Source of the DNA: Gammaproteobacteria bacterium
Lineage (GTDB): Bacteria > Pseudomonadota > Gammaproteobacteria > Steroidobacterales > Foliamicaceae
Direction: 5' to 3'
NCBI GenBank assembly: GCA_009845905.1
Contig: VXYS01000009.1
Coordinates: 580,325-644,324 of the forward strand
DNA length: 64,000 nt
Part shown: in pieces, positions 1 to 64,000 of the stretch
Layout of the letters: the number at the start of each line of letters is the position of its first letter
Position numbering within the stretch: the stretch's first letter is position 1
Translations under genes and position numbers: made by a program
The notes under the pieces: generated by a model
Told to the model about the DNA's origin: nothing
Databases searched by the model: none
Seen by the model: only the letters and a program-made list of their open reading frames with translations

Positions 1-223
1 CCGGGCCGTAGTGAACCGGCCGGAGCTCCTTGTGGCCGACGAGCCGACCGGCAACCTGGATCCTGAACTTTCGCGCGAGGTGATGAAGCTGTTTCGGCGC
101 CTGGTGGGTTACGGTGTGACCGCGCTGGTGGCCACCCACGATGTGGGGCTGATCGAATCATTGCCCGCCCGCCGAATCAGCCTGCTGAAGGGCAGGGTGG
201 ACTCCGACACTACGCCGTCATGA
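1..223 (+). CDS. ftsE: Cell-division ABC ATPase FtsE, C-terminal fragment (5' end outside window)
   Basis: Frame is open from nt 2. Translation RAVVNRPELLVADEPTGNLD... carries a Walker B/D-loop typical of FtsE. The stop overlaps the next start (ATGA at 220-223) and ftsX follows. Confidence 0.85.
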   Translation, partial: RAVVNRPELLVADEPTGNLDPELSREVMKLFRRLVGYGVTALVATHDVGLIESLPARRISLLKGRVDSDTTPS

Positions 224-1131
224 ATCTGATGCGCTATCTCGAGCGGCACCTCGCCTGCTGCCGGTCGGAAGCCGTTCGGCTGGTTCGCCAGCCCATGGGC
301 AGCCTGCTGACGGTGGCCGCGATCGGGCTGCCGCTGGCCCTGCCCGCGGGCCTGAGCGCGGTGTTGCAGAACATGGAGGGCCTGGCTGCGGCCTGGGGCG
401 AAGCGCGCTCGTTTTCGATTTACCTCAAGCCGAACGTAAGCGTTGCGGTGGCCGAACAACTGGCCGCCGACCTTCAGCGCAATCCCGCCGTCGGGGAGGT
501 TCGGCGGATCAGCCCCGGGGAAGCCCTTGCGATCATGGAGGGCCGCAGCGAGTTTGCCGCGGCGATCGAGACCCTGGAGGAAAACCCCCTGCCGTGGACG
601 CTCGTCATAGCGCCCGCGCCGGGCGCCTCGGAGAACGAATTCCTGGCGCTGCAGGACACCGCGGCCACGCTGGAGGAAGTGGACCAGGTACGGGCCGACA
701 CGCAGTGGCTGCAGAGAATGAGCGCCATACTGGCATTGGCCGGGCAGGCAATGCTGCTGATCCTGGTCATGGTACTGGTGGCGCTTGTCGTCATCATCGG
801 GAATACGGTAAGGCTTGAAATACAGAGGCAGCGGGACGCAGTCGAAGTGATGTCGCTGCTGGGCGCCAGCCGCGGCTACCTGCGCCGGCCGTTCCTTTAC
901 CAGGGGTTCTGGTACGGCCTGGGAGGAGGCCTGCTGGCGGTTCTGCTGGTGCGGCTGGGCCTGTGGACGCTGGGCGGTACTTTCGCCGACCTGATGGCCC
1001 TGTACGAGAGCGATCGCGCGTTGAGCGGCGCCTCGTGGCGACAGGAACTGGCGATCCTGGGGATAGGCGTACTTACCGGCTGGCTCGGCGCCTGGCGGGC
1101 GGTCGCCGGACAGCTCCGAACGATGGAGTAG
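220..1131 (+). CDS. ftsX: Cell-division permease-like protein FtsX
   Basis: 303 aa, translationally coupled to ftsE. N-terminal TM, a large periplasmic loop and three C-terminal TM helices (ILVMVLVALVVIIGN...), which is FtsX architecture. Confidence 0.85.
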   Translation: MNLMRYLERHLACCRSEAVRLVRQPMGSLLTVAAIGLPLALPAGLSAVLQNMEGLAAAWGEARSFSIYLKPNVSVAVAEQLAADLQRNPAVGEVRRISPGEALAIMEGRSEFAAAIETLEENPLPWTLVIAPAPGASENEFLALQDTAATLEEVDQVRADTQWLQRMSAILALAGQAMLLILVMVLVALVVIIGNTVRLEIQRQRDAVEVMSLLGASRGYLRRPFLYQGFWYGLGGGLLAVLLVRLGLWTLGGTFADLMALYESDRALSGASWRQELAILGIGVLTGWLGAWRAVAGQLRTME

Positions 1132-1145
1132 GCGGTTTCGCTCCC

Positions 1146-2120
<975 letters not shown>

Positions 2121-2179
2121 GGCGGTCCATTGTGCAGCGCGCGCACGGCAAAGGAAAGTGTCTTTGTCGCTTCGATCCC

Positions 2180-2279
2180 GCCCTTCCTTTGCTCACCTCC
2201 TCGTTGGAGACGCCATCCTGGCTCGATTCTCGCTGTCCCTGCTCCAACGCTCCCACGAGGAGGGGAGCAAAGGAAGGGC
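2180..2279. repeat. 100-nt palindromic intergenic element (30-nt arms, 28/30 complementary, 40-nt loop)
   Basis: Left arm gcccttcctttgctcacctcctcgttggag (2180-2209) pairs with right arm ctcccacgaggaggggagcaaaggaagggc (2250-2279). The loop begins acgc and holds ccatcctgg (2213-2221) and gtccctgc (2235-2242) 22 nt apart, resembling the tat-flanking elements. Confidence 0.7.
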
Positions 2280-2353
2280 TCAAGCCGGCACCGCTTGCAA
2301 GAGGAACCGAGGGGCTTGCATTACGTTGCGGCCGGGGTTGTGCTGGCCGGGAT

Positions 2354-2395
2354 TGTGTGCATAATATGCGCCTTCTTTTATTATTATGAGCATCT
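2354..2395 (+). promoter_or_regulatory. AT-rich promoter/operator candidate upstream of argR (possible ARG box)
   Basis: An approximately 40-nt AT-rich patch in a GC-rich genome: tgtgcataatatgcgccttcttttattattatgagcatctt. It contains the palindrome GCATAaTATGC (2359-2369) and -10-like cataat/tattat. Confidence 0.3.
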
Positions 2396-2417
2396 TATGC
2401 CAACGGGGACGGACAGT

Positions 2418-2855
2418 ATGGCCCGCCGCCACGAGGTCATCGCGGACATCATCGCGGGTCAGACCGTGGGCAGCCAGGCGCAACTCGGCCGGCTGCTGGC
2501 GGAGCGCGGCATTCGCGTTACGCAGTCGTGCATCAGCCGTGACTTGTCTGTTATAGGCGCGGTCAAGCGGGGGCGCGCGTACTCCGTTGCGTCCTCCGAT
2601 ATTTCCGAGGGGGACCGGCAAACGCTTGCCACTTATGTGCGTGGCCTGGCCAACGCCGGACCCAACCTCGCGATCGTGCGCACAGCGACCGGGGCGGCCC
2701 AGCGGATAGCGCTGTTCCTCGATCGCTGCGGCTGGCCCGAGATCGTGGCAACCGTGGCCGGGGACGACACGATCTTCGTCGCCACCCGCAACCGGGACGA
2801 ACAGCAGGTATTGCTGGCGCGCCTGCGCCGCGAAATGGCCCCGGTTTCTTCCTGA
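2418..2855 (+). CDS. argR: Arginine repressor ArgR
   Basis: MARRHEVIADII...SQAQLGRLLAERGIRVTQSCISRDL is a winged-helix N-domain; the C-terminal GDDTIFVATR motif is typical of the ArgR oligomerisation/arginine-binding domain. An alternative in-frame ATG lies at 2397. Confidence 0.8.
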   Translation: MARRHEVIADIIAGQTVGSQAQLGRLLAERGIRVTQSCISRDLSVIGAVKRGRAYSVASSDISEGDRQTLATYVRGLANAGPNLAIVRTATGAAQRIALFLDRCGWPEIVATVAGDDTIFVATRNRDEQQVLLARLRREMAPVSS

Positions 2856-2880
2856 ACTCAAGGCAAACCGGCAACAACCC

Positions 2881-4107
2881 ATGAGCACATCTCCCATAGT
2901 GCTGGCCTATTCCGGCGGACTGGATACCTCGTTCTGCGTGCCCTGGCTGAGCGAGAAGTATCGGTGCCCGGTGGTCACGCTGACGGTCAATACCGGCGGC
3001 ATCGATTCCGGCCAGGCCGAATCGCTGGAGCGCCGAGCCCTGGCGTTGGGCGCCCGGCGGCATCTGCTGGTGGAGGCGCGCCCGCAGTTCTTCGATGAAG
3101 TGATCCGCCATCTCATTGCCGGCAACGTGCGGCGCGGGCACACGTATCCGCTGTGCGTGGGCGCCGAGCGGGGCGTGCAGGCGAAAATCCTGGCCCGCAC
3201 CGCGCAGGAGCTGGGCAGCGACACCGTGGCGCACGGCTGCACAGCCGCCGGCAACGACCAGTTCCGTTTTGAAATGGCCATGCGCGCGCTGGCGCCCGAA
3301 ATTACCGTGCTGGCGCCGGTGCGCGACGAGTCCTTCCAGCGCCGTGAGCAGGTCGCGTACCTGGCCGAGTGCGGCGCGCCGCAACTTCCGCAGGGCGGCG
3401 ATTACTCGATCAATCGGGGCCTGTGGGGCGTGACGATAGGCGGCCGCGAGACCCTGACTTCCGCGGGCTCCATCCCGGAAGAGGCCTGGGTGCTGTCAGC
3501 GGGTGCGCTGGAGGATCCGCGTCTCCCGGAGTCGCATGAACTGGAATTCGAGGTGGGGCTGCCGGTTGCCTGGGACGGCGAAGCCATGCAGCCCGTGGAG
3601 CTGATCGAGACGCTCGAAGCCGCCGGGAGCCGGTTCGGAATCGGCCGGGGCATCCACCTGGGCGACACGATTCTCGGCTCCAAGGGCCGGGTGGCCTACG
3701 AAGCTCCGGCCGCGGAGATACTCCTGTGCGCGCATCGCGAACTGGAAAAACTCACGCTGGGCGCGGGACAGATGCGGGTCAAGGACACGCTGGCGGCCGT
3801 CTACGGCGACCTGGTTCACGAGGGCAAGCAACTCGATCCGGTCTGCCGGGATATCGAGGCCTATTTCGACAGTTCGCAGGCGCGGGTATCGGGCCGCGTG
3901 CACCTGGCGCTGCAGCCGGGAGCCGTCTGGGTCCGCGGCGTCGAATCGCCCCATTCGCTGCTGGCCGCAAGCCGGGGCGTGTACGGGGAGAAGGCCGGGG
4001 AATGGTCTCCACGCGATGCGCTGGGCGCGGCCCGGGTCATGGCGCTGCCCGGCATGCTGCACAGTCGCGTGGGCGAATCGGCCGAAGGAGGTGGCAGCGA
4101 TGCGTAG
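2881..4107 (+). CDS. argG: Argininosuccinate synthase
   Basis: N-terminal AYSGGLDTS ATP-pyrophosphatase motif, 408 aa, arginine-operon context. Confidence 0.95.
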   Translation: MSTSPIVLAYSGGLDTSFCVPWLSEKYRCPVVTLTVNTGGIDSGQAESLERRALALGARRHLLVEARPQFFDEVIRHLIAGNVRRGHTYPLCVGAERGVQAKILARTAQELGSDTVAHGCTAAGNDQFRFEMAMRALAPEITVLAPVRDESFQRREQVAYLAECGAPQLPQGGDYSINRGLWGVTIGGRETLTSAGSIPEEAWVLSAGALEDPRLPESHELEFEVGLPVAWDGEAMQPVELIETLEAAGSRFGIGRGIHLGDTILGSKGRVAYEAPAAEILLCAHRELEKLTLGAGQMRVKDTLAAVYGDLVHEGKQLDPVCRDIEAYFDSSQARVSGRVHLALQPGAVWVRGVESPHSLLAASRGVYGEKAGEWSPRDALGAARVMALPGMLHSRVGESAEGGGSDA

Positions 4108-5161
4108 CGTAGTGATCGACAAGATGGCCTCGGTCGCCTCGGGCCTCGAACTGGGGCGCGAATTGCGCGTGGGCGAGAGCATTCCCAGCGAGGAAGGCGT
4201 GATCGTGGCCGTGGAAGTCCTGAACGACAAATCCTCGTATAACCGGCTGGAACTGGCCAGCGGCCGAATGGCGCGCGTGCGCAGCGGCGATATCGTGGTG
4301 GGCGCCCTGGGCCACCGCAAGGCCCTGTTCGGGTATTCCGGCCACCTGCCGGAGACCGTAAAGCGCGGCGACGTCCTGCAGTTGCTCAACATAGGCGGCG
4401 TCATAGGCGTGTGCGACTCCGTCAACGCCACGATGGGTTCGCCCTTCGACGTGCGCGTTCTGGGAGTGGTGCTGGAGTTCCCGTACCTGGGCCAACGGGT
4501 CGGCGTGCCCGCGCGGGTCGGTGGGCAGGCGCTGGATGGCGAGGGGCCGGGCGAACTCAACCTCGGGGGCGTTCCGGTCGTGGCCCTGGCCGGAACCTGC
4601 ATGAACTCGGGCAAGACCGCGGCAGCCTGTGCGATTATCGGCCGGCTGCGGCACGAGGGCTACGTGGTGGACGCCTTCAAGGCCACCGGCGTATCGCTGC
4701 GCCGCGACATCCTCGCGATGGAGGACGCCGGCGCGCGAAATACCGCGATCTTCACCGATTTCGGGATCGTCAGCACGGCTCCGGAGAACGCACCGACCCT
4801 GGTGCGTTCGATGCTGCGGCAGATGGCGGCGGCAGCGCCCGACGTGATCCTGTTCGAGTTGGGCGACGGCATACTGGGCGCCTATGGCGTGGAGGCCATC
4901 CTCGCCGACGACGGGATACGCTCGTCCATTTCCTGCCTGCTGCTGTGCGCCAGCGATCCCGTCGCCGCCTGGGGCGGGGCGCGGCTGCTCAAGGAGCTTT
5001 ACGGGATCGAGGTGGCCGCCGTTACAGGTCCGGCCACGGACAACCAGGTGGGACTGGACATCCTGGGGCAGCGGGTCGGCGTGCCGGGCTATAACGCGCT
5101 GACGCAAAGCGCGGAGCTCGGCGAGTTCGTGGCCCGCAACGTCTCGCTGGGGCGGTTATGA
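4100..5161 (+). CDS. Uncharacterised P-loop (SIMIBI/BioD/DUF1611-like) protein embedded in the arg operon
   Basis: ATG at 4100 preceded by ggaggtgg and overlapping the argG stop by 8 nt. Its stop overlaps the argC start (ATGA 5158-5161). Motif GTCMNSGKT (4592-4618) fits the G-T-x4-G-K-T loop. No arginine-enzyme family recognised. Confidence 0.75.
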   Translation: MRSVVIDKMASVASGLELGRELRVGESIPSEEGVIVAVEVLNDKSSYNRLELASGRMARVRSGDIVVGALGHRKALFGYSGHLPETVKRGDVLQLLNIGGVIGVCDSVNATMGSPFDVRVLGVVLEFPYLGQRVGVPARVGGQALDGEGPGELNLGGVPVVALAGTCMNSGKTAAACAIIGRLRHEGYVVDAFKATGVSLRRDILAMEDAGARNTAIFTDFGIVSTAPENAPTLVRSMLRQMAAAAPDVILFELGDGILGAYGVEAILADDGIRSSISCLLLCASDPVAAWGGARLLKELYGIEVAAVTGPATDNQVGLDILGQRVGVPGYNALTQSAELGEFVARNVSLGRL

Positions 5162-6207
5162 GCATTCCGGCCGTAATTCTGGGCGCTTCCGGGTACGTGG
5201 CGGGCGAACTGCTGCGCATCCTCGCCGGTCATCCGGATTTCCGTATCGCCGGGGCGATTTCCGAAAGCAACGCGGGCAAGGCGGTGGAATCCGTGTTTCC
5301 CAACCTCACGGGCATCTGGCCGGAGTTTCGGTTCCGGCCCTTCTCCGAGCTGGACGAGGTGCTTGGGGAGCGTTGCGCTGTTTTTTCCTGTGCTCCGCAT
5401 GGCGCAAGCGCGGGTCTGATCGCGGCAGCGCTGAAGGTGGCCGACGACCGGGGAGCCCGGGTCCGCATCGTCGATGCTTCGGCGGACTTTCGCTTCGCCG
5501 ACGCGGATGCGTACGAGCAGGTTTACGGCGCAGCACATGGCGCACCGGAACTGCTGCCTTCGTTCTCTTGCGCGTTACCGGAACACCGCCCGGAGGCCGC
5601 CACGCGGCATATCGGCCATCCCGGCTGTTTCGCCAGCGCATTGCTGCTGGCGTCGGTGCCCCTGATGCGCCACGGGCTCACCGCTACGCCCCTGTTCGCC
5701 AGCGGCGTTACCGGCAGCACGGGCGCCGGCAAACAACCTCTTCCGACCACTCATCATCCGGTCCGGCATTCCAATATGTTCGCCTACCGTCCGCTCAATC
5801 ACCGGCACGCGCCGGAGGTTGAGGCCGTGTGCGAGGCGGTGAGCGGCGTGCGGCCGGATCTGCGCTTCGTGCCGCACTCGGGGCCGTTCGCGCGCGGGAT
5901 CTACGTGACGATGCAGGCGGGGCTCAAGCAGTCCGTCAGCGCGGAGCGCATCAGGGAGGCGTTTGCGGATACCTATGCCGAGGCTCCTTTCGTGCACGTG
6001 ATCGACGGGCCGCCGAAGCTCAAGGACGTGGTTGGAGGCAACCATGCCCATATCGGGCTCACTGCGGACCAGGGTTCGGTGGCCGTCTTCGTGGTGCTGG
6101 ACAATCTCGTCAAGGGTGCGGCCGGCGGCGCCGTGCAATGGATGAATCGCCTGTACGGTCTTGAGGAGACCGCGGGCCTTGCGGCCGCGGGTCCGGCGTG
6201 GACGTGA
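5158..6207 (+). CDS. argC: N-acyl-gamma-glutamyl-phosphate reductase
   Basis: N-terminal ILGASGYVAGELLRIL Rossmann motif and catalytic-Cys motif GHPGCFASA; 349 aa. Confidence 0.95.
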   Translation: MSIPAVILGASGYVAGELLRILAGHPDFRIAGAISESNAGKAVESVFPNLTGIWPEFRFRPFSELDEVLGERCAVFSCAPHGASAGLIAAALKVADDRGARVRIVDASADFRFADADAYEQVYGAAHGAPELLPSFSCALPEHRPEAATRHIGHPGCFASALLLASVPLMRHGLTATPLFASGVTGSTGAGKQPLPTTHHPVRHSNMFAYRPLNHRHAPEVEAVCEAVSGVRPDLRFVPHSGPFARGIYVTMQAGLKQSVSAERIREAFADTYAEAPFVHVIDGPPKLKDVVGGNHAHIGLTADQGSVAVFVVLDNLVKGAAGGAVQWMNRLYGLEETAGLAAAGPAWT

Positions 6208-7409
6208 GCGTCGCGTCAGGGACGGCGGCCGCCGCCGATGTGCGCGGGGCCGAGGCTGCGCACCTGGCCCAGGTGTACGCGCAATTTCCGTTCGAGGTCG
6301 TGTCGGGCGACGGCGCTTACCTCAACTGCGCCGATGGCCGCCGCTTGCTGGACCTCTACGGCGGGCACGCGGTATGCGCCCTCGGCTACGGGCATCCGCG
6401 GCTGACGCAGGCCATCCGGCGGCAGGCCGGCGAACTGCTGTTCGCCAGCAACGCGGTGGCGTTGCGCGTGCGTGCGCGCGCGGCCGACAAGCTTGCGGAG
6501 TTCGCGCCGCCGGGGCTCGCTCGGGTTTTCTTCGTCAATTCGGGGGCGGAAGCCAACGAGAACGCTCTGCGCCTGGCCTGCAAGCTCACGGGACGCTCGC
6601 GCGTGGTCGCCCTGGAGCATGGTTTTCACGGCCGCACCGCGGCCGCCGGCGCGGTAACCTGGGGCGCGCGCGAGCGCTGGTACGGGTTTCCGGGAATGCC
6701 TTTCGACGTGGCCTTCGCACCCCGCGATAACGCCGCCGCCGCGACATCTCTCATCGATGAAGAAACCGCCGCCGTCATTCTCGAGCCCATACAGGGCCTC
6801 GCGGGCGCATTCGCCCTGAGCGACGAATTCCTGCGCGACGTGCGCGCCGCCTGCGACAGGCAAGGCGCGTTCCTGATCGCCGACGAGGTGCAGTGCGGTA
6901 TGGGTCGAAGCGGCCTGCCGTTCGCTATCTCGCACTCGGGCGTGGCGCCGGACATGATCACGGCCGCCAAGTCCCTGGGCGCGGGCTTTCCCTGCGCGGC
7001 GCTGCTGATGCGCGAGGATATCGCCGTCCAGCTCGGCGGCGGCGACCTGGGCACGACCTTCGGCGGCGGTCCGCTCGCCTGCGCGGCCATCGAGGCGGTG
7101 CTGGACGCGATGGAAGAGGAACAGCTTCCGGCGCAGGCCGCGGAGCGGGAGCGACAGATCCGCTCGACCTGCATTGCGGGCCCGGTCACGGCGATCGACG
7201 GGCGCGGGCTGCTGCTGGGCCTGAAATGCTCCGGCGGCGCGCGGCAGGTTCGTGACGACCTGCTTGCGGTGGACATTCTTACCGGGACCAGTGCGCTGCC
7301 CGAATGGCTGCGCCTGATGCCCCCGCTTAACCTGCGCGAACAAGAGGCGGCGCAACTGGCCGCCGCCGTGCATCAACTCGGCCCTCATCAGGAGCAGGCA
7401 AATGAGTGA
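6198..7409 (+). CDS. argD: Class-III aminotransferase (acetyl/succinyl-ornithine aminotransferase)
   Basis: LLDLYGGHAVCALGYGHP, FVNSGAEANE, DEVQCGMGRSG, and the PLP-lysine region ITAAKSLGAG. GTG start at 6198 overlaps the argC end. Confidence 0.9.
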   Translation: MDVSVASGTAAAADVRGAEAAHLAQVYAQFPFEVVSGDGAYLNCADGRRLLDLYGGHAVCALGYGHPRLTQAIRRQAGELLFASNAVALRVRARAADKLAEFAPPGLARVFFVNSGAEANENALRLACKLTGRSRVVALEHGFHGRTAAAGAVTWGARERWYGFPGMPFDVAFAPRDNAAAATSLIDEETAAVILEPIQGLAGAFALSDEFLRDVRAACDRQGAFLIADEVQCGMGRSGLPFAISHSGVAPDMITAAKSLGAGFPCAALLMREDIAVQLGGGDLGTTFGGGPLACAAIEAVLDAMEEEQLPAQAAERERQIRSTCIAGPVTAIDGRGLLLGLKCSGGARQVRDDLLAVDILTGTSALPEWLRLMPPLNLREQEAAQLAAAVHQLGPHQEQANE

Positions 7410-8418
7410 CATCCAACGATTCGACGACCTTGCGGACTTTTCGCCCGAGCAGATAGCGGCGCTTCTGGCCCTGGCCGGCCGGTTGGAAGAGCATCCGGAA
7501 CCGGAGGCCCTGAAAGGCAAGGTGCTGTCGCTGCTGTTTCTGAATCCATCGCTTCGAACGCTGGCTTCGTTTCAGGCTTCCATGACCCGCCTGGGCGGAG
7601 GCGCGTTCGTGATCTCGCCGGAAATGTCCATCCACGGGCTGGAGACGCGGCCCGGAATCGTGATGGACGGCGCCGCGGCCGAACACGTCAAGGAAGCGGT
7701 GCCGGTGATCGCCTCGTACGGCGACGCGCTGGGCCTGAGGGCGTTCGCCGAGCGCCGCGACCTGGTGGAGGACCTGGAAGACCGCGAGTACCGGAGCATG
7801 GCGGAGTTGGTTTCAACGCCCCTGATCAACATGGAATCGGCGATCAACCATCCCTGCCAGAGCCTGGCCGACTGGAAGACCATGGACGACCTGGGCGCCC
7901 CGGTTTCGGGGGGCAAGTTCGTCCTTAGCTGGGCCTACCATCCGCTGGCGCTTCCGCTTGCCGTGCCGGCGGCGACGATCCAGATGGCGGCCATGCGCGG
8001 AATGGACGTGACCGTGCTCCGCCCGGACGGGTTCGAGCTGCCGCCCCAGGTCATGGACAAGGCCCGTACGCTGGCCGGGCGTTCCGGGGGGTCGATCCGT
8101 GAAACGGACGACCGCTCCGAGGCGCTTGACGGCGCGCACGTCCTGTACGCCAAATCCTGGAGTTCGACGGTTCATTACGGCGACAAGCACGAGGACTACC
8201 AGTTGCGCAACCGGCACGAGGACTGGTGCGTCGACGAAGACTGGTTCGCGCCAGCCGATGAGGATTGCCGGTTCATGCACTGCCTGCCGGTGCGCCGCAA
8301 CGTGGTGGTGAGCGAGGCAGTGCTCGACGGGCCGCGCAGCGTAGTTGTGCCGGAAGCGCGCAATCGGATGTGGGTGCAGATGGCCGTGCTCTACGCGATG
8401 CTGGGGCCGGGACTGTGA
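7402..8418 (+). CDS. argF': N-acyl-L-ornithine carbamoyltransferase (AOTCase/SOTCase family)
   Basis: LFLNPSLRT carbamoyl-phosphate motif, HPCQSLAD and FMHCLPVRRN. Overall colinearity with the Xanthomonas/Bacteroides ArgF' type rather than classical OTC (recalled, not aligned). Confidence 0.85.
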   Translation: MSDIQRFDDLADFSPEQIAALLALAGRLEEHPEPEALKGKVLSLLFLNPSLRTLASFQASMTRLGGGAFVISPEMSIHGLETRPGIVMDGAAAEHVKEAVPVIASYGDALGLRAFAERRDLVEDLEDREYRSMAELVSTPLINMESAINHPCQSLADWKTMDDLGAPVSGGKFVLSWAYHPLALPLAVPAATIQMAAMRGMDVTVLRPDGFELPPQVMDKARTLAGRSGGSIRETDDRSEALDGAHVLYAKSWSSTVHYGDKHEDYQLRNRHEDWCVDEDWFAPADEDCRFMHCLPVRRNVVVSEAVLDGPRSVVVPEARNRMWVQMAVLYAMLGPGL

Positions 8419-9350
8419 ACCGCTCGCGTCCGAGCGGCACCGGCTTCGGGGCGCTGCGGGCCGCGGCGCCGTATCTGCGCTTGTACCGTGGCCGCGTTTT
8501 CGTCGTGAAGCTGGGTGGCGAGGTCTTGAGCCGCAGCAGCCGCATAGAAGCTCTGGTCGAGCAGGCCGGGGTCCTGCAGGCGCTGGGCGTGCGGGTGGTG
8601 ATCGTGCACGGCGGAGGACCGCAGTCGACCGAACTGACCGAGCGCCTGAAACACAAGGCGCGGATGGTGGCCGGCCGCCGCGTAACCGGGCCGGAAGACC
8701 TGAAGGTGGCCTCGTACGTGCTGAACGGCGAGGTCAACACGCAATTGCTCGCCGCCTGCCGGGCCTGCGGTATCCCCGCGGTCGGCCTGTCCGGGGTCGA
8801 CGCCGGCCTGGTGACGGCCCATCGCCGCCCGCCGGTGAAGATGGAAGACGCGGGCGACGAACCGGTGGATTTCGGCTTTGTGGGGGACATCGACGAAGTC
8901 GAGCCGGCGGTTCTGGATCTTGCCCTCGGGGAAGGCCTGATTCCGGTCGTAAGCCCGCTGTCGGCCGACGGCGAGGGCAATCTGCTGAATATCAATGCCG
9001 ACACCGTGGCCGCTTCGCTGGCGGTCGCCATCAAGGCGGAGAAACTGGTTCTCACGATGGCCGCGCCAGGCATACTCGAGGATCGCTCCGATCCGTCCAC
9101 GCTGTTGTCGTATATCGATCTCGCCGGATTGCGCAAGCTACGCGAACAGGGATCGCTGGGCGACGGCATGCTGCCCAAGGCCACGGCCATCGAATCCGCC
9201 ATCACGGGCGGTGTTCCGCGGGTTCACCTGGTGTCCGGGAGCACGCAGGACGCGTTGCTGCGCGAAGTATTCACCAACGAAGGATGCGGAACGCTGGTCG
9301 TGCGCAGCATCGATGCGCTCTCCGCGGCGGAGCAGGAGGCGGCGAAATAA
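8415..9350 (+). CDS. argB: N-acylglutamate kinase (kinase domain only, no fused GNAT)
   Basis: GTG at 8415 overlaps the argF' stop (GTGA). VFVVKLGGEVL amino-acid-kinase motif and VIVHGGGPQ. The ORF-track upstream extension to 8265 lies inside argF'. Confidence 0.9.
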   Translation: MNRSRPSGTGFGALRAAAPYLRLYRGRVFVVKLGGEVLSRSSRIEALVEQAGVLQALGVRVVIVHGGGPQSTELTERLKHKARMVAGRRVTGPEDLKVASYVLNGEVNTQLLAACRACGIPAVGLSGVDAGLVTAHRRPPVKMEDAGDEPVDFGFVGDIDEVEPAVLDLALGEGLIPVVSPLSADGEGNLLNINADTVAASLAVAIKAEKLVLTMAAPGILEDRSDPSTLLSYIDLAGLRKLREQGSLGDGMLPKATAIESAITGGVPRVHLVSGSTQDALLREVFTNEGCGTLVVRSIDALSAAEQEAAK

Positions 9351-10543
9351 TGACGCGCCTGTGGGACAAGGGCGGCAAGCTGGACGAAACGGTCCTGCGC
9401 TACACGGCCGGCGAGGACCACATCCTGGACGCGCGCCTGGTCGAGTACGACGTGAAGGCCTCGATCGCGCACGCCGGCATGTTGCACGCGGCAGGCTACC
9501 TGACGGAGGGGGATCACGCCGCGATCGTCGAAGGTCTGGGCGAACTTGCCGCCGGTCACGCGGCCGGGGCCTGGGCCATTTCGCTCGAAGAAGAAGACGT
9601 GCATACGGCCCTTGAGCGGCGCCTTGTAGCGCGGATCGGCGACGCCGGCGCCCGCGTGCACCTAGGACGTTCGCGCAACGACCAGGTGCTGGCGGCGTTG
9701 CGCCTGTATCTCAAGGACGCCGCTTCATCCCTGCGGAATGCCGCCGAAGAGGTTGCCACAGCGCTGGACGATCTCGGTGAGAGTCAGGGCGGTTTGCCGT
9801 TGCCCGGTTACACGCACATGCAGCAGGCCATGCCGAGCAGCGTGGCTCTGTGGGCGGGCGCCTATGCCTCGGAACTGCGCGACGACGCGGCCGGCCTTCG
9901 GTCCGCCGTGCGCCGACTGGACCGCAACCCGCTGGGCAGCGCCGCGGGCTTCGGCGCGCCCGGGCTGAAGCTCGATCGTGAACGCACCCGCAAGGCCCTT
10001 GGTTTTGCCGAAGTGCATGAGCCGGTCACGGCCGTGCAGCTGTCGCGCGGCAAGGCCGAAGCCGGGCTGGCGTTCGAATGCGCGCTTCTGGTCCAGGACC
10101 TGGGCCGGCTGTCGGGCGACCTCCTGTTGTTTTACACGCAGGAGTTTGCGCTCGTTGACCTGGCGCCGGAAGTGACCACCGGTTCGTCCATCATGCCCCA
10201 GAAGCGCAACGCCGACGCCCTGGAGCTGGTGCGCGCCGCCGGCGCCACCGCGCGCGCTTCACTGCTGGAAATCCTTGGCATACCTGCATCACTGCCCTCC
10301 GGTTATCAGCGCGACCTGCAGCGCATCAAGGCGCCACTTTTCCGCGTGGTCGATCTTGCCGGCGAAAGCTGCGAAGTCGTTTGCCGTATAGTGCGCGCTT
10401 TGCGCTTCAACCCGGAGCGTTGCGGGGAGCTGACGTCCGCCCGGGGTCTGCACGCCGCCGAGCGCGCCAACCGGCTGGCGGTCGAGCGGGGATTGAGTTT
10501 TCGCGAAGCGTACCGGCAGGTGGCGGAGCAGGAGAAAGAGTGA
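9350..10543 (+). CDS. argH: Argininosuccinate lyase (short, about 397 aa)
   Basis: ATG at 9350 overlaps the argB TAA. GYTHMQQAMP and the fumarate-lyase signature GSSIMPQKRNAD. The 732-aa ORF-track entry is an artefactual upstream extension. Confidence 0.9.
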   Translation: MTRLWDKGGKLDETVLRYTAGEDHILDARLVEYDVKASIAHAGMLHAAGYLTEGDHAAIVEGLGELAAGHAAGAWAISLEEEDVHTALERRLVARIGDAGARVHLGRSRNDQVLAALRLYLKDAASSLRNAAEEVATALDDLGESQGGLPLPGYTHMQQAMPSSVALWAGAYASELRDDAAGLRSAVRRLDRNPLGSAAGFGAPGLKLDRERTRKALGFAEVHEPVTAVQLSRGKAEAGLAFECALLVQDLGRLSGDLLLFYTQEFALVDLAPEVTTGSSIMPQKRNADALELVRAAGATARASLLEILGIPASLPSGYQRDLQRIKAPLFRVVDLAGESCEVVCRIVRALRFNPERCGELTSARGLHAAERANRLAVERGLSFREAYRQVAEQEKE

Positions 10544-10989
10544 GCGGCAGAATATGGCATCCCAGGGCGTTCGATCGTCCCGAGCAGCTCAACGCCCTGG
10601 AGAAGGACCGGATGCTGGGACATCTGGGCGTGGAGATTGTCGAGATCGGCGACGACTACCTGCGCGCCCGCATGCCCGTGGACTACCGCACCCAGCAGCC
10701 GTTCGGGTTGCTGCACGGCGGCGCCTCGGCGGTCCTGGCGGAATCGGTCGGAAGCTGGTCGTCCTACCTCACCATGCCTCCCGGCGAATACCAGGTCCTC
10801 GGCCTGGAAATAAACGTCAGCCACCTGCGCCCGGCGAGATCGGGTTACGTGTACGGCACCGCCCGCCCGGTGCGGCTCGGCAGCGTGGTCCACGTCTGGG
10901 ACATACGGATCACCGACGAAGCGGAAGTTTTGCTGAGCATTTCCAGACTGGCGACCTCCGTTCGCCGGCTGAAGCGGCCGAACGCGTGA
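10540..10989 (+). CDS. PaaI/YbdB-type hotdog thioesterase, last gene of the arg operon
   Basis: GTG at 10540 overlaps the argH stop (GTGA). LGVEIVEIGDDYLRARMPV...LLHGGASAVLAES is typical of PaaI-family thioesterases. An alternative ATG lies at 10612. Confidence 0.7.
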   Translation: MSGRIWHPRAFDRPEQLNALEKDRMLGHLGVEIVEIGDDYLRARMPVDYRTQQPFGLLHGGASAVLAESVGSWSSYLTMPPGEYQVLGLEINVSHLRPARSGYVYGTARPVRLGSVVHVWDIRITDEAEVLLSISRLATSVRRLKRPNA

Positions 10990-11021
10990 TAATCTTGCGC
11001 GCGCCGAAGAGGGAGAAACTC

Positions 11022-11363
11022 GTGAAGAAATTACTCGTTGTCGCCTGCGCGCTGGCGCTTGGAGCCTGTGCGGCCCAGCAGTCCGCGGTGCAATCCGCGG
11101 ATGCCGCTCCGGAAGCGCAACAGGCGCAGGCATCCGAAGACTCGGCCGCCGCACGCCGGGAGCAGCGGCGCAAGAGCGATCAGACGTACGTTACCTCGCT
11201 GGAACGCAGGGACAAGACGGGCTCCCGCATCAATCGCGTCCGCCGCAGGGGCGAGCCGGAAGAGGACAACACCGCCGGCAAGCGCGTGGAAACCATTACC
11301 GGGGAACAGCTCGAGGAGATCGAGGAAAGGGGCGGGACCGTAGTTATCGGCGGCGAGGGATAG
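11022..11363 (+). CDS. Small lipoprotein, unknown function
   Basis: GTG at 11022 is 6 nt after gggaga. VKKLLVVACALALGAC is a lipobox signal, followed by a charged low-complexity mature part. Confidence 0.55.
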   Translation: MKKLLVVACALALGACAAQQSAVQSADAAPEAQQAQASEDSAAARREQRRKSDQTYVTSLERRDKTGSRINRVRRRGEPEEDNTAGKRVETITGEQLEEIEERGGTVVIGGEG

Positions 11364-11385
11364 CCGGCACATTTCACCGGTTTCT

Positions 11386-11492
11386 GCCCTATCATCGCCC
11401 CCTTCTTCCGGGAGTATTGGAGGCAGGGATGCCGGAGCAAGCTACAGGGATGTATTCATGCGTCTCCCGGAAGAAGGGGGCGATGATAGGGC
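11386..11492. repeat. Palindromic element copy A (perfect 29-nt arms, 49-nt loop), 3' of tatC
   Basis: gccctatcatcgcccccttcttccgggag (11386-11414) is the exact reverse complement of 11464-11492. The loop holds cagggatg twice (11424-11431, 11445-11452). Confidence 0.85.
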
Positions 11493-11508
11493 TACGGTCG
11501 GCGCGCAA

Positions 11509-12282
11509 TCAATCGGCTTCAGGTTCGCTTTTCTTGAGCATCAGCCGCGCCATCAGAATGCCGATCTCGTAGAGCAGGTACATCGGTATGGCCAGCAGCG
11601 TCTGCGAGATCATGTCGGGCGGAGTCACCAGCATTCCCAGCGTGAACGCCCCCAGCAGAATGTAGGGCCGTTTGCTGCCGAGTGATTGCGGGCTGACGAT
11701 GCCCGCGCCCACCAGCATGAGGATAGCGATCGGCACCTCGAAGGCTAGCCCGAAAACAAAGAACAGCACGACCACGAAGTCCAGGTATTCGCCGATATCG
11801 GTCATCATGGCCACGCCTTCGGGCGTTGCGGCGGCAAAGAAACTGAACATGAGCGGGAAAACGACGAAGTAGGCGAAAGCCGCTCCGGCGTAGAACAGGA
11901 ATATGCTGGAGAGCACCAGCGGCAGCGCCACCTTCTTTTCGCGCTTGTACAGACCCGGCGCCACGAAGGCCCAGGCCTGGTATATGACCACCGGCATGGC
12001 GGTGAACAGCGCCACGAAAAAGGCCGTCTTGAAGGGAGTCAGAAACGGCGAGGCCGGCCGGATGGCGACCATCGTGAATCCTTCGGGAAGCTGGCTCATC
12101 AGCGGCGACGCTACCAGCGTGAAAACTTCCTGGGCAAAGGGCACCAGGCCAACGAAAACGACCAGTATCGCGCCGGCCGCCTTCATCAGGCGGGAGCGCA
12201 GTTCGATCAGGTGCGAAAGAAGGCTGGACTCCTCCAGTTCCTCCTTTTCTTCCTTGTCTTTCCGCTCGGACTCGCTATTCAC
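11509..12282 (-). CDS. tatC: Twin-arginine translocase subunit TatC
   Basis: LSHLIELRSRL... followed by six TM helices typical of TatC. Start placed at GTG 12282, overlapping the tatB stop by 8 nt. The ORF-track N-terminal K/R-rich extension to 12450 lies in another frame of tatB. Confidence 0.88.
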   Translation of the reverse strand: MNSESERKDKEEKEELEESSLLSHLIELRSRLMKAAGAILVVFVGLVPFAQEVFTLVASPLMSQLPEGFTMVAIRPASPFLTPFKTAFFVALFTAMPVVIYQAWAFVAPGLYKREKKVALPLVLSSIFLFYAGAAFAYFVVFPLMFSFFAAATPEGVAMMTDIGEYLDFVVVLFFVFGLAFEVPIAILMLVGAGIVSPQSLGSKRPYILLGAFTLGMLVTPPDMISQTLLAIPMYLLYEIGILMARLMLKKSEPEAD

Positions 12283-12643
12283 CGGACTGACTTTGTTCGG
12301 TGTCTTCCTTGCCGGACTCTTGCGCGGTTTCGGCTTCCTTTTCCTTGCCGGATTCCTGCGCGGTTTCGGCTTCCTTTTCCTTCTGCTCGCCGCCCTTTTC
12401 CTTTTGCGCTGTTTTCGGCTTCGCGCCGGCCGACGCCCCGGCGGTCCCACGAGCCGAGAACGGCCTCGGATCGTCCAGATCCACTTCCTGGCGCAACTGG
12501 TACATCAGCGTCCGCGACATGCGCCTCGCCTGCCCCACCCAGCGCCCGAGCTGTGCGGCGACTTTCGGCAGGCGCTGCGGCCCCAGGACGATCAGGCCCA
12601 GGCCCGCCAGCAGCACGAGTTCCGTAAAGCCGATATCAAACAT
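12275..12643 (-). CDS. tatB: Twin-arginine translocase subunit TatB
   Basis: MFDIGFTELVLLAGLGLIVLGPQRLP N-terminus followed by an amphipathic helix; the acidic/lysine-rich tail contains a 12-aa tandem repeat. Confidence 0.85.
   Translation of the reverse strand: MFDIGFTELVLLAGLGLIVLGPQRLPKVAAQLGRWVGQARRMSRTLMYQLRQEVDLDDPRPFSARGTAGASAGAKPKTAQKEKGGEQKEKEAETAQESGKEKEAETAQESGKEDTEQSQSGE
12307..12378. repeat. 36-bp x2 in-frame tandem repeat inside tatB
   Basis: ccttgccggactcttgcgcggtttcggcttcctttt (12307-12342) is repeated at 12343-12378 with 2 mismatches. It encodes KEKEAETAQESG twice. Confidence 0.85.
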
Positions 12644-12708
12644 GGTTCACGTCGTTCGACCGGCGCGGCCGGTCGAGGCGGAGCAACGGGTGCGATAACC
12701 GGGCTGAA

Positions 12709-12951
12709 TCAGGCCTTGGGCGCGTCCTTCTCCTTGCTCTTCGCGCCGGTGTCGGTCTCGCTGAACTCCGCGTCGTTGCGGGCCAGCTTGTCCGGATCGG
12801 CCTTGTCCGGGTCGGCAACGGCCTTGCGGAATCCCTTGATGGCGGAGCCCAGGTCACTGCCGAGGTTCCGGATCCGCGAGGTGCCAAATATCACCAAGGC
12901 GAGCAGCAGCACTACCAGTAGCTGCCAGCCGCTGATTCCGCCAAATCCCAT
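12709..12951 (-). CDS. tatA: Twin-arginine translocase subunit TatA
   Basis: MGFGGISGWQLLVVLLLALVIFGTSRIRNLGSDLGSAIKGFRKA is a canonical TatA/E N-terminus. Confidence 0.9.
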   Translation of the reverse strand: MGFGGISGWQLLVVLLLALVIFGTSRIRNLGSDLGSAIKGFRKAVADPDKADPDKLARNDAEFSETDTGAKSKEKDAPKA

Positions 12952-13093
12952 TATTTCGTCCTCTTAGCGCTCTTGGAGTCTCCGCCGGGTCTATTTTGCC
13001 CATGCGCTACTCGCCTGAGCAGCGCTACGGTAGCTCGTAATCATAACCTCAAGCTCATACTGTCTCACCAGCAACAGCCTTCGCTTTAATTCC

Positions 13094-13201
13094 GCCTTCT
13101 CATTGCCCCCTTCTTCCGGGAGACGCATAAATCCATCCATGTAGCTTGGTTCCGCCATCCATGGCTCACACACTCCCGGAAGAAGGGGGCAATGAGAAGG
13201 C
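13094..13201. repeat. Palindromic element copy B (perfect 29-nt arms, 50-nt loop), between dtd stop and tatA
   Basis: gccttctcattgcccccttcttccgggag (13094-13122) is the exact reverse complement of 13173-13201. The loop is about 75% identical by eye to the reverse complement of the copy A loop and holds ccatccatg twice (13133-13141, 13155-13163). Confidence 0.85.
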
Positions 13202-13659
13202 TACGGTGGGTGAGCGCCCGGATGGGCTTGCAGGAGAATGGTTACCGGCCCCGAGTTGACCAGTTCGACGTCCATGTCGGCGCCATAGACGCCCGTTGCC
13301 ACGCGCACGCCCAGCGCTTTCGATTCGGCCACCAGCCGGTCGAACAGCCGCCGTCCCACGTCGGGCGGCGCCGCCTTCGAAAACCCCGGCCGGGTGCCCT
13401 TGCGCGTGTCGGCCGCGAGCGTGAACTGCGATACCAGCAACAGTTCGCCGCCCACGTCCTTCAGGCTCAGGTTCATCCGGCCGCCGGCGTCCGGAAATAC
13501 GCGATAGCCCACGATGCGCTCCGCCAACCGCCTGGCCTGCGCATCGCCGTCGCCCCGTTCCACGGCGGCCAGCACCAGCAGGCCGCGGCCGATTTCACCG
13601 GATGTCTCGCCATTCACGCTAACTCGCGCGCGGCTGACGCGTTGCAGCAGCCCGATCAT
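13201..13659 (-). CDS. dtd: D-aminoacyl-tRNA deacylase
   Basis: [13 protein letters not shown]... and [17 protein letters not shown], the Dtd signature. The stop codon abuts the last nt of element B. Confidence 0.9.
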
Positions 13660-13712
13660 CTGTTCCCTTTTCCCGCCGGTATAGTATTCGCGCCATTCAT
13701 ACGGGGAATCTC

Positions 13713-15599
13713 ATGCCGCAATTGACGGTCAAGGCGATAGTAACCGGTGTGCTGCTGTCGATCATTCTTTCCTGGGCCAACGCTTATATCGGACTTTTCG
13801 CGGGACTTACGGTCTCGGCATCGATTCCCGCCGCGGTGCTGTCCATGGCCGTTCTGAGCCTGTTCAAGCGCAGCAACATACTTGAGCACAACATCGTGCA
13901 GACCGCCGCCTCCGCGGGCGAGTCGCTGGCGGCCGGAGTGATCTTCACGCTGCCGGCGTTGCTGATACTCAACTACTGGGACGTGTTCGACTATTGGTGG
14001 GTAAGCGTGATCGCCGGTGTCGGGGGCCTCCTGGGGGTGATGTACACCATTCCGCTGCGTCATTCGCTGATCGTTTCCGAGAACCTGGCCTTCCCGGAAG
14101 GCCAGGCAACGGCGCAGGTGCTCAAGGCGGGGCAGGAGCGCGGCGGAGAGGTGCGCTTCCTGGCACTGGGCGCCGGCCTGGGCGCGCTGCTCAAGCTGTC
14201 CGAGACCGGATTGAAGCTCTGGGACGGAATCGCTCAGGCGGCTGCGCGCGTCGGCGATAGCATCGCCTACGCGGGATCGAACCTGTCGCCGGCCCTGGTC
14301 GGCGTCGGCTACATCGTGGGAATCAATATCGCCAGCCTGGTCCTGCTAGGTGGCCTGTTCTCGTGGAACGTCGCCCTGCCCGTGTTCGGCGCCTTCTATC
14401 TGGAAAACAACCCCGAATTCGCTGCAGCCGTTGCCGGCATGTCCGCCGCGGATGCGGCCTTCGCGATCTGGAGCACGCAGATTCGCTACCTTGGCGTGGG
14501 CGCAATGATCACGGGCGGCCTCTGGGCGATTGTCTCGCTGCGCGGTTCGCTGGTGGAAGCCTTCCGGCGGGGCTTCGGGAAGTCCGCCGCGACGACCGCC
14601 ATGGCGGAGACCGATCGCGACACGCCGATGCGCATCGTGCTGAGCGGCGTGGCGGTCATGGCTGTGTTCATGTGGTTCATCTACTACAACGTGGTGGACA
14701 GCGCCGGCATTTCGCTGGCCATGACCCTGCTGATGGTCACGACCGGCTTCCTGTTCTCGGCGGTAGCCGCGTACATGGCCGGACTGGTCGGGTCCTCGAA
14801 CAACCCCGTATCGGGAGTCACCATCGCCACCATCCTGTTTTCCTCGCTGCTGATGCTGTGGCTGGTCGGAAGGGAAGACGCCAACGCGCCCGCGGCCGTG
14901 ATCATGATCGGGGCCGTGGTGTGCTGCGCGGCGGCCATCGGCGGAGACAACATGCAGGACCTGAAGGCGGGCCGGATCGTCGGCTCCACGCCGTACAAGC
15001 AGCAGGTCATGCAGGTCGTGGGCGTCGTATCGGCCACCTTCCTGCTGGCGCCGATACTGAACGTGCTGCTCACCGCCTACGGCATCGGCCCGGCAACCAG
15101 CGAGCAGCCCGACTCTCTGCAGGCGCCCCAGGCCACGCTGATGGCATCCGTGGCTGCCGGGGTGCTCGGCGACGCCGAACTTCCCTGGAACATGATCGCC
15201 ACTGGCGCCGCCGTGGGCGTGCTGATCATCGTCTGCGACGAAGTGCTGAAGGCGCGCAAGGCGGGCTTCCGCATGCCGGTGCTTGCGGTCGCGGTGGGAA
15301 TCTATCTGCCGGTCGAACTGGCGGTTCCCATCTTCCTGGGCGGTTTGCTGTCCTACCTTGCCAAACGCGCGCGAGGCGGGGAAGCCGCCCGTTCCGGTTC
15401 GCTGCTCGCCGCGGGCCTGATCACCGGCGAGGCGCTGCTTGGCATTTTCATCGCCGTCGTGATCGTCGCGACCGGCGACAAGGCGCCGCTGGCGCTGCCG
15501 TTCTCGGCCGGATCCTGGCTCGGCATGCTGGCGCTTGCGGCCGTGGCGGTGCTGCTGTATCGTGCCGGCGCCCGCGGGAACGCGGCCGGCTCAAGCTGA
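13713..15599 (+). CDS. OPT-family oligopeptide transporter
   Basis: 628 aa, polytopic. The N-terminal SWANAYIGLFAGLTVSASIPAAVLSMA and QTAASAGESLAAGVIFTLPAL blocks are typical of bacterial OPT proteins. Confidence 0.8.
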   Translation: MPQLTVKAIVTGVLLSIILSWANAYIGLFAGLTVSASIPAAVLSMAVLSLFKRSNILEHNIVQTAASAGESLAAGVIFTLPALLILNYWDVFDYWWVSVIAGVGGLLGVMYTIPLRHSLIVSENLAFPEGQATAQVLKAGQERGGEVRFLALGAGLGALLKLSETGLKLWDGIAQAAARVGDSIAYAGSNLSPALVGVGYIVGINIASLVLLGGLFSWNVALPVFGAFYLENNPEFAAAVAGMSAADAAFAIWSTQIRYLGVGAMITGGLWAIVSLRGSLVEAFRRGFGKSAATTAMAETDRDTPMRIVLSGVAVMAVFMWFIYYNVVDSAGISLAMTLLMVTTGFLFSAVAAYMAGLVGSSNNPVSGVTIATILFSSLLMLWLVGREDANAPAAVIMIGAVVCCAAAIGGDNMQDLKAGRIVGSTPYKQQVMQVVGVVSATFLLAPILNVLLTAYGIGPATSEQPDSLQAPQATLMASVAAGVLGDAELPWNMIATGAAVGVLIIVCDEVLKARKAGFRMPVLAVAVGIYLPVELAVPIFLGGLLSYLAKRARGGEAARSGSLLAAGLITGEALLGIFIAVVIVATGDKAPLALPFSAGSWLGMLALAAVAVLLYRAGARGNAAGSS

Positions 15600-15631
15600 A
15601 GATTTACCTATTTCCGATCTGGAGGAAACCC

Positions 15632-15931
15632 ATGTCCCACTACCTCGTTGCCGTGTGCCACATCACCAACTTCAACGACAACATGAAGAAATACGCCCAG
15701 CTCTCCGCCGAGCTCGTGGCGAAGAACGGCGGTGAATACGTTATCCGTGGCCCGTCGGAAGAAGACGTCGAGGGCGACAAGCTGGCCGGCTGCTACCTGA
15801 TCGTCAGCCGCTTCCCCACCCGAGAACAGCTCGATGCCTTCTGGAAGGGCGACGAGTACCGCAACAACGTGCGCCCGCTTCGCGCCGGCACCGGAAAGTA
15901 CGACATCGCGATCTACCCCGCCGCCGCCTGA
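15632..15931 (+). CDS. DUF1330-family protein
   Basis: ATG at 15632 lies 7 nt after ggagga. 99 aa, MSHYLVAVCHITNFNDNMKKYAQL...YDIAIYPAA resembles the DUF1330 dimeric alpha-beta barrel family. Confidence 0.7.
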   Translation: MSHYLVAVCHITNFNDNMKKYAQLSAELVAKNGGEYVIRGPSEEDVEGDKLAGCYLIVSRFPTREQLDAFWKGDEYRNNVRPLRAGTGKYDIAIYPAAA

Positions 15932-15990
15932 AGCGACAGGCGCAGAGGGCGCTCCCGCCGGCTTGAGCGCCGCGCGAGCGCCTGGCTCGC

Positions 15991-16620
15991 CTAGTCGATC
16001 GTCATGTAGCGTTCCAGTCGGGCGACTTCGGCGTCGTCGACGTACTTGCCTATTTCCCGGCGAAACTGCTCCATGTTGCGGTACGGGCGATACTCCAGGA
16101 ACTCATGCACCATGCGGCTGCCCACGCCGGGAATGGCGGCAAACTCGGCCTCGCTCGCGGAGTTCAGATCCAGCGGCACGAAGACGTATTGCTCCAGGCG
16201 GGCAACCTCCGCGTCGTCCACGTATTTGCCGATTTCGCGCCGGAACTGCTCAAGGGAACGATACGGCCGGTACTCATCGAATTCGTGCGCCATGCGCCTG
16301 CCCACGCCGGGTATCAGCAGAATCTCCTCTTCCGACGCGGAGTTCAGATTGATCGGCACAAACAGTTGTCCGTAAACCTCCGCTCGCTGATTCCCGTTCA
16401 GCGATCCGCTCAAAAGATTGTCCAGTTCCGTCGCACCGGAAAAGGGCCGGCCTGCGAAGATGTTTCCGACCAGCTCCGCGTCAAGATGGGCGACGCCCGC
16501 AAGCTGATCTTCGTCGGCGATATTCGGATTCAGGACGCCGTCGTTATTGCCCACTTGTGCCAGCGTCAGGCTTGAGAAAATGCCGGTCAACAGAAAAATC
16601 GCTGCTTTTGATCGCATCAT
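15991..16620 (-). CDS. Secreted helix-hairpin-helix repeat protein (ComEA-like)
   Basis: Signal peptide MMRSKAAIFLLTGIFSSLTLAQ. Three LN-SAS-E-E-L-IPGVG HhH-like modules, the last two being an approximately 61-aa tandem duplication. Confidence 0.65.
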   Translation of the reverse strand: MMRSKAAIFLLTGIFSSLTLAQVGNNDGVLNPNIADEDQLAGVAHLDAELVGNIFAGRPFSGATELDNLLSGSLNGNQRAEVYGQLFVPINLNSASEEEILLIPGVGRRMAHEFDEYRPYRSLEQFRREIGKYVDDAEVARLEQYVFVPLDLNSASEAEFAAIPGVGSRMVHEFLEYRPYRNMEQFRREIGKYVDDAEVARLERYMTID

Positions 16621-16720
16621 TCATGTTCTCCGCGAGAGTCCGGCAATGCTAGGTTCGCCGCCTGGCAGGGTCAAGATGCCATTGGGCCCTCGAATCGACT
16701 TTCCGGGCTAAGCTTCGCCG

Positions 16721-17311
16721 ATGCTGCGCCGCCTGATCGATTCGCCGCACTTCCTGTGGCTCCTGCTTTCGCTGCCCGGAGCGGTCATCGTGTCGCGCTA
16801 CGCAACGGGCGCCACTTTCTACGGCGAGGTCGTGCTGTCGACCGGACAGATCTCGGCGCAATTGCTTATTGCGACGATGGCCGTTACGCCGCTGAGACTG
16901 ATGTTTCCCTCCCAATCCTGGGTCATCTGGCTATTGCGGCGGCGGCGCTATTTCGGGGTGGCTGCGTTCGGGTACGCCGCATTGCACACGGCCGTTTACC
17001 TGGTTCGAAAAGGGGTGTTCGGAGACATCGTTTCCGAGGCTGCCGAGCCCGGTCTTCTTACCGGCTGGATCGCCCTGGCCATCTTCGTTCCGCTGGCGCT
17101 GACCAGCAACGACACGGCCGTTCGGCGCTTGCGGCGGCTCTGGAAACGCCTGCACCGCTGGGTCTATGCGGCGGCCCTGCTGGTCTTTGCGCACTGGGTC
17201 ATCACGGCTTTCGATCCCACCTTCGGTCTCGTCCATCTGGCCGTGCTGACCGCTCTGGAAGGATTCAGGCTGTGGAAGACGAGTCGTGGCGGGGGGCGCC
17301 GGCCGACATGA
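16721..17311 (+). CDS. MsrQ/YedZ-like ferric-reductase-type heme-binding membrane protein
   Basis: 196 aa with about 5-6 TM helices and conserved His in TM helices (AALHTAVYL, VFAHWVITA). No msrP partner is adjacent. Confidence 0.55.
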   Translation: MLRRLIDSPHFLWLLLSLPGAVIVSRYATGATFYGEVVLSTGQISAQLLIATMAVTPLRLMFPSQSWVIWLLRRRRYFGVAAFGYAALHTAVYLVRKGVFGDIVSEAAEPGLLTGWIALAIFVPLALTSNDTAVRRLRRLWKRLHRWVYAAALLVFAHWVITAFDPTFGLVHLAVLTALEGFRLWKTSRGGGRRPT

Positions 17312-17708
17312 AGCGCGCCCGGGCGGTCGCCGCGAGTGCGCCGTTGTCGTCGCGGAAGGCCTTGCCCTCCATTTCCATCATGCGGCCGCGGCGGCGCAGC
17401 AGCCGGCCTTCGAGCTTCAGGCCGACTCCCATCGGCACCGCGTCGCGGTAACGGATCTCGCAGCGCGCCGTGTGGGCGCGCAGGCCCTGCAGGAAACTCC
17501 AGTTGGCCATGACGTCGTCCAGCAGCGAATAGAGGATGCCTCCATGGAGCATTTCGCTGTAGCCCACATGCGTCGGCCCCGGCTTGAATTCCGCGCGACA
17601 GATCTGCTCGCCGCCTTCCTCCTCCAGGCGGAAACGCACCCTTAAACCCCCGGGGTTGGAAGGCCCGCAGACAAAGCAATGGTTGGCCGGGTCCCAGAGT
17701 TCGCTGAT
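17265..17708 (-). CDS. PaaI-like hotdog thioesterase (start uncertain, possible ATC start)
   Basis: HGGILYSLLDDVM core. The ORF-track GTG start at 17639 cuts off the in-frame upstream WDPANHCFVCGPSNPGGL, typical of this family's N-terminus. AGGAGA lies 6 nt before ATC 17708-17706. Confidence 0.65.
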   Translation of the reverse strand: MSELWDPANHCFVCGPSNPGGLRVRFRLEEEGGEQICRAEFKPGPTHVGYSEMLHGGILYSLLDDVMANWSFLQGLRAHTARCEIRYRDAVPMGVGLKLEGRLLRRRGRMMEMEGKAFRDDNGALAATARARFMSAGAPRHDSSSTA

Positions 17709-17755
17709 GTTTTTTCTCCTGCGCTAGGGCATGATTAGGCGGAGATCCGAATGAT

Positions 17756-18205
17756 ATGCGGGCTCAGGCAATGACTTACGATTCCGGCAACATCTTCGCG
17801 CGCATTCTGGCCGGTGAGGCCAAATCCCACCGCGTTTACGACGACGAGCATGTCCTGGCGATCATGGACGTCATGCCGCGCGCCGACGGCCATACGCTGG
17901 TGCTGCCCAAGGCGCCGTGCGCGGATTTTCACACGCTTCCCGCGGATGCCGTGCCCGGCGTGTTTGCGGCCACTCAGAAGCTCGCGGACGCCGTCAAGCA
18001 GGCGTTCGGGGCGGACGGCGTTCTGGTCATCGTGCGCAACGGCTCCGCTGCCGGCCAGGTCGTCTTCCACATGCACGTGCACGTCATTCCCTGCCGTCAG
18101 GGTCAGCCCGTGAAGCGGCCGGGACACGCGCTGGCCGATGACGAAGTTCTCGCGGATCACGCCCGGCTGATTCGCGAGGCGCTGTCCCGGCAGGCGGCGG
18201 AATAG
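17756..18205 (+). CDS. HIT-family nucleotide hydrolase/transferase
   Basis: Histidine-triad motif HMHVHVIP and [11 protein letters not shown]-terminus. An alternative ATG lies at 17771. Confidence 0.85.
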
Positions 18206-18216
18206 CCGCAGCACTC

Positions 18217-19368
18217 ATGCCTGCAAGTCACCTCAATTGGCCGTTTTTCGAGCAGCGGCATGGCCACCGGCAGAGCAGGCTGGACGCCTGGTGCGGCGAG
18301 CAATCCTGGGAGCAGGAGCCCTCCGATGCCGACCTGGACGCGAGCTGTCGGGACATCGCCACGCGTCTGGGCGAAGCCGGGTTCCTCAAGATCGCGGTAC
18401 CGCAGCCGTTCGGCGATGACCCCAGCCTCGACGCCCGCAGTCTGTGCCTGATGCGCGAGACGCTGGCGCGGCACGAGCCCCTGGCCGATTTTGTCTACGC
18501 GATGCAGGTTCTCGGCAGCGCGCCGATCAGCCTGTACGGGAACTCCGGGCAGAAGGAGGCATGGCTGGGCGATGTGGCCGCCGGGCGGAAGATCGCGGCC
18601 TTCGCGCTCTCGGAGAAGAAAGCGGGTTCGGATGTCGCCGCCATGGCCATGCGCGCGGAGCGGCGCAAGGGCGACTACGTGCTGAACGGGGCCAAGGCCT
18701 GGATTTCTAATGCCGGAATCGCCGATTTCTACGTGGTGTTCGCCCGCACCGCCGAAGGCAAGCGCGGAATCAGCGCGTTCGTGGTGCCTGCCGATACGCC
18801 CGGCCTTCAGGTCGGGGAGCGCACCCGGGCCATTGCGGCGCACCCGCTGGGCAACCTTGAATTCAACGACTGCCGCCTGCCGGCGGAATCCATGCTGGGG
18901 GCGCCCGGAGACGGGATGCGCGTTGCGCTCGGCACTCTGGACCTGTGCCGTTCGACCGTGGGCGCGGCCGCGCTGGGCATGGCGCGCCGAGCCTACGGTG
19001 AAGCATTGCAGAGAGCACGCCGACGGGAGCTGTTCGGCGGGACCCTCGGTGACCTGCAGCTCACGCAGGCGGCCCTGGCCGATATGGCGACGTCCATCGA
19101 TGCGGCGGCCCTTCTGATTTACCGGGCCGCCTGGACGCGTGATTCGGGGCAGGAGCGCATAACCCGCGAGGCCTCGATGGCCAAGCTGTTCGCGACCGAG
19201 CACGCGCAAACGGTGATCGACCGCGCGGTGCAGTTGTTCGGCGGCGAGGGAGTCCGGGCGGGCTCCGTGGTCGAGCGGCTGTACCGCGAGATACGCGCAC
19301 TCAGGATTTACGAGGGCGCAAGCGAGATTCAGCAACTGCTGATCGCGCGCCACGAGCTGAAGGGCTAG
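18217..19368 (+). CDS. Acyl-CoA dehydrogenase
   Basis: 383 aa; [29 protein letters not shown], and C-terminal [20 protein letters not shown] with the catalytic-Glu motif. Confidence 0.9.
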
Positions 19369-19372
19369 TGCG

Positions 19373-21475
19373 GTGACACGCCAGTATCGGCAGTACGCTC
19401 TGCCATGGCTGCTTGCGCTTGCCCAATGCCTGCTGCTGCCGGCCGTCCATGCCCAGGCAAGCGAAGGCGCAAGCGCCGATCTTGAAGAAATCGTGGTGAC
19501 CGCGCGGCGGCGCCCCAGCGATGCGCAACGCGTGGGCCGCAGCCTCAGCGTTCTGGACCTTGAGAGCCTCGGAGGACTGCCCGGACAGACGCACGTGCAG
19601 GAGGCGCTGGTGCGGGTGCCGGGCGTGAACCTGCAGCGGGGCAACGGACAGGAGTACCTGCCGGCGCTGCGGTCGCCGGTGCTCACGGGGGCCGGCGCCT
19701 GCGGCGCGCTGCTCACGGCAGAGGACGGCATTCCGCTGACCTCGCCGGGCTTTTGCAACATCAACGAACTTTTCTTCGCCCACCACGAGGCGGCTTCGCG
19801 CATAGAGGTGCTGCGCGGGCCGGGAACGGCCGTGCACGGAGGCAATGCGCTGCACGGTGTCGTGAACGTCATCACCGCGCGCAGCGCAGGGTCTTCGCTT
19901 GCCGGCCTGGAGTTGGGGTCGTACGGTCTGGCGCGATTCCGGCTGAACCGGTTCGGCGAGTCGGACAGCGGCCTCAGGTTGACCGCGGTGCGCGACGGCG
20001 GTTTTCGCGACGATGCCGGTTACCGGCAGTTCAAGCTCAACGCCTTTCGCTCAGGGAACCGGCGAGCCTGGGACTGGACCGGCGGCCTGGCCGTGAGCGG
20101 GCTGGACCAGGACACCGCGGGGTACATCACCGGACTCGACAGCTATCGCGACCGGCAAACCGCCCGCTCGAATCCGGACCCCGAAGCGTTCCGCAAGGCG
20201 CTCAATCTGCGCGCCTGGGCACGCCTTCAATATCGGAGAAGTGAAGCCTGGTCGCTGGTGCTGACGCCGTACCTGCGCTACTCGCGCATGCGCTTTCGGA
20301 TGCATTTCCTGCCCGGCGACCCGTTCGAGCGCAACGGCCATTCGGGCGCCGGCCTGCAGACGGCCGCCTATATCGACCGACCAGCCTGGCGCCTCATTGC
20401 CGGTCTGGATTTCGAGTACGCGCGGGGCGATCTGCGCCAGTGGCAGGAGGGCGACGCCGCCGGCAGCGCATTCGTGCGGGCGGTCTTCCCCTCCGGGGAC
20501 CACTACGACTACGAGGTGGACGCCGGCTGGCTGGCCCCGTTTGCGCAGCTTGATCTGCGTCTCGGAAGCGATTGGACCGCGAGTTTCGGAGCGCGTTACG
20601 AACGTGCGCGTTACGACTACCGCACCATGCTGCCCGCGGGACGCACGCGGGACGATCTGACTCCCTGCGGATTCGGAGGTTGCCGCTACAGTCGCCCGGC
20701 CGACCGCTCCGACAGCTTCGGGACGTTCTCGCCCAAGGCGAGCATCATCTGGAGCCCTTCAGGCAGCGCACGCGTCTGGCTCAGTTTCTCGCACGGCTTT
20801 CGCATGCCCCAGGCCACCGAGCTGTACCGCCTGCAGGGTGCGCAGGCCACGGCCGATTTGCGCCCGGAACAGCTTCGGGCGGCGGAACTGGGCGCGTCCT
20901 TCCGGCTCGAAGCCTTTGCCGCGCAGGTGGCGCTGTACCACATGCGCAAGCGGGACGTCCTTTTCCGGGACGCCGAGCTGTTCAATCGCGCGGGCGGCGG
21001 CACTCGACACGAGGGGTTCGAGATCGACGTGTCCTGGCGGGTGATATCCCGACTGACGGTGGAATTAACCGGCAGCGTTGCCCGGCACCGTTACGACAGG
21101 GATTACCTGCTCGGGGGCGTCAATCTGGACGGCCTCGAAGTGGACACCGCGCCCCGTCGGGTCGGCGGGACGCGCCTTCGCTGGAGGGGCGAGGCCGACT
21201 GGCAGATGGAACTGGAGTGGCTTTGGACTTCAGGCTACTTCATGGAGCCCCAAAACCGGCATCGCTATCCGGGTCATGAAATCCTGAACCTGCGCGCGCG
21301 CGCGGCGCTCGGGCCGCGGGTCATCGTTTATCTGCGACTGCTCAACCTGACCGGCCGGGCATACGCGGACCGCGCCGACTATACGGTCTTCAGCGGCGAG
21401 CGCTATTTCCCGGGACGGCCCCGGTCCCTGTTTGCCGGGCTGGAATGGCGCTGGGGCGCGTCCTCCTCCAACTAG
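19373..21475 (+). CDS. TonB-dependent receptor
   Basis: Signal peptide ...LLLPAVHAQA, plug-domain start LEEIVVTARR, beta-barrel-type alternating sequence. Starts 4 nt after the ACAD stop. Confidence 0.85.
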   Translation: MTRQYRQYALPWLLALAQCLLLPAVHAQASEGASADLEEIVVTARRRPSDAQRVGRSLSVLDLESLGGLPGQTHVQEALVRVPGVNLQRGNGQEYLPALRSPVLTGAGACGALLTAEDGIPLTSPGFCNINELFFAHHEAASRIEVLRGPGTAVHGGNALHGVVNVITARSAGSSLAGLELGSYGLARFRLNRFGESDSGLRLTAVRDGGFRDDAGYRQFKLNAFRSGNRRAWDWTGGLAVSGLDQDTAGYITGLDSYRDRQTARSNPDPEAFRKALNLRAWARLQYRRSEAWSLVLTPYLRYSRMRFRMHFLPGDPFERNGHSGAGLQTAAYIDRPAWRLIAGLDFEYARGDLRQWQEGDAAGSAFVRAVFPSGDHYDYEVDAGWLAPFAQLDLRLGSDWTASFGARYERARYDYRTMLPAGRTRDDLTPCGFGGCRYSRPADRSDSFGTFSPKASIIWSPSGSARVWLSFSHGFRMPQATELYRLQGAQATADLRPEQLRAAELGASFRLEAFAAQVALYHMRKRDVLFRDAELFNRAGGGTRHEGFEIDVSWRVISRLTVELTGSVARHRYDRDYLLGGVNLDGLEVDTAPRRVGGTRLRWRGEADWQMELEWLWTSGYFMEPQNRHRYPGHEILNLRARAALGPRVIVYLRLLNLTGRAYADRADYTVFSGERYFPGRPRSLFAGLEWRWGASSSN

Positions 21476-21500
21476 CTGGCGCTTACAAGGACGGGACGCC

Positions 21501-21519
21501 GCGAGGGACATGCCCTCGC
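21501..21519. terminator. Possible bidirectional hairpin between convergent genes
   Basis: gcgaggg-acatg-ccctcgc (7-bp stem, 5-nt loop) between the TBDR stop (21475) and a minus-strand stop (21528). No U-tract. Confidence 0.3.
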
Positions 21520-21527
21520 TCCCGGGG

Positions 21528-21872
21528 TTATTCGGCGGCGATCCATTCGCCGCCCTGGAAACCGCAGCCGATTTCCAGCGCGAATGCGTCACCGGTGTAG
21601 TAATGCTGCCTGGAGTCTCCCAGGTCGCAGACCCCCACCGTCTCGCGCTCGGCGTCGCACTCGGCGCCTTCCGCGAAGCTTGCGTCATGGTTGTCGTCTG
21701 TCTGACCCAGCTCCGTGCAGGCGGCTTCCGTCACCGGCGCCTGGCAAACGTCGAACGGGCCCGCGAACATGTTCTCCTGAACATAGGTGCAGGCGCCTAC
21801 AGGCTCATCGTCGCCGATCGCGGCGCTCATCAATACCAGAAAAAGGCCGGGCAGCCAGCGTTTTGTCGTCAT
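21528..21872 (-). CDS. Small secreted Cys-rich acidic protein, unknown function
   Basis: 114 aa, signal-like N-terminus MTTKRWLPGLFLVLMSAAIG, six Cys in the mature part. No family recognised. Confidence 0.5.
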   Translation of the reverse strand: MTTKRWLPGLFLVLMSAAIGDDEPVGACTYVQENMFAGPFDVCQAPVTEAACTELGQTDDNHDASFAEGAECDAERETVGVCDLGDSRQHYYTGDAFALEIGCGFQGGEWIAAE

Positions 21873-21968
21873 GTGTGTGTTCTCCCCTCTTCAGAACAGC
21901 GGCGAATGATAAACCAGCGCTCTGCTATGCTGCGGAGCACGACACTCGTTGGGAGGAATGCTCGGCCA

Positions 21969-23390
21969 ATGTGGATAAAGAAGAACAGCATCGACCGGCC
22001 GCAGGATGGCCGCCTGCCCATTCCGACGCAAATCATCTCCAACGAGGAATATCTGCCGACGCCGCAGACACCCGAACAGCGCAAGGTGGAATTCCTGCTC
22101 AAGGAATGGTCCGCTCAGCGCAGCAAGACCCTGGGACTGTCGCGCCGCGAGTTTCTGGCCGGGAGCTGCGGAATGGCGATGGCCTTCATGGCGATGAACG
22201 AAGTGTTCGGTCCCTGGTTCCGCGTGCACGCGTCGGAAACCTACGATCCGGAGGCCTACCCCGAGTTATGGCCCAAGACTTCGTTCGTTTTCGACGTGCA
22301 GACGCATCACGTGCGCACCGATGGGGTGGAACCCCTGTTCTTCCGAAAGCTCTCGGCGCCGTTCAACAAGGAGCTGGCCGGGGTGGAACCGCAGAAGGGC
22401 GACCTGCAGTTCCGCAATTTCATAAAGGAAGTCTTTTTCGACAGCGATACGCAGGTGGCGGTCATCAGCGGCGTGGCCTCGAACCTGTTCAACGTGCTCA
22501 ACTCGGACGAGATGGTGGAGGGCCGCGAGCGGATCAACGCGATGGCCGGATCGCAGCGGCTGCTGGCGCACGGGCTGACGGCGCCGTTCTTCCCGAATTT
22601 CCTGGAGGAGACCGAGCGCATGGCGCTGGACCTGAAGGTGGATTCGTGGAAGTTCTATCCGGGAGTGGTAGAGCGCAAGGGTGAGTTCCCGTTCTGGATG
22701 GACGACGAGGAGCTGATGTATCCCTTCTACGAGAAGATTCTCGGCTACGGGATGGATCTGGTGTGTGTGCACAAGGGCCTGCCGCTCCCCGGCAGCAGCC
22801 TGGAGCACAACCATCCGCGCGACATCGAAAAGGCCGCCCGCGACCACCCCGGGATCAACTTCATCATCTATCACTCCGGCTTCAAGGCGGCGAACTACGA
22901 GCTTCCGCCCGGCGACGGCTACATACAGGAGGGCGGCTACCTGCCCTGGACCACCGACCTGGTGCGGATGCGCGAGGCCAATCCCGACATGACCAACGTC
23001 TACATGGAACTCGGCACCACGTTCGGTCACACGGTCATCACCCATCCCAACGTTTGCGCGCATTTCCTGGGGCAGATCCTCAAGGCCTACGGGGCCGATC
23101 ACGTGATCTGGGGCACGGACGCCATCTGGTGGGGGTCCCCGCAATGGCAGATCGAGGCCTTCCGCCGCTTCAGGATGCCCGAGGAGCTGCAGGAGGAGTT
23201 CGGCTATCCCGACCTCACGGACGCGGACAAGGACAAGATCCTGGGGCTGAACGCCGCGCGCCTGTACGGGATCGACCCGGACGAGGCCCGCAAGGCGCTA
23301 CCGGCCGACGGGCTTTCGCAACTGAAGAACTGGTACGGCCACGAAGGCGGTCAACCGAGCAACACCCAATACGGCTGGATCAAGGCCTGA
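21969..23390 (+). CDS. Amidohydrolase_2-type metal-dependent hydrolase/decarboxylase with twin-arginine motif
   Basis: SRREFLAGSCGMAMAF is a Tat-like motif. FDVQTHH, VCVHKG and IIYHSG blocks are typical of TIM-barrel amidohydrolase_2. ATG 21969 follows gggagga; an internal GTG start is possible. Confidence 0.75.
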   Translation: MWIKKNSIDRPQDGRLPIPTQIISNEEYLPTPQTPEQRKVEFLLKEWSAQRSKTLGLSRREFLAGSCGMAMAFMAMNEVFGPWFRVHASETYDPEAYPELWPKTSFVFDVQTHHVRTDGVEPLFFRKLSAPFNKELAGVEPQKGDLQFRNFIKEVFFDSDTQVAVISGVASNLFNVLNSDEMVEGRERINAMAGSQRLLAHGLTAPFFPNFLEETERMALDLKVDSWKFYPGVVERKGEFPFWMDDEELMYPFYEKILGYGMDLVCVHKGLPLPGSSLEHNHPRDIEKAARDHPGINFIIYHSGFKAANYELPPGDGYIQEGGYLPWTTDLVRMREANPDMTNVYMELGTTFGHTVITHPNVCAHFLGQILKAYGADHVIWGTDAIWWGSPQWQIEAFRRFRMPEELQEEFGYPDLTDADKDKILGLNAARLYGIDPDEARKALPADGLSQLKNWYGHEGGQPSNTQYGWIKA

Positions 23391-24957
23391 CCGCAACCGA
23401 TACGAGCTTGATGATTTGTCCGCCGCTGTCGTGTTCCAGCAGGAGATAGATTTCACCGGCCGGTCCCACCTCGATATCGCGAAACCGGACCACGTCCTCC
23501 AGCAGAGTTTCCTGACGGACCAGTTGATGGTCTTTCACTCTCATGCGCAACAGGTCGGAAGCCCGCAACGTTCCCACAATGAGGTCGCCGTTCCATTCAG
23601 GGAACATGTTGCCCTTGTAGAACACGAAGCTTGACAGGGCAGGCGCGGGCGTGAAGTCAACCAGAGGCTGCCGGATGTCCGCCAGGTCGAATTCGATGCC
23701 GAGCACTCTGCCCCAGGCTACAGGCGTACCGGTGTAATTGACGCCGAGCGAGTACAAAGGCCACCCGTAGTTGAGCCCGGGCTCGATGAGGTTGATTTCA
23801 TCGCCCCCGCGCGGACCCATCTCGGTGCTCCAGACTTCGTTGCTGCGGTGATTGAACTCCAGACCCTGGGGATTGCGGTGGCCATAGGTCCAGATCGCCG
23901 GCTCCGCGCCGGGCGTTCCGACAAAGGGATTGTCGGCGGGCACACGGCCATCGTCATGCAGGCGCATGATCTTGCCGTAGGGGGTGCTGAGATCCTGTAT
24001 GCCGATGTGTTCCATCGGGCCCTTGATCCCAACGCCGAAGAACACATAGCCGCTGTTATCGAAGGCTATGCGGCCGCCCGCGGCGATTTCCGGCATCAGG
24101 GTGTAGTGCTCGTGATCCGCCTGCCAGAGGACCTCTTCGTCCACCCAGGCGCCGTCCCTGATGCGCCCGCGCACGAGTTTGTTCATGGACACGTCCTGAT
24201 CCGATTGCCGGCTGATCTCGTTGCAGCCGGAGCACCGGTCGCCGTAGTGGAGATAAATCCAGCCGTTGTTCCGGTAGTCGGGGTGAAGAGCCGCTTCCAT
24301 CATCCAGCCCAGGCCCATCGGCTGACCGACGAAGTTGAAGGAGTCGGCATAGGCTTTGGGAGCGCCCCGGATCAGGTCCGATTGCTCCCCTTCGGCGCTG
24401 ATGATGCTCAGGCCCCGGCGCTTTTCCGTCAGCAGCAGGCCGCCGTCGGGCAATGGTTCAATGGAGAACGGCAACGGATCAAGCGCGTCGATCACCGTTT
24501 CGACAACGAAGTCGTGGTGTTCGCTTTCAATGGCGCCGGACGGTATTTCCAGCGGAGCGTTGTAGCGGAAATCCTCCAGGTTGGTGCCCTGGCGCTGTTC
24601 CGAAATGTACAGGGCCAATGCCCAGATCTGCTGATCGCGGAGCGACTCAGAAAAGCCGGGCATCCCCCGATCCGGAAATCCTTCCGCCGTGCTCCTTGCT
24701 ATGTCATCGATGGAATCGCCATGGAGCAATTCGGCTCCCGCGAGCGCCGTTCCCTGGGGCGCTCCCTGCAAGGCTTCTCCGTGGCAGACGGCGCATTCCC
24801 GCTGGTACAGCCTGGCGACTAGATCGGGCGGCGCGTCACCCATATTCAGCTCGCGCAGGTTGACGACCCGGGGCGCCCCTTCAGGCTGCGCCACTGCGGC
24901 GTTGAAGACGCCGTAAGCCGCGGCAATCAGCACGGTACATATTGCGGTCCTAAGCAC
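23380..24957 (-). CDS. Cytochrome c-fused PQQ-dependent sugar (sorbosone/aldose) dehydrogenase
   Basis: Signal peptide, heme motif CAVCHGE, then beta-propeller blocks (HYGDRCSGCNE, YGHRNPQGLEF, GGDEINLIEPGLNYGWP) typical of soluble GDH/YliI-like enzymes. Confidence 0.8.
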   Translation of the reverse strand: MLRTAICTVLIAAAYGVFNAAVAQPEGAPRVVNLRELNMGDAPPDLVARLYQRECAVCHGEALQGAPQGTALAGAELLHGDSIDDIARSTAEGFPDRGMPGFSESLRDQQIWALALYISEQRQGTNLEDFRYNAPLEIPSGAIESEHHDFVVETVIDALDPLPFSIEPLPDGGLLLTEKRRGLSIISAEGEQSDLIRGAPKAYADSFNFVGQPMGLGWMMEAALHPDYRNNGWIYLHYGDRCSGCNEISRQSDQDVSMNKLVRGRIRDGAWVDEEVLWQADHEHYTLMPEIAAGGRIAFDNSGYVFFGVGIKGPMEHIGIQDLSTPYGKIMRLHDDGRVPADNPFVGTPGAEPAIWTYGHRNPQGLEFNHRSNEVWSTEMGPRGGDEINLIEPGLNYGWPLYSLGVNYTGTPVAWGRVLGIEFDLADIRQPLVDFTPAPALSSFVFYKGNMFPEWNGDLIVGTLRASDLLRMRVKDHQLVRQETLLEDVVRFRDIEVGPAGEIYLLLEHDSGGQIIKLVSVAVRP

Positions 24958-25009
24958 TCCCGGAACCCTGTTCTTCTACAATGGCGTGGCATCCACAGGA
25001 CGTAAGCTT

Positions 25010-26518
25010 ATGACAGTTGTCCCCGATCAGGAGAAGAATTCCCTGCGCACCGGTCCCTACGACTCCCTGCGCGATTTTGTAAACGCCATCGAGGCTCGCG
25101 GCAAGCTCATGCGCCTCAAGGAAATCGATCAGGACAAGTATGAGGCCACCGGCGTCATGTATCGCCTGATCGACAAGTTCGGATATGAGGATGCGCCCGC
25201 CCTGCTGATCGAGCGCATGAAAATCGACGGAGAGTGGCGTGACGGCCCGATTGTCGCCAATCTGTACGGCAACTGGGACATCGAGGCCTTGCCGTTCGGT
25301 GTTGAAGAGATCAGCGACAACGACGAGCAAATGTACCGGGCGACACGCGACAAGTTGATGACGCGCATCGATGCGGCCGGCAACTGGATGAAGATAAAAC
25401 CCGTTCACGTCGAATCGTCCGATGCTCCGTGCAAGGAGATTCGGTTAGCGGGAGCCGATATCGATCTTCTCAGGTTTCCCTGGCTCAAGAACAACCCGGC
25501 CGACGCCGCCCGATACATCAATACGGGCGCCGTTTTCATGCATGACAGCCGGTTGGGGGCGAACGTCGGCACCTATCGCTGCCAGATCAAGGGTAAGAAC
25601 AGGATCGGACTGAACCCCGAACCCGGTCAGGACGGCTGGCGGCTGCTCATGGGCATGAAGCGGCGCGGCGATCCATCGTGCAGGGTGTCCATTGCGGTTG
25701 CCGTCGATCCCGCCGTGTGGTCCGTGAGCAGCACCAAGATGGCCGGTTTCGGCGAAAGCGAGATTGAAATCGCAGGTGGGTTGATAGGCAGGCCCATCGA
25801 ACTCGTCAGGAGCGAGACCAACGACATCATGGTGCCGGCGCATGCCGAGATGATCATCGAAGGCGAGGTGCCACTGGACCAGGCCGAAGATGAAGGCCCT
25901 TACGGGGAAATGTACGGCTATCTGGGCCCGATGAAGCGGAACAATTTCTTCGTCAATGTTACGGCCATTACGCACCGCCGTAATCCGATGTTCTTCAATT
26001 CGTTCACCGGCGTTGCGGCGGACATGCCCAAGGGCCCTTCATGTGCGGCCGAGTACCACCGCTACAGGAAACTGATCCCGAACCTGAAAGCGATCTACAC
26101 TCCGCGCGGCGCGAACGGCGTCAGCCTGGTCAGTATCGACAAGAGGTTTGCCGGCGAGGGTATGTCGGCCGGGCAGACGGTGGCCGCAAATCCCGGTCTC
26201 AACAAGGTGGTCATTGTCGTCGATGGCGACGTGAACATCCTCAAGCCCCTCAACGTCCTCCACGTGCTTGGCGCGCGCTGGCAGCCCAGGGCCAGCGTCG
26301 TGATCCCGCAAACGCAGATGCGCATGCCCGATCCCAGCATGCAAACCATGGGGATCACCAGCAAGATGATCATTGACGCGACCCGACAGCTGCCCGGCGA
26401 GGGCGGTCCGGACATCTGGCCACCCGTGTCGCGCGTGCTCCTGGAAGAGAAGTGCCCGGACCTGCTGGATGAAATCGACCGGAAGTGGCCTGACTATCTC
26501 AAGGGCTGGGTGAAATAA
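25010..26518 (+). CDS. UbiD-family (prFMN-dependent) decarboxylase
   Basis: SLRDFVNAIEARGKLMRLKEID N-terminus, about 500 aa with UbiD-like colinearity. An alternative GTG lies at 24986. No ubiX is adjacent. Confidence 0.8.
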   Translation: MTVVPDQEKNSLRTGPYDSLRDFVNAIEARGKLMRLKEIDQDKYEATGVMYRLIDKFGYEDAPALLIERMKIDGEWRDGPIVANLYGNWDIEALPFGVEEISDNDEQMYRATRDKLMTRIDAAGNWMKIKPVHVESSDAPCKEIRLAGADIDLLRFPWLKNNPADAARYINTGAVFMHDSRLGANVGTYRCQIKGKNRIGLNPEPGQDGWRLLMGMKRRGDPSCRVSIAVAVDPAVWSVSSTKMAGFGESEIEIAGGLIGRPIELVRSETNDIMVPAHAEMIIEGEVPLDQAEDEGPYGEMYGYLGPMKRNNFFVNVTAITHRRNPMFFNSFTGVAADMPKGPSCAAEYHRYRKLIPNLKAIYTPRGANGVSLVSIDKRFAGEGMSAGQTVAANPGLNKVVIVVDGDVNILKPLNVLHVLGARWQPRASVVIPQTQMRMPDPSMQTMGITSKMIIDATRQLPGEGGPDIWPPVSRVLLEEKCPDLLDEIDRKWPDYLKGWVK

Positions 26519-26537
26519 AGGGCCGTAGTCCGGAAAC

Positions 26538-27926
26538 TCAAGCCGCTTCGGTCGATTGAGGCGGCAGGGGCTTGTTGCCCCATATGCGCACGCCTACGGC
26601 CGCCAGCAGGATAATCAGGTTGCAGACACCCATCATCGTGAAGGGCGCATTCGGGACCTGCAAACGGTCGACCAGTAGTCCGCCGACAATTGTGGCCAGC
26701 ATGATGCCGATGGCGCCCGACTTGTTATAGACGCCGACCACGGCGCCGCGATATTGCGGCGGCGCTTCCTGGCCGAGCAGGGCGGCCGAAGACACCACCG
26801 TCGAGGTTTCGCCTATGCCGGTGGCGATGCAGGCAAATAGAATCAGGCTTCCAGGCGAGAACGGATCATCGATGGCACCCAGCCAGAGATAGCCGACGGC
26901 GGCGAGGCCGAAACCTATGGCGACCGCGGAGGTGCGGTTTATCCGGTCGCAGATCATTCCCATGAAATACGCCCAGCAGATGGCCGAAAGCTGGATCACG
27001 GCGCCGAACAGAAATGCGGCACGGCCCATGGCCTGCCCCGCGGTCATACCCTGGTCCACGCCGACCTGGACGAACCACAGGGAAAAGAACGTGCCGACCA
27101 CCACCAGGTCGCCGCGCGAGATGAAGCCGCTGGCATACGCCAGGGCAATGCGCGGGTTGCGCCTGGCTTCGGTGATTCCCCGGGCGAAATTCTTCAGCAC
27201 GCTGGGCTTGTCCTTCACCTCGGGCGGCGGTCCGCCCTTGAATCCCAGGCGCAACAGGATGGCGGAGAGAATCCCCACCGCGGCGGCAATCCAGAAGGTG
27301 TACCTCCCCGCCAGTGCGCCGCTGAAACCCATCCACTCAAACCGCTCCGGCAGCTGCCCGAACACGATGCTCATCAGTATCACGCCCAGTCCGTTGAATA
27401 TGGATGTGGTGCCCAGCCACTTGCCCCTGGAGCATTCCTGAATGAAGTCGATCAGGGAGGCGCCGAGCATCACCGGAAGGATGGCCGCGCCAACGGCAAC
27501 CACGACGCGGAAGAGAATCAGTTGTTCCTGGGAATTGGCCAAGGGGTAAAGGAAATAACCCAGGGACAGGATCACAAAACCGATCGAAAACAGGATCCGT
27601 CGCCCGGTACGGTCCGACAGCGCTCCAACCAGGCCCATGAGCGAAATGACGACGACCTCCTGCAAGGCGGCCAGGAAGCCGGTCAGCGCGCCCTGCTCGC
27701 CGCGGGGAATCTGCAGGACTTCTTCCAGCAGATAGGGCTGGACGAAATTCACCATCGTCAGCAAAGTCAGATTGAAGACGGAGGCGTAGAGCAGGGTCAG
27801 GATATTCAGATAGGAATATCCCGGCATGAACCAGTAAACGAGAACGTGCTTCCCCCGCGGATCGGGCGGGTAACGCTCCATCAACGACGGGCCCCGACTA
27901 CTGGCCATGTTGTCCCTCCCCGGCAA
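26538..27926 (-). CDS. MFS transporter
   Basis: 462 aa, about 12 TM helices, with the MFS loop motif GALSDRTGRR. Confidence 0.85.
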   Translation of the reverse strand: MPGRDNMASSRGPSLMERYPPDPRGKHVLVYWFMPGYSYLNILTLLYASVFNLTLLTMVNFVQPYLLEEVLQIPRGEQGALTGFLAALQEVVVISLMGLVGALSDRTGRRILFSIGFVILSLGYFLYPLANSQEQLILFRVVVAVGAAILPVMLGASLIDFIQECSRGKWLGTTSIFNGLGVILMSIVFGQLPERFEWMGFSGALAGRYTFWIAAAVGILSAILLRLGFKGGPPPEVKDKPSVLKNFARGITEARRNPRIALAYASGFISRGDLVVVGTFFSLWFVQVGVDQGMTAGQAMGRAAFLFGAVIQLSAICWAYFMGMICDRINRTSAVAIGFGLAAVGYLWLGAIDDPFSPGSLILFACIATGIGETSTVVSSAALLGQEAPPQYRGAVVGVYNKSGAIGIMLATIVGGLLVDRLQVPNAPFTMMGVCNLIILLAAVGVRIWGNKPLPPQSTEAA

Positions 27927-28097
27927 TTGCCGTGATTACACAGGCGGGTCCGAAATTCCCGCGTGCCGCATCAATTTACCTGACCCGGCTGCAGTCGTGT
28001 TGTGTACAAGTGATCGACTTCGGGTAATCTTGGTGCGGCAGATTCAACTTGCCCGGGGTCGGGGGAGCCCCGTACAACCTTGTAAGGGGGGGTTGTC

Positions 28098-30902
28098 ATG
28101 AAAGCAACGCGTAGCCGAATTCTTGCACTGTCCGTCGCAATTGGAGTGGGGGTGCTGACTGCGCTACCCGCGACGCCACAGGACGATACAGCCTTTGAGG
28201 AAATCGTCGTCACCACGCGGAAGAAGGAGGAAAACCTTCAGGACATTCCGATCGCGGTGAGCGCCTTGAGCCGCGCGGACATGGAGCGGGCCGGCGTGAA
28301 GGAGCTGAACGAGATCGCCCATCACGTTTCCAGCCTGCAGTTCGACAGGGGCTATTCGCCGGCCGACACGCGCCTGGTGATCCGGGGTCTGGCGCCCACG
28401 CGAGGGCGTCCCAACGCTGCGACACTCGTCGATGGCATCGATATTTCGAGCGAGGCCATCGGTGTTGCCGGCGGCACGATGCTGGTTAACCCACGCATGC
28501 TTGATATCGAGCGCGTCGAAGTCGTGAAGGGCCCGCAAAGCGCCCTTTTCGGACGAAGCGCTTTCGCCGGCGCGGTGCAGTACGTCACGCGCGATCCGTC
28601 GGATGAAACCGAAGGCGAGTTTGCTCTCGACGGGGCCGAGGAAGGCTATTACACGTTCAAGGGCAGCCTTTCCGGACCGCTGGGAGAAAGGGCCGGCTAC
28701 CGTCTGAACGCCATGTACTGGGAAGAGGGCGGCTTCTACCAGAACTCCATTACCGGCAACGACATCGGCGGCGGCGAAGGATTGGGTCTTGCCGTCACGT
28801 TGAAGTTCGAACCCAACGACTCGTCCAGCTACAAGATGCGGGTGGAGTACTCCGACGACGAGTTCGAGCCGATGCCGCAGGCCAATATTCCTTTTAACGG
28901 CATCAATCGCGTGCCGGCCGCCGCTTCTCTGTGCAACGGCGGCTACGTCAATGATGACGATTGCGACGGCCCCGCCAAGATCATTCAGGATCACCTGTTG
29001 CGCACCCGCGCGGGAGACCCCAACGATCCCGCGGTGTTCGACGACATGGACCATCCCGGCGTGATCGGCGAAATTCCGGATGGCGATGAACTCGTGGTCA
29101 CATTGACGCCGGACTACCGCCAGGGCATCGGCAACGACGATTTCCCCGGAGCGACGCGCGAAGTGCTTCGGTTCTCGCTGATTGCGGATTGGACAGTAGG
29201 ACAGGGCACCCTGAGTTCGCTCACCGGCGTGGCGGATGCCGACTCCGGCGCCCAAATGGACCTGGACAAGATAGCCGAGGCCGGACCGAACGGAATGGAC
29301 ACCAGCATCGCCAGTCAGATCGGCCATCGTTGGTCCAATACTTCGCTCCTGAGCCAGGAGTTGCGCTACGTATCGGAGTTTGAAGGGCGCTTCAATTTCA
29401 CGCTTGGCGCCCAGTTGTGGCAGGAGGACGTGGAACAGAACGACCGTAACAACACCATCATTACCGGCGGCACCTACTGCAGCCTGCTGCGCATCAAGCC
29501 CGGCCCGTTTGCTCCCGCATTCACGATCGATACGTTCGGCGGGAATCCGCGATTCGGAATCCCCCCCAATCCCGCCCGTAATACCTGCAAATACAGCAGT
29601 TTTCCCAGTGCGCTGATCACCCAACAGGTCTATAACCAAACGCTGGTGAACACTGTGCACCGCGATACGGACCATCGTTCCGTTTATCTGGCAATTGATT
29701 TTGACCTGACGGAGAGGCTTTCCGCACACGCCGAAGCGCGCTGGACCGATGAAACGACGGACGTGACCGCGCCCAATACCTTCAATCCCGCGGCGCGGCG
29801 CGCAGAGGGTCCGGGGTCGCTGCAGGCCTGTGGGAGTTCCGGCAACTGCATTCCGGGCGTGTCCTGGGGCCCTTATCCGCCCAATGGTTTCGGCACTCCC
29901 GGCAATTTCGCCACTCCCATATCCTTCACACGCAGCGATAGCTATGTCACGCCCAAGTTGAGTCTGCAATGGGACCAGTCGGACGACACGATGTGGTACT
30001 TCTCCTGGGCCGTGGCCAAGAAGCCGGGTGGTTTCAGCACGCTGGGGTTCGGCGGATTCGGTGGAGACGCCAACGGTAACGGCGAACCCGACGAGATCGA
30101 GTTCGAACCCGAGGAAATGCAGGTCTGGGAAGTGGGCATGAAGCGCACGATGCTGGACGGGCGTTTACGCTTTAACGGCGCCTACTTCTTCCAGGACTTT
30201 ACCGACAAGCAGATCAGCATCCAGAGAGTGATTCGCGGTCAGTTGGGCACGGTGATCAGCAATGCCAGCGGCGCCGAAGTGCACGGCGTGGAACTGGATG
30301 CGACCTGGCTGATCACCGACAACTGGAGGCTTTCCGGCGGCTATACCTGGCTGAACGGGGAGTTCACCGATTACAAGGTAATTACCACGAGTTCGGCGGA
30401 CCCCGCCCGCATCGGCAACTGCAACCCGGTTATGGCCGGCGGTCGCGCTGTGTGCGAGGTCGACCGATCCGGCTTCGACCTGGAGCGCACGCCGGATCAC
30501 GCCTGGCAGTTCACGCTGTCGTATCAGGCGCCTTCCAGGATCCGGCAGGGATGGGACACCTTCGCGTCATTCAGCGCGCTCTACCAGAGCGAGCGGTACA
30601 TCGAGGATTACAACAGGAAGATCCTCAAGTCGTACTGGCGCGCCAACCTGAATTTCGGTCTGGCTACCGACGAGTGGGAATTTGCCGTTTACGTGAAGAA
30701 CGTTTTCGACGACGACACGATCACGTGGGCCGGCGGTGGCCCGGGCATGCCGGTCAGCGACTGGCGGTTTGCGCTTCTGGTGGACACGACAGGACTCGGA
30801 GCTCCGTTCACGATTCTGCCTGCGCCGCGGATTGCTTCAACCGTGTATGGCCACCTGCCGGATCCGCGCCAGATCGGCATACGCCTGAACTGGCGCTTCT
30901 AG
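28098..30902 (+). CDS. TonB-dependent receptor, 934 aa (tandem paralog 1)
   Basis: Signal peptide, plug start FEEIVVTTRKKEENLQDIPIAV, C-terminal IGIRLNWRF with terminal Phe. Confidence 0.9.
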   Translation: MKATRSRILALSVAIGVGVLTALPATPQDDTAFEEIVVTTRKKEENLQDIPIAVSALSRADMERAGVKELNEIAHHVSSLQFDRGYSPADTRLVIRGLAPTRGRPNAATLVDGIDISSEAIGVAGGTMLVNPRMLDIERVEVVKGPQSALFGRSAFAGAVQYVTRDPSDETEGEFALDGAEEGYYTFKGSLSGPLGERAGYRLNAMYWEEGGFYQNSITGNDIGGGEGLGLAVTLKFEPNDSSSYKMRVEYSDDEFEPMPQANIPFNGINRVPAAASLCNGGYVNDDDCDGPAKIIQDHLLRTRAGDPNDPAVFDDMDHPGVIGEIPDGDELVVTLTPDYRQGIGNDDFPGATREVLRFSLIADWTVGQGTLSSLTGVADADSGAQMDLDKIAEAGPNGMDTSIASQIGHRWSNTSLLSQELRYVSEFEGRFNFTLGAQLWQEDVEQNDRNNTIITGGTYCSLLRIKPGPFAPAFTIDTFGGNPRFGIPPNPARNTCKYSSFPSALITQQVYNQTLVNTVHRDTDHRSVYLAIDFDLTERLSAHAEARWTDETTDVTAPNTFNPAARRAEGPGSLQACGSSGNCIPGVSWGPYPPNGFGTPGNFATPISFTRSDSYVTPKLSLQWDQSDDTMWYFSWAVAKKPGGFSTLGFGGFGGDANGNGEPDEIEFEPEEMQVWEVGMKRTMLDGRLRFNGAYFFQDFTDKQISIQRVIRGQLGTVISNASGAEVHGVELDATWLITDNWRLSGGYTWLNGEFTDYKVITTSSADPARIGNCNPVMAGGRAVCEVDRSGFDLERTPDHAWQFTLSYQAPSRIRQGWDTFASFSALYQSERYIEDYNRKILKSYWRANLNFGLATDEWEFAVYVKNVFDDDTITWAGGGPGMPVSDWRFALLVDTTGLGAPFTILPAPRIASTVYGHLPDPRQIGIRLNWRF

Positions 30903-31064
30903 GGTACGCCGGCAAAATTTCTCAGGGGAGGGACGACTGCCCGCTGCTACTTGAGAGCTGGCTCTCTCTGGTGACGGCGCGCTCCAGTTCGGGTAGTCTT
31001 GGCGCGCGGATTCAATTTCCCTGCACCAGGGGAACAACATACGACCTTTGAAGGGGGGTTGGTT

Positions 31065-33869
31065 ATGAGAGCAATATGCCGTCGATTTGTAGCGCTGCCG
31101 ATCGCGACAGCCGTTGGAATACTCATGGCGCTGCCCGCGGCGGCACAGGTCGATACGGCCTTCGAGGAAATCGTCGTCACAACGCGGAAGAAGGAGGAGA
31201 ACCTCCAGGACATTCCGATCGCGGTGAACGCCCTGAGCCGCGAAGACATGGAGCGGGCCGGCGTCAGGGAGTTGAACGAGATCGCGCATCACGATTCCAG
31301 CCTGCAGTTCGACAGGGGTTTTTCCGCCGCCGATACGCGGCTGGTCATTCGCGGCCTGGCGCCTACGCGGGGACGGCCGAACGCCGCCACGCTGATCGAC
31401 GGCATCGATATTTCCAGTGAAACGATCGGCGTGGCCGGGGGCACCAACCTGATCAATCCGCGCTTGCTGGACATCGAGCGCGTCGAAGTCGTAAAGGGCC
31501 CGCAGAGCGCCCTCTACGGCCGAAGCGCTTTCGCCGGCGCGGTGCAGTACGTCACGCGCGACCCGTCGGATGAAACCGAAGGCGAGTTCGGCCTTGACGG
31601 GGCGGAGGATGGCTACTACACGTTCAAGGGCAGCCTTTCCGGGCCGCTGGGCGAAAGGGCCGGGTACCGTCTGAACGCGCTCTACTGGGAAGAGGGCGGC
31701 TTCCACAAGAACTCGATTACCGGCAACGACATCGGTGGCGGCGAAGGACTGGGCATCGCCGCCACCCTGAAGTTCGAACCCAACGACTCGTCCAGCTACA
31801 AGATGCGCGTGGAATACGCCGACGACGAGTTCGAGGTGGGGCCCCAGGCCAATATTCCTTTCAATGGCATCAACCGCGTGCCGGCCGCGGCATCACGGTG
31901 CAACGGCGGCTACGTGAACGACGACGATTGCGACGGCCCTGCGAAGATCATCCAGGACCACCTGTTGCGCACCCGGGCGGCGGATCCCAGCGATCCCGCG
32001 GTGTTCGATGACATGGACCATCCCGGCGTCATAGGCGAGATCCCCGACGGCGATGATCTGGAGGTCAGATTGACTCCGGACTATCGCAGGGGCATCGGCA
32101 ATGACGATTTTCCCGGATCTACGCGCGAAGTGCTTCGGTTCTCGCTGGTTGCCGACTGGTCCGTGGGGCCGGGCACGCTGAGTTCGCTCACCGGAGTGGC
32201 GGATGCGGATTCGTCCGACCAGATGGATCTTGACAAGATAGCCGAAGCCGGACCGAGCGGGATGGACATCAGCATCGCCAGCCAACACTCGAATATCAAT
32301 ACAAACACGTCGCTCCTGAGCCAGGAGTTGCGCTACGTATCGGAGTTTGAAGGGCGATTCAATTTTGCCCTTGGCGCACAGTTGTGGCAGGAGGACGTGG
32401 AGCAGAACGAACGCAATAACACGCTTATCACCGGTGGCACCTACTGCAGCCTGCTTCGCATCAAGCCCGGCCCGTTTGCTCCCGCATTCACGATCGACAC
32501 GTTCGGCGGGAATCCGCGATTCGGAATCCCCCCCAATCCTGCCCGGAATACCTGCAAATACTCGAGTTATCCCGCTGCGCTGATCACCCAACAGGTGTAT
32601 GACCAAACGGGGGTGACCTCTGTACTGCGCGATACGGACCATCGATCCGCATATCTGGCCCTCGATTTTGACTTGACGGAGAGGCTTTCCGTACACGCCG
32701 AAGCGCGCTGGACCGACGAAACGACGGACGTGACCGCACCCAATACCTACAACCCGGCGGCCCGCCGCGCAGAAGGCACGGGGTCGCTGCAGGCCTGCGG
32801 AAGTTCCGGCAACTGCATTCCGGGCGTGTCCTGGGGCCCCTATCCGCCCAATGGTTTCGGCACTCCCGGCAATTTTTCCACGCCCCTGTCGTTCAGCCGC
32901 AGCGACAGCTATGTCACGCCCAAGGTGGGTGTGCAATGGGACCAGTCGGACGACACGATGTGGTACTTTTCCTGGGCCGTGGCCAAGAAGCCGGGCGGGT
33001 TCAGCACGCTGGGATTCGGCGGTTTCGGCGCGGACGCCAACGGTAACGGCGAGCCCGACGAGATCGAGTTCGAGCCCGAGGAAATGCAGGTCTGGGAAGT
33101 GGGGATGAAGCGCACGATGCTGGACGGACGTTTACGCTTCAACGGCGCCTATTTCTTCCAGGACTTTACCGACAAGCAGATCAGCATCCAGAGAGTCGTT
33201 CGCGGCCAATTGGGCACGGTGATCAGCAATGCCAGCGGCGCCGAAATTCACGGCGTGGAGCTGGATGTGAACTGGCTGATTACCGACAATTGGAGGTTCT
33301 CGGGCGGTTATACCTGGCTTAACGGGGAGTTCACCGACTACAAGGTTCTTACGACGAGTTCGGCGGACCCTGCCCGCATCGGCAACTGCAACCTGGTCAT
33401 GGCCGGCGGTCGCGCTGTCTGCGAGGTGGACCGCTCCGGCTTCGACCTGGAGCGCACGCCGGATCACGCCTGGCAGTTCACACTGGCCTACCAGGGGCCG
33501 TCCAGGATCCGTCAGGGATGGGACACCTTCGCGTCCTTCAGCGCCCTCTATCAGAGCGAACGGTTCATGGAGGATTTCAACAAGAAGATCCTCAAGGCCT
33601 ACTGGCGCGCCAACCTGAATTTCGGCCTGGCGACGGATGAATGGGAATTCGCGGTTTACGTGAAGAACGTATTCGACGACGACACGATCACGTGGGCCGG
33701 CGGCGGCCCGGGCATGCCGGTCAGCGACTGGCGGTTCGCCATTCTGGTGGACACCACGGGACTGGGAGCTCCGTTCACGATTCTGCCCGCGCCGCGAATC
33801 GCTTCCACCGTCTATGGTTACCTGCCGGATCCGCGCCAGATCGGCATACGCCTGAACTGGCGCTTCTAA
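31065..33869 (+). CDS. TonB-dependent receptor, 934 aa (tandem paralog 2)
   Basis: Colinear with 28098-30902, with no indel seen and roughly 90% aa identity by eye. ATG 31065 corresponds to the paralog-1 start; the ORF-track extension to 30999 is not conserved. Confidence 0.9.
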   Translation: MRAICRRFVALPIATAVGILMALPAAAQVDTAFEEIVVTTRKKEENLQDIPIAVNALSREDMERAGVRELNEIAHHDSSLQFDRGFSAADTRLVIRGLAPTRGRPNAATLIDGIDISSETIGVAGGTNLINPRLLDIERVEVVKGPQSALYGRSAFAGAVQYVTRDPSDETEGEFGLDGAEDGYYTFKGSLSGPLGERAGYRLNALYWEEGGFHKNSITGNDIGGGEGLGIAATLKFEPNDSSSYKMRVEYADDEFEVGPQANIPFNGINRVPAAASRCNGGYVNDDDCDGPAKIIQDHLLRTRAADPSDPAVFDDMDHPGVIGEIPDGDDLEVRLTPDYRRGIGNDDFPGSTREVLRFSLVADWSVGPGTLSSLTGVADADSSDQMDLDKIAEAGPSGMDISIASQHSNINTNTSLLSQELRYVSEFEGRFNFALGAQLWQEDVEQNERNNTLITGGTYCSLLRIKPGPFAPAFTIDTFGGNPRFGIPPNPARNTCKYSSYPAALITQQVYDQTGVTSVLRDTDHRSAYLALDFDLTERLSVHAEARWTDETTDVTAPNTYNPAARRAEGTGSLQACGSSGNCIPGVSWGPYPPNGFGTPGNFSTPLSFSRSDSYVTPKVGVQWDQSDDTMWYFSWAVAKKPGGFSTLGFGGFGADANGNGEPDEIEFEPEEMQVWEVGMKRTMLDGRLRFNGAYFFQDFTDKQISIQRVVRGQLGTVISNASGAEIHGVELDVNWLITDNWRFSGGYTWLNGEFTDYKVLTTSSADPARIGNCNLVMAGGRAVCEVDRSGFDLERTPDHAWQFTLAYQGPSRIRQGWDTFASFSALYQSERFMEDFNKKILKAYWRANLNFGLATDEWEFAVYVKNVFDDDTITWAGGGPGMPVSDWRFAILVDTTGLGAPFTILPAPRIASTVYGYLPDPRQIGIRLNWRF

Positions 33870-33883
33870 CGCTAGAGGAAACT

Positions 33884-33911
33884 GGAGCGGGGGCGTTGCC
33901 GCCCTCGCTCC
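33884..33911 (+). terminator. Hairpin after TBDR paralog 2
   Basis: ggagcgggggcg-ttgc-cgccctcgctcc (11/12 paired) lies 15 nt after the stop. No clear U-tract. Confidence 0.35.
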
Positions 33912-33949
33912 CTGCGGGCTTGAAAAATCAGGGGTCCGCCCCCAGAAAA

Positions 33950-33958
33950 TGGTAAAAT
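33950..33958 (+). promoter_or_regulatory. Extended -10-like element TGgTAAAAT just upstream of rpoH
   Basis: tggtaaaat at 33950-33958. It is only 10 nt from ATG 33969, so either the leader is very short or the true start is the in-frame ATG at 33984. Confidence 0.2.
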
Positions 33959-33968
33959 CCATTGCGCA

Positions 33969-34850
33969 ATGGCCAAGGATTCGATGAACACCGCAATTGC
34001 CGCGACCAACCGCGACCTGATCCTGGCGGGCCCGCTGGGCAGCCTGGATGCGTACATTCAGGCGGTTGGATCGGTCCCCTCGCTCAGCGAGGAGGAAGAG
34101 CGGGAGCTGGCGACCCGGCTGCGCGAGGACGGCGATCTGGACGCCGCCCGGCAGTTGATCCTGGCGCACCTGAGGTTCGTCGTGCACATCGCCAGTCGTT
34201 ACCAGGGTTACGGCCTGCCGATGGCCGACCTGATCCAGGAAGGCAACGTGGGCCTGATGAAGGCGGTCAAGCGTTTCGATCCCGAAGTGGGCGTTCGCCT
34301 GGTGACTTTCGCCGTTCACTGGATTCGGGCCGAAATTCACGAGTTCATCCTGCGCAACTGGCGCCTGGTCAAGGTGGCCACCACCAAGGCCCAGCGCAAA
34401 TTGTTCTTCAACCTGCGCAAGCTCAAGAAGAGGCTGGGCTGGATGTCGCCCGACGAGCAGGAGGCCGTGGCCGAGTATCTCGGGGTCAAGCCCGAGGAAG
34501 TGGCGGAGATGGAAATGCGCCTGGCCGGTCAGGACATCACTTTCGATCCGCCTACGTCCGACAGCGACGAGCAGACGTATTCGCCCTCGCAGTACCTGCC
34601 GAGTTCCGACCCGGACCCGGCGGTCGAGCTGGAAGAGGCCGACGCGATGGAGCGCGCAAGCGAACAACTGACGCAGGCGCTCGCGGGTCTTGACGAGCGC
34701 TCGAGGGACATCATCACTTCCCGCCGGCTGGTCGAGAAGAAGGCCACGCTGCACGAACTGGCCGGCCGCTACGGCGTGTCCGCCGAACGTATCCGGCAGA
34801 TCGAAAACCAGGCACTGAAGCAGCTGAGCTCGGCGATTACCGCGCCCTAA
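33969..34850 (+). CDS. rpoH: RNA polymerase sigma-32 (heat-shock sigma factor)
   Basis: RpoH box [12 protein letters not shown], region 2 [37 protein letters not shown], region 4 [19 protein letters not shown]. Confidence 0.95.
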
Positions 34851-34993
34851 GGGCCCCGTTAATCATGTTTCCCCCGTGGGTATCTCCTGGACAGGAGATG
34901 GCCCGCGTGCCCGCTCCCATTGGCCGCCGGAGCGGATATTCGAATTTTTCTTTACACTAGGCGCTCGGCGCTACAACCCGGGGAGGCGCAGCC

Positions 34994-36172
34994 ATGCATC
35001 GCCAACAAATCCGTTCCAACTCCCGATCCGCTTTCGGGACCCTTCCGATTGCGGTAATTCTTGCCTTTGCCGCGTATGGGCTTTCACCGGCCCTCATCGC
35101 CCAACCGGCCGGCGGTCCGCCCGCCCAGGCAGCCACTCCGGATACCATCGAGTGGCAGACCGACGAGATGCTGCCGTATTACGAGATACCGAACATCCCG
35201 GTATCGGCCGAGGCCTACTTCGCGCCGGACAGTTACCACCTGATCGCCCAGACCCGCGATCCCGATGCGGTACAGGGCGCCAGCGGCAGACACGGCAACC
35301 TGACCTACACCTACACGATCGAGGGCACGGAGCTTACCCGCATCAACGACAAGGGTCAGGACGCCTGCTCCTACTTCTTTCCCGATCAGCAGCGGGTGAT
35401 TTTCACCTCCACCCGGGACAACCTCCATCTGCCGGTCGGAAACTGGTCGGATGAGGACGAGTACCCCACCGGCGGCGAACTCTACATTGCCAATGTCGAC
35501 GGCAGCGACCGCCGCCGGCTGACCCACAACGAGTGGTACGAGGCGGAAGTCGTCGTTTCGCCCACCGGCGAGTGGATTGCTTTCGGGCGCAATATCGACG
35601 GCCGGCAGGATCTCTGGCGCATACGCCCCGACGGCACCGACGAACAGCGCATCACGGACACCGACGACTGGCAGGAAGGATCTCCGTATTTCATGCCCGA
35701 CGGCGAGCACCTGATGTTCCGCTCCTGGCGCGACTCGGATTACAAGAGGATCAGGCCCACGCCAATGATCGTCATGACGATCAACATCGACGGTTCCGAC
35801 TGGCGCGGCTACACCTTTGACGGTGACATGAACTGGGCGCCCAACCCGGCGCCGGACGGACGCCATTACGTGTTTGTGCGCGTTACGGATATGGACGCCG
35901 GCCCGCTGGGCAACTGGGACATATTCCTCGGCGATCTGGCCGGCGGCGAACCCGTGCGCCTGACCACCTTTCCGGGATTCGACGGTTTGCCCGGCATGGC
36001 CCCGAACGGAAAATTGCTGGCGTGGGCGCGGGCCAGGGGAGGAGGCTTCATGGCGGGGATCAAGACCCACATCATGGACGTGTCTTCGCTGAATATCGGT
36101 CCCGAGAACTACGAACCGCTGAACCCCGAATGGGGCCGGCCGATGTCCGACGATCCGCCTGCGGCGGAGTAG
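34994..36172 (+). CDS. Periplasmic TolB-like beta-propeller (PD40 repeat) protein
   Basis: GGGAGG lies 7 nt before the ATG. Signal peptide, then repeated DGS..-..-SP.G..IAF/..PDG motifs typical of WD40-like PD40 repeats. Confidence 0.7.
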   Translation: MHRQQIRSNSRSAFGTLPIAVILAFAAYGLSPALIAQPAGGPPAQAATPDTIEWQTDEMLPYYEIPNIPVSAEAYFAPDSYHLIAQTRDPDAVQGASGRHGNLTYTYTIEGTELTRINDKGQDACSYFFPDQQRVIFTSTRDNLHLPVGNWSDEDEYPTGGELYIANVDGSDRRRLTHNEWYEAEVVVSPTGEWIAFGRNIDGRQDLWRIRPDGTDEQRITDTDDWQEGSPYFMPDGEHLMFRSWRDSDYKRIRPTPMIVMTINIDGSDWRGYTFDGDMNWAPNPAPDGRHYVFVRVTDMDAGPLGNWDIFLGDLAGGEPVRLTTFPGFDGLPGMAPNGKLLAWARARGGGFMAGIKTHIMDVSSLNIGPENYEPLNPEWGRPMSDDPPAAE

Positions 36173-36251
36173 TCCTCATTCCCCTCCTTAAGGGACGGGC
36201 AGAAAAGGAGCTTAAGCGCAGCGAAGGACGCCCCGTCCGAGAGCGATCTAT

Positions 36252-37967
36252 ATGGAACTGATGAATTTCTTCAACGCCCTGAACGCCGTGATCTGGCACA
36301 ACTGGATGCTGTACGCGGTACTGGGAACGGGTGTCCTGTTTACTATCTGGAGCGGCTTTTGCCAGTACCGCGCGCTGACCCATGGAGTCGCAATAACGCG
36401 CGGGAAATACGACGACAAGGACGATCCGGGCGCCATTTCCCATTTCCAGGCGCTTTCCGCCGCGCTGTCGGCCACGGTCGGTCTCGGCAACATCGGCGGA
36501 GTGGCCCTTGCCATCAGCCTGGGCGGACCGGGCGCGGTGTTCTGGATGTGGGTGGTGGGGCTGTTCGGAATGGCGGTCAAGCTGACCGAAGTGACGCTCA
36601 CCATGCTCTACCGCAATACGGACGATCCCGCGAACCCGCACGGCGGGCCGATGATGGTTGTGGACCAGGGGTTGCCGGCCCGGTGGCCGAAGCTGCGGCC
36701 GGCCGGCAAGGTCTTCGCGGTGATCTTCAGTATTTCCGTGGTGATATCGGCAATTACCGGGGGCAACCTGTTCCAGGCCTGGAACGTGGGCGACGTGACC
36801 GAAAGCTATTTCGGGATCCCCGCCTGGATGTGCGGTCTTGCGCTGGCGGTCGCGGCGGGTCTGGTGATCATCGGGGGAATTCAGCGCATCGGGCAGGTCG
36901 CCTCGCGCCTTGTTCCGTTCATGGTGGTGCTCTACTTCTTCGGCTGCATCGCCGTGCTGGGACTGAGTTACGAGCAGATCCCCGAATCGTTCGCTCTGAT
37001 TTTCCGCGGCGCCTTCTCGTCGCTGGAAGGCACCGGCGCCTTCATAGGCGGCACGGCCGGCGCCGCGTTCATCTTCGGGATGAAGCGCGCGCTGTTCTCG
37101 AGCGAGGCCGGCCAGGGCTCCTCGCCGATCGCGCACTCCGCGGCGCGCACCGACGAGCCGGTGCGCGAAGGCATCGTTGCCGCTCTCGAGCCGTTCATCG
37201 ACACGCTGGTGGTATGCACGCTGACCGCGCTGGTGATCCTTAGCACCGGGCAATGGCGGCGCGGTCCGGAAGCCGAGTTCCCCGCAGGCCCCGATGTCGT
37301 GGCCGCGGAAACCGCCGGCTCGTGGACCATTGCGGAAAGCGTTGCCCCAGATCGCGCGGGCGGCGACTGGGCGGGCGGCGAGTCCGTGTTCACGGTGGCC
37401 TTGGCGGACTACAACCCGGATACGGACAACAACCTGCACAAGATTTCCGGCGAGATCGAACTGGGCGCGGACGGGCTGGCCACGATTCGCTGGCATTCCA
37501 TCGAAAGCTCCGTTGCCCCGGTCCTGCGCGACAGCGGTCTGTACGTGTCCTACGAGGGCGCGACCATGACGGCCCAGGCGCTGGATTCGGCCATTCCCGG
37601 CCTCGGCAAGTGGCTGGTCAGCCTGGCCGTGTGGCTGTTCGCCTTCTCCACCATCATTTCCTGGAGCTATTACGCCGAGCAGGCGGTGTGGTTCCTGGGC
37701 GCGCGCAAGGTCGGGCTGATGGTCTACAAGATCTGCTACTGCCTGCTGGCGCTGGTCGCCACGCTCGGATGGCTGCGCACGGACGCCGAACTGGACACCG
37801 TCACCACGCTGGGGACCGGGCTGATGCTGGTCGTGAACATGCCGATCATGTGGTTGTTCGGCTGGCAGGCGATGCGCGCCTACAAGGAGTACATCCGCAG
37901 GTTCACCAGCGGGAGGATGGACCGCGGCCAGGGCGCCCCGACGCTGGAAGACCTGATCAAGGGCTAG
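36252..37967 (+). CDS. Alanine/glycine:cation symporter (AGCS family) with a large loop insertion
   Basis: ISHFQALSAALSATVGLGNIGGVALAISLGGPGAVFWMW is the AGCS signature region. 571 aa versus about 450-490 as recalled for typical members. Confidence 0.88.
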   Translation: MELMNFFNALNAVIWHNWMLYAVLGTGVLFTIWSGFCQYRALTHGVAITRGKYDDKDDPGAISHFQALSAALSATVGLGNIGGVALAISLGGPGAVFWMWVVGLFGMAVKLTEVTLTMLYRNTDDPANPHGGPMMVVDQGLPARWPKLRPAGKVFAVIFSISVVISAITGGNLFQAWNVGDVTESYFGIPAWMCGLALAVAAGLVIIGGIQRIGQVASRLVPFMVVLYFFGCIAVLGLSYEQIPESFALIFRGAFSSLEGTGAFIGGTAGAAFIFGMKRALFSSEAGQGSSPIAHSAARTDEPVREGIVAALEPFIDTLVVCTLTALVILSTGQWRRGPEAEFPAGPDVVAAETAGSWTIAESVAPDRAGGDWAGGESVFTVALADYNPDTDNNLHKISGEIELGADGLATIRWHSIESSVAPVLRDSGLYVSYEGATMTAQALDSAIPGLGKWLVSLAVWLFAFSTIISWSYYAEQAVWFLGARKVGLMVYKICYCLLALVATLGWLRTDAELDTVTTLGTGLMLVVNMPIMWLFGWQAMRAYKEYIRRFTSGRMDRGQGAPTLEDLIKG

Positions 37968-37971
37968 CAGG

Positions 37972-39162
37972 CTAGGCGCCGGCCCGGCGCGCGGCGCGCC
38001 TGAGGCTGCCGGCGCGTATGGCCACGCAGCCCAACGTCAGCACGGAGAAGGCCAGCACGCAATAGACCATGGGATAGGCCGAGTCGGTAAGGACCGATCC
38101 CACGAGCTGCATCCCCAGGGCGCCGAATGCGTGCTGCAGGGCCGCGGTGATCGCGGATGCGGTGCCGGCGTGCCGGCCGGCGCTGGTCAGCGAGCCGGCC
38201 TGCGAGTTGGGCATGAAGACGCCGGAGCCGAACGCCCAGGGCGCCATGCCGATGAACAGGACCGTCAGGCTGGCGCCGAAGACATAGAGCAGTGCGAGCA
38301 GCAGGAAGGTCGTGACGGTGGTGATCGTCATGCCCAGCATCATGGAGCCGTTCACGCCCAGCCGCGGGCCGAGCCAGATGGAACTCATACTGCCCAGGAA
38401 GTAGAAGGAGCTTAGCGCCATGGTCCACACGCCGTAGGTGGAGGCGCTGTGCCCGAGCATCGTTTCTATGACGTGCGGCGCCCCGGCGCCGAAGCAGTAG
38501 TACGCGCCCACGATCAGCCCGGTGGCGAACGAGTAGCGCAGAAAGCGCGGGTTCGCAAGCAGGGAGCGAAAGGCGCGCTTACCGCCGCCGGGGCGTGCGG
38601 CGTGAGTTTCTTCTATTCGCCAGAACAGGCCGATCAGCAGGATGAAGAAGACGGCCAGGAAAACGAAAATGCTGCGCCAGCCGAAGGAATCGGTCATGTA
38701 GCCGCTCAGTGCCGGCGCCACCATGGGCCCGATCATCATCGCCATGGTAAGAATGGCCAGCATTCGGGGCAGCCGCTTCTGGCCGAAGGCGTCTTTCAGC
38801 ATGACCCGCGCCAGCGTGATACAGCCGGCCGCGCCCAGACCCTGCATGCAGCGGCCCGCGATCAGGGTTTCGATGTTCTGGGCGAAGACGCAGACCAGGC
38901 TCCCTGCCCCCATCATCAGCAGGGCGGCGAGCAACGGCCGACGTCGGCCGAAGCGGTCCGCTAGCGGTCCGTAGATCAGGACCCCCGGGGCGATGATTAG
39001 AGTGGCCAGTGAAGTGGTGACCTGGACCATGGCGCGAGAAACCCCGAACTCGACTTCGAGCACGGGAAGGGCTGGGAAAAGAATGGTCAGCGACATCGGC
39101 CCGCTCATCGTGATGAGCGCCAGCACGAAGACCAGCATGCGTTCGGATCGCGTCAGCAGCAT
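37972..39162 (-). CDS. MFS transporter (Bcr/CflA-like)
   Basis: 396 aa, 12 TM helices, motif GPLADRFGRRRPLL. Confidence 0.85.
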   Translation of the reverse strand: MLLTRSERMLVFVLALITMSGPMSLTILFPALPVLEVEFGVSRAMVQVTTSLATLIIAPGVLIYGPLADRFGRRRPLLAALLMMGAGSLVCVFAQNIETLIAGRCMQGLGAAGCITLARVMLKDAFGQKRLPRMLAILTMAMMIGPMVAPALSGYMTDSFGWRSIFVFLAVFFILLIGLFWRIEETHAARPGGGKRAFRSLLANPRFLRYSFATGLIVGAYYCFGAGAPHVIETMLGHSASTYGVWTMALSSFYFLGSMSSIWLGPRLGVNGSMMLGMTITTVTTFLLLALLYVFGASLTVLFIGMAPWAFGSGVFMPNSQAGSLTSAGRHAGTASAITAALQHAFGALGMQLVGSVLTDSAYPMVYCVLAFSVLTLGCVAIRAGSLRRAARRAGA

Positions 39163-39210
39163 GCGGGTCAGCCGGCTTTCGACCAGCGGCCGTGCACCGG
39201 CCGTGTGGTC

Positions 39211-40182
39211 CTAGTCCAGGTACAGGGAACTGACCGATTCATCCAGGCTGATTCTGCGCATGGTTTCGGCCAGTAATTCCGCGACGCTGAGCTGGCGAAT
39301 CTTTCCGCACGCGGCGGCTTCCCCGGAAAGCGGGATGGTGTCGGTGACCACCAGTTCGGTCAGGTCCGATCCGGTGATCCGCTCCAGCGCCTTTCCGCTG
39401 AGGACAGGGTGGGTGATATAGGCGACCACTTCCTTTGCCCCTTCATCCAGCAGGCTGCTTGCCGCCTGGCAGAGGGTGCCGGCGGTATCGATCATGTCGT
39501 CGATCAGCACGCACACCTTGTCCCGCACCTCGCCGATGATGTTCATGGCTTCGGCCACATTGGGCTTGGGCCTGCGCTTGTCGATGATGGCCAGGTCGGT
39601 GTTGTCCAGCCGGCGCGCCAGCGCCCGCGCACGCACGACGCCGCCCACGTCCGGAGACACCACGACTACATCCTCGTCCAGCCGCTTCCAGGCGTCGGCC
39701 AGCAGCACCGGGGAGGCATAGACGTTGTCCACCGCAATGGAAAAGAAGCCCTGGATCTGGTCCGCGTGCAGGTCCACCGTCACCAGGTGGTCGATGCCGG
39801 ACGCGCAAACCATTTCGGCGACCGCCTTAGCCGATATCGGCGCCCGCGTGGCCCTGGAGCGGCGGTCCTGCCTGGAGTAGCCGAAGTACGGCACGACGGC
39901 CGTGATCCTGTACGCGGACGCGCGCCGGCAGGCGTCCGCGAGCAGGATAAGTTCCATCAGGTTGTCGTTGACCGGCGGACAGGTGGACTGCACGATAAAC
40001 ACGTCCCGCCCACGGATATTGTCCAGCACCTCCACGCTGATCTCGCCGTCGCTGAAACGCTGCACCTGCGCCCGGCCAAGGCGCACGCCCAGCGCCTTGG
40101 CTATCGCTTCGGCAAGTGATGGCGTGGCGTTGCCGGAAAGAATCGTGATTCGTGGAAGCTCTACGCTACGTTGTTCCGCCAT
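39211..40182 (-). CDS. prs: Ribose-phosphate pyrophosphokinase
   Basis: [11 protein letters not shown] and the PRPP-binding loop [15 protein letters not shown]; 323 aa. Confidence 0.95.
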
Positions 40183-40211
40183 GAAGAATCTCGCGGTGAC
40201 TGTTCCCGGGT

Positions 40212-40286
40212 TGGCTGGGGCGGCAGGATTCGAACCTGCGAATCACGGGATCAAAACCCGTTGCCTTACCACTTGGCTACGCCCCA
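40212..40286 (-). tRNA. tRNA-Gln (UUG)
   Basis: Reverse complement TGGGGCGTAGCCAAGTGGTAAGGCAACGGGTTTTGATCCCGTGATTCGCAGGTTCGAATCCTGCCGCCCCAGCCA folds into a cloverleaf. Acceptor 7 bp, anticodon stem ACGGG/CCCGT, loop TTTTGAT, encoded CCA. Confidence 0.92.
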
Positions 40287-40326
40287 ATGCGCCAAGACAG
40301 TTATTGTCTTGCCGCCCGCCCGCGGC

Positions 40327-40386
40327 TGTCAATGTCATGCATTGACTGTCATGCATTGACTGTCATGCAGTCGATGCATGCATCGA
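40327..40386. repeat. 14-bp tandem repeats plus 16-bp perfect palindrome upstream of tRNA-Gln
   Basis: tgtcatgcattgac at 40333-40346 and 40347-40360, a degenerate copy at 40361-40374 and a partial copy at 40327-40332. Palindrome tcgatgcatgcatcga at 40371-40386. Confidence 0.8.
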
Positions 40387-40447
40387 CGTCGCGCATCGAT
40401 TGCGCCGCCTGTGATACATTCTCGGCGCGACGGAGGCAAGCAGTCTG

Positions 40448-41020
40448 GTGATTGGAAAGAGCGCTGGAAACAAGTGGCGCACCTGCGCCGGGCTGGCCCT
40501 GCTTGCAAGCCTGATCCTGGCCGTTCCCGCGCGGTCCCAGGTCACGGTGGATGCATACCGCGACTATTTCCTCTACGGCCGGTTCGGCGAAGTGTGCACG
40601 ATGTGCGAAGTCGCCGTCCTGTGTCAGGCGGGCGAGAGTCCGCCGCGGGACGACCTCGTGCCGCCCGGGGGAGATTTCACGCTGTATCACATACAGAAGC
40701 GCACTTTCTGGTCGCAGATGTCAACCATCTGGGAGTGGTTTATTTCCAATGTCTCGCAGGATGCCCTCGCGGCCCGCGGGCATACCCGGCCGGTGCATGT
40801 GTATCGCGTAACGGGAGGATCGTGGTCCCCCAGGGAGATTGTCGAAGCCCGGCTGGTGCTCAATCCCGGCGTGCTTGAGTTCGGCGATCGCAACATCGAC
40901 CGCGTTACCCGCGCCTGGATCGGCGCGGATACGGATGCCGGTCCCGGCTTTTGCTCGCGCCTCCCCCTGTGGGATGCGCTGGAGAGTATCGAGGCCAGCG
41001 CGCCGGAGGCCGGGCGGTGA
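40448..41020 (+). CDS. Secreted hypothetical protein
   Basis: GTG start; signal-like WRTCAGLALLASLILAVPARSQ. 190 aa, no recognised family. The stop overlaps the next start (GTGA 41017-41020). Confidence 0.5.
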   Translation: MIGKSAGNKWRTCAGLALLASLILAVPARSQVTVDAYRDYFLYGRFGEVCTMCEVAVLCQAGESPPRDDLVPPGGDFTLYHIQKRTFWSQMSTIWEWFISNVSQDALAARGHTRPVHVYRVTGGSWSPREIVEARLVLNPGVLEFGDRNIDRVTRAWIGADTDAGPGFCSRLPLWDALESIEASAPEAGR

Positions 41021-41535
41021 AACTGGCCGCCCGCGAGTTCCGCCGGGTCTGGGAGTGGACGTGGATCAAGGCCCACCCGGTGCGCTTCGGCGGCATCCTG
41101 GTCCATTTGCTGTTTCGAACCCTGTTTGCCCTCTTCTGGCTGTTTGCGGGCTTCAACAAGGTCGAGAACGACTGGATGACCAGCGATTACCTGAGAGAGG
41201 TCTTTCTGGAGCGTCTGACGGAGATGCCGCCCGATGCGTTCGCGTCCCTTTTCCTGCAGAATTTCGCGATCCCGCTGTACGTCCTGGTGGCGTGGGTGAT
41301 CACCCTCGGCGAACTCTATTCGGCCATCGGGCTGCTGCTGGGAGTGACAACGCGCATCGCCGCGGGCGTGAGCCTCTTCATCCTTTGCGGCTTTGCGGTG
41401 GGCGGATACTACGACGCGTCGCTGATTCCGTTCTTCATTCTGGTCGCCGTCTTCCTCTGGTGGCCGTCCGGCCTGTGGCTCGGAATCGACCGCCCGCTGG
41501 CGAAGCGGTATCCCGGCAGCCGCTGGTTCCGCTAG
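41017..41535 (+). CDS. DoxX-like small integral membrane protein
   Basis: 172 aa with four predicted TM helices (LFALFWLFAGFNKV, IPLYVLVAWVITLGELYSAIGLLLG, ...). Resembles DoxX/DoxD-type proteins; weak call. Confidence 0.45.
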   Translation: MKLAAREFRRVWEWTWIKAHPVRFGGILVHLLFRTLFALFWLFAGFNKVENDWMTSDYLREVFLERLTEMPPDAFASLFLQNFAIPLYVLVAWVITLGELYSAIGLLLGVTTRIAAGVSLFILCGFAVGGYYDASLIPFFILVAVFLWWPSGLWLGIDRPLAKRYPGSRWFR

Positions 41536-41655
41536 GGAGGCGGGCCTCTGGTGGCCTCTCAAGTGGAGACAATGACCGTTTCCTTCATAGGCGCCTCCAT
41601 CGTGGAAGTAACCGCTGATCCGACTTTGGCTTTGAGACAAGAATGTCGTTGCGCG

Positions 41656-43104
41656 CTACCATTTCCATATCCTGTCTCCCAGCAAACGCCCAAAAGTGAT
41701 TGCCGACATTAGTCCCATACCACCACAAAACGACTTTCCTGACGTGGCGCCCAGACCGAGGCACTCCCCGGCTGCATAGACCCCTGGAATAACAGAGCCA
41801 TCTTCTCGGATCAACTCGAGGTTTTCATTGACAGCCAAGCCGGCGAAACTGGTCAGTGACATACCATGGTGCTTGATGCCATAGAACGGTGGACAGGCAA
41901 TAGGCGCCGGCAAGTACTTGCGTCCAAAATCTTCATCCACACCTTTCCCCACGGAACGGTTATAGCGTTCGACAGTCTCCACAAGCCCAGCGGGATCCAC
42001 GCCCATTGCTTCAGCCAGTTCTTCCGGCGAATCAGCTTTCCGAAACGACTCATGATCGTTGTAAAGTGCATCCGCCTCTTCATGGGTCATGTTGGCATAG
42101 ATGCACTTGGACTCTTCGCGGGCGCGCTGATCGAAAACCACCCAGAACGTCAGATCCGGAATCTCGAGAAGGGCGTGTTCCTTCACATCGGCGCTGTCAG
42201 AATCCTCAGCCACAAAGCGCTCACCGTCCCGGTTGACGAAGATTTCCCACAAGGGCCGCGTACCCAATAGTGATGCCGCATGAATCAGTGTCACATTCGA
42301 CACGTACGACGTATCCTTCGGGTCCTTGACACGGCCGAAAGTCGGCATGAAGAAATCCTTGTATCGAACATACCCACCAATTTTTTCGCCAACCGCATGG
42401 CCCTTGCCATTTGCGTTCGGGTGGGAACCTAGAACCGGACCGCCTTTGAACAACGGGTACCCGTTGGAGTACTTGGGAAAGACATCTGCGTTGGAGTTGT
42501 ATCCACCCATGGACAATAGAACATTGGGTGCGGAGACTGTTTTCTCCTGTTCGTCTTTCGACTTGAGTTCGACCCCGGTAACCCGGCCTTCGTCCTGCCG
42601 CACCAGATCCATGACATCTGTTTCGAGCAAGAGGGTGATGCCACCGGCATGCACTTCTTTCATGAATTCAGTTCCAAGGACCTTCTGCAGCGGTCTGCCA
42701 CCACGATCAGGTCCCCAGTATGTTCGCGCAATCCTGTAGGGCTCATGCCCCTTGAAGATCACCGGCATCTCCGGCAACAACTCCAGACCGTTGTCAAGCA
42801 ACCAGTGCAATGTATCGGCGGCATTGTCCACCGCCATACGAGTCAGAGTCGGGTCGGCCGTGTTGTGAGATATGCGCATAATGTCTTCATAGTGAAGATC
42901 CGGTGTATCGTGTATGCCGCGCACGGCCTGAAGGCGCGTGCCGGCGGCACTCATCTGTCCTGTTGAACGCTGAGTGTTGCCACCGATTTCGGCGGCCGAA
43001 TCAACCGCGAGCACACGGGCGCCGCGCTTCGAGGCGAAGGTCGCCGCGGTTTGCCCGGCTGTACCGACACCACAGATGATCACATCGTAGTCAAATGGTC
43101 CCAT
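41656..43104 (-). CDS. FAD-dependent oxidoreductase (fumarate reductase/KstD flavoprotein family)
   Basis: N-terminal DVIICGVGTAGQTAA dinucleotide fold and C-terminal GVYAAGECLG motif typical of FAD_binding_2 enzymes. Confidence 0.85.
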   Translation of the reverse strand: MGPFDYDVIICGVGTAGQTAATFASKRGARVLAVDSAAEIGGNTQRSTGQMSAAGTRLQAVRGIHDTPDLHYEDIMRISHNTADPTLTRMAVDNAADTLHWLLDNGLELLPEMPVIFKGHEPYRIARTYWGPDRGGRPLQKVLGTEFMKEVHAGGITLLLETDVMDLVRQDEGRVTGVELKSKDEQEKTVSAPNVLLSMGGYNSNADVFPKYSNGYPLFKGGPVLGSHPNANGKGHAVGEKIGGYVRYKDFFMPTFGRVKDPKDTSYVSNVTLIHAASLLGTRPLWEIFVNRDGERFVAEDSDSADVKEHALLEIPDLTFWVVFDQRAREESKCIYANMTHEEADALYNDHESFRKADSPEELAEAMGVDPAGLVETVERYNRSVGKGVDEDFGRKYLPAPIACPPFYGIKHHGMSLTSFAGLAVNENLELIREDGSVIPGVYAAGECLGLGATSGKSFCGGMGLMSAITFGRLLGDRIWKW

Positions 43105-43184
43105 TAGCTCTCAATCGATCTGGCGCTGGACTATGGCAGCGATGACCAGGCCGCCCGCTATCCGCGGATTCCTGGTTCTCTCTT

Positions 43185-45074
43185 CTAGTTGTCGGGAAAC
43201 GTGCGCTGTGTCCACTCTATGATGTCCGCCAACACCTGTGGCTTCGACTCCCTCAATCCGTGGCTGCCCTGCATATACCACCGGGACTCGGCATTGCCTT
43301 TGTGTGCTGACGTGAATTCTTCGATAAACGACTTACTCATTAGTCCATCGCGCTGGCCGGCGATAGTCAAGCTGGGCCGGTCAAATTCGGCCACGCGGTC
43401 AGTATGGACAGCTCGGGAATCGGGAGCCCAGTACTCAAGATACATCCCTGCCAGTTGGTCCATCACACTTCTTAATGGTCCGAATCGCTCTTCCGAAGCC
43501 GCATAGAACTTGTGATTGATCAGATAACTGTCGCCTTCGCCCCGTGCTACTGCCGCACGGGCTTCCTCGAGAACCTGTAGATATCGCTCTTCCCCCATCC
43601 CGTCTCGGCCCCATGTGGGCATGTCCCGTGTCGGCGCCAGATAGACCATTCCGATGACACGCGAATCCTGGCTGACGCTCATGTAATTGCTGATCCAGAT
43701 ACCGCCCGCCGAGTGACCTTCCATGATGACTCGGTCATGGCCACGAGACTCCAGAAAATCCACCCACAATCCGAGATCTTCAGCTACCTCCGCCAGCCCG
43801 GTCTTTTGAATGCCTTGTGCGCCGGAAATGCGGCTCTCCGGTGCCAAGACCACATAACCCGACACCGCAAGCCGCCACCCAAGCCAGTGATTCGAGCTGT
43901 GCACAATGTCACCCGTCCAACCGTGCTGCAGCAGGAAAACGGGTTTGTCAGGATCGGCACCTGCAGCGGGCGTGTACAGAATTCCCGGGTGATATCGGCC
44001 ATTACCCATGGCCACATCCACGACTTCGGTGACTATTCGCGACTTTGGCGCAAGCTCAAGGTCACTCAGCCACAATGTCACGTCATCAGAAACCTGATCC
44101 CACACTCCTTCAAAGAAGCGATTGGTGTCTTTGTACCAGCGATAGTCGACCCTGGAACTGGCTGTGGCCGATTGGGCTAACGCCTCCAGTCGCCCGGCCG
44201 GCACCGTAGGATCATTGATCCCGGACAACAGTAGTATCGGCATCTTGATTTTCGGAAGCCAATCCGACGTTCTGGTCTTGGCCTCGGGACCCCAAAAACT
44301 CAGAAAAGCCTCGGCCGTCTGAATCACTCCGTCAGCAACGTAGATCCACTCGTCAGGTGCCAGGCCCTTTTGCATGTCCGGATCTGCACTTCTGTCTGCA
44401 CCGCCGCGGCCCGCGGCAACCGCCCTTTGCGCACGCACCAACTTTTGATCGTAGTCCTGGACCAACCCCGTCGCTTCAACAACAGAGCCTTCGCCGTGCA
44501 AGTCGGACGGCGAGAAGTTCACTACCGCTTTGACGCGAGGATCTTGAGTTGAAGCTTGATACCAGGTCACCCTGGACGCCCCCAGACCGTGGCCCGCCAG
44601 AATCAGCTCTTGAATTCCTCGAGAATTGAGGAAATCGAGGCCGGTCTGAATATCCAATGCTGTTTCTTCAAACTTCACCGTTCGATAGTGCCTGGCGTGG
44701 CGCGAGTAGATGCTGAGAACCGTGTAGCCCTCCGCGGCCAGACGTTCTGCGGCAAAGCGGGCCGGACCGGTCGATCGGGCGGGATGCCCACCCAGTCCAT
44801 CGTGGTGAATCAAGATGCCCGGACTGTACTGATTGATACCGTCGTCGGGATAGAACAGCATGGCCATCAGCGGCTCCGCCGATTGACCCAAGTCTCGCAG
44901 GAGCTTCGCATATTGACCGGACACAACCGTCGGTATGGATAGGATTTCCACTTTCACGCCCGAGGTACGAGGTACCAAACCGGTCGCCTCCGGCGTCCCG
45001 ACTTCTTGTGCATGCCCCATTGGGCCCAAAACAAACCACGCAATCCCAACAACTATCAACGAAGCCCTTCTCAT
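43185..45074 (-). CDS. Secreted tandem-domain alpha/beta hydrolase (domain 1 lacks nucleophile, domain 2 GHSAG)
   Basis: ATG 45074 preceded by ggaggtg. Signal peptide MRRASLIVVGIAWFVLGPMGHAQ. Elbow 1 is AGHGLGAS (44580-44594) and elbow 2 is EGHSAGG (43695-43724). Confidence 0.8.
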   Translation of the reverse strand: MRRASLIVVGIAWFVLGPMGHAQEVGTPEATGLVPRTSGVKVEILSIPTVVSGQYAKLLRDLGQSAEPLMAMLFYPDDGINQYSPGILIHHDGLGGHPARSTGPARFAAERLAAEGYTVLSIYSRHARHYRTVKFEETALDIQTGLDFLNSRGIQELILAGHGLGASRVTWYQASTQDPRVKAVVNFSPSDLHGEGSVVEATGLVQDYDQKLVRAQRAVAAGRGGADRSADPDMQKGLAPDEWIYVADGVIQTAEAFLSFWGPEAKTRTSDWLPKIKMPILLLSGINDPTVPAGRLEALAQSATASSRVDYRWYKDTNRFFEGVWDQVSDDVTLWLSDLELAPKSRIVTEVVDVAMGNGRYHPGILYTPAAGADPDKPVFLLQHGWTGDIVHSSNHWLGWRLAVSGYVVLAPESRISGAQGIQKTGLAEVAEDLGLWVDFLESRGHDRVIMEGHSAGGIWISNYMSVSQDSRVIGMVYLAPTRDMPTWGRDGMGEERYLQVLEEARAAVARGEGDSYLINHKFYAASEERFGPLRSVMDQLAGMYLEYWAPDSRAVHTDRVAEFDRPSLTIAGQRDGLMSKSFIEEFTSAHKGNAESRWYMQGSHGLRESKPQVLADIIEWTQRTFPDN

Positions 45075-45400
45075 GGCACCTCCGATTGATTCAATAACTC
45101 GAACCACTCCAATCTCTTCAATGCGGCGTCAACTACGCCACCACGTTAATTTCGTGAAATCCTTTGTGCGCGGCGAAACAACCACCTCCCGCTCGATGCG
45201 ACTCGCCATTGGCATCGGCCAAATCATAGACCAAAACGTTTGCGCCAGCCTGAAACTCGACACGTAGAGCGATAACCCGTACGCTCGACGGCTTGTGCGA
45301 GAGACACGTACCGAGTTACGCGACCTGTTCGCAGATTTTGGTGCTGTCGCCAGTCAATAGGGACGCTACTACCCCTTCCGCGATACATTGAGAGCCAGGC

Positions 45401-46117
45401 ATGAGACTTTTCTATTCGCCGTTCCACAGTTTCGTGCACAAGACTCTGGTCGTTGCGCACGAGGCGGGCCTTTGGGAGACACTCACCCGAGTGCCCACTT
45501 TTCCATTCCGCGACCTCAATGGACGATTCGTCACCGGTCAGTACGACATGAGCGAACTCGCTCCGCTGGGGAAGGTGCCTTGTTTGGCGCTGGAGGACGG
45601 TAGCGTCCTGTACGGCAGTCAAACCATTGTCGAATTTCTCGACGCGCAACGCGTCACGAACAGGCTTTATCCCCCGGACGGAGCGAAGCGTTGGGATGCG
45701 CTGCGTCGCCTTGCGCTCGGCGACACGCTGTTCGAATGCGCCGTGCAACTGAGCATGGAAGCGTGGTTACCGGAAGAAGCACGTCGCCGAACACTGTACG
45801 AATGGGTGTGGCCCAAGATCGTAGCGACATTGGACGATGCCGATCGTTGGGCGGCAACAAACCCGGACTTCGATATCGGTTCGGCCGGCTTGCTGCAAGG
45901 TGTCAGTTACCTTGGCGAAGAAGGAAGCGCCGAAGACCTCTTGCACCCGAGGTACCGGTGGCGCGACGGACGACCTGCGCTGAGCGATTGGTACGACGTG
46001 GTCATCCAACGCCCATCGGTGCAAACACACTTGAATGTCGATTATGACGGCGACATGTCACCGGAGAACCACCAACGCCATGTCCAGGCCGTACTCGACA
46101 TAAGGAAAAAACGGTAG
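45401..46117 (+). CDS. Glutathione S-transferase family protein
   Basis: Thioredoxin-like N-domain MRLFYSPFHSFVHK...LGKVPCLALEDGSVLYGSQTIVEFLD and a helical C-domain. Confidence 0.8.
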   Translation: MRLFYSPFHSFVHKTLVVAHEAGLWETLTRVPTFPFRDLNGRFVTGQYDMSELAPLGKVPCLALEDGSVLYGSQTIVEFLDAQRVTNRLYPPDGAKRWDALRRLALGDTLFECAVQLSMEAWLPEEARRRTLYEWVWPKIVATLDDADRWAATNPDFDIGSAGLLQGVSYLGEEGSAEDLLHPRYRWRDGRPALSDWYDVVIQRPSVQTHLNVDYDGDMSPENHQRHVQAVLDIRKKR

Positions 46118-46816
46118 ATGATTGACTTCTATTTCTGGCCAACGCCAAATGGGCAAAAGGTGGCGATCATGCTTGAGGAAGTTGGACTCGAGTACACCAC
46201 AATCCCCGTCAATATCCTTGAGGGTGAGCAGTTCGCGAAGGATTTTCTCACGATTAGCCCCAACAACAAGATTCCAGCGATCGTCGACCATGCCGACGGA
46301 ACCGGTGGCCCCCATTTCCCGCTTTTCGAATCCGGGGCGATACTGATCTACCTTGCCGACAAGACCGGGCAGCTCTTGCCGTCATCCCCTCGATTGCGCT
46401 TCGAAGTCCTGCAGTGGTTAATGTTTCAGATGGCGAGCGTTGGGCCCATGTTTGGTCAGTGTGGGCACTTTCTTGGCTATGCGCCTGAGAAGATTCCCTA
46501 TGCGATAGAACGCTATCAAAACGAAACACTTCGATTGTACAAAGTCATGGATAAACGGCTTGCGGATGTTCCATATATTGCTGGCGACTACTCTATCGCC
46601 GATGTCGCGATCTATCCGTGGGTCCAAGTGCGCTGGCTGCACGAAATTGACATCACTCAGTTTCCGAATGTAGAGCGCTGGTACAACACCTTGTCTGATC
46701 GACCAGCAGTTCAACGCGGATGTGCCCTGCTAAAAGAACATGAAGTGATCGGCGACCCGTCCGATGAGACTCGCGAAGCGTTCTTCGGCAAGACACAACT
46801 GGAACAGGGACAGTAG
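46118..46816 (+). CDS. Glutathione S-transferase, Nu-class (YfcG/YghU-like)
   Basis: MIDFYFWPTPNGQKVAIMLEE...NNKIPAIVD...LFESGAILIYLADKTG closely resembles the YfcG-type N-terminus. Starts immediately after the previous stop. Confidence 0.88.
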   Translation: MIDFYFWPTPNGQKVAIMLEEVGLEYTTIPVNILEGEQFAKDFLTISPNNKIPAIVDHADGTGGPHFPLFESGAILIYLADKTGQLLPSSPRLRFEVLQWLMFQMASVGPMFGQCGHFLGYAPEKIPYAIERYQNETLRLYKVMDKRLADVPYIAGDYSIADVAIYPWVQVRWLHEIDITQFPNVERWYNTLSDRPAVQRGCALLKEHEVIGDPSDETREAFFGKTQLEQGQ

Positions 46817-46818
46817 AA

Positions 46819-47814
46819 ATGGCCGATATCACACAGGTGATTCTGGAACGCCGCCCCAACGGCGTACCGCAAGCAAGCGACTTCCGTCTGGAGTCCACAC
46901 CTTTGCCAACGCCTGGAGAGGGTCAGATTCTCATCAAGGTTCACTATCTGTCCCTGGACCCGTATTTGCGAGGAAAGATCTCCGGGCGGCATATGTCGGG
47001 AGGCGTTGAACCAGGGTCGGTCATGGCCGGTGAAACGGTTGGCGAGGTGGTCGAGTCCCATTCACCAGAATTCGCCGTAGGTGATACCGTCCACTCGTTT
47101 TCCGGCTGGTGCAGTCACGCTGCCGTCGACGCATCAACAGCGCGAAAGGTTCAGTCGCACGGGTTGCCGCTGTCGTTGGCGCTAGGTGCGCTGGGCATGC
47201 CAGGACTTACGGCCTATGCCGGCATCAAACGCCTGGCCGATATTCGTGCAAACGACACGTTCCTCGTATCGGCGGCATCCGGTCCGGTCGGCTCAGTCGC
47301 CGCCCAAATCGCACGACTGGCTGGCGCACGCACGGTGGGCATTGTCGGCTCTCCTCAGAAGTCGGATTGGATTCTCGATGAGGCCAGGTTCGACGACGCC
47401 ATCAATTACCGCGAAGAAGATCTGCGAGACGGGATCAGGCGTACCTGTCCTGATGGCGTTGATGTTTATTTCGACGCAATTGGTGGCGACGTGCTGGAAG
47501 CCGTTTGTGAGCAGTTGGCGCTTCAGGCGCGAGTTATATTGTGCGGTTTGTTGGCTCAATACAATTCGAAAGAACGACTGATGGGACCGCCACCTGGCCT
47601 GATTATTCGCGCTCGGGCGCACATGCACGGATTGGTTGTGTACGACCATGAAGACTTACGCGCGGAGATGGAGGCAAAGAACAGCGCCTGGATTCACAGT
47701 GGCGATATGGCCTACAACGAAGATGTCGCCGATGGTTTGGAAAACGCCGGGGAGGCGTTTGCACGGCAGATGTCCGGCAAGAACTTCGGCAAGTCGATTG
47801 TTCGCATCAGCTAG
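46819..47814 (+). CDS. NADP-dependent alkenal/enone oxidoreductase (MDR, CurA/YncB/PTGR1-like)
   Basis: LSLDPYLRGK and the nucleotide motif AASGPVGSVAAQIARLAG; 331 aa. Confidence 0.88.
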   Translation: MADITQVILERRPNGVPQASDFRLESTPLPTPGEGQILIKVHYLSLDPYLRGKISGRHMSGGVEPGSVMAGETVGEVVESHSPEFAVGDTVHSFSGWCSHAAVDASTARKVQSHGLPLSLALGALGMPGLTAYAGIKRLADIRANDTFLVSAASGPVGSVAAQIARLAGARTVGIVGSPQKSDWILDEARFDDAINYREEDLRDGIRRTCPDGVDVYFDAIGGDVLEAVCEQLALQARVILCGLLAQYNSKERLMGPPPGLIIRARAHMHGLVVYDHEDLRAEMEAKNSAWIHSGDMAYNEDVADGLENAGEAFARQMSGKNFGKSIVRIS

Positions 47815-47870
47815 CCCTCTGTAACTTCTGCAACCGGCGCTGATTGCCAAAGACCTTAGGGGTAAAAACC

Positions 47871-49682
47871 ATGCCAGGCTCCCGCACCGCACGAACGTTT
47901 CTCACCACGCTCGCCCTCCTGATCGGCACATTCAATGCCAATGCCCAGGATGCATCGATCGACATCGAACTGCTGACACTGACGGCGGAGGACAATCGAG
48001 AGATCGCCGCATTCATCATGCATCCCAAGACCGGTATCAACCCGGCCTCCCCAGGACTGATCTTCCATCATGGCGGTCCCGGCGGTCATGGCGCTCGCTT
48101 GATCGGCGCACCTCGCTACGCGGCCGATGCGATGGCGAGACTCGGATACACCACGATTACCATCGTCTCACGGCACTCCAACACCTACGTGGACGAGCCG
48201 CTTGAAAACGCGGCGCTGGATGTCGACGCAGCGTTGAAGGTGCTCCTTAGCAAGGGAATCGAAGACATCGTTTTGGTGGGCAACAGTTTCGGTAGCGTGC
48301 GGGTGTCCATGTTCATGCGCGATCGCCCGAGCCCGAACGTTCGTGCCATGGTCCATGTCGCCCCGACCTATGACTTGAACAAGCACATGAGGGAGCTGTC
48401 CGATATGGCTCCCGACTACGCCATGCACCTGGAAAAATTGCGCCGCGCCGTCAAGGATCGGCAAGGCCGGTTGCCATCGCCGGACGCTGACAATCCTGAT
48501 CGACTTGCGACGCCTCCATTATTCCAAACGGGGTTTGGACGCCCGCAGACCGCAGCCACACTGCTTAACTGGTGGGGCCCCGATGCGGACAATCAATTGT
48601 CGGACATAATTGCGCACTTTGAAATTCCCCAGTTGCTCCTGGGCGGTACGAACGATCGTGTGACACAGCCGGAACGGCTGGAATTCCTAAGAACCAGCGC
48701 AAGATCGAGTTCCCGCGTTGATGTAATTGCCTACCAGGACGGTGATCATTACTTTACGGGGTATCAAGAGAAAGTTGCCAGCGATATCGCCGACTGGCTC
48801 ACCGAACTCGGCCTGGCCCCGGCACCGTATGCCACCGTCCGCTTTTTCGACAACAACCAGGTCGTCGAATTCAACGGTGTTGATTTCGCTATCCGAAGCC
48901 CCGGGCTCATCTACGAACCACAACAGGCAGGAGACGTTCGTGAGCGCCCCGCAATTTTGTTGCTGCCCGATTGGAAAGGCTATCTGCTAAGCGATTCCAT
49001 GGACAATATGGCAAGAGCCATAGCGTCCACCGGGCACACTGTGGTAGTGCCGCAACTGCAATCGGACGGTTTCCGAGGCAGCCAGAACACCACGTTCGAC
49101 CGGACGCGGCAAGATATTGCGGCCTGGCTTGACGCAGTGAAGCAAGCCGGCTATGAACGGGTCATCGGCATTGGCCTGGGTACCAGCGGATTGTGGCTCG
49201 CGGACAATGATCGGCACGCGCCGGATAGTGCGTTCACGGGCTTTGTGCTGGTCGATCCTCCGATCTCGTTGCGCGACGACGCCAGTGTTGGCATCGGCAA
49301 GGATCGATTAGACCAACTCGTTGAGCAAGCGAACGAATGGATCGCGGCCGGAACCGATCGCAATCATGTGATTCACGCCGCTTACCAATCCCCGCATATG
49401 CCCGGCGAACCCGGACTCAATCGTATTATTCAATACGCGCCAACGTTTCTCGAGTACTACGGCCCGGATTCCAAAATGGAGCTCGGCCGGTACGTCAATC
49501 GGTTGTCGAGACCGACCTTGGTCCTGGCCGCACCGAACCGGTTTTATGACAGCGATGATGGTTTGGCCCGGGCGCTTCGGCGCGCACCGAAGACTACTAC
49601 GCTGGCTTGGCAAGCTGAGTTAACCACACCGAAAAGCGCTGCGAATGCTATTGGTGAGTGGTTGGCTTCACTTCCCAACTAG
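47871..49682 (+). CDS. Secreted tandem-domain alpha/beta hydrolase (domain 1 GNSFG, domain 2 lacks nucleophile)
   Basis: ATG 47871 follows agggg. Signal peptide ...LALLIGTFNANAQ. Elbow 1 is VGNSFGS (48273-48299) and elbow 2 is IGLGTSG (49164-49196). Paralog of 43185-45074. Confidence 0.8.
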   Translation: MPGSRTARTFLTTLALLIGTFNANAQDASIDIELLTLTAEDNREIAAFIMHPKTGINPASPGLIFHHGGPGGHGARLIGAPRYAADAMARLGYTTITIVSRHSNTYVDEPLENAALDVDAALKVLLSKGIEDIVLVGNSFGSVRVSMFMRDRPSPNVRAMVHVAPTYDLNKHMRELSDMAPDYAMHLEKLRRAVKDRQGRLPSPDADNPDRLATPPLFQTGFGRPQTAATLLNWWGPDADNQLSDIIAHFEIPQLLLGGTNDRVTQPERLEFLRTSARSSSRVDVIAYQDGDHYFTGYQEKVASDIADWLTELGLAPAPYATVRFFDNNQVVEFNGVDFAIRSPGLIYEPQQAGDVRERPAILLLPDWKGYLLSDSMDNMARAIASTGHTVVVPQLQSDGFRGSQNTTFDRTRQDIAAWLDAVKQAGYERVIGIGLGTSGLWLADNDRHAPDSAFTGFVLVDPPISLRDDASVGIGKDRLDQLVEQANEWIAAGTDRNHVIHAAYQSPHMPGEPGLNRIIQYAPTFLEYYGPDSKMELGRYVNRLSRPTLVLAAPNRFYDSDDGLARALRRAPKTTTLAWQAELTTPKSAANAIGEWLASLPN

Positions 49683-49704
49683 ATTCGCAACGGACGCGAC
49701 TGCG

Positions 49705-51378
49705 CTAGTTCGCCAGTGCAGCGCTAATCGATTGTCCCCATTTCGCACTGTCATCGGGCAACGGGCAAATTTCCTTCCGCAACCACTCCGGCAGCTGATC
49801 GCTGACAGGCCCATTTCCGGATTGCCAATTTGGCACAAGACAAAGGCTGGTCTCGGCTTCCCCGTTTATTGAATACGTCGCTCGATGAAACTCCGAATAG
49901 GCGTTGCCCGATTTGAGCAAATCAATCGCCCGCCCGTGAATGCGAACGGGATCCAGCGGTTCTGCACGGGCCAATGTTGTGGCTTTGGTGCGCCTCCACC
50001 AAGTCCAGAAAAGATCTTGCTGCCTGGCGACAGAAAACGCTCGAATCAGGTGTGCACCACTGATGTCCGGATCAAAGGACAAGGCGGCTTCACTGAGTGC
50101 TTCAAACTCCGATAGCTCGGTAATCACCGGTGCGGTTGCCAGGCAAACAACTCGATTGACAAGCGCGGGGAAGGACTCCTTCAGACGGTTGCCGAGCAAC
50201 AAACCAGCGCCAATACCAATGACGTCAACGCCTTCGAATCCGAGTTGTGAGATTGCCTCGCCAACCGCAGTTACCGTTCGCGGAACCAGCTCATCGACAG
50301 AACCGGCTTGCATGGGTGAATCGCCGTGGCCGGGCAAGTCCATGGCCAATACCGGATGACGTGTTGCAAGGGCCGTCGCAATCGATTGAAAGACTTGAGC
50401 GGAACCACCCCAGTCGTGAAGAAACACGATAGGCCGGCATCCCATCCCGTTTGCCGCTTTGGCAAACAGTGTGCCCTGGGAGGTTTCGATGTACAACGGC
50501 TCGTAGTCTTCGCCGGCCGAAACTGCTGTCGTGTGTGCCGGCACAGGTGGTGCGTTACAAAAGCTCTGCTCAACCAGATATTTCAGCTGATTGGCGTAAC
50601 GTCCGCCCGCCGCATCAGAATAGATCGGCACATAGTTTTCGGGCAGCCCCCGGTCGATCAGCATCTGCACGCGGGCCAGGCCACTTGCCGATTCCCAGAC
50701 ATTGAGCGTTGCGGGCGCAGACAAACGATCGACGTTTGCGGCGTCCTCCCACGCAATGGCTCCCGCGTACAGCTGCTTGTAGTCAGTGCCCGCGCACAAA
50801 AGCTGCAACACCATATCGTGGAGCATCGCGGGCTCCGGAAAATCTCGCACTTGCCGACGCGACGGCTCTGCCTTTTGCCAGGGTGAAAACAAATACAGCC
50901 CACTGATTTTTTCCCATGATGCGAGCAAGTGCCCCCCGTCACGGCGTGGGATAACGTCCGGGAAATAACCCTCGAGGGTATCGTCGGTATCGTAGTGACT
51001 AAAGGTATCGAGCATGCACAACGCCGACGCGGTTGGGTACTTGCATCCAAATGCATGGGCGATTGCGGCCCCGGTGGATGCGCCGTAGACAACAGGATGC
51101 TCAAGCTCAAGCGCATCGATTGTGTCTTTGAGTGCGTCAGCGTGGGCAGCCATGTCACCTTGACCAATCGGGAGCGGTTCCGACAATCCAAACCCGGGAT
51201 TATCCAAAGCGAAGCACGTAAAGTGCTGCCCGAAGACCTGCATCGCCCCACGCATCGACTTTGAGGACAACGGCGACGCGTGCATCATGATCATGGGCGG
51301 GCCTGCACCGTATCGGCGATAGTGAACGCGCCTGCCAGCGGCGACCACAAAGTCACATTTCTCACTCACGATGTGCAC
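49705..51378 (-). CDS. Tandem-domain alpha/beta hydrolase (cytoplasmic; domain 1 GASTG, domain 2 GIGAG)
   Basis: VYGASTGAAIAH (51065-51090) and VIGIGAGLLLGN (50188-50223). Start uncertain: GTG at 51378 or 51369, both overlapping the SBP stop at 51362. The ORF-track start 51465 lies inside the SBP gene. Confidence 0.72.
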   Translation of the reverse strand: MHIVSEKCDFVVAAGRRVHYRRYGAGPPMIMMHASPLSSKSMRGAMQVFGQHFTCFALDNPGFGLSEPLPIGQGDMAAHADALKDTIDALELEHPVVYGASTGAAIAHAFGCKYPTASALCMLDTFSHYDTDDTLEGYFPDVIPRRDGGHLLASWEKISGLYLFSPWQKAEPSRRQVRDFPEPAMLHDMVLQLLCAGTDYKQLYAGAIAWEDAANVDRLSAPATLNVWESASGLARVQMLIDRGLPENYVPIYSDAAGGRYANQLKYLVEQSFCNAPPVPAHTTAVSAGEDYEPLYIETSQGTLFAKAANGMGCRPIVFLHDWGGSAQVFQSIATALATRHPVLAMDLPGHGDSPMQAGSVDELVPRTVTAVGEAISQLGFEGVDVIGIGAGLLLGNRLKESFPALVNRVVCLATAPVITELSEFEALSEAALSFDPDISGAHLIRAFSVARQQDLFWTWWRRTKATTLARAEPLDPVRIHGRAIDLLKSGNAYSEFHRATYSINGEAETSLCLVPNWQSGNGPVSDQLPEWLRKEICPLPDDSAKWGQSISAALAN

Positions 51379-52903
51379 GCTCGATGCCCTCGTATTCGAT
51401 AATCCCGAAACCTGCGCGATACTCCGTGATTTCACTGGCGTGCGCGTCGAATCTGGCTGCTTCATAAAGAATGAGCGCAGGAGGACTGGCCACCAGCTCA
51501 GCCATCATGGTTTGGGTCAGTTGCTCGCGCTTTGCCAGATCCGGCTCCGCGTAAGCTCGCTCTGCCAAAGGCATGACATCTTCATCGCAATGCCAAGGTA
51601 TCCTGCGCAAGCAGCTGTGTATGGTCATGACACTCAGCGCATCGAGTGCCGGCAGCAGGTTGTAATCGAGCATGAACATGCGGCCACGCCAATGGCCCGA
51701 GCCGATGCCGCTCACGAGTTGCGCCGAACTGATGATCTGCGGATTGACGGTAACGCCGACCCTCTTGAGATCAGCAAAAACCTGTTGAAACACGGCCGCA
51801 TCGTTTGTAGTAACACCCGTTATGACTTCCGCCACAATCTCAAAACCATCCGGGTAACCAGCCTCCGCCAACAACTTTTTTGCTCTATCCGGGTCATAGT
51901 CCAACGGAACAAGCTCCGGGTTGTACCCGAACGCCGATCGTATTGCCGGCTGCGAAGGGACAGGTACGGCGCCATCAAGAAACACATCGATGATCGGGGT
52001 TCGGTTGATCGCGATGTTCAGTGCCTGTCGGACCCTTGGGTCCTGAAGCGGCCCCTCCTCCACGGTGACGAACGTCAACACCAATATATTGGGCGCACGA
52101 TTCGCCTTGAAGACATACCCCGATGACTCCAATAGATCGCGATCTTCGGGCGACAACGCCATTGCAATGTCCACGTCACCCGATGTCAGTGTTTGTAAGC
52201 GAACGGACGAATCACTGACCTGCAAAATATCAAGTTGCTCCAGCTTCGCGGGCCGCCATGAGGCGTTATTGCGCACCAGGCGAATGCTGGCTTCGTTCCA
52301 GGACTCAACCGCGAAAGGCCCCGTTCCTACTGGCGCGGTCGCGAATTTTTCCGGACCTGCTTCGTCCCAATAGTCGGGGGCTACGATTCGGAATGCCGAC
52401 AGTACACGTGGCAAAAGTGGCACCGGCCGCCGTGTCGTAATCTGAACGCGGTGCGTGTCCAGGGCTATTACATGCTCCAGTACGGCGAGTTCACGCTGAA
52501 TGGCAAAGAGCTGCGCCGCTTCCGACTGCAGATACTCGGCGGCCCTGACAACCGCATGTGCGTTGAAGGGCTCGCCATTGGAAAACTCAACACCCTCTCG
52601 GAGATCGAAGACCCATGTCAGCTCGTCAAGTTGCTCCCAACTTATTGCAAGTGCGGGCTTGAAACTGCCATCGGACTGCAAGTTCGTGAAGCCATCGAAA
52701 ATTGCCGAAAAGAACGTAATCGATGGCGTCGCGTAGCCTGAGTAGGGATTCCCTTTGCCGGCAGGAAAGTTCGGCATGGCCAACACTGCACTGTTGACAG
52801 GTGCGTCATCCTGTGAAGATGAGCAAGCGCATAAGCCAAGGAATGTCGCGAGGCTGATGAAGGCGATCGCTGCGACTCGCCATTCCCGAATCCGGACTCT
52901 CAC
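51362..52903 (-). CDS. ABC transporter substrate-binding protein, family 5 (peptide/nickel type), probable lipoprotein
   Basis: GTG 52903 overlaps the VOC stop (GTGA). AAIAFISLATFLGLCACSSS signal; SBP_bac_5-like blocks (ITFFSAIFDGFTNL, WEQLDELTWVFDLREGVEFSNGEPF). Confidence 0.85.
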   Translation of the reverse strand: MRVRIREWRVAAIAFISLATFLGLCACSSSQDDAPVNSAVLAMPNFPAGKGNPYSGYATPSITFFSAIFDGFTNLQSDGSFKPALAISWEQLDELTWVFDLREGVEFSNGEPFNAHAVVRAAEYLQSEAAQLFAIQRELAVLEHVIALDTHRVQITTRRPVPLLPRVLSAFRIVAPDYWDEAGPEKFATAPVGTGPFAVESWNEASIRLVRNNASWRPAKLEQLDILQVSDSSVRLQTLTSGDVDIAMALSPEDRDLLESSGYVFKANRAPNILVLTFVTVEEGPLQDPRVRQALNIAINRTPIIDVFLDGAVPVPSQPAIRSAFGYNPELVPLDYDPDRAKKLLAEAGYPDGFEIVAEVITGVTTNDAAVFQQVFADLKRVGVTVNPQIISSAQLVSGIGSGHWRGRMFMLDYNLLPALDALSVMTIHSCLRRIPWHCDEDVMPLAERAYAEPDLAKREQLTQTMMAELVASPPALILYEAARFDAHASEITEYRAGFGIIEYEGIERAHRE

Positions 52904-53814
52904 CGGGATCTCTCGCGCCAGCGTCGATTCGCCTCCATGTCTTCGGCAAAGGCCACCGCGTTGTCCCTGCAACCACTCTGCTCGTAGCGTTCTTCATAGC
53001 CGATGAGATGTCCTTCAGGATCACAGATATAGCCGAGCACGCCGCGGCCAAACTGAATTCGGTCGTTCACGATTCGAACTTTGTTCGCCAGAAGCGTCTC
53101 TCGAAAACCGTCAAAATCATCGACGCGCAGGATAAACGCATCAGGTACTTCGAAACGATCTTGCGGCGGAGACTCTGCTTGTCCGCCCGCCCTGAGCTCA
53201 AGTGCGGTCGAATCGCCACAATCGAGTACAACGTGCGTTGGTGCTGCCTCGACAATGGGCAGTCCGACAGTGTCGGAATAGAACGCCGCCATAGCGCCGA
53301 GATCGGCGACGTGACGGATGATCGAGTCTATGCCCTGAATATCCCGCGGCAAGGGCGCAACACCCGGATTGTAGGCGCGATGGTTTTCCCGCATCGTCAA
53401 TCGCTCGCGAGCGACAATATCAATCGGCCTCGTCGAATCCATCGGGGCCTGTCGGAGCATGACGAAGTGCTCATCGATGTCTTGAAAAACCGCATAGTCG
53501 CCAAACTCGTCGTTTCCGGACGCCACTACATCCACGTTGAAACGCCTCAAACGGGACAGGACACTGCCTAGCTCCACGCATCGAATTACCGGTAACGTCG
53601 GACTGCTTTTCCAATCGGGATAACGCCATTCGGGTCCCGCGTCGGACTTGGGCTCAAACACGACTGTCTCTCCAGCCCAAAACAACCAGGCATCTGCGTA
53701 GCCCCGCAACAATGGCAGTTGCAGGACTTCACCATAAAAGGCCGCCACGCGTTCCGCATTCTGCGACCGCGGCAACACCCAACCCAGACTGATAACTCGA
53801 GCCGATCGCGACAT
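52900..53814 (-). CDS. Two-module VOC (glyoxalase/bleomycin-resistance/dioxygenase) family protein
   Basis: ATG 53814 lies 17 nt downstream of the phyH stop. Two VOC-type module starts: AAFYGEVLQLPLL and AAFYSDTVGLPIV. Confidence 0.7.
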   Translation of the reverse strand: MSRSARVISLGWVLPRSQNAERVAAFYGEVLQLPLLRGYADAWLFWAGETVVFEPKSDAGPEWRYPDWKSSPTLPVIRCVELGSVLSRLRRFNVDVVASGNDEFGDYAVFQDIDEHFVMLRQAPMDSTRPIDIVARERLTMRENHRAYNPGVAPLPRDIQGIDSIIRHVADLGAMAAFYSDTVGLPIVEAAPTHVVLDCGDSTALELRAGGQAESPPQDRFEVPDAFILRVDDFDGFRETLLANKVRIVNDRIQFGRGVLGYICDPEGHLIGYEERYEQSGCRDNAVAFAEDMEANRRWRERSR

Positions 53815-53831
53815 TACGGCCTCCAGTTCCG

Positions 53832-54680
53832 TTACGCCGCAGCTTCCGAGCCCGGCCGCGCCCACACCAATGGAAACAGGTCACCGCCCGGTCGTTTCCC
53901 TTCGGGCAGCGAATCCATACCTGGCACACCCACTGCCCCTTCACGTGACTTCCAGCGGATATCATCGCCAATCCATCGCGACGACAATCCTACGCGCGGG
54001 TACTCGGCATTGGTTGCGTCGCCTGAACCATGCGGCGTACGCGGATGGAACAACACCGAATCGCCGGGCTCGAGATCGTAGCCAACAATTTCGTAATCGA
54101 AATCGGGATCCTCCCGAAGTTCATTGAAATCCGGACATACCGGTGCTGTCTCCGGCCCGAAATCACCCTTCAGATAGCTGCCTCGGAATATCATGTCCTC
54201 ATCGACGAGCTTCTTGTGATAGCCGGCGACAAACTCCAGACGACCGTTGGATTTCGACACAGGTTCAAGTGCCAGCCAAAGCGTCGGTACCTGGTGTCCA
54301 CTCATTGGCCACGTCGTCATGTCATGGTGCCACCGCATTACATGTGGCGATCCGATCGGCTTTATAAACAGGTGGTCTTGAAATGCTCTTATTTCCCGGC
54401 AACCCAATACACGACCCACAATCTCTGCGGCAGGCGAACTCAGAATATAGTCACGAAACAACCCACCGTGGCGCCACAGGTAGATTATCGAGACAAAGTT
54501 CTCGCTATGGGATGGTCCTGTATGCTCATATCGGTCGACATTTCTTGTGGCTTCGTCGACAGCTTCGCGCAATCGGTTGCACCATTCCTGATCGAACATG
54601 CCACGCACACAGACCACACCATCGCGCTCGTAGGTGGTGCGATGCTCGTCGCTGATTGGCTTTAACGGTTCTCTGTTCAT
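53832..54680 (-). CDS. PhyH-family Fe(II)/2-oxoglutarate dioxygenase
   Basis: ATG 54680 overlaps the ABC ATPase stop (ATGA). YERDGVVCVRGMF N-terminus, an HxD motif in RWHHD, and a distal His in LFHPRTPHGS. Confidence 0.8.
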   Translation of the reverse strand: MNREPLKPISDEHRTTYERDGVVCVRGMFDQEWCNRLREAVDEATRNVDRYEHTGPSHSENFVSIIYLWRHGGLFRDYILSSPAAEIVGRVLGCREIRAFQDHLFIKPIGSPHVMRWHHDMTTWPMSGHQVPTLWLALEPVSKSNGRLEFVAGYHKKLVDEDMIFRGSYLKGDFGPETAPVCPDFNELREDPDFDYEIVGYDLEPGDSVLFHPRTPHGSGDATNAEYPRVGLSSRWIGDDIRWKSREGAVGVPGMDSLPEGKRPGGDLFPLVWARPGSEAAA

Positions 54681-56491
54681 TTCATTTCTCCTGTCTCGGC
54701 TGAGCGCAGCTCGCCCGGAAAATGGCAGGCGACATGACGCCCGTGGCTTTCCTTCAGGGCGGGTTTTTCGACACTGCATAAAGGCCTGGCGATCGGACAA
54801 CGGGAATGGAAGGCACACCCGGAAGGGAGATTCAACGGTGACGGCTGCTCGCCCCGTAGCGAGATTCTCTCCGACCGCCGTTCCGGTTGTGGATCCGGCG
54901 CTGCTGACAGCAACGCTGCCGTATACGGATGCAGGGGGTCGCGGGTGAGTGTCCGCCCCTCGGCTTCCTCGACGATTTCGCCAAGGTACATAACAACGAG
55001 TCGATCCGCGATGTGATGCATCAATGCCAGATCGTGGGCGACGATGAGATACCCAATGCCAAATTCGGATTGCAGCGATTTGAGCAACGCCACGATTTGC
55101 GCCTGCATGGAAACGTCCAACCCGGCCACTGGTTCATCGGCGATCAGGATCTCCGGTTGTAATGCCAGCGCCCGAGCAATGGCGATGCGTTGGCGTTGTC
55201 CGCCGGAAAACTGATTCGGACGCCGATTGAGTGAATCGTCCGGCAGGCCTACCAATGACAATACCTCGCGAACTCTTCCCTCGCGCTCTTTTGGGGTTCC
55301 CAATCGTTGCGCGCGCAGCGGTTCCGCGACGATTTTGCGCACCGTCCATCGCGGATTGAGGCTGGCGTACGGATCCTGAAAGACCAACTGCAGGCGTCGC
55401 CGAAGCGGCTTTAGCTCCTGCTCACGTGCGTCGGTGATGTCTTGTCCATCAAAAAATACCGAACCCTGCGTTGGCCGGTGTATACCCATCAATGCCGAAA
55501 TCAGTGTTGACTTGCCTGATCCGGATTCGCCCACCAGCCCCACGGTTTCGCCACGACTCAAGGATATATCGACGCCGTTTACCGCGTGCAGATCCTGGCC
55601 TTTCGTCCTGAACGTCACGCGGAGCGTTTTGCCCTCAAGCAGCGGTCGATCCTCCACCGCGGTAAAGGAACTGCGTGGAACCACGTACGGGCGCCGAAAG
55701 CTCGGCACGGCACGAACAAGCGATTTCGTGTACTCATGCTGCGGGCGAGCAAGCAATTCCGCACACTCGCCTGATTCGATGAACTCACCACGTTTCATGA
55801 CCACGATTCGATCGCAAATCTCTGCGGCAACGCCCAAGTCATGCGTCACCAGAATCATGCCACGCTCGCCAATTCGACTCTTAAGCAAATCCAGGATCTG
55901 CGCTTGAATGGTTGAATCCAATGCTGTGGTTGGTTCGTCGGCGATCAGTAACGATGGATTGTTCAGTGTCGACAACGCAATCATTACACGTTGTCGGAGT
56001 CCGCCGGAAAGTTCGTGGGGATAAGCGCCGAATCGCTGTTCAGGCACCGGTATGCCGACGTCCGACATGGCCTCGACACAACGCGTACGTGCTTCCTTTA
56101 TGGAAATCTCCTGGTATCGAAGTACGGTCTCCAGCATCATTGCACCGACCGTACGCACAGGATTGAAACTACTCATTGGATCCTGAAACACCATGGCGAT
56201 TTCTCGCCCACGCAGTGCTCGCGTTTGCTCCGGACGATAGTCGGTAATTTCATGACCATTGAGCCGGACTGAGTCGACAGTACGAATTCCTGTTTGCGGT
56301 ACCAGATCAAGGAGGCTCAGTCCGACCATGGTTTTGCCGGAACCCGATTCGCCGACAAGACCAACGATCTCTCCTCGATTGATATTTAAATCGACAGCGC
56401 GAACGACCTTGTCCCAGGTACCATCAATCTTGGGAAATTTGACGGTCAGCCCGCGAAGCTCAAGGACACTGTTTTCTTGTCGAGGGTTCAT
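54677..56491 (-). CDS. Fused double ATPase of an oligopeptide-type ABC importer (DppD-DppF-like)
   Basis: ATG 56491 overlaps the permease stop (ATGA). Two Walker A sites (GESGSGKT, GESGSGKS), two signatures (LSGGLRQR, FSGGQRQR), and an oligopeptide C-terminal motif HPYT. Confidence 0.9.
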   Translation of the reverse strand: MNPRQENSVLELRGLTVKFPKIDGTWDKVVRAVDLNINRGEIVGLVGESGSGKTMVGLSLLDLVPQTGIRTVDSVRLNGHEITDYRPEQTRALRGREIAMVFQDPMSSFNPVRTVGAMMLETVLRYQEISIKEARTRCVEAMSDVGIPVPEQRFGAYPHELSGGLRQRVMIALSTLNNPSLLIADEPTTALDSTIQAQILDLLKSRIGERGMILVTHDLGVAAEICDRIVVMKRGEFIESGECAELLARPQHEYTKSLVRAVPSFRRPYVVPRSSFTAVEDRPLLEGKTLRVTFRTKGQDLHAVNGVDISLSRGETVGLVGESGSGKSTLISALMGIHRPTQGSVFFDGQDITDAREQELKPLRRRLQLVFQDPYASLNPRWTVRKIVAEPLRAQRLGTPKEREGRVREVLSLVGLPDDSLNRRPNQFSGGQRQRIAIARALALQPEILIADEPVAGLDVSMQAQIVALLKSLQSEFGIGYLIVAHDLALMHHIADRLVVMYLGEIVEEAEGRTLTRDPLHPYTAALLSAAPDPQPERRSERISLRGEQPSPLNLPSGCAFHSRCPIARPLCSVEKPALKESHGRHVACHFPGELRSAETGEMK

Positions 56492-57357
56492 AAAAGCGGC
56501 GCAGGGCCCTTTTGCCGGAACCGCTGCGTCAATCCGTCTCCCAATAGATTGGCGGCGACAACCACAATCACAATCGCAATTCCCGGGGCAAACACCAACC
56601 AGGGTTCGCGCAGCAGGTATTGGCGCGCCTCCGCCAGCATGTTGCCCCAGGTTGGCGCACCGAGAGGTGCACCGATTCCAAGAAACGAAAGTGCGCTTTC
56701 GGCGATCAACATGTCCGCACAATTGAACGCGGTCATCGCCAATAGCGTGGGCAGGATACCTGGCAGAAGATGCCCACCAAGAATCGACCAGCGACCGACC
56801 CCCTGCAACCGCGCGTTAGTCACGTAGCTGCGCTGCATGAGGCTTAGTGCCTCCGCATAGGTCACCCGAGCAAAGACCGGCCAGCCCAGGAAACCGAGCG
56901 TCAGCACCATTGGCAGCCAGCCTTGACCAATTATCGCAATGACACAAACCGCAACGATGAGTCCCGGAAACGCAATAACCGTATCTGTAAACCACCGAAT
57001 CGTTGTGCGCGGCCACCCGTCGATTCCCGCGGCCGATAAACCAAGAATTGCCCCAATCGTGAGCGAAATAAGTGTTGCGCTGACCGCCGCACTGCTCGAC
57101 CAGACGAGGCCGGCGAGCAACCGCGACCAGATATCACGCCCGATGTGATCGGTTCCAAGCCAATGTCCGGCAGTACCAAGGGGCTGCAGGCGATTCTCAA
57201 GCACATTGACGTCCGGTTCGTGCGCGGACAACAAAGGCGCGAACACAACCATCAACGCCAACGCGAGACACATGCCAATGCCGAATATGAGTTCCACGTT
57301 GCGGCTACCCAGGGCCCGCCGCCGTGTTGGTTCAAGCCGACGACGCGCGAAAATCAC
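56488..57357 (-). CDS. ABC importer permease (DppC-like)
   Basis: GTG 57357 overlaps the upstream stop (GTGA). 289 aa, about 6 TM helices, EAA-loop-like region YAEALSLMQRSYVTNARLQGV. Confidence 0.88.
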   Translation of the reverse strand: MIFARRRLEPTRRRALGSRNVELIFGIGMCLALALMVVFAPLLSAHEPDVNVLENRLQPLGTAGHWLGTDHIGRDIWSRLLAGLVWSSSAAVSATLISLTIGAILGLSAAGIDGWPRTTIRWFTDTVIAFPGLIVAVCVIAIIGQGWLPMVLTLGFLGWPVFARVTYAEALSLMQRSYVTNARLQGVGRWSILGGHLLPGILPTLLAMTAFNCADMLIAESALSFLGIGAPLGAPTWGNMLAEARQYLLREPWLVFAPGIAIVIVVVAANLLGDGLTQRFRQKGPAPLL

Positions 57358-58316
57358 GTGCTGGTCCCCGTGTCACGTAACCTCGGATCGAAGAACCGAA
57401 AGCTCATGTCCGTAAGCGTATTGACGGCGAAGACCAGTACGGCAATGAAGATTGCGAGAGTCTGGACCAATGGAAAATCCAGCGTTCTTGTTGACTGCAT
57501 GAGCTGCCAGCCCAGACCAGGCCATGCGAACATCGTCTCAACGATCACCGAGCCCGAAACCAGGTACGCGAACTGCGCACCGATGAGCGCAACCGCACCC
57601 AGCAGCGCATTGGGCAACGCGTGCCTCCAAAGCACTGCGCGCGGCGATGAGCCATATGCGAGTGCTGTGCGAATGTAGTCTTTGCTTAGCGTCTCGGATA
57701 CCTTGGTGCTGATGACACGCGTGAGCTTGGGCACCAGAAAGGAAGCCAGTGTCAGTGTCGGCAACACCCAGGTTTCGAGTCCGCCTCGACCGATCGACGG
57801 CAACCAACCCAGTTTTACCGACAACAACTGGATGAGAAAGAGACCGGCAACGAATCCCGGCACACCCTGTGCGAGAAAGATAATCAGATTCGCAACGCGA
57901 CGAGACCCGTGCATCTGGTAAATACCAAGCCAGGCTCCTAATGGGAGACAAATGGCAATGGTGAGAAGCATTGCCATCACGGTTAACTGAAGTGTTACCG
58001 GGAGCGCTTCCACCACCACTGTCAATGCGGGTCGACCGCTTTCCAGCGAGATGCCGAAATCAAGGCGCGCCAAGGACCATAGATAGTTGATGTACTGCAC
58101 AACGAGCGGTTGATCGAGGCCGTAGTGCGCTTTGATCGCTGCCAGCTGGGCTTCAGTAGCATCCGGACCCGCCAGAACAAGCGCTGGGTCACCGGCGACG
58201 CGGAGCAGAAAAAACAACAGCGTCACCAGCGAAAACAACAGAAAGAAGAGCTCCTTCAGTTTCCGCAGGCTGGATTGTGCTAGCGGAGACCGAGTAAAAA
58301 CACGAATTGGCGCCAT
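57354..58316 (-). CDS. ABC importer permease (DppB-like)
   Basis: 320 aa; RVAGDPALVLAGPDATEAQL N-terminal region and the EAA motif KDYIRTALAYGSSP typical of DppB/OppB. Confidence 0.88.
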   Translation of the reverse strand: MAPIRVFTRSPLAQSSLRKLKELFFLLFSLVTLLFFLLRVAGDPALVLAGPDATEAQLAAIKAHYGLDQPLVVQYINYLWSLARLDFGISLESGRPALTVVVEALPVTLQLTVMAMLLTIAICLPLGAWLGIYQMHGSRRVANLIIFLAQGVPGFVAGLFLIQLLSVKLGWLPSIGRGGLETWVLPTLTLASFLVPKLTRVISTKVSETLSKDYIRTALAYGSSPRAVLWRHALPNALLGAVALIGAQFAYLVSGSVIVETMFAWPGLGWQLMQSTRTLDFPLVQTLAIFIAVLVFAVNTLTDMSFRFFDPRLRDTGTST

Positions 58317-58441
58317 AATCGCGGCTCTCCACTTGGCCGAGCATTTGGGCGCACCGTCACGGCATGCCCCCGTTGTAATTTACTCCCAATAAACATCCAA
58401 GTCGGGTGTTGTTGGATAGACTTGACTGATCAGGTCAGGAA

Positions 58442-59965
58442 ATGTCTAAACCAGAAATACCAGCCATTCAAAACGTAACTGCAGGCCGAGCGGTCCGCTG
58501 CGCTGCCGAACGAGCGCCTGAAAAGGTGGCAATCTCGTTCGAAGACCGCTCCCTGACCTACCGCGAATTGGCGGATCGCATAAGCCGGGTCGCGGCCCTG
58601 TCAAGTGAAAAGTGGGCGCTTGGTGCCGGCGATCGAGTGGTCCTCCTTGCACCCAATTGCATTGAATACGCTGAACTCTTATTCGGTTTGACGGAAATGG
58701 GCGTGGTAGTCGCCACTTTGAATCCGTCTCTCACCTCAAGCGAACTTAAGAAGATAGTGGCTGATTGTGATCCCACTCTGGTCATCGCTCACAATGAATT
58801 ACGAGACGTCGTGGACTCGGCGCTTCCTACGGAGACCTTTGGTGGAAACCAAACCGACCTCATTAAAGACATCCAACCAATAGACAATTATCCGGCGATC
58901 ACCGAGGAACACCCGTTCGTGATCGGCTATACGTCCGGGACAACCGGCGACCCCAAAGGAGTCGTACTGTCCCACAGGAGTCGGACATGGACTTTGATGG
59001 CAATGGGGGTTGAGTGGGGTTGCTTTGGACCCAATGATGACTTTTTGCTGATGACACCACTTTTCCATGCCGCTGGTTTTGTCTTTTTGGCGGCACCTTT
59101 GATGTTTGGTGGAACAGTCACAATCACGAGATCCTTCGACGTCGACAGGGCCATCACACTATTGTCAACCGACCGGCATACAGGGGTGTTCCTGGTGCCG
59201 ACGATGATTCATCGAATGCTGGATTCGTTAGCGGAATCCAATATCCCGTTCCCTGGAGAGACGCTGAAGACTGTGATCAGCAATGCCGCAGCACTCCCGC
59301 AAGCCACCAAGGAAAAAGTGGTAAATCAATGGGGCGAAGGCCTGTTGCACGAGACGTACGGAGCAACGGAGTATGGAATAGTCACCAACATTCGGCCCGA
59401 AGATCAACTGCTGAAGGAAGACAGCGTTGGCACGCCCTTTGCCAACATGGAAGCACAGATCCGGGACCAGGACGGCCATGTCATCAACGGCGAAGGTACG
59501 GGACTGCTCTATGCGCGCGGCCCATCAACCTTTAGCGGGTATTGGCGTAATCCTGCCGAAACCCGGAAAGCCGTCCAGGACGGTTGGGTCACGGTGGGCG
59601 ATGTGGCCAGGCGCGACAAAGATGGATGCTACTATATCGTCGACCGCGCGAAAGACATGGTCGTTAGCGGCGGCGTAAACATCTACCCGCGGGAAATCGA
59701 GAAAGTCTTGATGGCCTTACCCGATGTGGTGGAGTGTGCTGTTATCGGCGTACCTGACAGTGAGTGGGGTGAGAGATTGCGGGCCTTTGTTGTTGCCGCT
59801 GACTCAGCCAGGCTGACTTCGTCCCAAATAATCGAACACTGTCGCAATCAACTCGCCAGCGCAAAGATTCCTCGTGACATATTGTTCACCGACGATCTTC
59901 CCAAGAACGCTTCCGGCAAGGTCCTGAAGAACAGGCTCAGAGAGAGGAAAAAACGTGAGCAATGA
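58442..59965 (+). CDS. AMP-dependent acyl-CoA synthetase/ligase
   Basis: AMP-binding motif IGYTSGTTGDPKGV, YGATE, GWVTVGDVARRDKDGCYYIVDRAKD, and a C-terminal GKVLK. Confidence 0.9.
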   Translation: MSKPEIPAIQNVTAGRAVRCAAERAPEKVAISFEDRSLTYRELADRISRVAALSSEKWALGAGDRVVLLAPNCIEYAELLFGLTEMGVVVATLNPSLTSSELKKIVADCDPTLVIAHNELRDVVDSALPTETFGGNQTDLIKDIQPIDNYPAITEEHPFVIGYTSGTTGDPKGVVLSHRSRTWTLMAMGVEWGCFGPNDDFLLMTPLFHAAGFVFLAAPLMFGGTVTITRSFDVDRAITLLSTDRHTGVFLVPTMIHRMLDSLAESNIPFPGETLKTVISNAAALPQATKEKVVNQWGEGLLHETYGATEYGIVTNIRPEDQLLKEDSVGTPFANMEAQIRDQDGHVINGEGTGLLYARGPSTFSGYWRNPAETRKAVQDGWVTVGDVARRDKDGCYYIVDRAKDMVVSGGVNIYPREIEKVLMALPDVVECAVIGVPDSEWGERLRAFVVAADSARLTSSQIIEHCRNQLASAKIPRDILFTDDLPKNASGKVLKNRLRERKKREQ

Positions 59966-60380
59966 GACGTTCCGCACAACCAGACAAAAAGCAGTGGCAC
60001 TGGATTTTCTGGAAGCGTTCTGGCGGGCTGATCTGGATGAAGCCTACGCACATCTGACTTCGGACGCCAAGTTTTACGTCGCGCCCTCTGGCGCTGACGT
60101 TCGCGAGCAAGATGCGCGATCCATGCTGGAATTCCTTGTAGACAAACTCTTCAGTCGGTTTCATGAGAATCACCCGCTGAAGTGCGAAATCACTTCGATG
60201 ATACAGGAGCATGATGTGGTTGCAACGGAGTATGTTGCGCGAGCAAAAACGTTCCGCTTAGAACCCTACGAGAATTATTACTCGGCTCATTTGGTAATTG
60301 AGGACCATCTGGTCAGGTCGATCAGCACCTACGGGGACACGTTGTATATGAAGGGTTTGTTGTCCATGCAACGCGGCTAA
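59955..60380 (+). CDS. SnoaL/NTF2-like small protein
   Basis: GTG 59955 overlaps the ligase end by 11 nt. 141 aa; ALDFLEAFWRADLDEAYAHLTSDAKF resembles ketosteroid-isomerase/SnoaL-like folds. Weak call. Confidence 0.5.
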   Translation: MSNETFRTTRQKAVALDFLEAFWRADLDEAYAHLTSDAKFYVAPSGADVREQDARSMLEFLVDKLFSRFHENHPLKCEITSMIQEHDVVATEYVARAKTFRLEPYENYYSAHLVIEDHLVRSISTYGDTLYMKGLLSMQRG

Positions 60381-60405
60381 CGGGTTTCGTAAGCTATTGA
60401 TTTAA

Positions 60406-60481
<76 letters not shown>

Positions 60482-60550
60482 TTGGGGAAAGTGCGCGGAT
60501 TATAGCGTCGCGCCGGCATTTTCGAATGTCGCGCGCGAGGCGCCGCAGGG

Positions 60551-60823
60551 TTAGTCCGATGGTGGCCGATACCCTTCCGGTTTGCTGGAACCGCCGCCGA
60601 AGAAGAAGGCTTCCATCTGCTCCTCAAGGAACTTGCGCGCGGCGGGCTCGATCGGGGTGAGGCGATACTCGTTGATCAGCATAGTCTGGTGCGAGAGCCA
60701 CTGCCGCCAGGCCTGTTGCGAGACGTTTTCGAAGATGCGCTGGCCCAGCGCTCCCGGGTAGGGCGGACGCGGCAATCCTTCGGCCTCCGTGCCAAGCAGC
60801 ACGCACTGTACGGTTCGGGTCAT
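60551..60823 (-). CDS. yggX: Fe(2+)-trafficking / oxidative-damage protection protein YggX
   Basis: [17 protein letters not shown]...[34 protein letters not shown] is colinear with E. coli YggX (recalled). Sits downstream of mutY, as in many Gammaproteobacteria. Confidence 0.85.
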
Positions 60824-60856
60824 CGCAGGGAATTGTGCAAAAGGCGCACCGGCGCG

Positions 60857-61915
60857 TCAACGCGAACGGGCCGCGCCAACTCCCAGCGACTCCACCAGGC
60901 GGCGAATGGGCGCCGGCATGCCAAGCTCCTGCACGCCGTCGTGCCACCGCCATTGAACGCCGTCCTGAATTTCGCTGGAGGACGTGTTCACGGGCAGATG
61001 GATCGGCCGGATCTCCAGCTCGAAGTGGCTGAAGCCGTGCCGGATCGGCGCAAGTTCGGCATGGCTTTTCGGGGAACAGCCGAGGACTCTGCCGCACCAG
61101 TCCCCGGCGCTTTCCCCGTCGTCAAGAGTGGGCAGGCTCCACAAACCTGCCCAGATGCCTGTGGGAGGGCGCCGGCGCAGCAGCACGGCGCCGTCCGGGC
61201 GTTGCGCCACGAGCATGGACCTGCGTTTGAGCGGGCGGTTCGCCCTGGGTTTCGAGGCCGGGATTTCGCCGGTCAGTCCGTGCCGCCTTGCGCGGCAGGA
61301 TTCGGCAAGAGGACACGCGTCGCAGCGGGGGCTGTGCCGCAGGCATACCGTGGCGCCCAGGTCCATGATCGCCTGCGTGTAGTCGCGCACCCTTTCCGAC
61401 GGCGTATTGGCCTCGGCCAGGCCCCATAACTTCCTGCTTATCGAGGCTTTGCCTGGCCAGCCCTCGACGGCATGCACACGCGCCAGAACGCGCCGCGCGT
61501 TGCCGTCCAGGATGGCCCTGCGCTGCCCGTGCGCCAGCGCAAGAATGGCGCCGGCCGTGGAGCGACCTATGCCGGGCAGCGCCACGAGCGAGTCGAAATC
61601 ATGGGGCAGTTCGCCACCGTGTTGCCCAACCACGATCCTGGCAGCCTTCAGCATGTTGTGCGCGCGTGTGTAGTAGCCCAATCCCGCCCAGATCGCCAAT
61701 ACATCGTCATCCTGTGCCGCGGCCAGAGATTGCACGTCCGGGAAGGAAGCCATGAACCGCTCGAAGTACGGCATCACGGTTTCGACGCGGGTCTGCTGAA
61801 GCATGATTTCCGACACCCAGATGCGGTAAGGCGTACGGTTCTTCTGCCAGGGAAGGTGTTTTCTTCCGTGCTTATCCCACCATGCGAGCAGTTGCGGCGC
61901 GATCATCGGGCGCAT
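60857..61915 (-). CDS. mutY: A/G-specific adenine DNA glycosylase
   Basis: WVSEIMLQQT, HhH-GPD LPGIGRSTAGAIL, a 4Fe-4S cluster C-x6-C-x2-C-x5-C (CLRHSPRCDACPLAESC), and a C-terminal NUDIX-like domain. An alternative ATG lies at 61906. Confidence 0.92.
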   Translation of the reverse strand: MRPMIAPQLLAWWDKHGRKHLPWQKNRTPYRIWVSEIMLQQTRVETVMPYFERFMASFPDVQSLAAAQDDDVLAIWAGLGYYTRAHNMLKAARIVVGQHGGELPHDFDSLVALPGIGRSTAGAILALAHGQRRAILDGNARRVLARVHAVEGWPGKASISRKLWGLAEANTPSERVRDYTQAIMDLGATVCLRHSPRCDACPLAESCRARRHGLTGEIPASKPRANRPLKRRSMLVAQRPDGAVLLRRRPPTGIWAGLWSLPTLDDGESAGDWCGRVLGCSPKSHAELAPIRHGFSHFELEIRPIHLPVNTSSSEIQDGVQWRWHDGVQELGMPAPIRRLVESLGVGAARSR

Positions 61916-63998
61916 TGTAGGGCCGGCCCTCGGGAGCGGTTGCGGACAGGTCGATCACCTGGTCGGCGTATTGCAGGATGGCCGGGCGGTGGGCGGCGCA
62001 TATCACCGTGATTCCGAGATCCCGGAGCGTACGTACGACCCGCTCCTCGGTCGCGGGATCGAGATGGCTGGTCGCTTCGTCCAGGATCATCGCGCGCGGG
62101 CGCCGGTAGAGGGCCCGGGCCAGCAGGATCCTCTGCACCTGACCGCCCGACAGGTTCGAACCCATGTCGCCGATCCGGCTGGCCATGCCCATCGGGAACT
62201 GCCGAATTTCCTCGTCCACGGCCGCCAGACGGGCCACTTCGTCGATCAGTTCCGTGTTTGGCGCCGGGTCGAAGAAACTGATGTTCTCGGCGATGCTGCC
62301 GCGAAACAGAACGTCGCCCTGCAGCACCAGGCCCAGTTGCCGGCGATAGTCGCGTCGGTGCAGGCGTTTGACGTCCGTTCCGTCCGCCAGAAACCTTCCT
62401 TCCGTGGCCGTTTCCAGGCCCGCGAACAGCTTGAGCAGGGTGCTCTTGCCGCTGCCCGATGGTCCCGTCAGCACGACCAGTTGACCCGGTTCAATACGGC
62501 AGGAAAATCCCCGCAGGACGAACTGCTCGTTGCTGCTGTAAGCGAATCCCAGGCCCCGCGCTTCGAACGCGCCGCCAAGCCGGCGAACCGGCAGTCCGTC
62601 CTCCGGTTCGGCCTCATGCTCCACGATGTCCCCCAACCGCTCGGCGTGCAGTCGAAGCATGTAAGCCTGCTGGAACAGTGAGATGAGCGAGCCGAGCGCC
62701 CCGCTGAACCGGCCACGCAAGGTCATGAAGGCAAACAGCGCGCCAAGCGTGATCTGACCGTTGAACAGCGCCAGCACTCCTACGCCCAGAAACGCGATCT
62801 GTTCGGCTTCGCCAAGCGCGCTCAGTCCGGCTCCGGAGTACATGCCTATGCGCGCGCTGCGCACATCCAGGTTCAGCTTGTCCACCAGGTGCGTTTGCCA
62901 GACGGTAAGACGTTCGCTCTCACCGGCCAGCGCCTTTACCGTTTCGCTTCCGCGGAGCGATTCCAGCATCGCCGAACTCTGCCTGGCTCCCGCCACCAGC
63001 CCGTCCCGCGACAAACGCCTTTGAGTGGGAAGCACGCTCCACACCAGCCCTGTGCGAAGCGCCAGACCGATAAGACTGATCATCATCAGGACGGGACTGT
63101 AGATCAGCATCACCACGCCGGTAAGACCGACCTTGAGCAGATCGATAATGCCCGTGACCACCGAGCCCGTCGCGAACTGGATGATCGGCGACAGCGATTG
63201 CATGCGTGAAACCACATCGCCGACATGCCGTTCCCGGAAGAAGCGCACCGGCAGGCTGAACAGCCGGCGCGTGAGATTGCGGGAAGTCTGCAGAGAGATC
63301 GACGTGGACAGCCAGATTCCGATCCAGCCCTGAAGCAACTGCAGCGGAATTCCTATTGCCGCCAGCAGGGCCATTGCGATAAGCATGGAGCGCAGCAACT
63401 CGGAGTCCTGGGACGTGGTTACCTCGTCGATCAGGATTTGCGAAAGTATGGGAGGCGCCAGACTGAGTATCTGCATCGCCAGCGCGATCATCGTCAGGCC
63501 CGCCAATGTGCGCGCGAGACGGTCGAACGACCGGGCTATGGACTTGAGCGGCAGTGCGCCCCGCAGGTCCGCGGCCCTGAAATCGGCATGCGGCGTCAGT
63601 TCGAGCGCCACGCCCGTGAAGTGCGTGTCCAATTGTGCAAGACGCCACCAGCGGCGATCGGCCGCCGGATCCAGGATCAGGGCGCGCTGCTTGCGAACTC
63701 TCTCCAGGACGACATAGTGATCCAGGTCCCAGTGCAGGACGCAGGGAACCTTGAGTTGCCGAAGCTCTTCCAGCTCCAGCCTGAGAGGTCGTCCGCTCAA
63801 GCCCAATATCTCGGCCGTTTCCATCAGCGCCTGCAGCGTGTGCCCGCGTCCTGCGCCTCCGGTTCGGGCACGGGCCGCGGCCAGGTCGATACGCAGTCCA
63901 TGAAAATCGGCAATCATCGCCAGACAGGCCAGCCCGCACTCGGATTGCTGGTGCTGAGGAATGTGCCGCAGCCGCCTGAGCTGGCCGATGGCGACGTC
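61872..63998 (-). CDS. C39-peptidase-domain ABC exporter (bacteriocin/double-glycine peptide type), 5' end at or beyond window edge
   Basis: The frame is open to the window end. QQSECGLACLAMIADFHG carries the catalytic-Cys motif (Cys codon 63938-63936) and HYVVL carries the His. Six-TM domain, Walker A GPSGSGKST, signature LSGGQVQR, Walker B MILDEATSHLD. Confidence 0.88.
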   Translation of the reverse strand, partial: DVAIGQLRRLRHIPQHQQSECGLACLAMIADFHGLRIDLAAARARTGGAGRGHTLQALMETAEILGLSGRPLRLELEELRQLKVPCVLHWDLDHYVVLERVRKQRALILDPAADRRWWRLAQLDTHFTGVALELTPHADFRAADLRGALPLKSIARSFDRLARTLAGLTMIALAMQILSLAPPILSQILIDEVTTSQDSELLRSMLIAMALLAAIGIPLQLLQGWIGIWLSTSISLQTSRNLTRRLFSLPVRFFRERHVGDVVSRMQSLSPIIQFATGSVVTGIIDLLKVGLTGVVMLIYSPVLMMISLIGLALRTGLVWSVLPTQRRLSRDGLVAGARQSSAMLESLRGSETVKALAGESERLTVWQTHLVDKLNLDVRSARIGMYSGAGLSALGEAEQIAFLGVGVLALFNGQITLGALFAFMTLRGRFSGALGSLISLFQQAYMLRLHAERLGDIVEHEAEPEDGLPVRRLGGAFEARGLGFAYSSNEQFVLRGFSCRIEPGQLVVLTGPSGSGKSTLLKLFAGLETATEGRFLADGTDVKRLHRRDYRRQLGLVLQGDVLFRGSIAENISFFDPAPNTELIDEVARLAAVDEEIRQFPMGMASRIGDMGSNLSGGQVQRILLARALYRRPRAMILDEATSHLDPATEERVVRTLRDLGITVICAAHRPAILQYADQVIDLSATAPEGRPYNAPDDRAATARMVG

Positions 63999-64000
63999 AA

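Follow-up and report, generated by a model that had tools for sequence, protein, structure and literature searches.

Tandem alpha/beta-hydrolase proteins with predicted dead domains in a gammaproteobacterial gene island

Genes and domain organization of the locus

The analyzed window is a 64,000-nucleotide stretch of contig VXYS01000009.1 of a gammaproteobacterium of marine-sediment type (assembly GCA_009845905.1). Three of its genes, hereafter A, B and C, are considered here. Gene A (43185..45074, minus strand; 629 aa), recognized from its ORF, translation and Pfam matches, and gene B (47871..49682, plus strand; 603 aa), recognized from its ORF, Pfam matches and AlphaFold2 model, are located 2.8 kb apart in one island and encode putative exported tandem alpha/beta hydrolases. 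Gene C (49705..51378, minus strand; 557 aa) encodes a predicted cytoplasmic protein with tandem domains of the Abhydrolase_1 type, as judged from Pfam and its AlphaFold2 model. B and C share a conserved catabolic gene cluster (GST, enone reductase, PhyH, VOC). The three ORFs and all six motifs quoted in the original prediction were found in place in the translations and codons.

Export of A and B by a Sec signal peptide is probable. In both N-termini, a basic n-region is followed by a hydrophobic stretch and then by an AXA-type site (GHA and ANA, respectively, each before Q). The sequence can be read as a signal peptide spanning residues 1-22 in A (MRRASLIVVGIAWFVLGPMGHA, cleaved before Q; 45009..45074, minus strand) and residues 1-25 in B (ending in FNANA, cleaved before QD; 47871..47945, plus strand). 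The latter forms an N-terminal helix (residues 4-19) of lower confidence in the model of B. Signal-peptide features are absent from the N-terminus of C read in the same way.

Pfam returns two alpha/beta-hydrolase matches in each of the three proteins. The Hydrolase_4 (PF12146) scores of A (54.0 bits, with Abhydrolase_1 at 40 bits) and B (41.6 bits) are both above the whole-protein gathering cut-off of 27 bits, and the Abhydrolase_1 (PF00561) score of C (75.5 bits over two stretches) is above the corresponding cut-off of 25.8 bits. The AlphaFold2 models of B (pLDDT 93.8, pTM 0.89; confident throughout) and C (pLDDT 93.4, pTM 0.91) display the strand/helix pattern in two full repeats, and each is matched by more than 1400 alpha/beta hydrolases of the PDB at E<=0.001 in Foldseek searches. 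We assign all three proteins to the alpha/beta-hydrolase fold with two domains each, in the case of A through its homology to B. The fold originally proposed for the domains is corroborated by Pfam in all three proteins and, for B and C, also by the models. A and B represent a large, uncharacterized family of ~600-aa proteins, predicted to be Sec-exported, with two tandem domains similar to Hydrolase_4 and monoglyceride lipases. We found no described family to which A and B could be assigned: none of the curated NCBIfam models scores above its cut-off, and our literature searches did not turn up any account of tandem alpha/beta hydrolases in which one half is dead.

Catalytic residues of A and B

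A and B are 32% identical over 526 residues (BLASTP, E 6e-77), and both nucleophile elbows are aligned without gaps: GHGLG of A is opposite GNSFG of B in domain 1, and GHSAG is opposite GLGTS in domain 2. Domain 2 of A also matches domain 1 of B (25% identity, E 2e-12; BLASTP). In the 110-member family alignment, relatives whose triads are intact have GHSxG, D and H in the columns that hold the elbow, Asp and His sites of A and B.

According to the alignments and codons, the triad of domain 1 of A (~residues 40-340; 44055..44957, minus strand) is degenerate. Motif AGHGLGAS contains Gly163 (GGT; 44586-44588) in place of Ser and motif DTNRFF contains Arg319 (CGC; 44118-44120) in place of His, with Asp288 (44211-44213) retained. 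Domain 2 (~residues 345-629; 43188..44042, minus strand) has an intact triad composed of Ser455 in EGHSAGG (43710-43712), Asp576 (43347-43349) and His605 in GSHGL (43260-43262). Its GHSAGG aligns with GLSLGG of Est30, a carboxylesterase in the PDB. The pattern is reversed in B. Domain 1 (residues 28-315; 47952..48815, plus strand), delimited by alignment and the model, carries Ser139 (AGT; 48285-48287) in VGNSFGS, Asp262 (48654-48656) and His293 (48747-48749) in DGDHYF. Ser139 is conserved in all members of the B clade and stands alone in the model between strand 133-138 and helix 140-151. Domain 2 (residues 320-603; 48828..49679, plus strand) is devoid of the triad: its elbow motif is IGLGTSG, Asn/Arg occupy the place expected for Asp, the His loop is deleted and the oxyanion H-G is replaced by P-D. 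Since the elbow of the model holds two residues here (Gly437 and Thr438, between the strand end at 436 and the helix start at 439), Gly437 (49179-49181) was assigned to the nucleophile column from the gap-free alignment. With C included, the elbow residue is Ser in domain 2 of A and in domain 1 of B and C, and Gly in the other three domains; a catalytic His after beta8 is found in two of the six domains only, namely, domain 2 of A and domain 1 of B.

These alignments indicate that domain 1 is catalytically dead and domain 2 live in A, with the converse in B. Such a reversal had been anticipated in the original prediction, and both the gap-free elbows and the 110-member alignment bear it out; at the C-terminal site of domain 2 of B, where the His was said to be missing, the His loop is deleted. 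Could the dead-looking domains still be enzymes, each protein having two activities, with the nucleophile either displaced or made unnecessary by a His/Asp-water mechanism? Ser or Thr does adjoin the elbow in domain 2 of B (GLGTSG) and domain 1 of A (GLGAS), and the nucleophile position is known to vary in active alpha/beta hydrolases, e.g., Ala in MKS1 (PMC3531081). In addition, many of the 'dead' domains in the family retain Asp and His, Ser to Gly being the sole change (e.g., P0006 and paralog L004), and water-activating or altered chemistry may take place in domains of this kind. However, domain 1 of A has Arg instead of His, and domain 2 of B has lost Asp, His and the oxyanion H-G. We rejected a displaced nucleophile (Thr438/Ser439 in domain 2 of B, Ser165 in domain 1 of A), since the residues in question show no conservation in the respective clades. 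We thus find it quite improbable that the dead-looking domains of A and B are catalysts.

Protein C

A common origin of A, B and C was rejected, since A and C have no significant match in BLASTP and the Pfam and structural neighbors are different. Domain 1 of C (residues 1-275; 50554..51378, minus strand) contains Ser101 (51076-51078) in GASTG, and domain 2 (residues 290-557; 49708..50511, minus strand) contains Gly390 (50209-50211) in GIGAG. In the model, each is the sole residue joining strand beta5 to helix C, the flanking elements in domain 1 being strand 96-100 and a helix from residue 102. GASTG aligns with GFSTG of chloroperoxidase F. Nevertheless, C was found to lack the catalytic His in both domains. 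The post-beta8 loop of domain 1 reads DAAGGRY, with Arg260 (50599-50601) at the expected site, and its Glu229 after beta7 and near-invariant Asp124 after beta6 have no His partner. Neither Asp nor His was found at the canonical sites of domain 2 in the alignment or the model.

The elbow residue is also variable across the C family, being Ser, Ala or His in domain 1 and Gly, Asn, His or Trp in domain 2. In domain 1, Ala is present in P0120 and P0122-24/27, including P0123, a C homolog from the same gene cluster, and His is present in most of the distant members. A full-length alignment with bromoperoxidase 3fob likewise places His in the Ser column of a single-domain relative of C. Both halves of C have the family-specific cap motif DGxHLxxxW...FxPW. 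They have the same fold, H-x-x-P oxyanion motif and GxNuxG elbow register as Abhydrolase_1 enzymes such as chloroperoxidase F (1a8s), bromoperoxidase (3fob), PhaZ (8ynv) and fluoroacetate dehalogenase (3r3u), but, unlike these haloperoxidases, esterases and dehalogenases, C combines the absence of the catalytic His with a variable elbow residue and its own cap motif.

According to ESTHER, only His is conserved throughout the active sites of this fold (PMC3531081). The lack of a canonical His in either domain implies that C is not a classical serine hydrolase. Neither domain appears to have a complete triad, and C would not be an enzyme of the 'one active, one dead' type. The claim that each protein consists of one live and one degenerate domain thus applies to A and B but not to C, and the single nucleophile attributed to C can be upheld only literally, for Ser101, because this Ser is not conserved and has no His. 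Despite the GxSxG motif, it is very unlikely that C is a serine hydrolase; the motif is a tempting over-reading, with consequences for annotation of the catabolic cluster. C probably functions in binding or non-canonical catalysis within this cluster, and His150 and His443, two conserved histidines of the cap, may for example form a non-canonical catalytic site.

Provenance of the losses in the A/B family

We found 102 homologs of A. In the domain tree, the D1 (domain 1) and D2 (domain 2) sequences form two clean clades, one on each side of a branch with 100% support, indicating one ancient internal duplication in the A/B family. In a recount accepting Glu as the acid, both triads are intact in 37 of 110 relatives, D1 is dead in 54, D2 is dead in 15 and both are imperfect in 4, proportions which are not unbiased frequencies given that A and B served as queries. 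The two-domain ancestor assumed in the original prediction is in line with both the two clades and the 37 fully intact relatives. The tree requires at least four state changes per domain across the family, and the same either/or pattern recurs in 28 further tandem representatives. The source genome itself encodes two more paralogs, placed by alignment rather than in the tree, one with both triads intact and the other with Ser to Gly in D2. Thus, one small genome with four paralogs holds every state: both domains live, D1 dead, D2 dead and the serine alone lost.

The two losses differ in age. Relatives at 57% identity to A retain Ser and His in D1 and have both triads intact, whereas P0006, an ortholog with 69% identity, has Gly and His, and P0001/4/5 have Gly and Arg. 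The intact D1 Ser is encoded by AGY in 7/7 domains checked. Thus, the loss in A is recent and stepwise, and it is surrounded in the tree by proteins that retain both triads. By contrast, the loss in B is old: from 52% to 99% identity, all members of the B clade have an intact D1 and a D2 without a triad, and the loss is possibly common to the clade down to 34% identity. A scan of the named genomes with the B-clade alignment returned two loci only.

That the dead domains are opposite in paralogs only 2.8 kb apart, with purifying selection acting on both, is what would be expected if a two-site ancestor had been duplicated and its copies had lost opposite sites, A and B jointly replacing it. Such classical reciprocal subfunctionalization was part of the original prediction, but it is not supported: the deepest split of the family separates A from B, which are only 29-32% identical, and their losses, one recent and the other old, are independent events rather than one reciprocal partition. 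Furthermore, the genome also carries the both-intact paralog and the one with Ser to Gly in D2, and B is present without A in relatives L017, L019 and L001. We therefore consider this scenario improbable.

Selection on the dead domains

Estimated dN/dS values are 0.13 and 0.15 for D1 and D2 of A, 0.07 and 0.18 for D1 and D2 of B, and 0.13 for D2 of C. The range of 0.13-0.18 for dead domains suggests that they are kept by selection. Domain 1 of A and domains 2 of B and C can be classified as putative pseudoenzyme domains based on homology, lost catalytic residues and purifying selection. It could be argued that domains without a triad are functionless relics under neutral decay, awaiting deletion. 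Indeed, they evolve faster than the live ones: the stem of the B clade is 1.47 long for D2 versus 0.53 for D1, and B is 64% identical in D2 versus 81% in D1 to its 72% ortholog. Yet, dN/dS values are far below 1, length and secondary structure are retained, with the model of B confident throughout, many clade-specific residues are invariant in D2 of the B clade, and the dead state persists over deep divergence. Consequently, decay without function is highly improbable. The dead domains are probably retained as structural or binding partners; the non-catalytic role originally ascribed to them fits the purifying selection.

Proposed evolutionary scenario

We favor, with good though incomplete confidence, a scenario in which an ancient duplication was followed by repeated loss of single sites, the dead half being selected as a non-catalytic partner, with C having a separate history. 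The A/B family would descend from one ancient tandem duplication of a serine-hydrolase domain resembling Hydrolase_4 and monoglyceride lipases. The most economical reading of the unrooted tree is an ancestor with a Ser-Asp-His triad in both halves, one active site then being repeatedly dispensable across the family. In the A lineage, Ser of D1 would have been replaced by Gly through a single transition (AGY to GGY), a residue which fits the strained elbow, and His by Arg (CAY to CGY) at a later step. In the B lineage, the three triad residues of D2 and the oxyanion motif would have been lost long ago. A and B would then act as single-site periplasmic or secreted hydrolases, probably of the carboxylesterase/lipase type, A through D2 and B through D1, and the dead half would provide structural support, a lid or a substrate-binding module for the live one. 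C may have arisen by a separate internal duplication inside an Abhydrolase_1 subfamily, most sampled members of which have His rather than Ser at the elbow.

A bolder two-part reading is rather doubtful. It holds that A/B proteins are obligate intramolecular 'pseudo-heterodimers' with a composite substrate site, in which one triad is enough and either half can be converted into a dedicated substrate-binding or lid module, repeatedly and with the choice of half reversible in evolution, and that, separately, the elbow-His C family and its single-domain relatives constitute a non-hydrolytic or ligand-binding lineage in a conserved marine catabolic cluster. Under the favored scenario, A/B-type proteins should be annotated as single-site enzymes. 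The family would be a well-sampled natural experiment on enzyme domains which die yet are not discarded, and would offer a practical way to study how a live domain benefits from its dead catalytic twin.

Comparison with known systems

Foldseek searches with the B and C models retrieved no solved tandem alpha/beta-hydrolase structure from the PDB; matches are to single-domain proteins only, with TMq at most 0.38. For B, they include monoglyceride lipases, PET46, cinnamoyl and feruloyl esterases, and acylaminoacyl peptidases. The best hit of a PDB sequence search with A has an E of 0.004. The fold of each A/B half resembles the Hydrolase_4 enzymes Rv0183 of M. tuberculosis (6eic), human MGLL (3pe6), PET46 (8b4u), Est1E (2wtm) and LJ0536 (3pfb), with Foldseek TMt of 0.64-0.81 and sequence identity of at most about 20%. 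GxSxG, Asp and His follow in the same canonical order in these enzymes and in the live halves of A and B. However, the known enzymes consist of one domain of ~250-300 aa, whereas A and B join two such domains behind a probable signal peptide and have one triad left.

NDRG is a non-catalytic protein with the alpha/beta-hydrolase fold. Other such proteins, which are listed in ESTHER, are neuroligins, the ChEL domain of thyroglobulin and DPP6 (PMC3531081). As in domain 1 of A, domain 2 of B and both halves of C, the fold is kept under selection in these proteins while the triad residues are replaced. Most of them, however, occur in eukaryotes as stand-alone proteins of adhesion or regulation, unlike the dead copies of the A/B family, which are bacterial, probably exported and fused to a live sister, and in which the dead half may be either one, depending on the lineage.

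Two tandem hydrolase families

The open reading frames and translations of A (window 43185-45074, minus strand, 629 aa), B (47871-49682, plus strand, 603 aa) and C (49705-51378, minus strand, 557 aa) each show two alpha/beta-hydrolase matches in Pfam. These are Hydrolase_4 (residues 109-315) and Abhydrolase_1 (378-489) in A, Hydrolase_4/Abhydrolase_1 (first half) and DLH (second half) in B, and Abhydrolase_1 (27-138) and Abhydrolase_6 (317-469) in C; none of the three proteins came close to the cut-off of a curated NCBIfam model. Read by eye, the N-termini of A and B each run from a basic n-region through a hydrophobic stretch to an AXA-type site (GHA|Q in A, ANA|Q in B), and no such export signal was seen in C. 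From its annotated GTG start, C shares 17 nt (window 51362-51378) with the end of the SBP gene upstream; an alternative second GTG, three codons further on, would give VSEKC, matching MSEEC in the ortholog, and a smaller overlap.

A and B share 32% identity over 526 residues (BLASTP, E 6e-77). Since the second domain of A (A-D2) also aligns with the first domain of B (B-D1; 25% identity, E 2e-12), each protein is built of two mutually homologous halves. A has no significant BLASTP match to C, which is unrelated to A and B. In a tree of 84 domains, all D1 sequences are separated from all D2 sequences by one branch with 100% support; the tandem arrangement therefore originated a single time, ahead of the diversification of the family. 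The domain phylogeny proposed earlier as a check on duplication order thus points to a single internal duplication.

Each of A and B has one intact catalytic triad

In the A-B pairwise alignment both nucleophile elbows are free of gaps: GHGLG of A-D1 falls on GNSFG of B-D1, and GHSAG of A-D2 on GLGTS of B-D2. We gathered 102 homologs for A and 10 for B, and in the alignments of full-length members the same columns show GHSxG plus conserved Asp and His residues in many relatives. At these columns A-D2 has Ser455, Asp576 and His605 and B-D1 has Ser139, Asp262 and His293, so that both triads are intact (live domains). The other two domains are degenerate (dead): A-D1 has Gly163, Asp288 and, at the His position, Arg319, while B-D2 has Gly437, Asn/Arg in place of the acid, no His loop, and P-D instead of H-G at the oxyanion site. 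A displaced nucleophile (Thr438 or Ser439 in B, Ser165 in A) is unlikely because these residues vary within the respective clades.

The AlphaFold2 model of B, built from a 110-sequence alignment, is confident (pLDDT 93.8, pTM 0.89). In D1, Ser139 is the sole residue separating strand 133-138 from helix 140-151. In D2, Gly437 and Thr438 lie between strand 431-436 and helix 439-449, and the nucleophile column was assigned to Gly437 by the homology alignment. Together with the gap-free elbows and the model of C, this places the motifs of the original prediction at the catalytic columns in all three proteins. Foldseek matched B in the PDB to single-domain hydrolases only, with TMt of 0.64-0.81 for the named entries and TMq of at most 0.38; none of these solved structures covers the tandem arrangement. 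The neighbors include the monoglyceride lipases Rv0183 and MGLL, PET46, the cinnamoyl/feruloyl esterases Est1E and LJ0536, and acylaminoacyl peptidases.

The dead halves have been maintained in length, predicted fold and many clade-specific invariant residues. In comparison with orthologs of 87-88% protein identity, dN/dS comes to 0.13 for A-D1 (dead), 0.15 for A-D2 (live), 0.07 for B-D1 (live) and 0.18 for B-D2 (dead). Dead halves evolve somewhat faster; the stem of the B clade measures 1.47 for D2 versus 0.53 for D1. The dead half would thus be kept for a non-catalytic function beside the live half, acting as its structural partner, as a lid or as a binding module. A conserved [WY][WY]GP[DE] motif marks both lids of the A/B family (NWWGPD in D1, EYYGPD in D2). 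It lies at residues 234-238 and 528-532 of B (window 48576-48590 and 49458-49472) and at equivalent sites in A, and its Pro hardly varies in either half, dead ones included.

The losses are independent and of unequal age

The loss in A-D1 is recent and stepwise. The A clade branches from within proteins that keep both triads, and relatives at 57% identity have GHSMGS and NHFFE. In P0006, a 69% ortholog, the elbow is GHGMGS and NHFFE is retained; only A and its 87-97% orthologs have NRFFE as well. The intact D1 Ser codon is AGY in all seven readable cases and the Gly of A is GGT; the His codon of P0006 is CAT and the Arg of A is CGC. Each substitution, Ser to Gly and His to Arg, is therefore one single transition. 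Glycine is compatible with the strained conformation of the elbow. The loss in B-D2 is old: all members of the B clade, from 99% to 52% identity, combine a complete D1 triad with a D2 lacking one, and they are joined by more distant D2-dead proteins of 34% identity.

In the full-length FastTree phylogeny A and B lie on either side of the deepest split, and a minimum of four state changes is needed for D1 and four for D2. Both triads are kept in 37 of the 110 aligned family members, D1 is degenerate in 54 and D2 in 15, and in most of 28 further aligned tandem representatives one half is live and the other dead, the dead one being on either side; the sampling is biased, so these proportions are not frequencies. 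The remaining four members (P0090, P0092, P0095, P0099), a small clade, are imperfect in both halves (G-D-H in D1, S-D-N in D2), which points either to a branch lacking catalysis altogether or to a subtle alignment problem at the D2 His. A library search with B yielded 85 representative clusters at E<=1e-10, 35 of them at E<=1e-30; single-domain relatives of ~300 aa are among the clusters. The same genome encodes two further paralogs, one with both triads intact (L003, G000:C8:514334-516097; GHSLGG..D..THAF and GHSAGG..D..PHSL) and one that lacks only the D2 Ser (L004, G000:C8:107260-109041; GHGVGA) and retains Asp and His. With A and B, all four states thus occur within one 2.8-Mb genome.

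The opposite dead halves of neighboring A and B are therefore real, as is their shared two-domain ancestry; the reciprocal subfunctionalization originally proposed does not hold, as the triads were lost in two independent events of unequal age and not by a partition following duplication. A and B are alpha/beta hydrolases with a pseudoenzyme domain and not a new kind of system. We found no earlier description of this tandem family among curated NCBIfam models, the PDB or the literature, and it offers a good model for pseudoenzyme evolution.

Neither half of C is canonical

C had also been predicted to combine an active and a degenerate domain, which is not borne out. GASTG of C-D1 pairs with GFSTG of chloroperoxidase F, and in the confident model of C (pLDDT 93.4, pTM 0.91) Ser101 sits at the elbow, between strand 96-100 and helix 102-113. 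The loop following beta8 (DAAGGRY) has a conserved Arg and no His. In C-D2 the elbow residue is Gly390, and both Asp and His are missing. According to the ESTHER authors, no residue other than His is conserved in every active site of this fold (PMC3531081); by this rule neither half of C is canonical. Among 39 family members, Ser at the D1 elbow is confined to part of the nearest clade, being replaced by Ala in P0120 (58% identity) and P0122-24/27 and by His in the majority of the distant members (GRHTG, GSHTG). P0123, with Ala, is located in the same GST-GST-reductase gene cluster, so Ser is dispensable for the role of the C-family protein there. At the D2 elbow the residue is Gly, Asn, His or Ser. 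C-D1 and C-D2 are themselves homologous, and both carry the cap motif DGxHLxxxW...FxPW.

The second C-family tandem protein of the genome (L007, G000:C10:90113-91792) has the elbows GFHTG and GVWGG, with Trp in D2. Two single-domain relatives also have His in the nucleophile column: L008 (C8:49633-50379, GSHTG) and L009 (C12:66939-67613, GHHTG), the latter keeping the canonical Asp and His. For one of the genome's single-domain relatives, a full-length alignment to bromoperoxidase 3fob puts His in the Ser column and shows that the canonical Asp and His are present. L007, L008 and L009 look like an uncharacterized 'His-elbow' subfamily of Abhydrolase_1.

Gene neighborhood

B and C are convergent, and their stop codons are 22 nt apart (window 49682-49705), leaving little space for separate terminators. 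The cluster (window 45401-54818) reads GST-GST-enone reductase-B, followed by C-(FAD oxidoreductase, FAD_binding_2)-SBP5-VOC-PhyH. A Woeseiaceae MAG (JANQPG010000010) and metagenome contigs share this arrangement, their proteins being 60-80% identical to those here; the loci compared were L019, L001, L022 and L021. This context would fit an exported esterase feeding an importer and cytoplasmic catabolic enzymes. A, partnered by an FAD_binding_2 oxidoreductase, is the more variable member and is missing from relatives having B. On a metagenome contig of a close relative (L017:3290-4284, 88% B ortholog), A is absent, the two GSTs are reduced to fragments of 44 and 50 aa and the reductase is shortened to 253 aa; this reduced island may be a deletion variant or an assembly artifact. 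The L021 cluster is without B and has an additional C-family tandem protein, P0296 (GRHTG/GVGSG), as well as an AMP-ligase, an Amidohydro_2 enzyme and an FAD_binding_4 oxidase.

What the first reader, a model, noticed from the sequence alone, without database searches (positions are those of the whole stretch)
49705..58316. Seven-gene translationally coupled operon fusing an oligopeptide-type ABC importer with PhyH dioxygenase, VOC enzyme and a hydrolase
- **Seen, gene order:** On the minus strand the order is permease, permease, fused double ATPase, PhyH dioxygenase, two-module VOC protein, family-5 SBP lipoprotein, tandem alpha/beta hydrolase.
- **Seen, coupling:** Junctions are GTGA at 57354-57357, ATGA at 56488-56491, ATGA at 54677-54680, a 17-nt gap at 53815-53831, GTGA at 52900-52903, and a GTG overlapping the SBP stop at 51362-51378.
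- **Seen, unusual layout:** The binding-protein gene sits after the enzymes, which is unusual for Dpp/Opp-type systems.
- **Established:** PhyH enzymes hydroxylate small substrates using Fe(II) and 2-oxoglutarate. VOC proteins are often ring-cleaving dioxygenases, isomerases or lyases.
- **Inference:** This is a dedicated uptake-plus-oxidative-catabolism module for an unidentified small molecule. I cannot match it to a characterised pathway from memory.
Basis: partly seen in the sequence, partly recalled or inferred. Interest (0 to 1): 0.68.

Follow-up and report, generated by a model that had tools for sequence, protein, structure and literature searches.

The report
Mobile uptake-and-breakdown gene island, substrate unknown
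The seven coupled genes are real and form the core of a rare, horizontally transferred gene island that lets some uncultured marine bacteria import and break down a small compound that is still unidentified and that no characterised pathway I could search explains.

Summary

The operon is not a self-contained module. It is the core of an 18.7-kb low-GC island (41656-60380) next to tRNA-Phe. The island also carries two secreted tandem esterases, two GSTs, a CurA-like enone reductase, a fumarate-reductase-like flavoenzyme, an acyl-CoA ligase and a SnoaL-like protein.

A 99.3%-identical copy lies beside transposase and SSB genes in the same metagenomes. PhyH, VOC, the binding protein and a secreted tandem esterase co-occur in about eight lineages, all metagenomic. 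The families are rare.

- **PhyH:** it keeps the HxD...H iron triad. Its nearest solved relative is MysH (31% identity).
- **VOC:** it lacks conserved metal ligands, so it is probably not a ring-cleaving dioxygenase.
- **Tandem hydrolases:** each has one live and one dead active site.

No characterised pathway matches. My best reading is uptake and catabolism of an ester or amide conjugate of an unsaturated acid. The substrate remains unidentified. This is a new variant of a known kind and of moderate interest.

The parts
57354..58316 (-). ABC permease 1 (DppB/NikB-like), first gene of the operon
   Evidence: Pfam BPD_transp_1 113 bits plus BPD_transp_1_N. Best NCBIfam hit is Opp2B nickel permease at 254 bits, below its 350 cut-off. 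ATG 58316 is preceded by GGAG.
56488..57357 (-). ABC permease 2 (DppC/NikC-like)
   Evidence: Pfam BPD_transp_1 99 bits. Opp2C 207 bits, below its 300 cut-off. GTGA overlap with permease 1.
54677..56491 (-). Fused double ATPase (DppD/DppF-type, 604 aa)
   Evidence: Two ABC_tran stretches plus oligo_HPY. NF008453 dipeptide ATPase subfamily 532 bits, above its 408 cut-off. GsiA 485 bits, far below its 1077 cut-off. ATGA overlap on both sides.
53832..54680 (-). Fe(II)/2-oxoglutarate dioxygenase of the PhyH family, MysH-related
   Evidence: PF05721 95 bits. H118, D120, H217 and R229 are invariant in 22 homologues. Nearest solved structure is MysH (E 2.9e-27, 31% identity over 222 residues).
52900..53814 (-). 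Two-domain VOC protein of a small uncharacterised clade ('VOC2')
   Evidence: PF00903 37 bits on the C-terminal half. AlphaFold2 pLDDT 92. Foldseek best matches are 1zsw, GLOD4, PcpA and maize glyoxalase I, with TM about 0.6 and 13-16% identity. H168 is not conserved, whereas R37, E54, R220, R230, N250 and Y262 are invariant. Only 75 cluster representatives at E<=1e-30 among 1.84 billion.
51362..52903 (-). Family-5 solute-binding protein, probable lipoprotein
   Evidence: SBP_bac_5 216 bits. Nearest solved relatives are 5u4o, GsiB/YliB (1e-34), NikA and HbpA. No NCBIfam equivalog cut-off is reached. The GTGA overlap with VOC also occurs in L013 and L094.
49705..51378 (-). Cytoplasmic tandem alpha/beta hydrolase (Hyd1): live N-domain, dead C-domain
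   Evidence: Two Abhydrolase stretches. The N-domain has GASTG. The C-domain has GIGAG, with no nucleophile in any of the six orthologues aligned. No signal peptide is visible. PDB hits are only generic.
47844..49682 (+). Secreted tandem carboxylesterase Hyd3 (likely start ATG 47871), convergent with the operon
   Evidence: Signal-peptide-like N-terminus. N-domain GNSFG plus GDHYF is live; C-domain GLGTS is dead. AlphaFold2 pLDDT 85. Foldseek best matches are monoglyceride lipases and cinnamoyl/chlorogenate esterases. Only 12 homologues were found, on the same contigs as PhyH and VOC.
46819..47814 (+). NADPH-dependent enone reductase, CurA-like
   Evidence: ADH_N_2 plus ADH_zinc_N. NCBIfam curcumin/dihydrocurcumin reductase E 1.9e-102, 343 bits, below its 440 cut-off. 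65-75% identical orthologues keep the same position in L013, L093 and L094.
45401..46816 (+). Two glutathione S-transferase genes: YibF-like (45401-46117) and Nu-class YfcG-like (46118-46816)
   Evidence: Pfam GST_N and GST_C. YfcG-type model 237 bits, below its 332 cut-off. YibF structure E 3e-22. Conserved next to the reductase in L013.
43185..45107 (-). Secreted tandem esterase Hyd2 (likely start 45074) with the live site swapped to the C-domain
   Evidence: 32% identical to Hyd3. The N-domain GHGLG has lost its Ser and its catalytic His; the C-domain GHSAG is intact.
41656..43104 (-). Soluble FAD flavoenzyme of the fumarate/urocanate-reductase type, at the left end of the island
   Evidence: FAD_binding_2 163 bits. 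Flavocytochrome c3 fumarate reductase E 3e-42 and urocanate reductase E 3e-37. NCBIfam also hits TcuA, vinyl phenol reductase and KstD, all below their cut-offs.
58442..59965 (+). Acyl-CoA ligase, divergent from the operon
   Evidence: AMP-binding 253 bits. Best solved relatives are 8weu/8wev, a fatty-acyl/feruloyl-CoA synthetase (E 5e-73).
59955..60380 (+). SnoaL_2 (NTF2-like) protein, at the right end of the island
   Evidence: PF12680 30 bits. No solved relative by sequence.
58317..58441 (.). 125-bp divergent intergenic region, the presumed promoter region for the operon and the ligase gene
   Evidence: It is the only sizeable non-coding gap bordering the operon. No inverted repeat or sigma-70 consensus was found in it.
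60406..60481 (-). tRNA-Phe gene bordering the island
   Evidence: ARAGORN. GC3 jumps from 0.60 (SnoaL) to 0.78 (MutY) across it.

Best explanation
The seven coupled genes are the core of an 18.7-kb horizontally acquired island (41656-60380) that takes up and degrades a small organic compound.

**Shown**
- The genes and their junctions.
- The domain families.
- The foreign base composition of the island.
- A near-identical second copy in a mobile-element context.
- Conservation of the gene set in other uncultured Proteobacteria.

**Inferred working**
1. An esterified compound reaches the periplasm. Relatives have a TonB-dependent receptor next to the cluster.
2. Two secreted tandem carboxylesterases, Hyd2 and Hyd3, trim it. 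Each has one live and one dead catalytic domain.
3. The family-5 lipoprotein captures the product. The DppBC-like permeases and the fused ATPase import it.
4. In the cytoplasm, Hyd1 cleaves a further ester or amide bond.
5. The MysH-related Fe(II)/2-oxoglutarate dioxygenase hydroxylates a carbon. It may do so next to a heteroatom, which would release a side arm by dealkylation as MysH does.
6. The VOC protein has no conserved metal site but has invariant arginines. It binds or isomerises an anionic intermediate rather than cleaving a ring.
7. The CurA-like reductase and the fumarate-reductase-like flavoenzyme saturate C=C bonds conjugated to a carbonyl.
8. The GSTs handle thiol adducts or isomerisation.
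9. The ligase passes the resulting acid to CoA-level metabolism.

The substrate is not identified. The enzyme set fits best an ester or amide conjugate of an alpha,beta-unsaturated (cinnamoyl- or enone-type) acid with an amino-acid-like part.
For: - **Genes and coupling:**
- **SBP-dependent importer architecture:**
- **Foreign origin:** GC3 is 0.58-0.66 for all 15 island genes against 0.77-0.82 for prs, mutY and the C39 ABC gene.
- **Second copy:** window 49682-59775 is 99.36% identical to L002 and L004, where the flanks carry SSB, a DDE transposase and YAcAr, and an extra hydrolase gene is inserted.
- **Conserved synteny:** 13-gene synteny with L013/L014 at 62-84% amino-acid identity, and similar order in L093 and L094.
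- **Conserved core:** PhyH, VOC, SBP and a secreted tandem esterase also occur together in L010, L095 and L096, each time with an ene-reductase of one type or another.
- **Rarity and co-distribution:** 29 PhyH hits, 18 VOC hits and 12 Hyd3 hits in 5.8 billion proteins, largely on the same contigs.
- **PhyH:** the iron triad and the 2OG arginine are invariant. MysH is the nearest solved structure.
- **Esterase fold:** closest to monoglyceride lipases and to cinnamoyl and chlorogenate esterases.
- **Ligase:** closest to a feruloyl/fatty-acyl-CoA synthetase.
- **Reductases:** CurA-like and fumarate/urocanate-reductase-like.
Against: - There are no experimental data. Every functional step rests on family-level similarity of at most 31% identity.
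- MysH is only one of many relatives at about 30% identity (Ruegeria, Paraburkholderia, Nostoc), so dealkylation chemistry is a lead and not a finding.
- The island in this window has no regulator and no outer-membrane receptor of its own.
- In three relatives the binding-protein gene is present but no permease or ATPase gene lies within 10 kb. This is odd for a simple uptake role.
- GSTs, a FosA-like VOC fold, esterases and enone reductases are also the classic toolkit of detoxification.
- The permeases and the SBP score best against nickel and glutathione systems, not against any organic-acid system.
Confidence: 0.55

Rival explanations
1. Scavenging of unusual peptides or depsipeptides, such as nonribosomal products made in the same community. 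Esterases open lactone or ester bonds and the Dpp/Opp-type system imports the linear peptide. The dioxygenase, the ene-reductases and the GSTs then deal with N-alkylated and dehydro residues, and the ligase handles a lipid tail.
For: - Family-5 binding proteins and DppBCDF-type parts are first of all peptide importers.
- The hydrolases hit the Hydrolase_4 model, named for S33 serine aminopeptidases.
- Relatives of the dioxygenase sit beside CN_hydrolase, Amidohydro_2 and beta-lactamase-fold genes.
Against: - No peptidase family is firmly identified.
- The secreted esterases fold most like lipid and cinnamoyl esterases.
- DppA and OppA are much weaker matches for the SBP than GsiB and NikA.
Confidence: 0.15
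2. Detoxification of, or resistance to, an electrophilic natural product. The esterases, the enone reductase, the GSTs and a metal-free VOC protein acting as a binder (as in bleomycin or mitomycin resistance proteins) would neutralise a toxin rather than feed on it.
For: - Two GSTs, a CurA-like enone reductase and esterases are present.
- The VOC protein's best sequence matches are FosA resistance proteins.
- It lacks conserved metal ligands, as the binder-type VOC proteins do (the comparison with binder proteins is from my own knowledge).
Against: - The transporter is a binding-protein-dependent importer. Importing a toxin makes little sense.
- A CoA ligase, and in relatives IclR regulators, MFS importers and TonB receptors, point to nutrient use.
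Confidence: 0.1
3. Uptake of a metal-chelator complex (nickel or cobalt metallophore, or haem-like). The enzymes would destroy the ligand to free the metal.
For: - The permeases score best against Opp2 and Nik nickel permeases, and the SBP against NikA, GsiB and the haem-binding HbpA.
- TonB-dependent receptors flank the cluster in relatives.
- A ChuX/HutX haem-utilisation domain lies next to a 44%-identical dioxygenase relative.
- CpeT-like bilin-lyase-family genes occur in two loci.
Against: - All nickel and Gsi models score far below their cut-offs.
- The regulators are IclR and LysR types, not metal-responsive ones.
- An enone reductase, GSTs and a CoA ligase have no obvious role in metal release.
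Confidence: 0.08
4. Catabolism of mycosporine-like amino acids or other N-carboxymethyl (opine-like) compounds. The dioxygenase would remove the glycine arm as glyoxylate, as MysH does, and the reductases and hydrolases would break the cyclohexenone core.
For: - MysH is by far the best solved relative (E 3e-27 against 2e-6 for ectoine hydroxylase). Its chemistry is alpha-hydroxylation of an N-linked glycine (PMC10666671).
- Family-5 SBPs bind opines; AccA and AgaA are among the hits.
- Ene-reductases fit a cyclohexenone.
- A malate synthase G gene borders the cluster in L094.
Against: - Identity to MysH is only 31%, shared with many unrelated-context homologues.
- Mycosporines contain no ester bonds (my own knowledge), yet esterases are the most conserved partners.
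- The glyoxylate link is seen in one locus only.
Confidence: 0.07
5. The genes are merely neighbours. An ordinary peptide or nickel ABC operon had unrelated enzyme genes inserted into it, with no shared function.
For: The binding-protein gene is in an atypical position. The island is mosaic and mobile.
Against: - The same order and the same overlapping junctions persist in lineages 60-80% identical.
- PhyH, VOC, SBP and the esterase stay together even where gene order is shuffled.
- There is no excess of internal promoters or terminators.
Confidence: 0.03

Closest known systems
Opine-type catabolic operons of Agrobacterium Ti/Ri plasmids (family-5 binding proteins such as AccA and AgaA with their Dpp-like ABC importers and catabolic enzymes)
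   Same: - A family-5 binding protein, two DppBC-like permeases, ATPase(s) and catabolic enzymes in one transcription unit.
- The unit is carried on mobile DNA and dedicated to one small host-derived compound.
- AccA and AgaA are among the solved relatives of the SBP (E 7e-26 and 5e-23).
   Different: - The enzyme set here (PhyH, VOC, half-dead tandem hydrolases) has no counterpart in those operons.
- The binding-protein gene lies after the enzymes.
- SBP identity to AccA and AgaA is low.
- The host is a marine uncultured gammaproteobacterium.
- The comparison of operon layout is from my own knowledge and was not tested here.
GsiABCD glutathione importer and NikABCDE nickel importer of E. coli
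   Same: - The same transporter superfamily.
- A fused two-domain ATPase, as in GsiA.
- The SBP's best named relatives are GsiB/YliB (E 1e-34) and NikA (E 2e-28).
- The permeases score best on nickel-type models.
   Different: - Every equivalog model scores far below its cut-off: GsiA 485 against 1077, GsiB 122 against 594, NikA 115 against 393, NikB 202 against 447.
- No enzymes are embedded in gsi or nik, and the gene order differs.
MysH, the Fe(II)/2OG dioxygenase that converts disubstituted mycosporine-like amino acids to palythines
   Same: - The same PhyH-type fold and iron triad.
- It is the best solved relative (E 2.9e-27, 31% identity over 222 residues).
- Its chemistry, hydroxylation next to nitrogen followed by loss of glyoxylate (PMC10666671), is a plausible model.
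   Different: - MysH is biosynthetic and sits with mysABCD in cyanobacteria. No such genes are present here.
- Many proteobacterial homologues of unknown role are equally close.
Hydroxycinnamate and curcumin-type degradation enzymes (cinnamoyl/chlorogenate esterases, feruloyl-CoA synthetase, CurA, hydroxycinnamate/vinylphenol reductases)
   Same: - The secreted esterase fold is closest to monoglyceride lipases and to cinnamoyl and chlorogenate esterases.
- The ligase is closest to 8wev feruloyl-CoA synthetase.
- The reductase is closest to CurA.
- The flavoenzyme hits the vinyl phenol reductase model, among others.
   Different: - All scores are below the family cut-offs.
- There is no enoyl-CoA hydratase/lyase, vanillin dehydrogenase or aromatic ring-cleavage enzyme.
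- Known hydroxycinnamate uptake systems do not use family-5 binding proteins (my own knowledge).

Membership tests
PepT-type (Dpp/Opp/Nik) binding-protein-dependent ABC importer | Two BPD_transp_1 permeases, ATPase(s) with the oligo_HPY C-terminal extension, and a family-5 binding protein | tested here: met
   Pfam hits are all above gathering cut-offs. The NF008453 ATPase subfamily scores 532 bits against a 408 cut-off.
Specific importers: GsiABCD, NikABCDE, DppABCDF, OppABCDF, Cnt | Score at or above the NCBIfam equivalog cut-off for the binding protein and the permeases | tested here: not met
   - SBP: NikA-type 129 against 600, GsiB 122 against 594, DppA 85 against 1005, OppA 57 against 947, CntA 61 against 800.
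- Permeases: all below their cut-offs.
- The fused ATPase passes the NikD and NikE cut-offs only because two domains add up, so this does not discriminate.
PhyH family of Fe(II)/2-oxoglutarate dioxygenases (PF05721) | Pfam score above cut-off, an HxD...H iron triad and a 2OG-binding arginine | tested here: met
   95.3 bits against a 22 cut-off. H118, D120, H217 and R229 are invariant in 22 homologues. Asp is present, so this is a hydroxylase type and not a halogenase type.
MysH (palythine-forming dioxygenase) | Close sequence relationship plus a genomic context of mycosporine biosynthesis genes (mysA-D) | tested here: not met
   31% identity only. No EEVS/DDGS, O-methyltransferase or ATP-grasp genes occur in the island or in related loci.
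Ectoine hydroxylase EctD | TIGR02408 score at or above 336.5 bits | tested here: not met
   25 bits.
VOC superfamily (PF00903) | Paired beta-alpha-beta-beta-beta modules | tested here: met
   37 bits against a 20.6 cut-off. Four modules in a confident model. Foldseek E 6e-16 to 1zsw.
Type I extradiol ring-cleaving dioxygenases, FosA, glyoxalase I | Conserved His/His/Glu (or His/Glu) metal ligands on the first and last strands of the paired modules | tested here: not met
   - The first ligand position (H168) varies H/R/Q/L among 18 homologues, and invariant arginines occupy neighbouring strand positions.
- FosA models score 17-21 bits against cut-offs of 180-310.
- The assignment of ligand positions is by strand position in the model, not by superposition.
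Alpha/beta-hydrolase fold serine hydrolases | A GxSxG nucleophile elbow with a catalytic His in each domain | tested here: inconclusive
   Each tandem protein keeps one intact elbow (Hyd1 N-domain GASTG, Hyd3 N-domain GNSFG with GDHYF, Hyd2 C-domain GHSAG). The other domain has Gly at the nucleophile position. Acid residues were not mapped.
Meta-cleavage-product C-C hydrolases (HsaD/BphD) | Equivalog score at or above cut-off | tested here: not met
   HsaD 53 bits against 400; BphD 20 bits against 462.
tRNA-associated genomic island | Foreign composition, a tRNA gene at the border, an integrase, and flanking direct repeats | tested here: inconclusive
   The composition shift and the tRNA-Phe border are met. 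No integrase gene lies in the island. No 14-mer of the tRNA-Phe region is repeated at the other end.

The most novel reading that the evidence does not exclude
The island encodes the first bacterial catabolic route for mycosporine-like amino acids or related N-carboxymethyl compounds made by marine hosts and their phototrophic partners. A MysH-like dioxygenase would strip the glycine arm as glyoxylate. The enone reductases, the VOC protein and the hydrolases would then dismantle the cyclohexenone core.
Probability: 0.07. Interest if true: 0.8.

Novelty: new variant of a known kind. Interest (0 to 1): 0.42.

Why it matters
Operons that join an ABC importer to catabolic enzymes are a well-known kind of system. 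This one combines three enzyme clades for which I found no characterised member.
- A MysH-related dioxygenase.
- A VOC protein without conserved metal ligands.
- Tandem hydrolases with one dead half.

These clades are very rare in public data. They travel together on mobile DNA, and so far they appear only in uncultured marine Proteobacteria. The record names suggest that several of these are sponge-associated.

If the substrate were found, it would name a compound that these bacteria compete for, and it would give functions to three orphan enzyme clades. Two further features could be tested biochemically:
- The binding-protein gene stays with the enzymes even where no permease genes are nearby.
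- Live and dead hydrolase domains are regularly paired.

Tried and rejected
- **Characterised pathway match:** NCBIfam equivalogs for all 15 island proteins and PDB sequence searches gave none.
- **Literature:**
  - MysH and mycosporine catabolism gave only biosynthesis papers.
  - DUF1838 gave two unrelated papers.
  - The homarine hom operon has different enzymes.
- **Source study:** the Engelberts 2020 paper could not be opened. The sponge origin therefore rests on my reading of the study code ENGE20-1 and on MAG names, not on a tool result.
- **Island ends:** no repeat of the tRNA-Phe region was found, and no inverted repeat in the divergent intergenic region.
- **Internal signals:** promoter and terminator scans showed nothing above chance.
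- **Plasmid collection:**
  - The VOC protein has no match at all.
  - The dioxygenase's best cultured relative is 46-47% identical, on Novosphingobium resinovorum pSA1.
  - There it sits with DUF3089, MFS_2, a methyltransferase and a phosphoesterase, which is a different context.
- **Steroid-type reading** (KstD, HsaC, HsaD, FadD3 and KSI analogues): considered and dropped. All those models score far below their cut-offs, the VOC lacks metal ligands, and there is no Rieske or flavin hydroxylase.
- **ORFs at 40687-41640 and 40839-41618:** rejected as antisense artefacts of a high-GC stretch.

Full report
**1. Checking the observation**

The ORF list shows seven minus-strand reading frames from 58316 to 49705.

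I read the junctions base by base on the reverse-complement print:
- GTGA at 57357-57354.
- ATGA at 56491-56488.
- ATGA at 54680-54677.
- A TAA stop at 53834-53832, then 17 nt containing GGAG before ATG 53814.
- GTGA at 52903-52900.
- A GTG at 51378-51376 in the hydrolase frame, 14 nt upstream of the binding-protein stop (TGA 51364-51362).

Pfam confirms all seven domain assignments above gathering cut-offs. A scan for internal promoter-like and terminator-like sites finds no more than shuffled sequence gives.

Refinements:
- The VOC protein has two domains made of four modules.
- The hydrolase start near 51378 is supported by conserved residues that a shorter gene call would cut off.
- With the GTG 52903 start, the binding protein has a signal peptide ending in FLGLCAC.

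**2. The operon is part of a larger foreign island**

- G+C falls from about 65% to about 56% between roughly 42 and 60 kb.
- Third-position G+C is 0.58-0.66 for fifteen consecutive genes (41656-60380). It is 0.77-0.82 for prs, mutY and the C39 ABC gene outside.
- A tRNA-Phe gene borders the island at 60406-60481.

Besides the seven genes, the island carries:
- A fumarate/urocanate-reductase-like flavoenzyme.
- Two tandem alpha/beta hydrolases with signal-peptide-like N-termini.
- Two GSTs, one YibF-like and one Nu-class YfcG-like.
- A CurA-like NADPH enone reductase.
- An acyl-CoA ligase closest to a feruloyl/fatty-acyl-CoA synthetase.
- A SnoaL-like protein.

I found no integrase and no repeat of the tRNA region at the far end.

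**3. Source and mobility**

The exact dioxygenase sequence occurs on eight metagenome contigs of one study (record names ENGE20-1, runs SRR98414xx). NCBI labels the identical VOC protein as coming from a Gammaproteobacteria MAG.

From memory, I read the study code as the Ircinia ramosa sponge microbiome study. I could not open that paper, so the sponge origin is an inference.

On two contigs (L002, L004), window 49682-59775 recurs at 99.36% DNA identity with three differences:
- A different right flank: YAcAr, a DDE transposase and SSB.
- An extra 597-aa tandem hydrolase gene between Hyd1 and Hyd3.
- A ligase only 93% identical.

The island has therefore moved recently.

**4. Conservation elsewhere**

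The families are rare among 5.8 billion protein clusters:
- The dioxygenase has 29 relatives.
- The VOC protein has 18.
- Hyd3 has 12.

An exhaustive profile search finds only 75 VOC2 cluster representatives at E<=1e-30 among 1.84 billion.

I inspected the annotated contexts of six further lineages:
- A Woeseiaceae MAG (L013/L014) keeps 13 of the island genes in the same order at 62-84% identity.
- Two others (L093, L094) do nearly so.
- In these three, an IclR gene precedes the permeases. Two FAD_binding_2 genes sit inside the operon, one after the ATPase gene and one after the SBP gene. A TonB-dependent receptor is adjacent in two of them.
- Three more distant loci (L010, L095, L096) have shuffled order and no permease or ATPase genes within 10 kb.
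- These three still keep PhyH next to VOC, a family-5 binding-protein gene, a secreted tandem hydrolase and an ene-reductase.
- The ene-reductase is a 2,4-dienoyl-CoA-reductase-type Oxidored_FMN protein in L010 and L095; none was annotated in the stretch of L096 that was shown.

Recurrent extras are DUF1838, CpeT-like genes, and a module of MFS, small VOC, Amidohydro_2, AMP-binding and FAD_binding_4 genes.

A scan of 185,579 species genomes found close relatives only in MAGs. The best cultured relative is 46-47% identical, on Novosphingobium resinovorum pSA1, and lies in a different context.

**5. The individual proteins**

*Dioxygenase*
- H118, D120, H217 and R229 are invariant, so it is a hydroxylase-type enzyme.
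- Its best solved relative by far is MysH: E 2.9e-27 and 31% identity, against 2e-6 for ectoine hydroxylase.
- MysH removes the N-linked glycine of mycosporine-like amino acids by alpha-hydroxylation (PMC10666671).
- Many proteobacterial homologues are equally distant, so this is a lead only.

*VOC protein*
- It models confidently (pLDDT 92).
- It resembles two-domain VOC proteins (1zsw, GLOD4, PcpA, maize glyoxalase I) only at TM about 0.6 and 13-16% identity.
- The usual first metal ligand (H168) varies H/R/Q/L. Arginines R37, R220 and R230 are invariant.
- I infer a metal-free binder or isomerase for an anionic ligand, not a ring-cleaving dioxygenase.

*Hydrolases*
- Hyd2 and Hyd3 are paralogues (32% identity) and each is internally duplicated.
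- Alignment with orthologues shows exactly one intact Ser-His site per protein. It lies in the N-domain in Hyd3 and most relatives.
- In Hyd2 it has switched to the C-domain, and the N-domain has lost both Ser and His.
- Hyd1, the seventh operon gene, belongs to a different tandem family. It has a live N-domain (GASTG) and a C-domain of epoxide-hydrolase/dehalogenase type without a nucleophile.
- Hyd3 has no PDB sequence match. Its model (pLDDT 85) is closest to monoglyceride lipases and to cinnamoyl and chlorogenate esterases.

*Transporter*
- It is a standard PepT-type importer.
- The SBP is nearest to GsiB, NikA and HbpA, and the permeases to nickel-type models. All score far below the equivalog cut-offs.

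**6. How it most likely works**

Section 6 is inference unless a call is cited.

1. The signal peptides on Hyd2 and Hyd3, together with the TonB receptors in relatives, suggest that a larger ester is trimmed in the periplasm.
2. The SBP and the ABC parts import the product.
3. Hyd1, the dioxygenase and the VOC protein act next in the cytoplasm.
4. The CurA-like and fumarate-reductase-like enzymes saturate conjugated C=C bonds. In relatives, OYE-type enzymes would do this.
5. The GSTs and the CoA ligase finish the funnel.

The recurring theme is esterase, ene-reductase and a ligase of the feruloyl/fatty-acyl type. This fits an ester or amide conjugate of an alpha,beta-unsaturated acid or enone carrying an amino-acid-like part.

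I put 0.55 on the general uptake-and-catabolism reading. I put much less on any particular substrate.

The rivals are given with their tests in the rival section:
- Unusual peptides or depsipeptides.
- Detoxification.
- Metallophore or haem-like uptake.
- Mycosporine or opine-like catabolism.
- Chance juxtaposition.

**7. Comparison with what is known**

The system works like the opine-type catabolic operons, which join a family-5 binding protein and a Dpp-like importer to enzymes on mobile DNA.

It is a member of the PepT transporter family, the PhyH family, the VOC superfamily and the alpha/beta-hydrolase fold. It fails every specific membership test I could run: Gsi, Nik, Dpp, Opp, Cnt, EctD, MysH context, FosA, extradiol dioxygenase and HsaD/BphD.

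**8. Verdict**

This is a real, conserved, mobile catabolic island of unknown substrate. It is a new variant of a known kind.

It is of moderate interest because orphan catabolic clusters are common in metagenomes. Four things raise it above the ordinary:
- The rarity and co-inheritance of three uncharacterised enzyme clades.
- The live/dead tandem hydrolases.
- The binding-protein gene that stays with the enzymes even without permease genes nearby.
- The MysH lead.

Noticed in passing
window 41656-60380: The whole stretch is a low-GC island. GC3 is 0.58-0.66 against 0.77-0.82 in the flanks. It ends at tRNA-Phe (60406-60481). It has no integrase and no detectable direct repeats at its ends.
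   Followed up: yes
L002 4906-19830 and L004 593-15350 (same metagenome study): A second copy of the operon, 99.36% identical, has an extra 597-aa tandem hydrolase gene inserted between Hyd1 and Hyd3. It is flanked by YAcAr, DDE transposase and SSB genes instead of SnoaL, tRNA-Phe and mutY.
   Followed up: partly
window 43185-45107 (Hyd2): Hyd2 has lost Ser and His in its N-domain (GHGLG, DTNRFF) and has an intact GHSAG plus His in its C-domain. This is the reverse of Hyd3 and of all eight other relatives aligned.
   Followed up: partly
window 13713-33869: Upstream of the island the host DNA carries a cluster of uptake and catabolic genes:
- Three TonB-dependent receptor genes (19373-21475, 28098-30902, 30999-33869).
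- An OPT oligopeptide transporter gene (13713-15599).
- An Amidohydro_2 protein gene (21432-23390).
- A UbiD-family decarboxylase gene (24986-26518).
- An MFS transporter gene (26538-27926).

G+C is also somewhat lower (0.60-0.62) between 22 and 34 kb.
   Followed up: no
window 40448-41020 (+): A 190-aa ORF with a signal-peptide-like start and no Pfam family lies between tRNA-Gln and the island. Its only homologue among the fetched loci (31% identity, E 1e-13) lies about 5 kb from a 44%-identical dioxygenase relative in L027, next to CN_hydrolase, SBP_bac_5, DUF1838 and ChuX/HutX genes.
   Followed up: partly
L010, L095, L096 (related loci): The family-5 binding-protein gene stays with PhyH, VOC and the esterase although no ABC permease or ATPase gene lies within 10 kb. 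It may work with a distant transporter or have another role.
   Followed up: no
L093, L095, L096, L098, L024, L027: DUF1838 genes, often two in tandem, recur next to PhyH or VOC2 relatives, including a distant VOC2 homologue at 32% identity (L098). CpeT/CpcT-family genes recur in two loci (L093, L095). The two papers that mention DUF1838 are about depsipeptide biosynthetic clusters and I did not read them for a function.
   Followed up: partly
L099 (Novosphingobium resinovorum SA1 plasmid pSA1, 1047079-1071906): The closest dioxygenase relative in a cultured strain (46% identity) sits between a DUF3089 lipase-like gene and an MFS_2 transporter gene. A methyltransferase gene and a TAT-exported phosphoesterase (phospholipase C/acid phosphatase family) gene are nearby. 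This could serve as a genetic handle.
   Followed up: partly
window 60857-63917: mutY overlaps the 3' end of a C39-peptidase ABC exporter gene by 44 nt (61872-61915). Related contigs show an AprE/HlyD-type partner upstream, which indicates a bacteriocin-type or type I secretion system next to the island.
   Followed up: no
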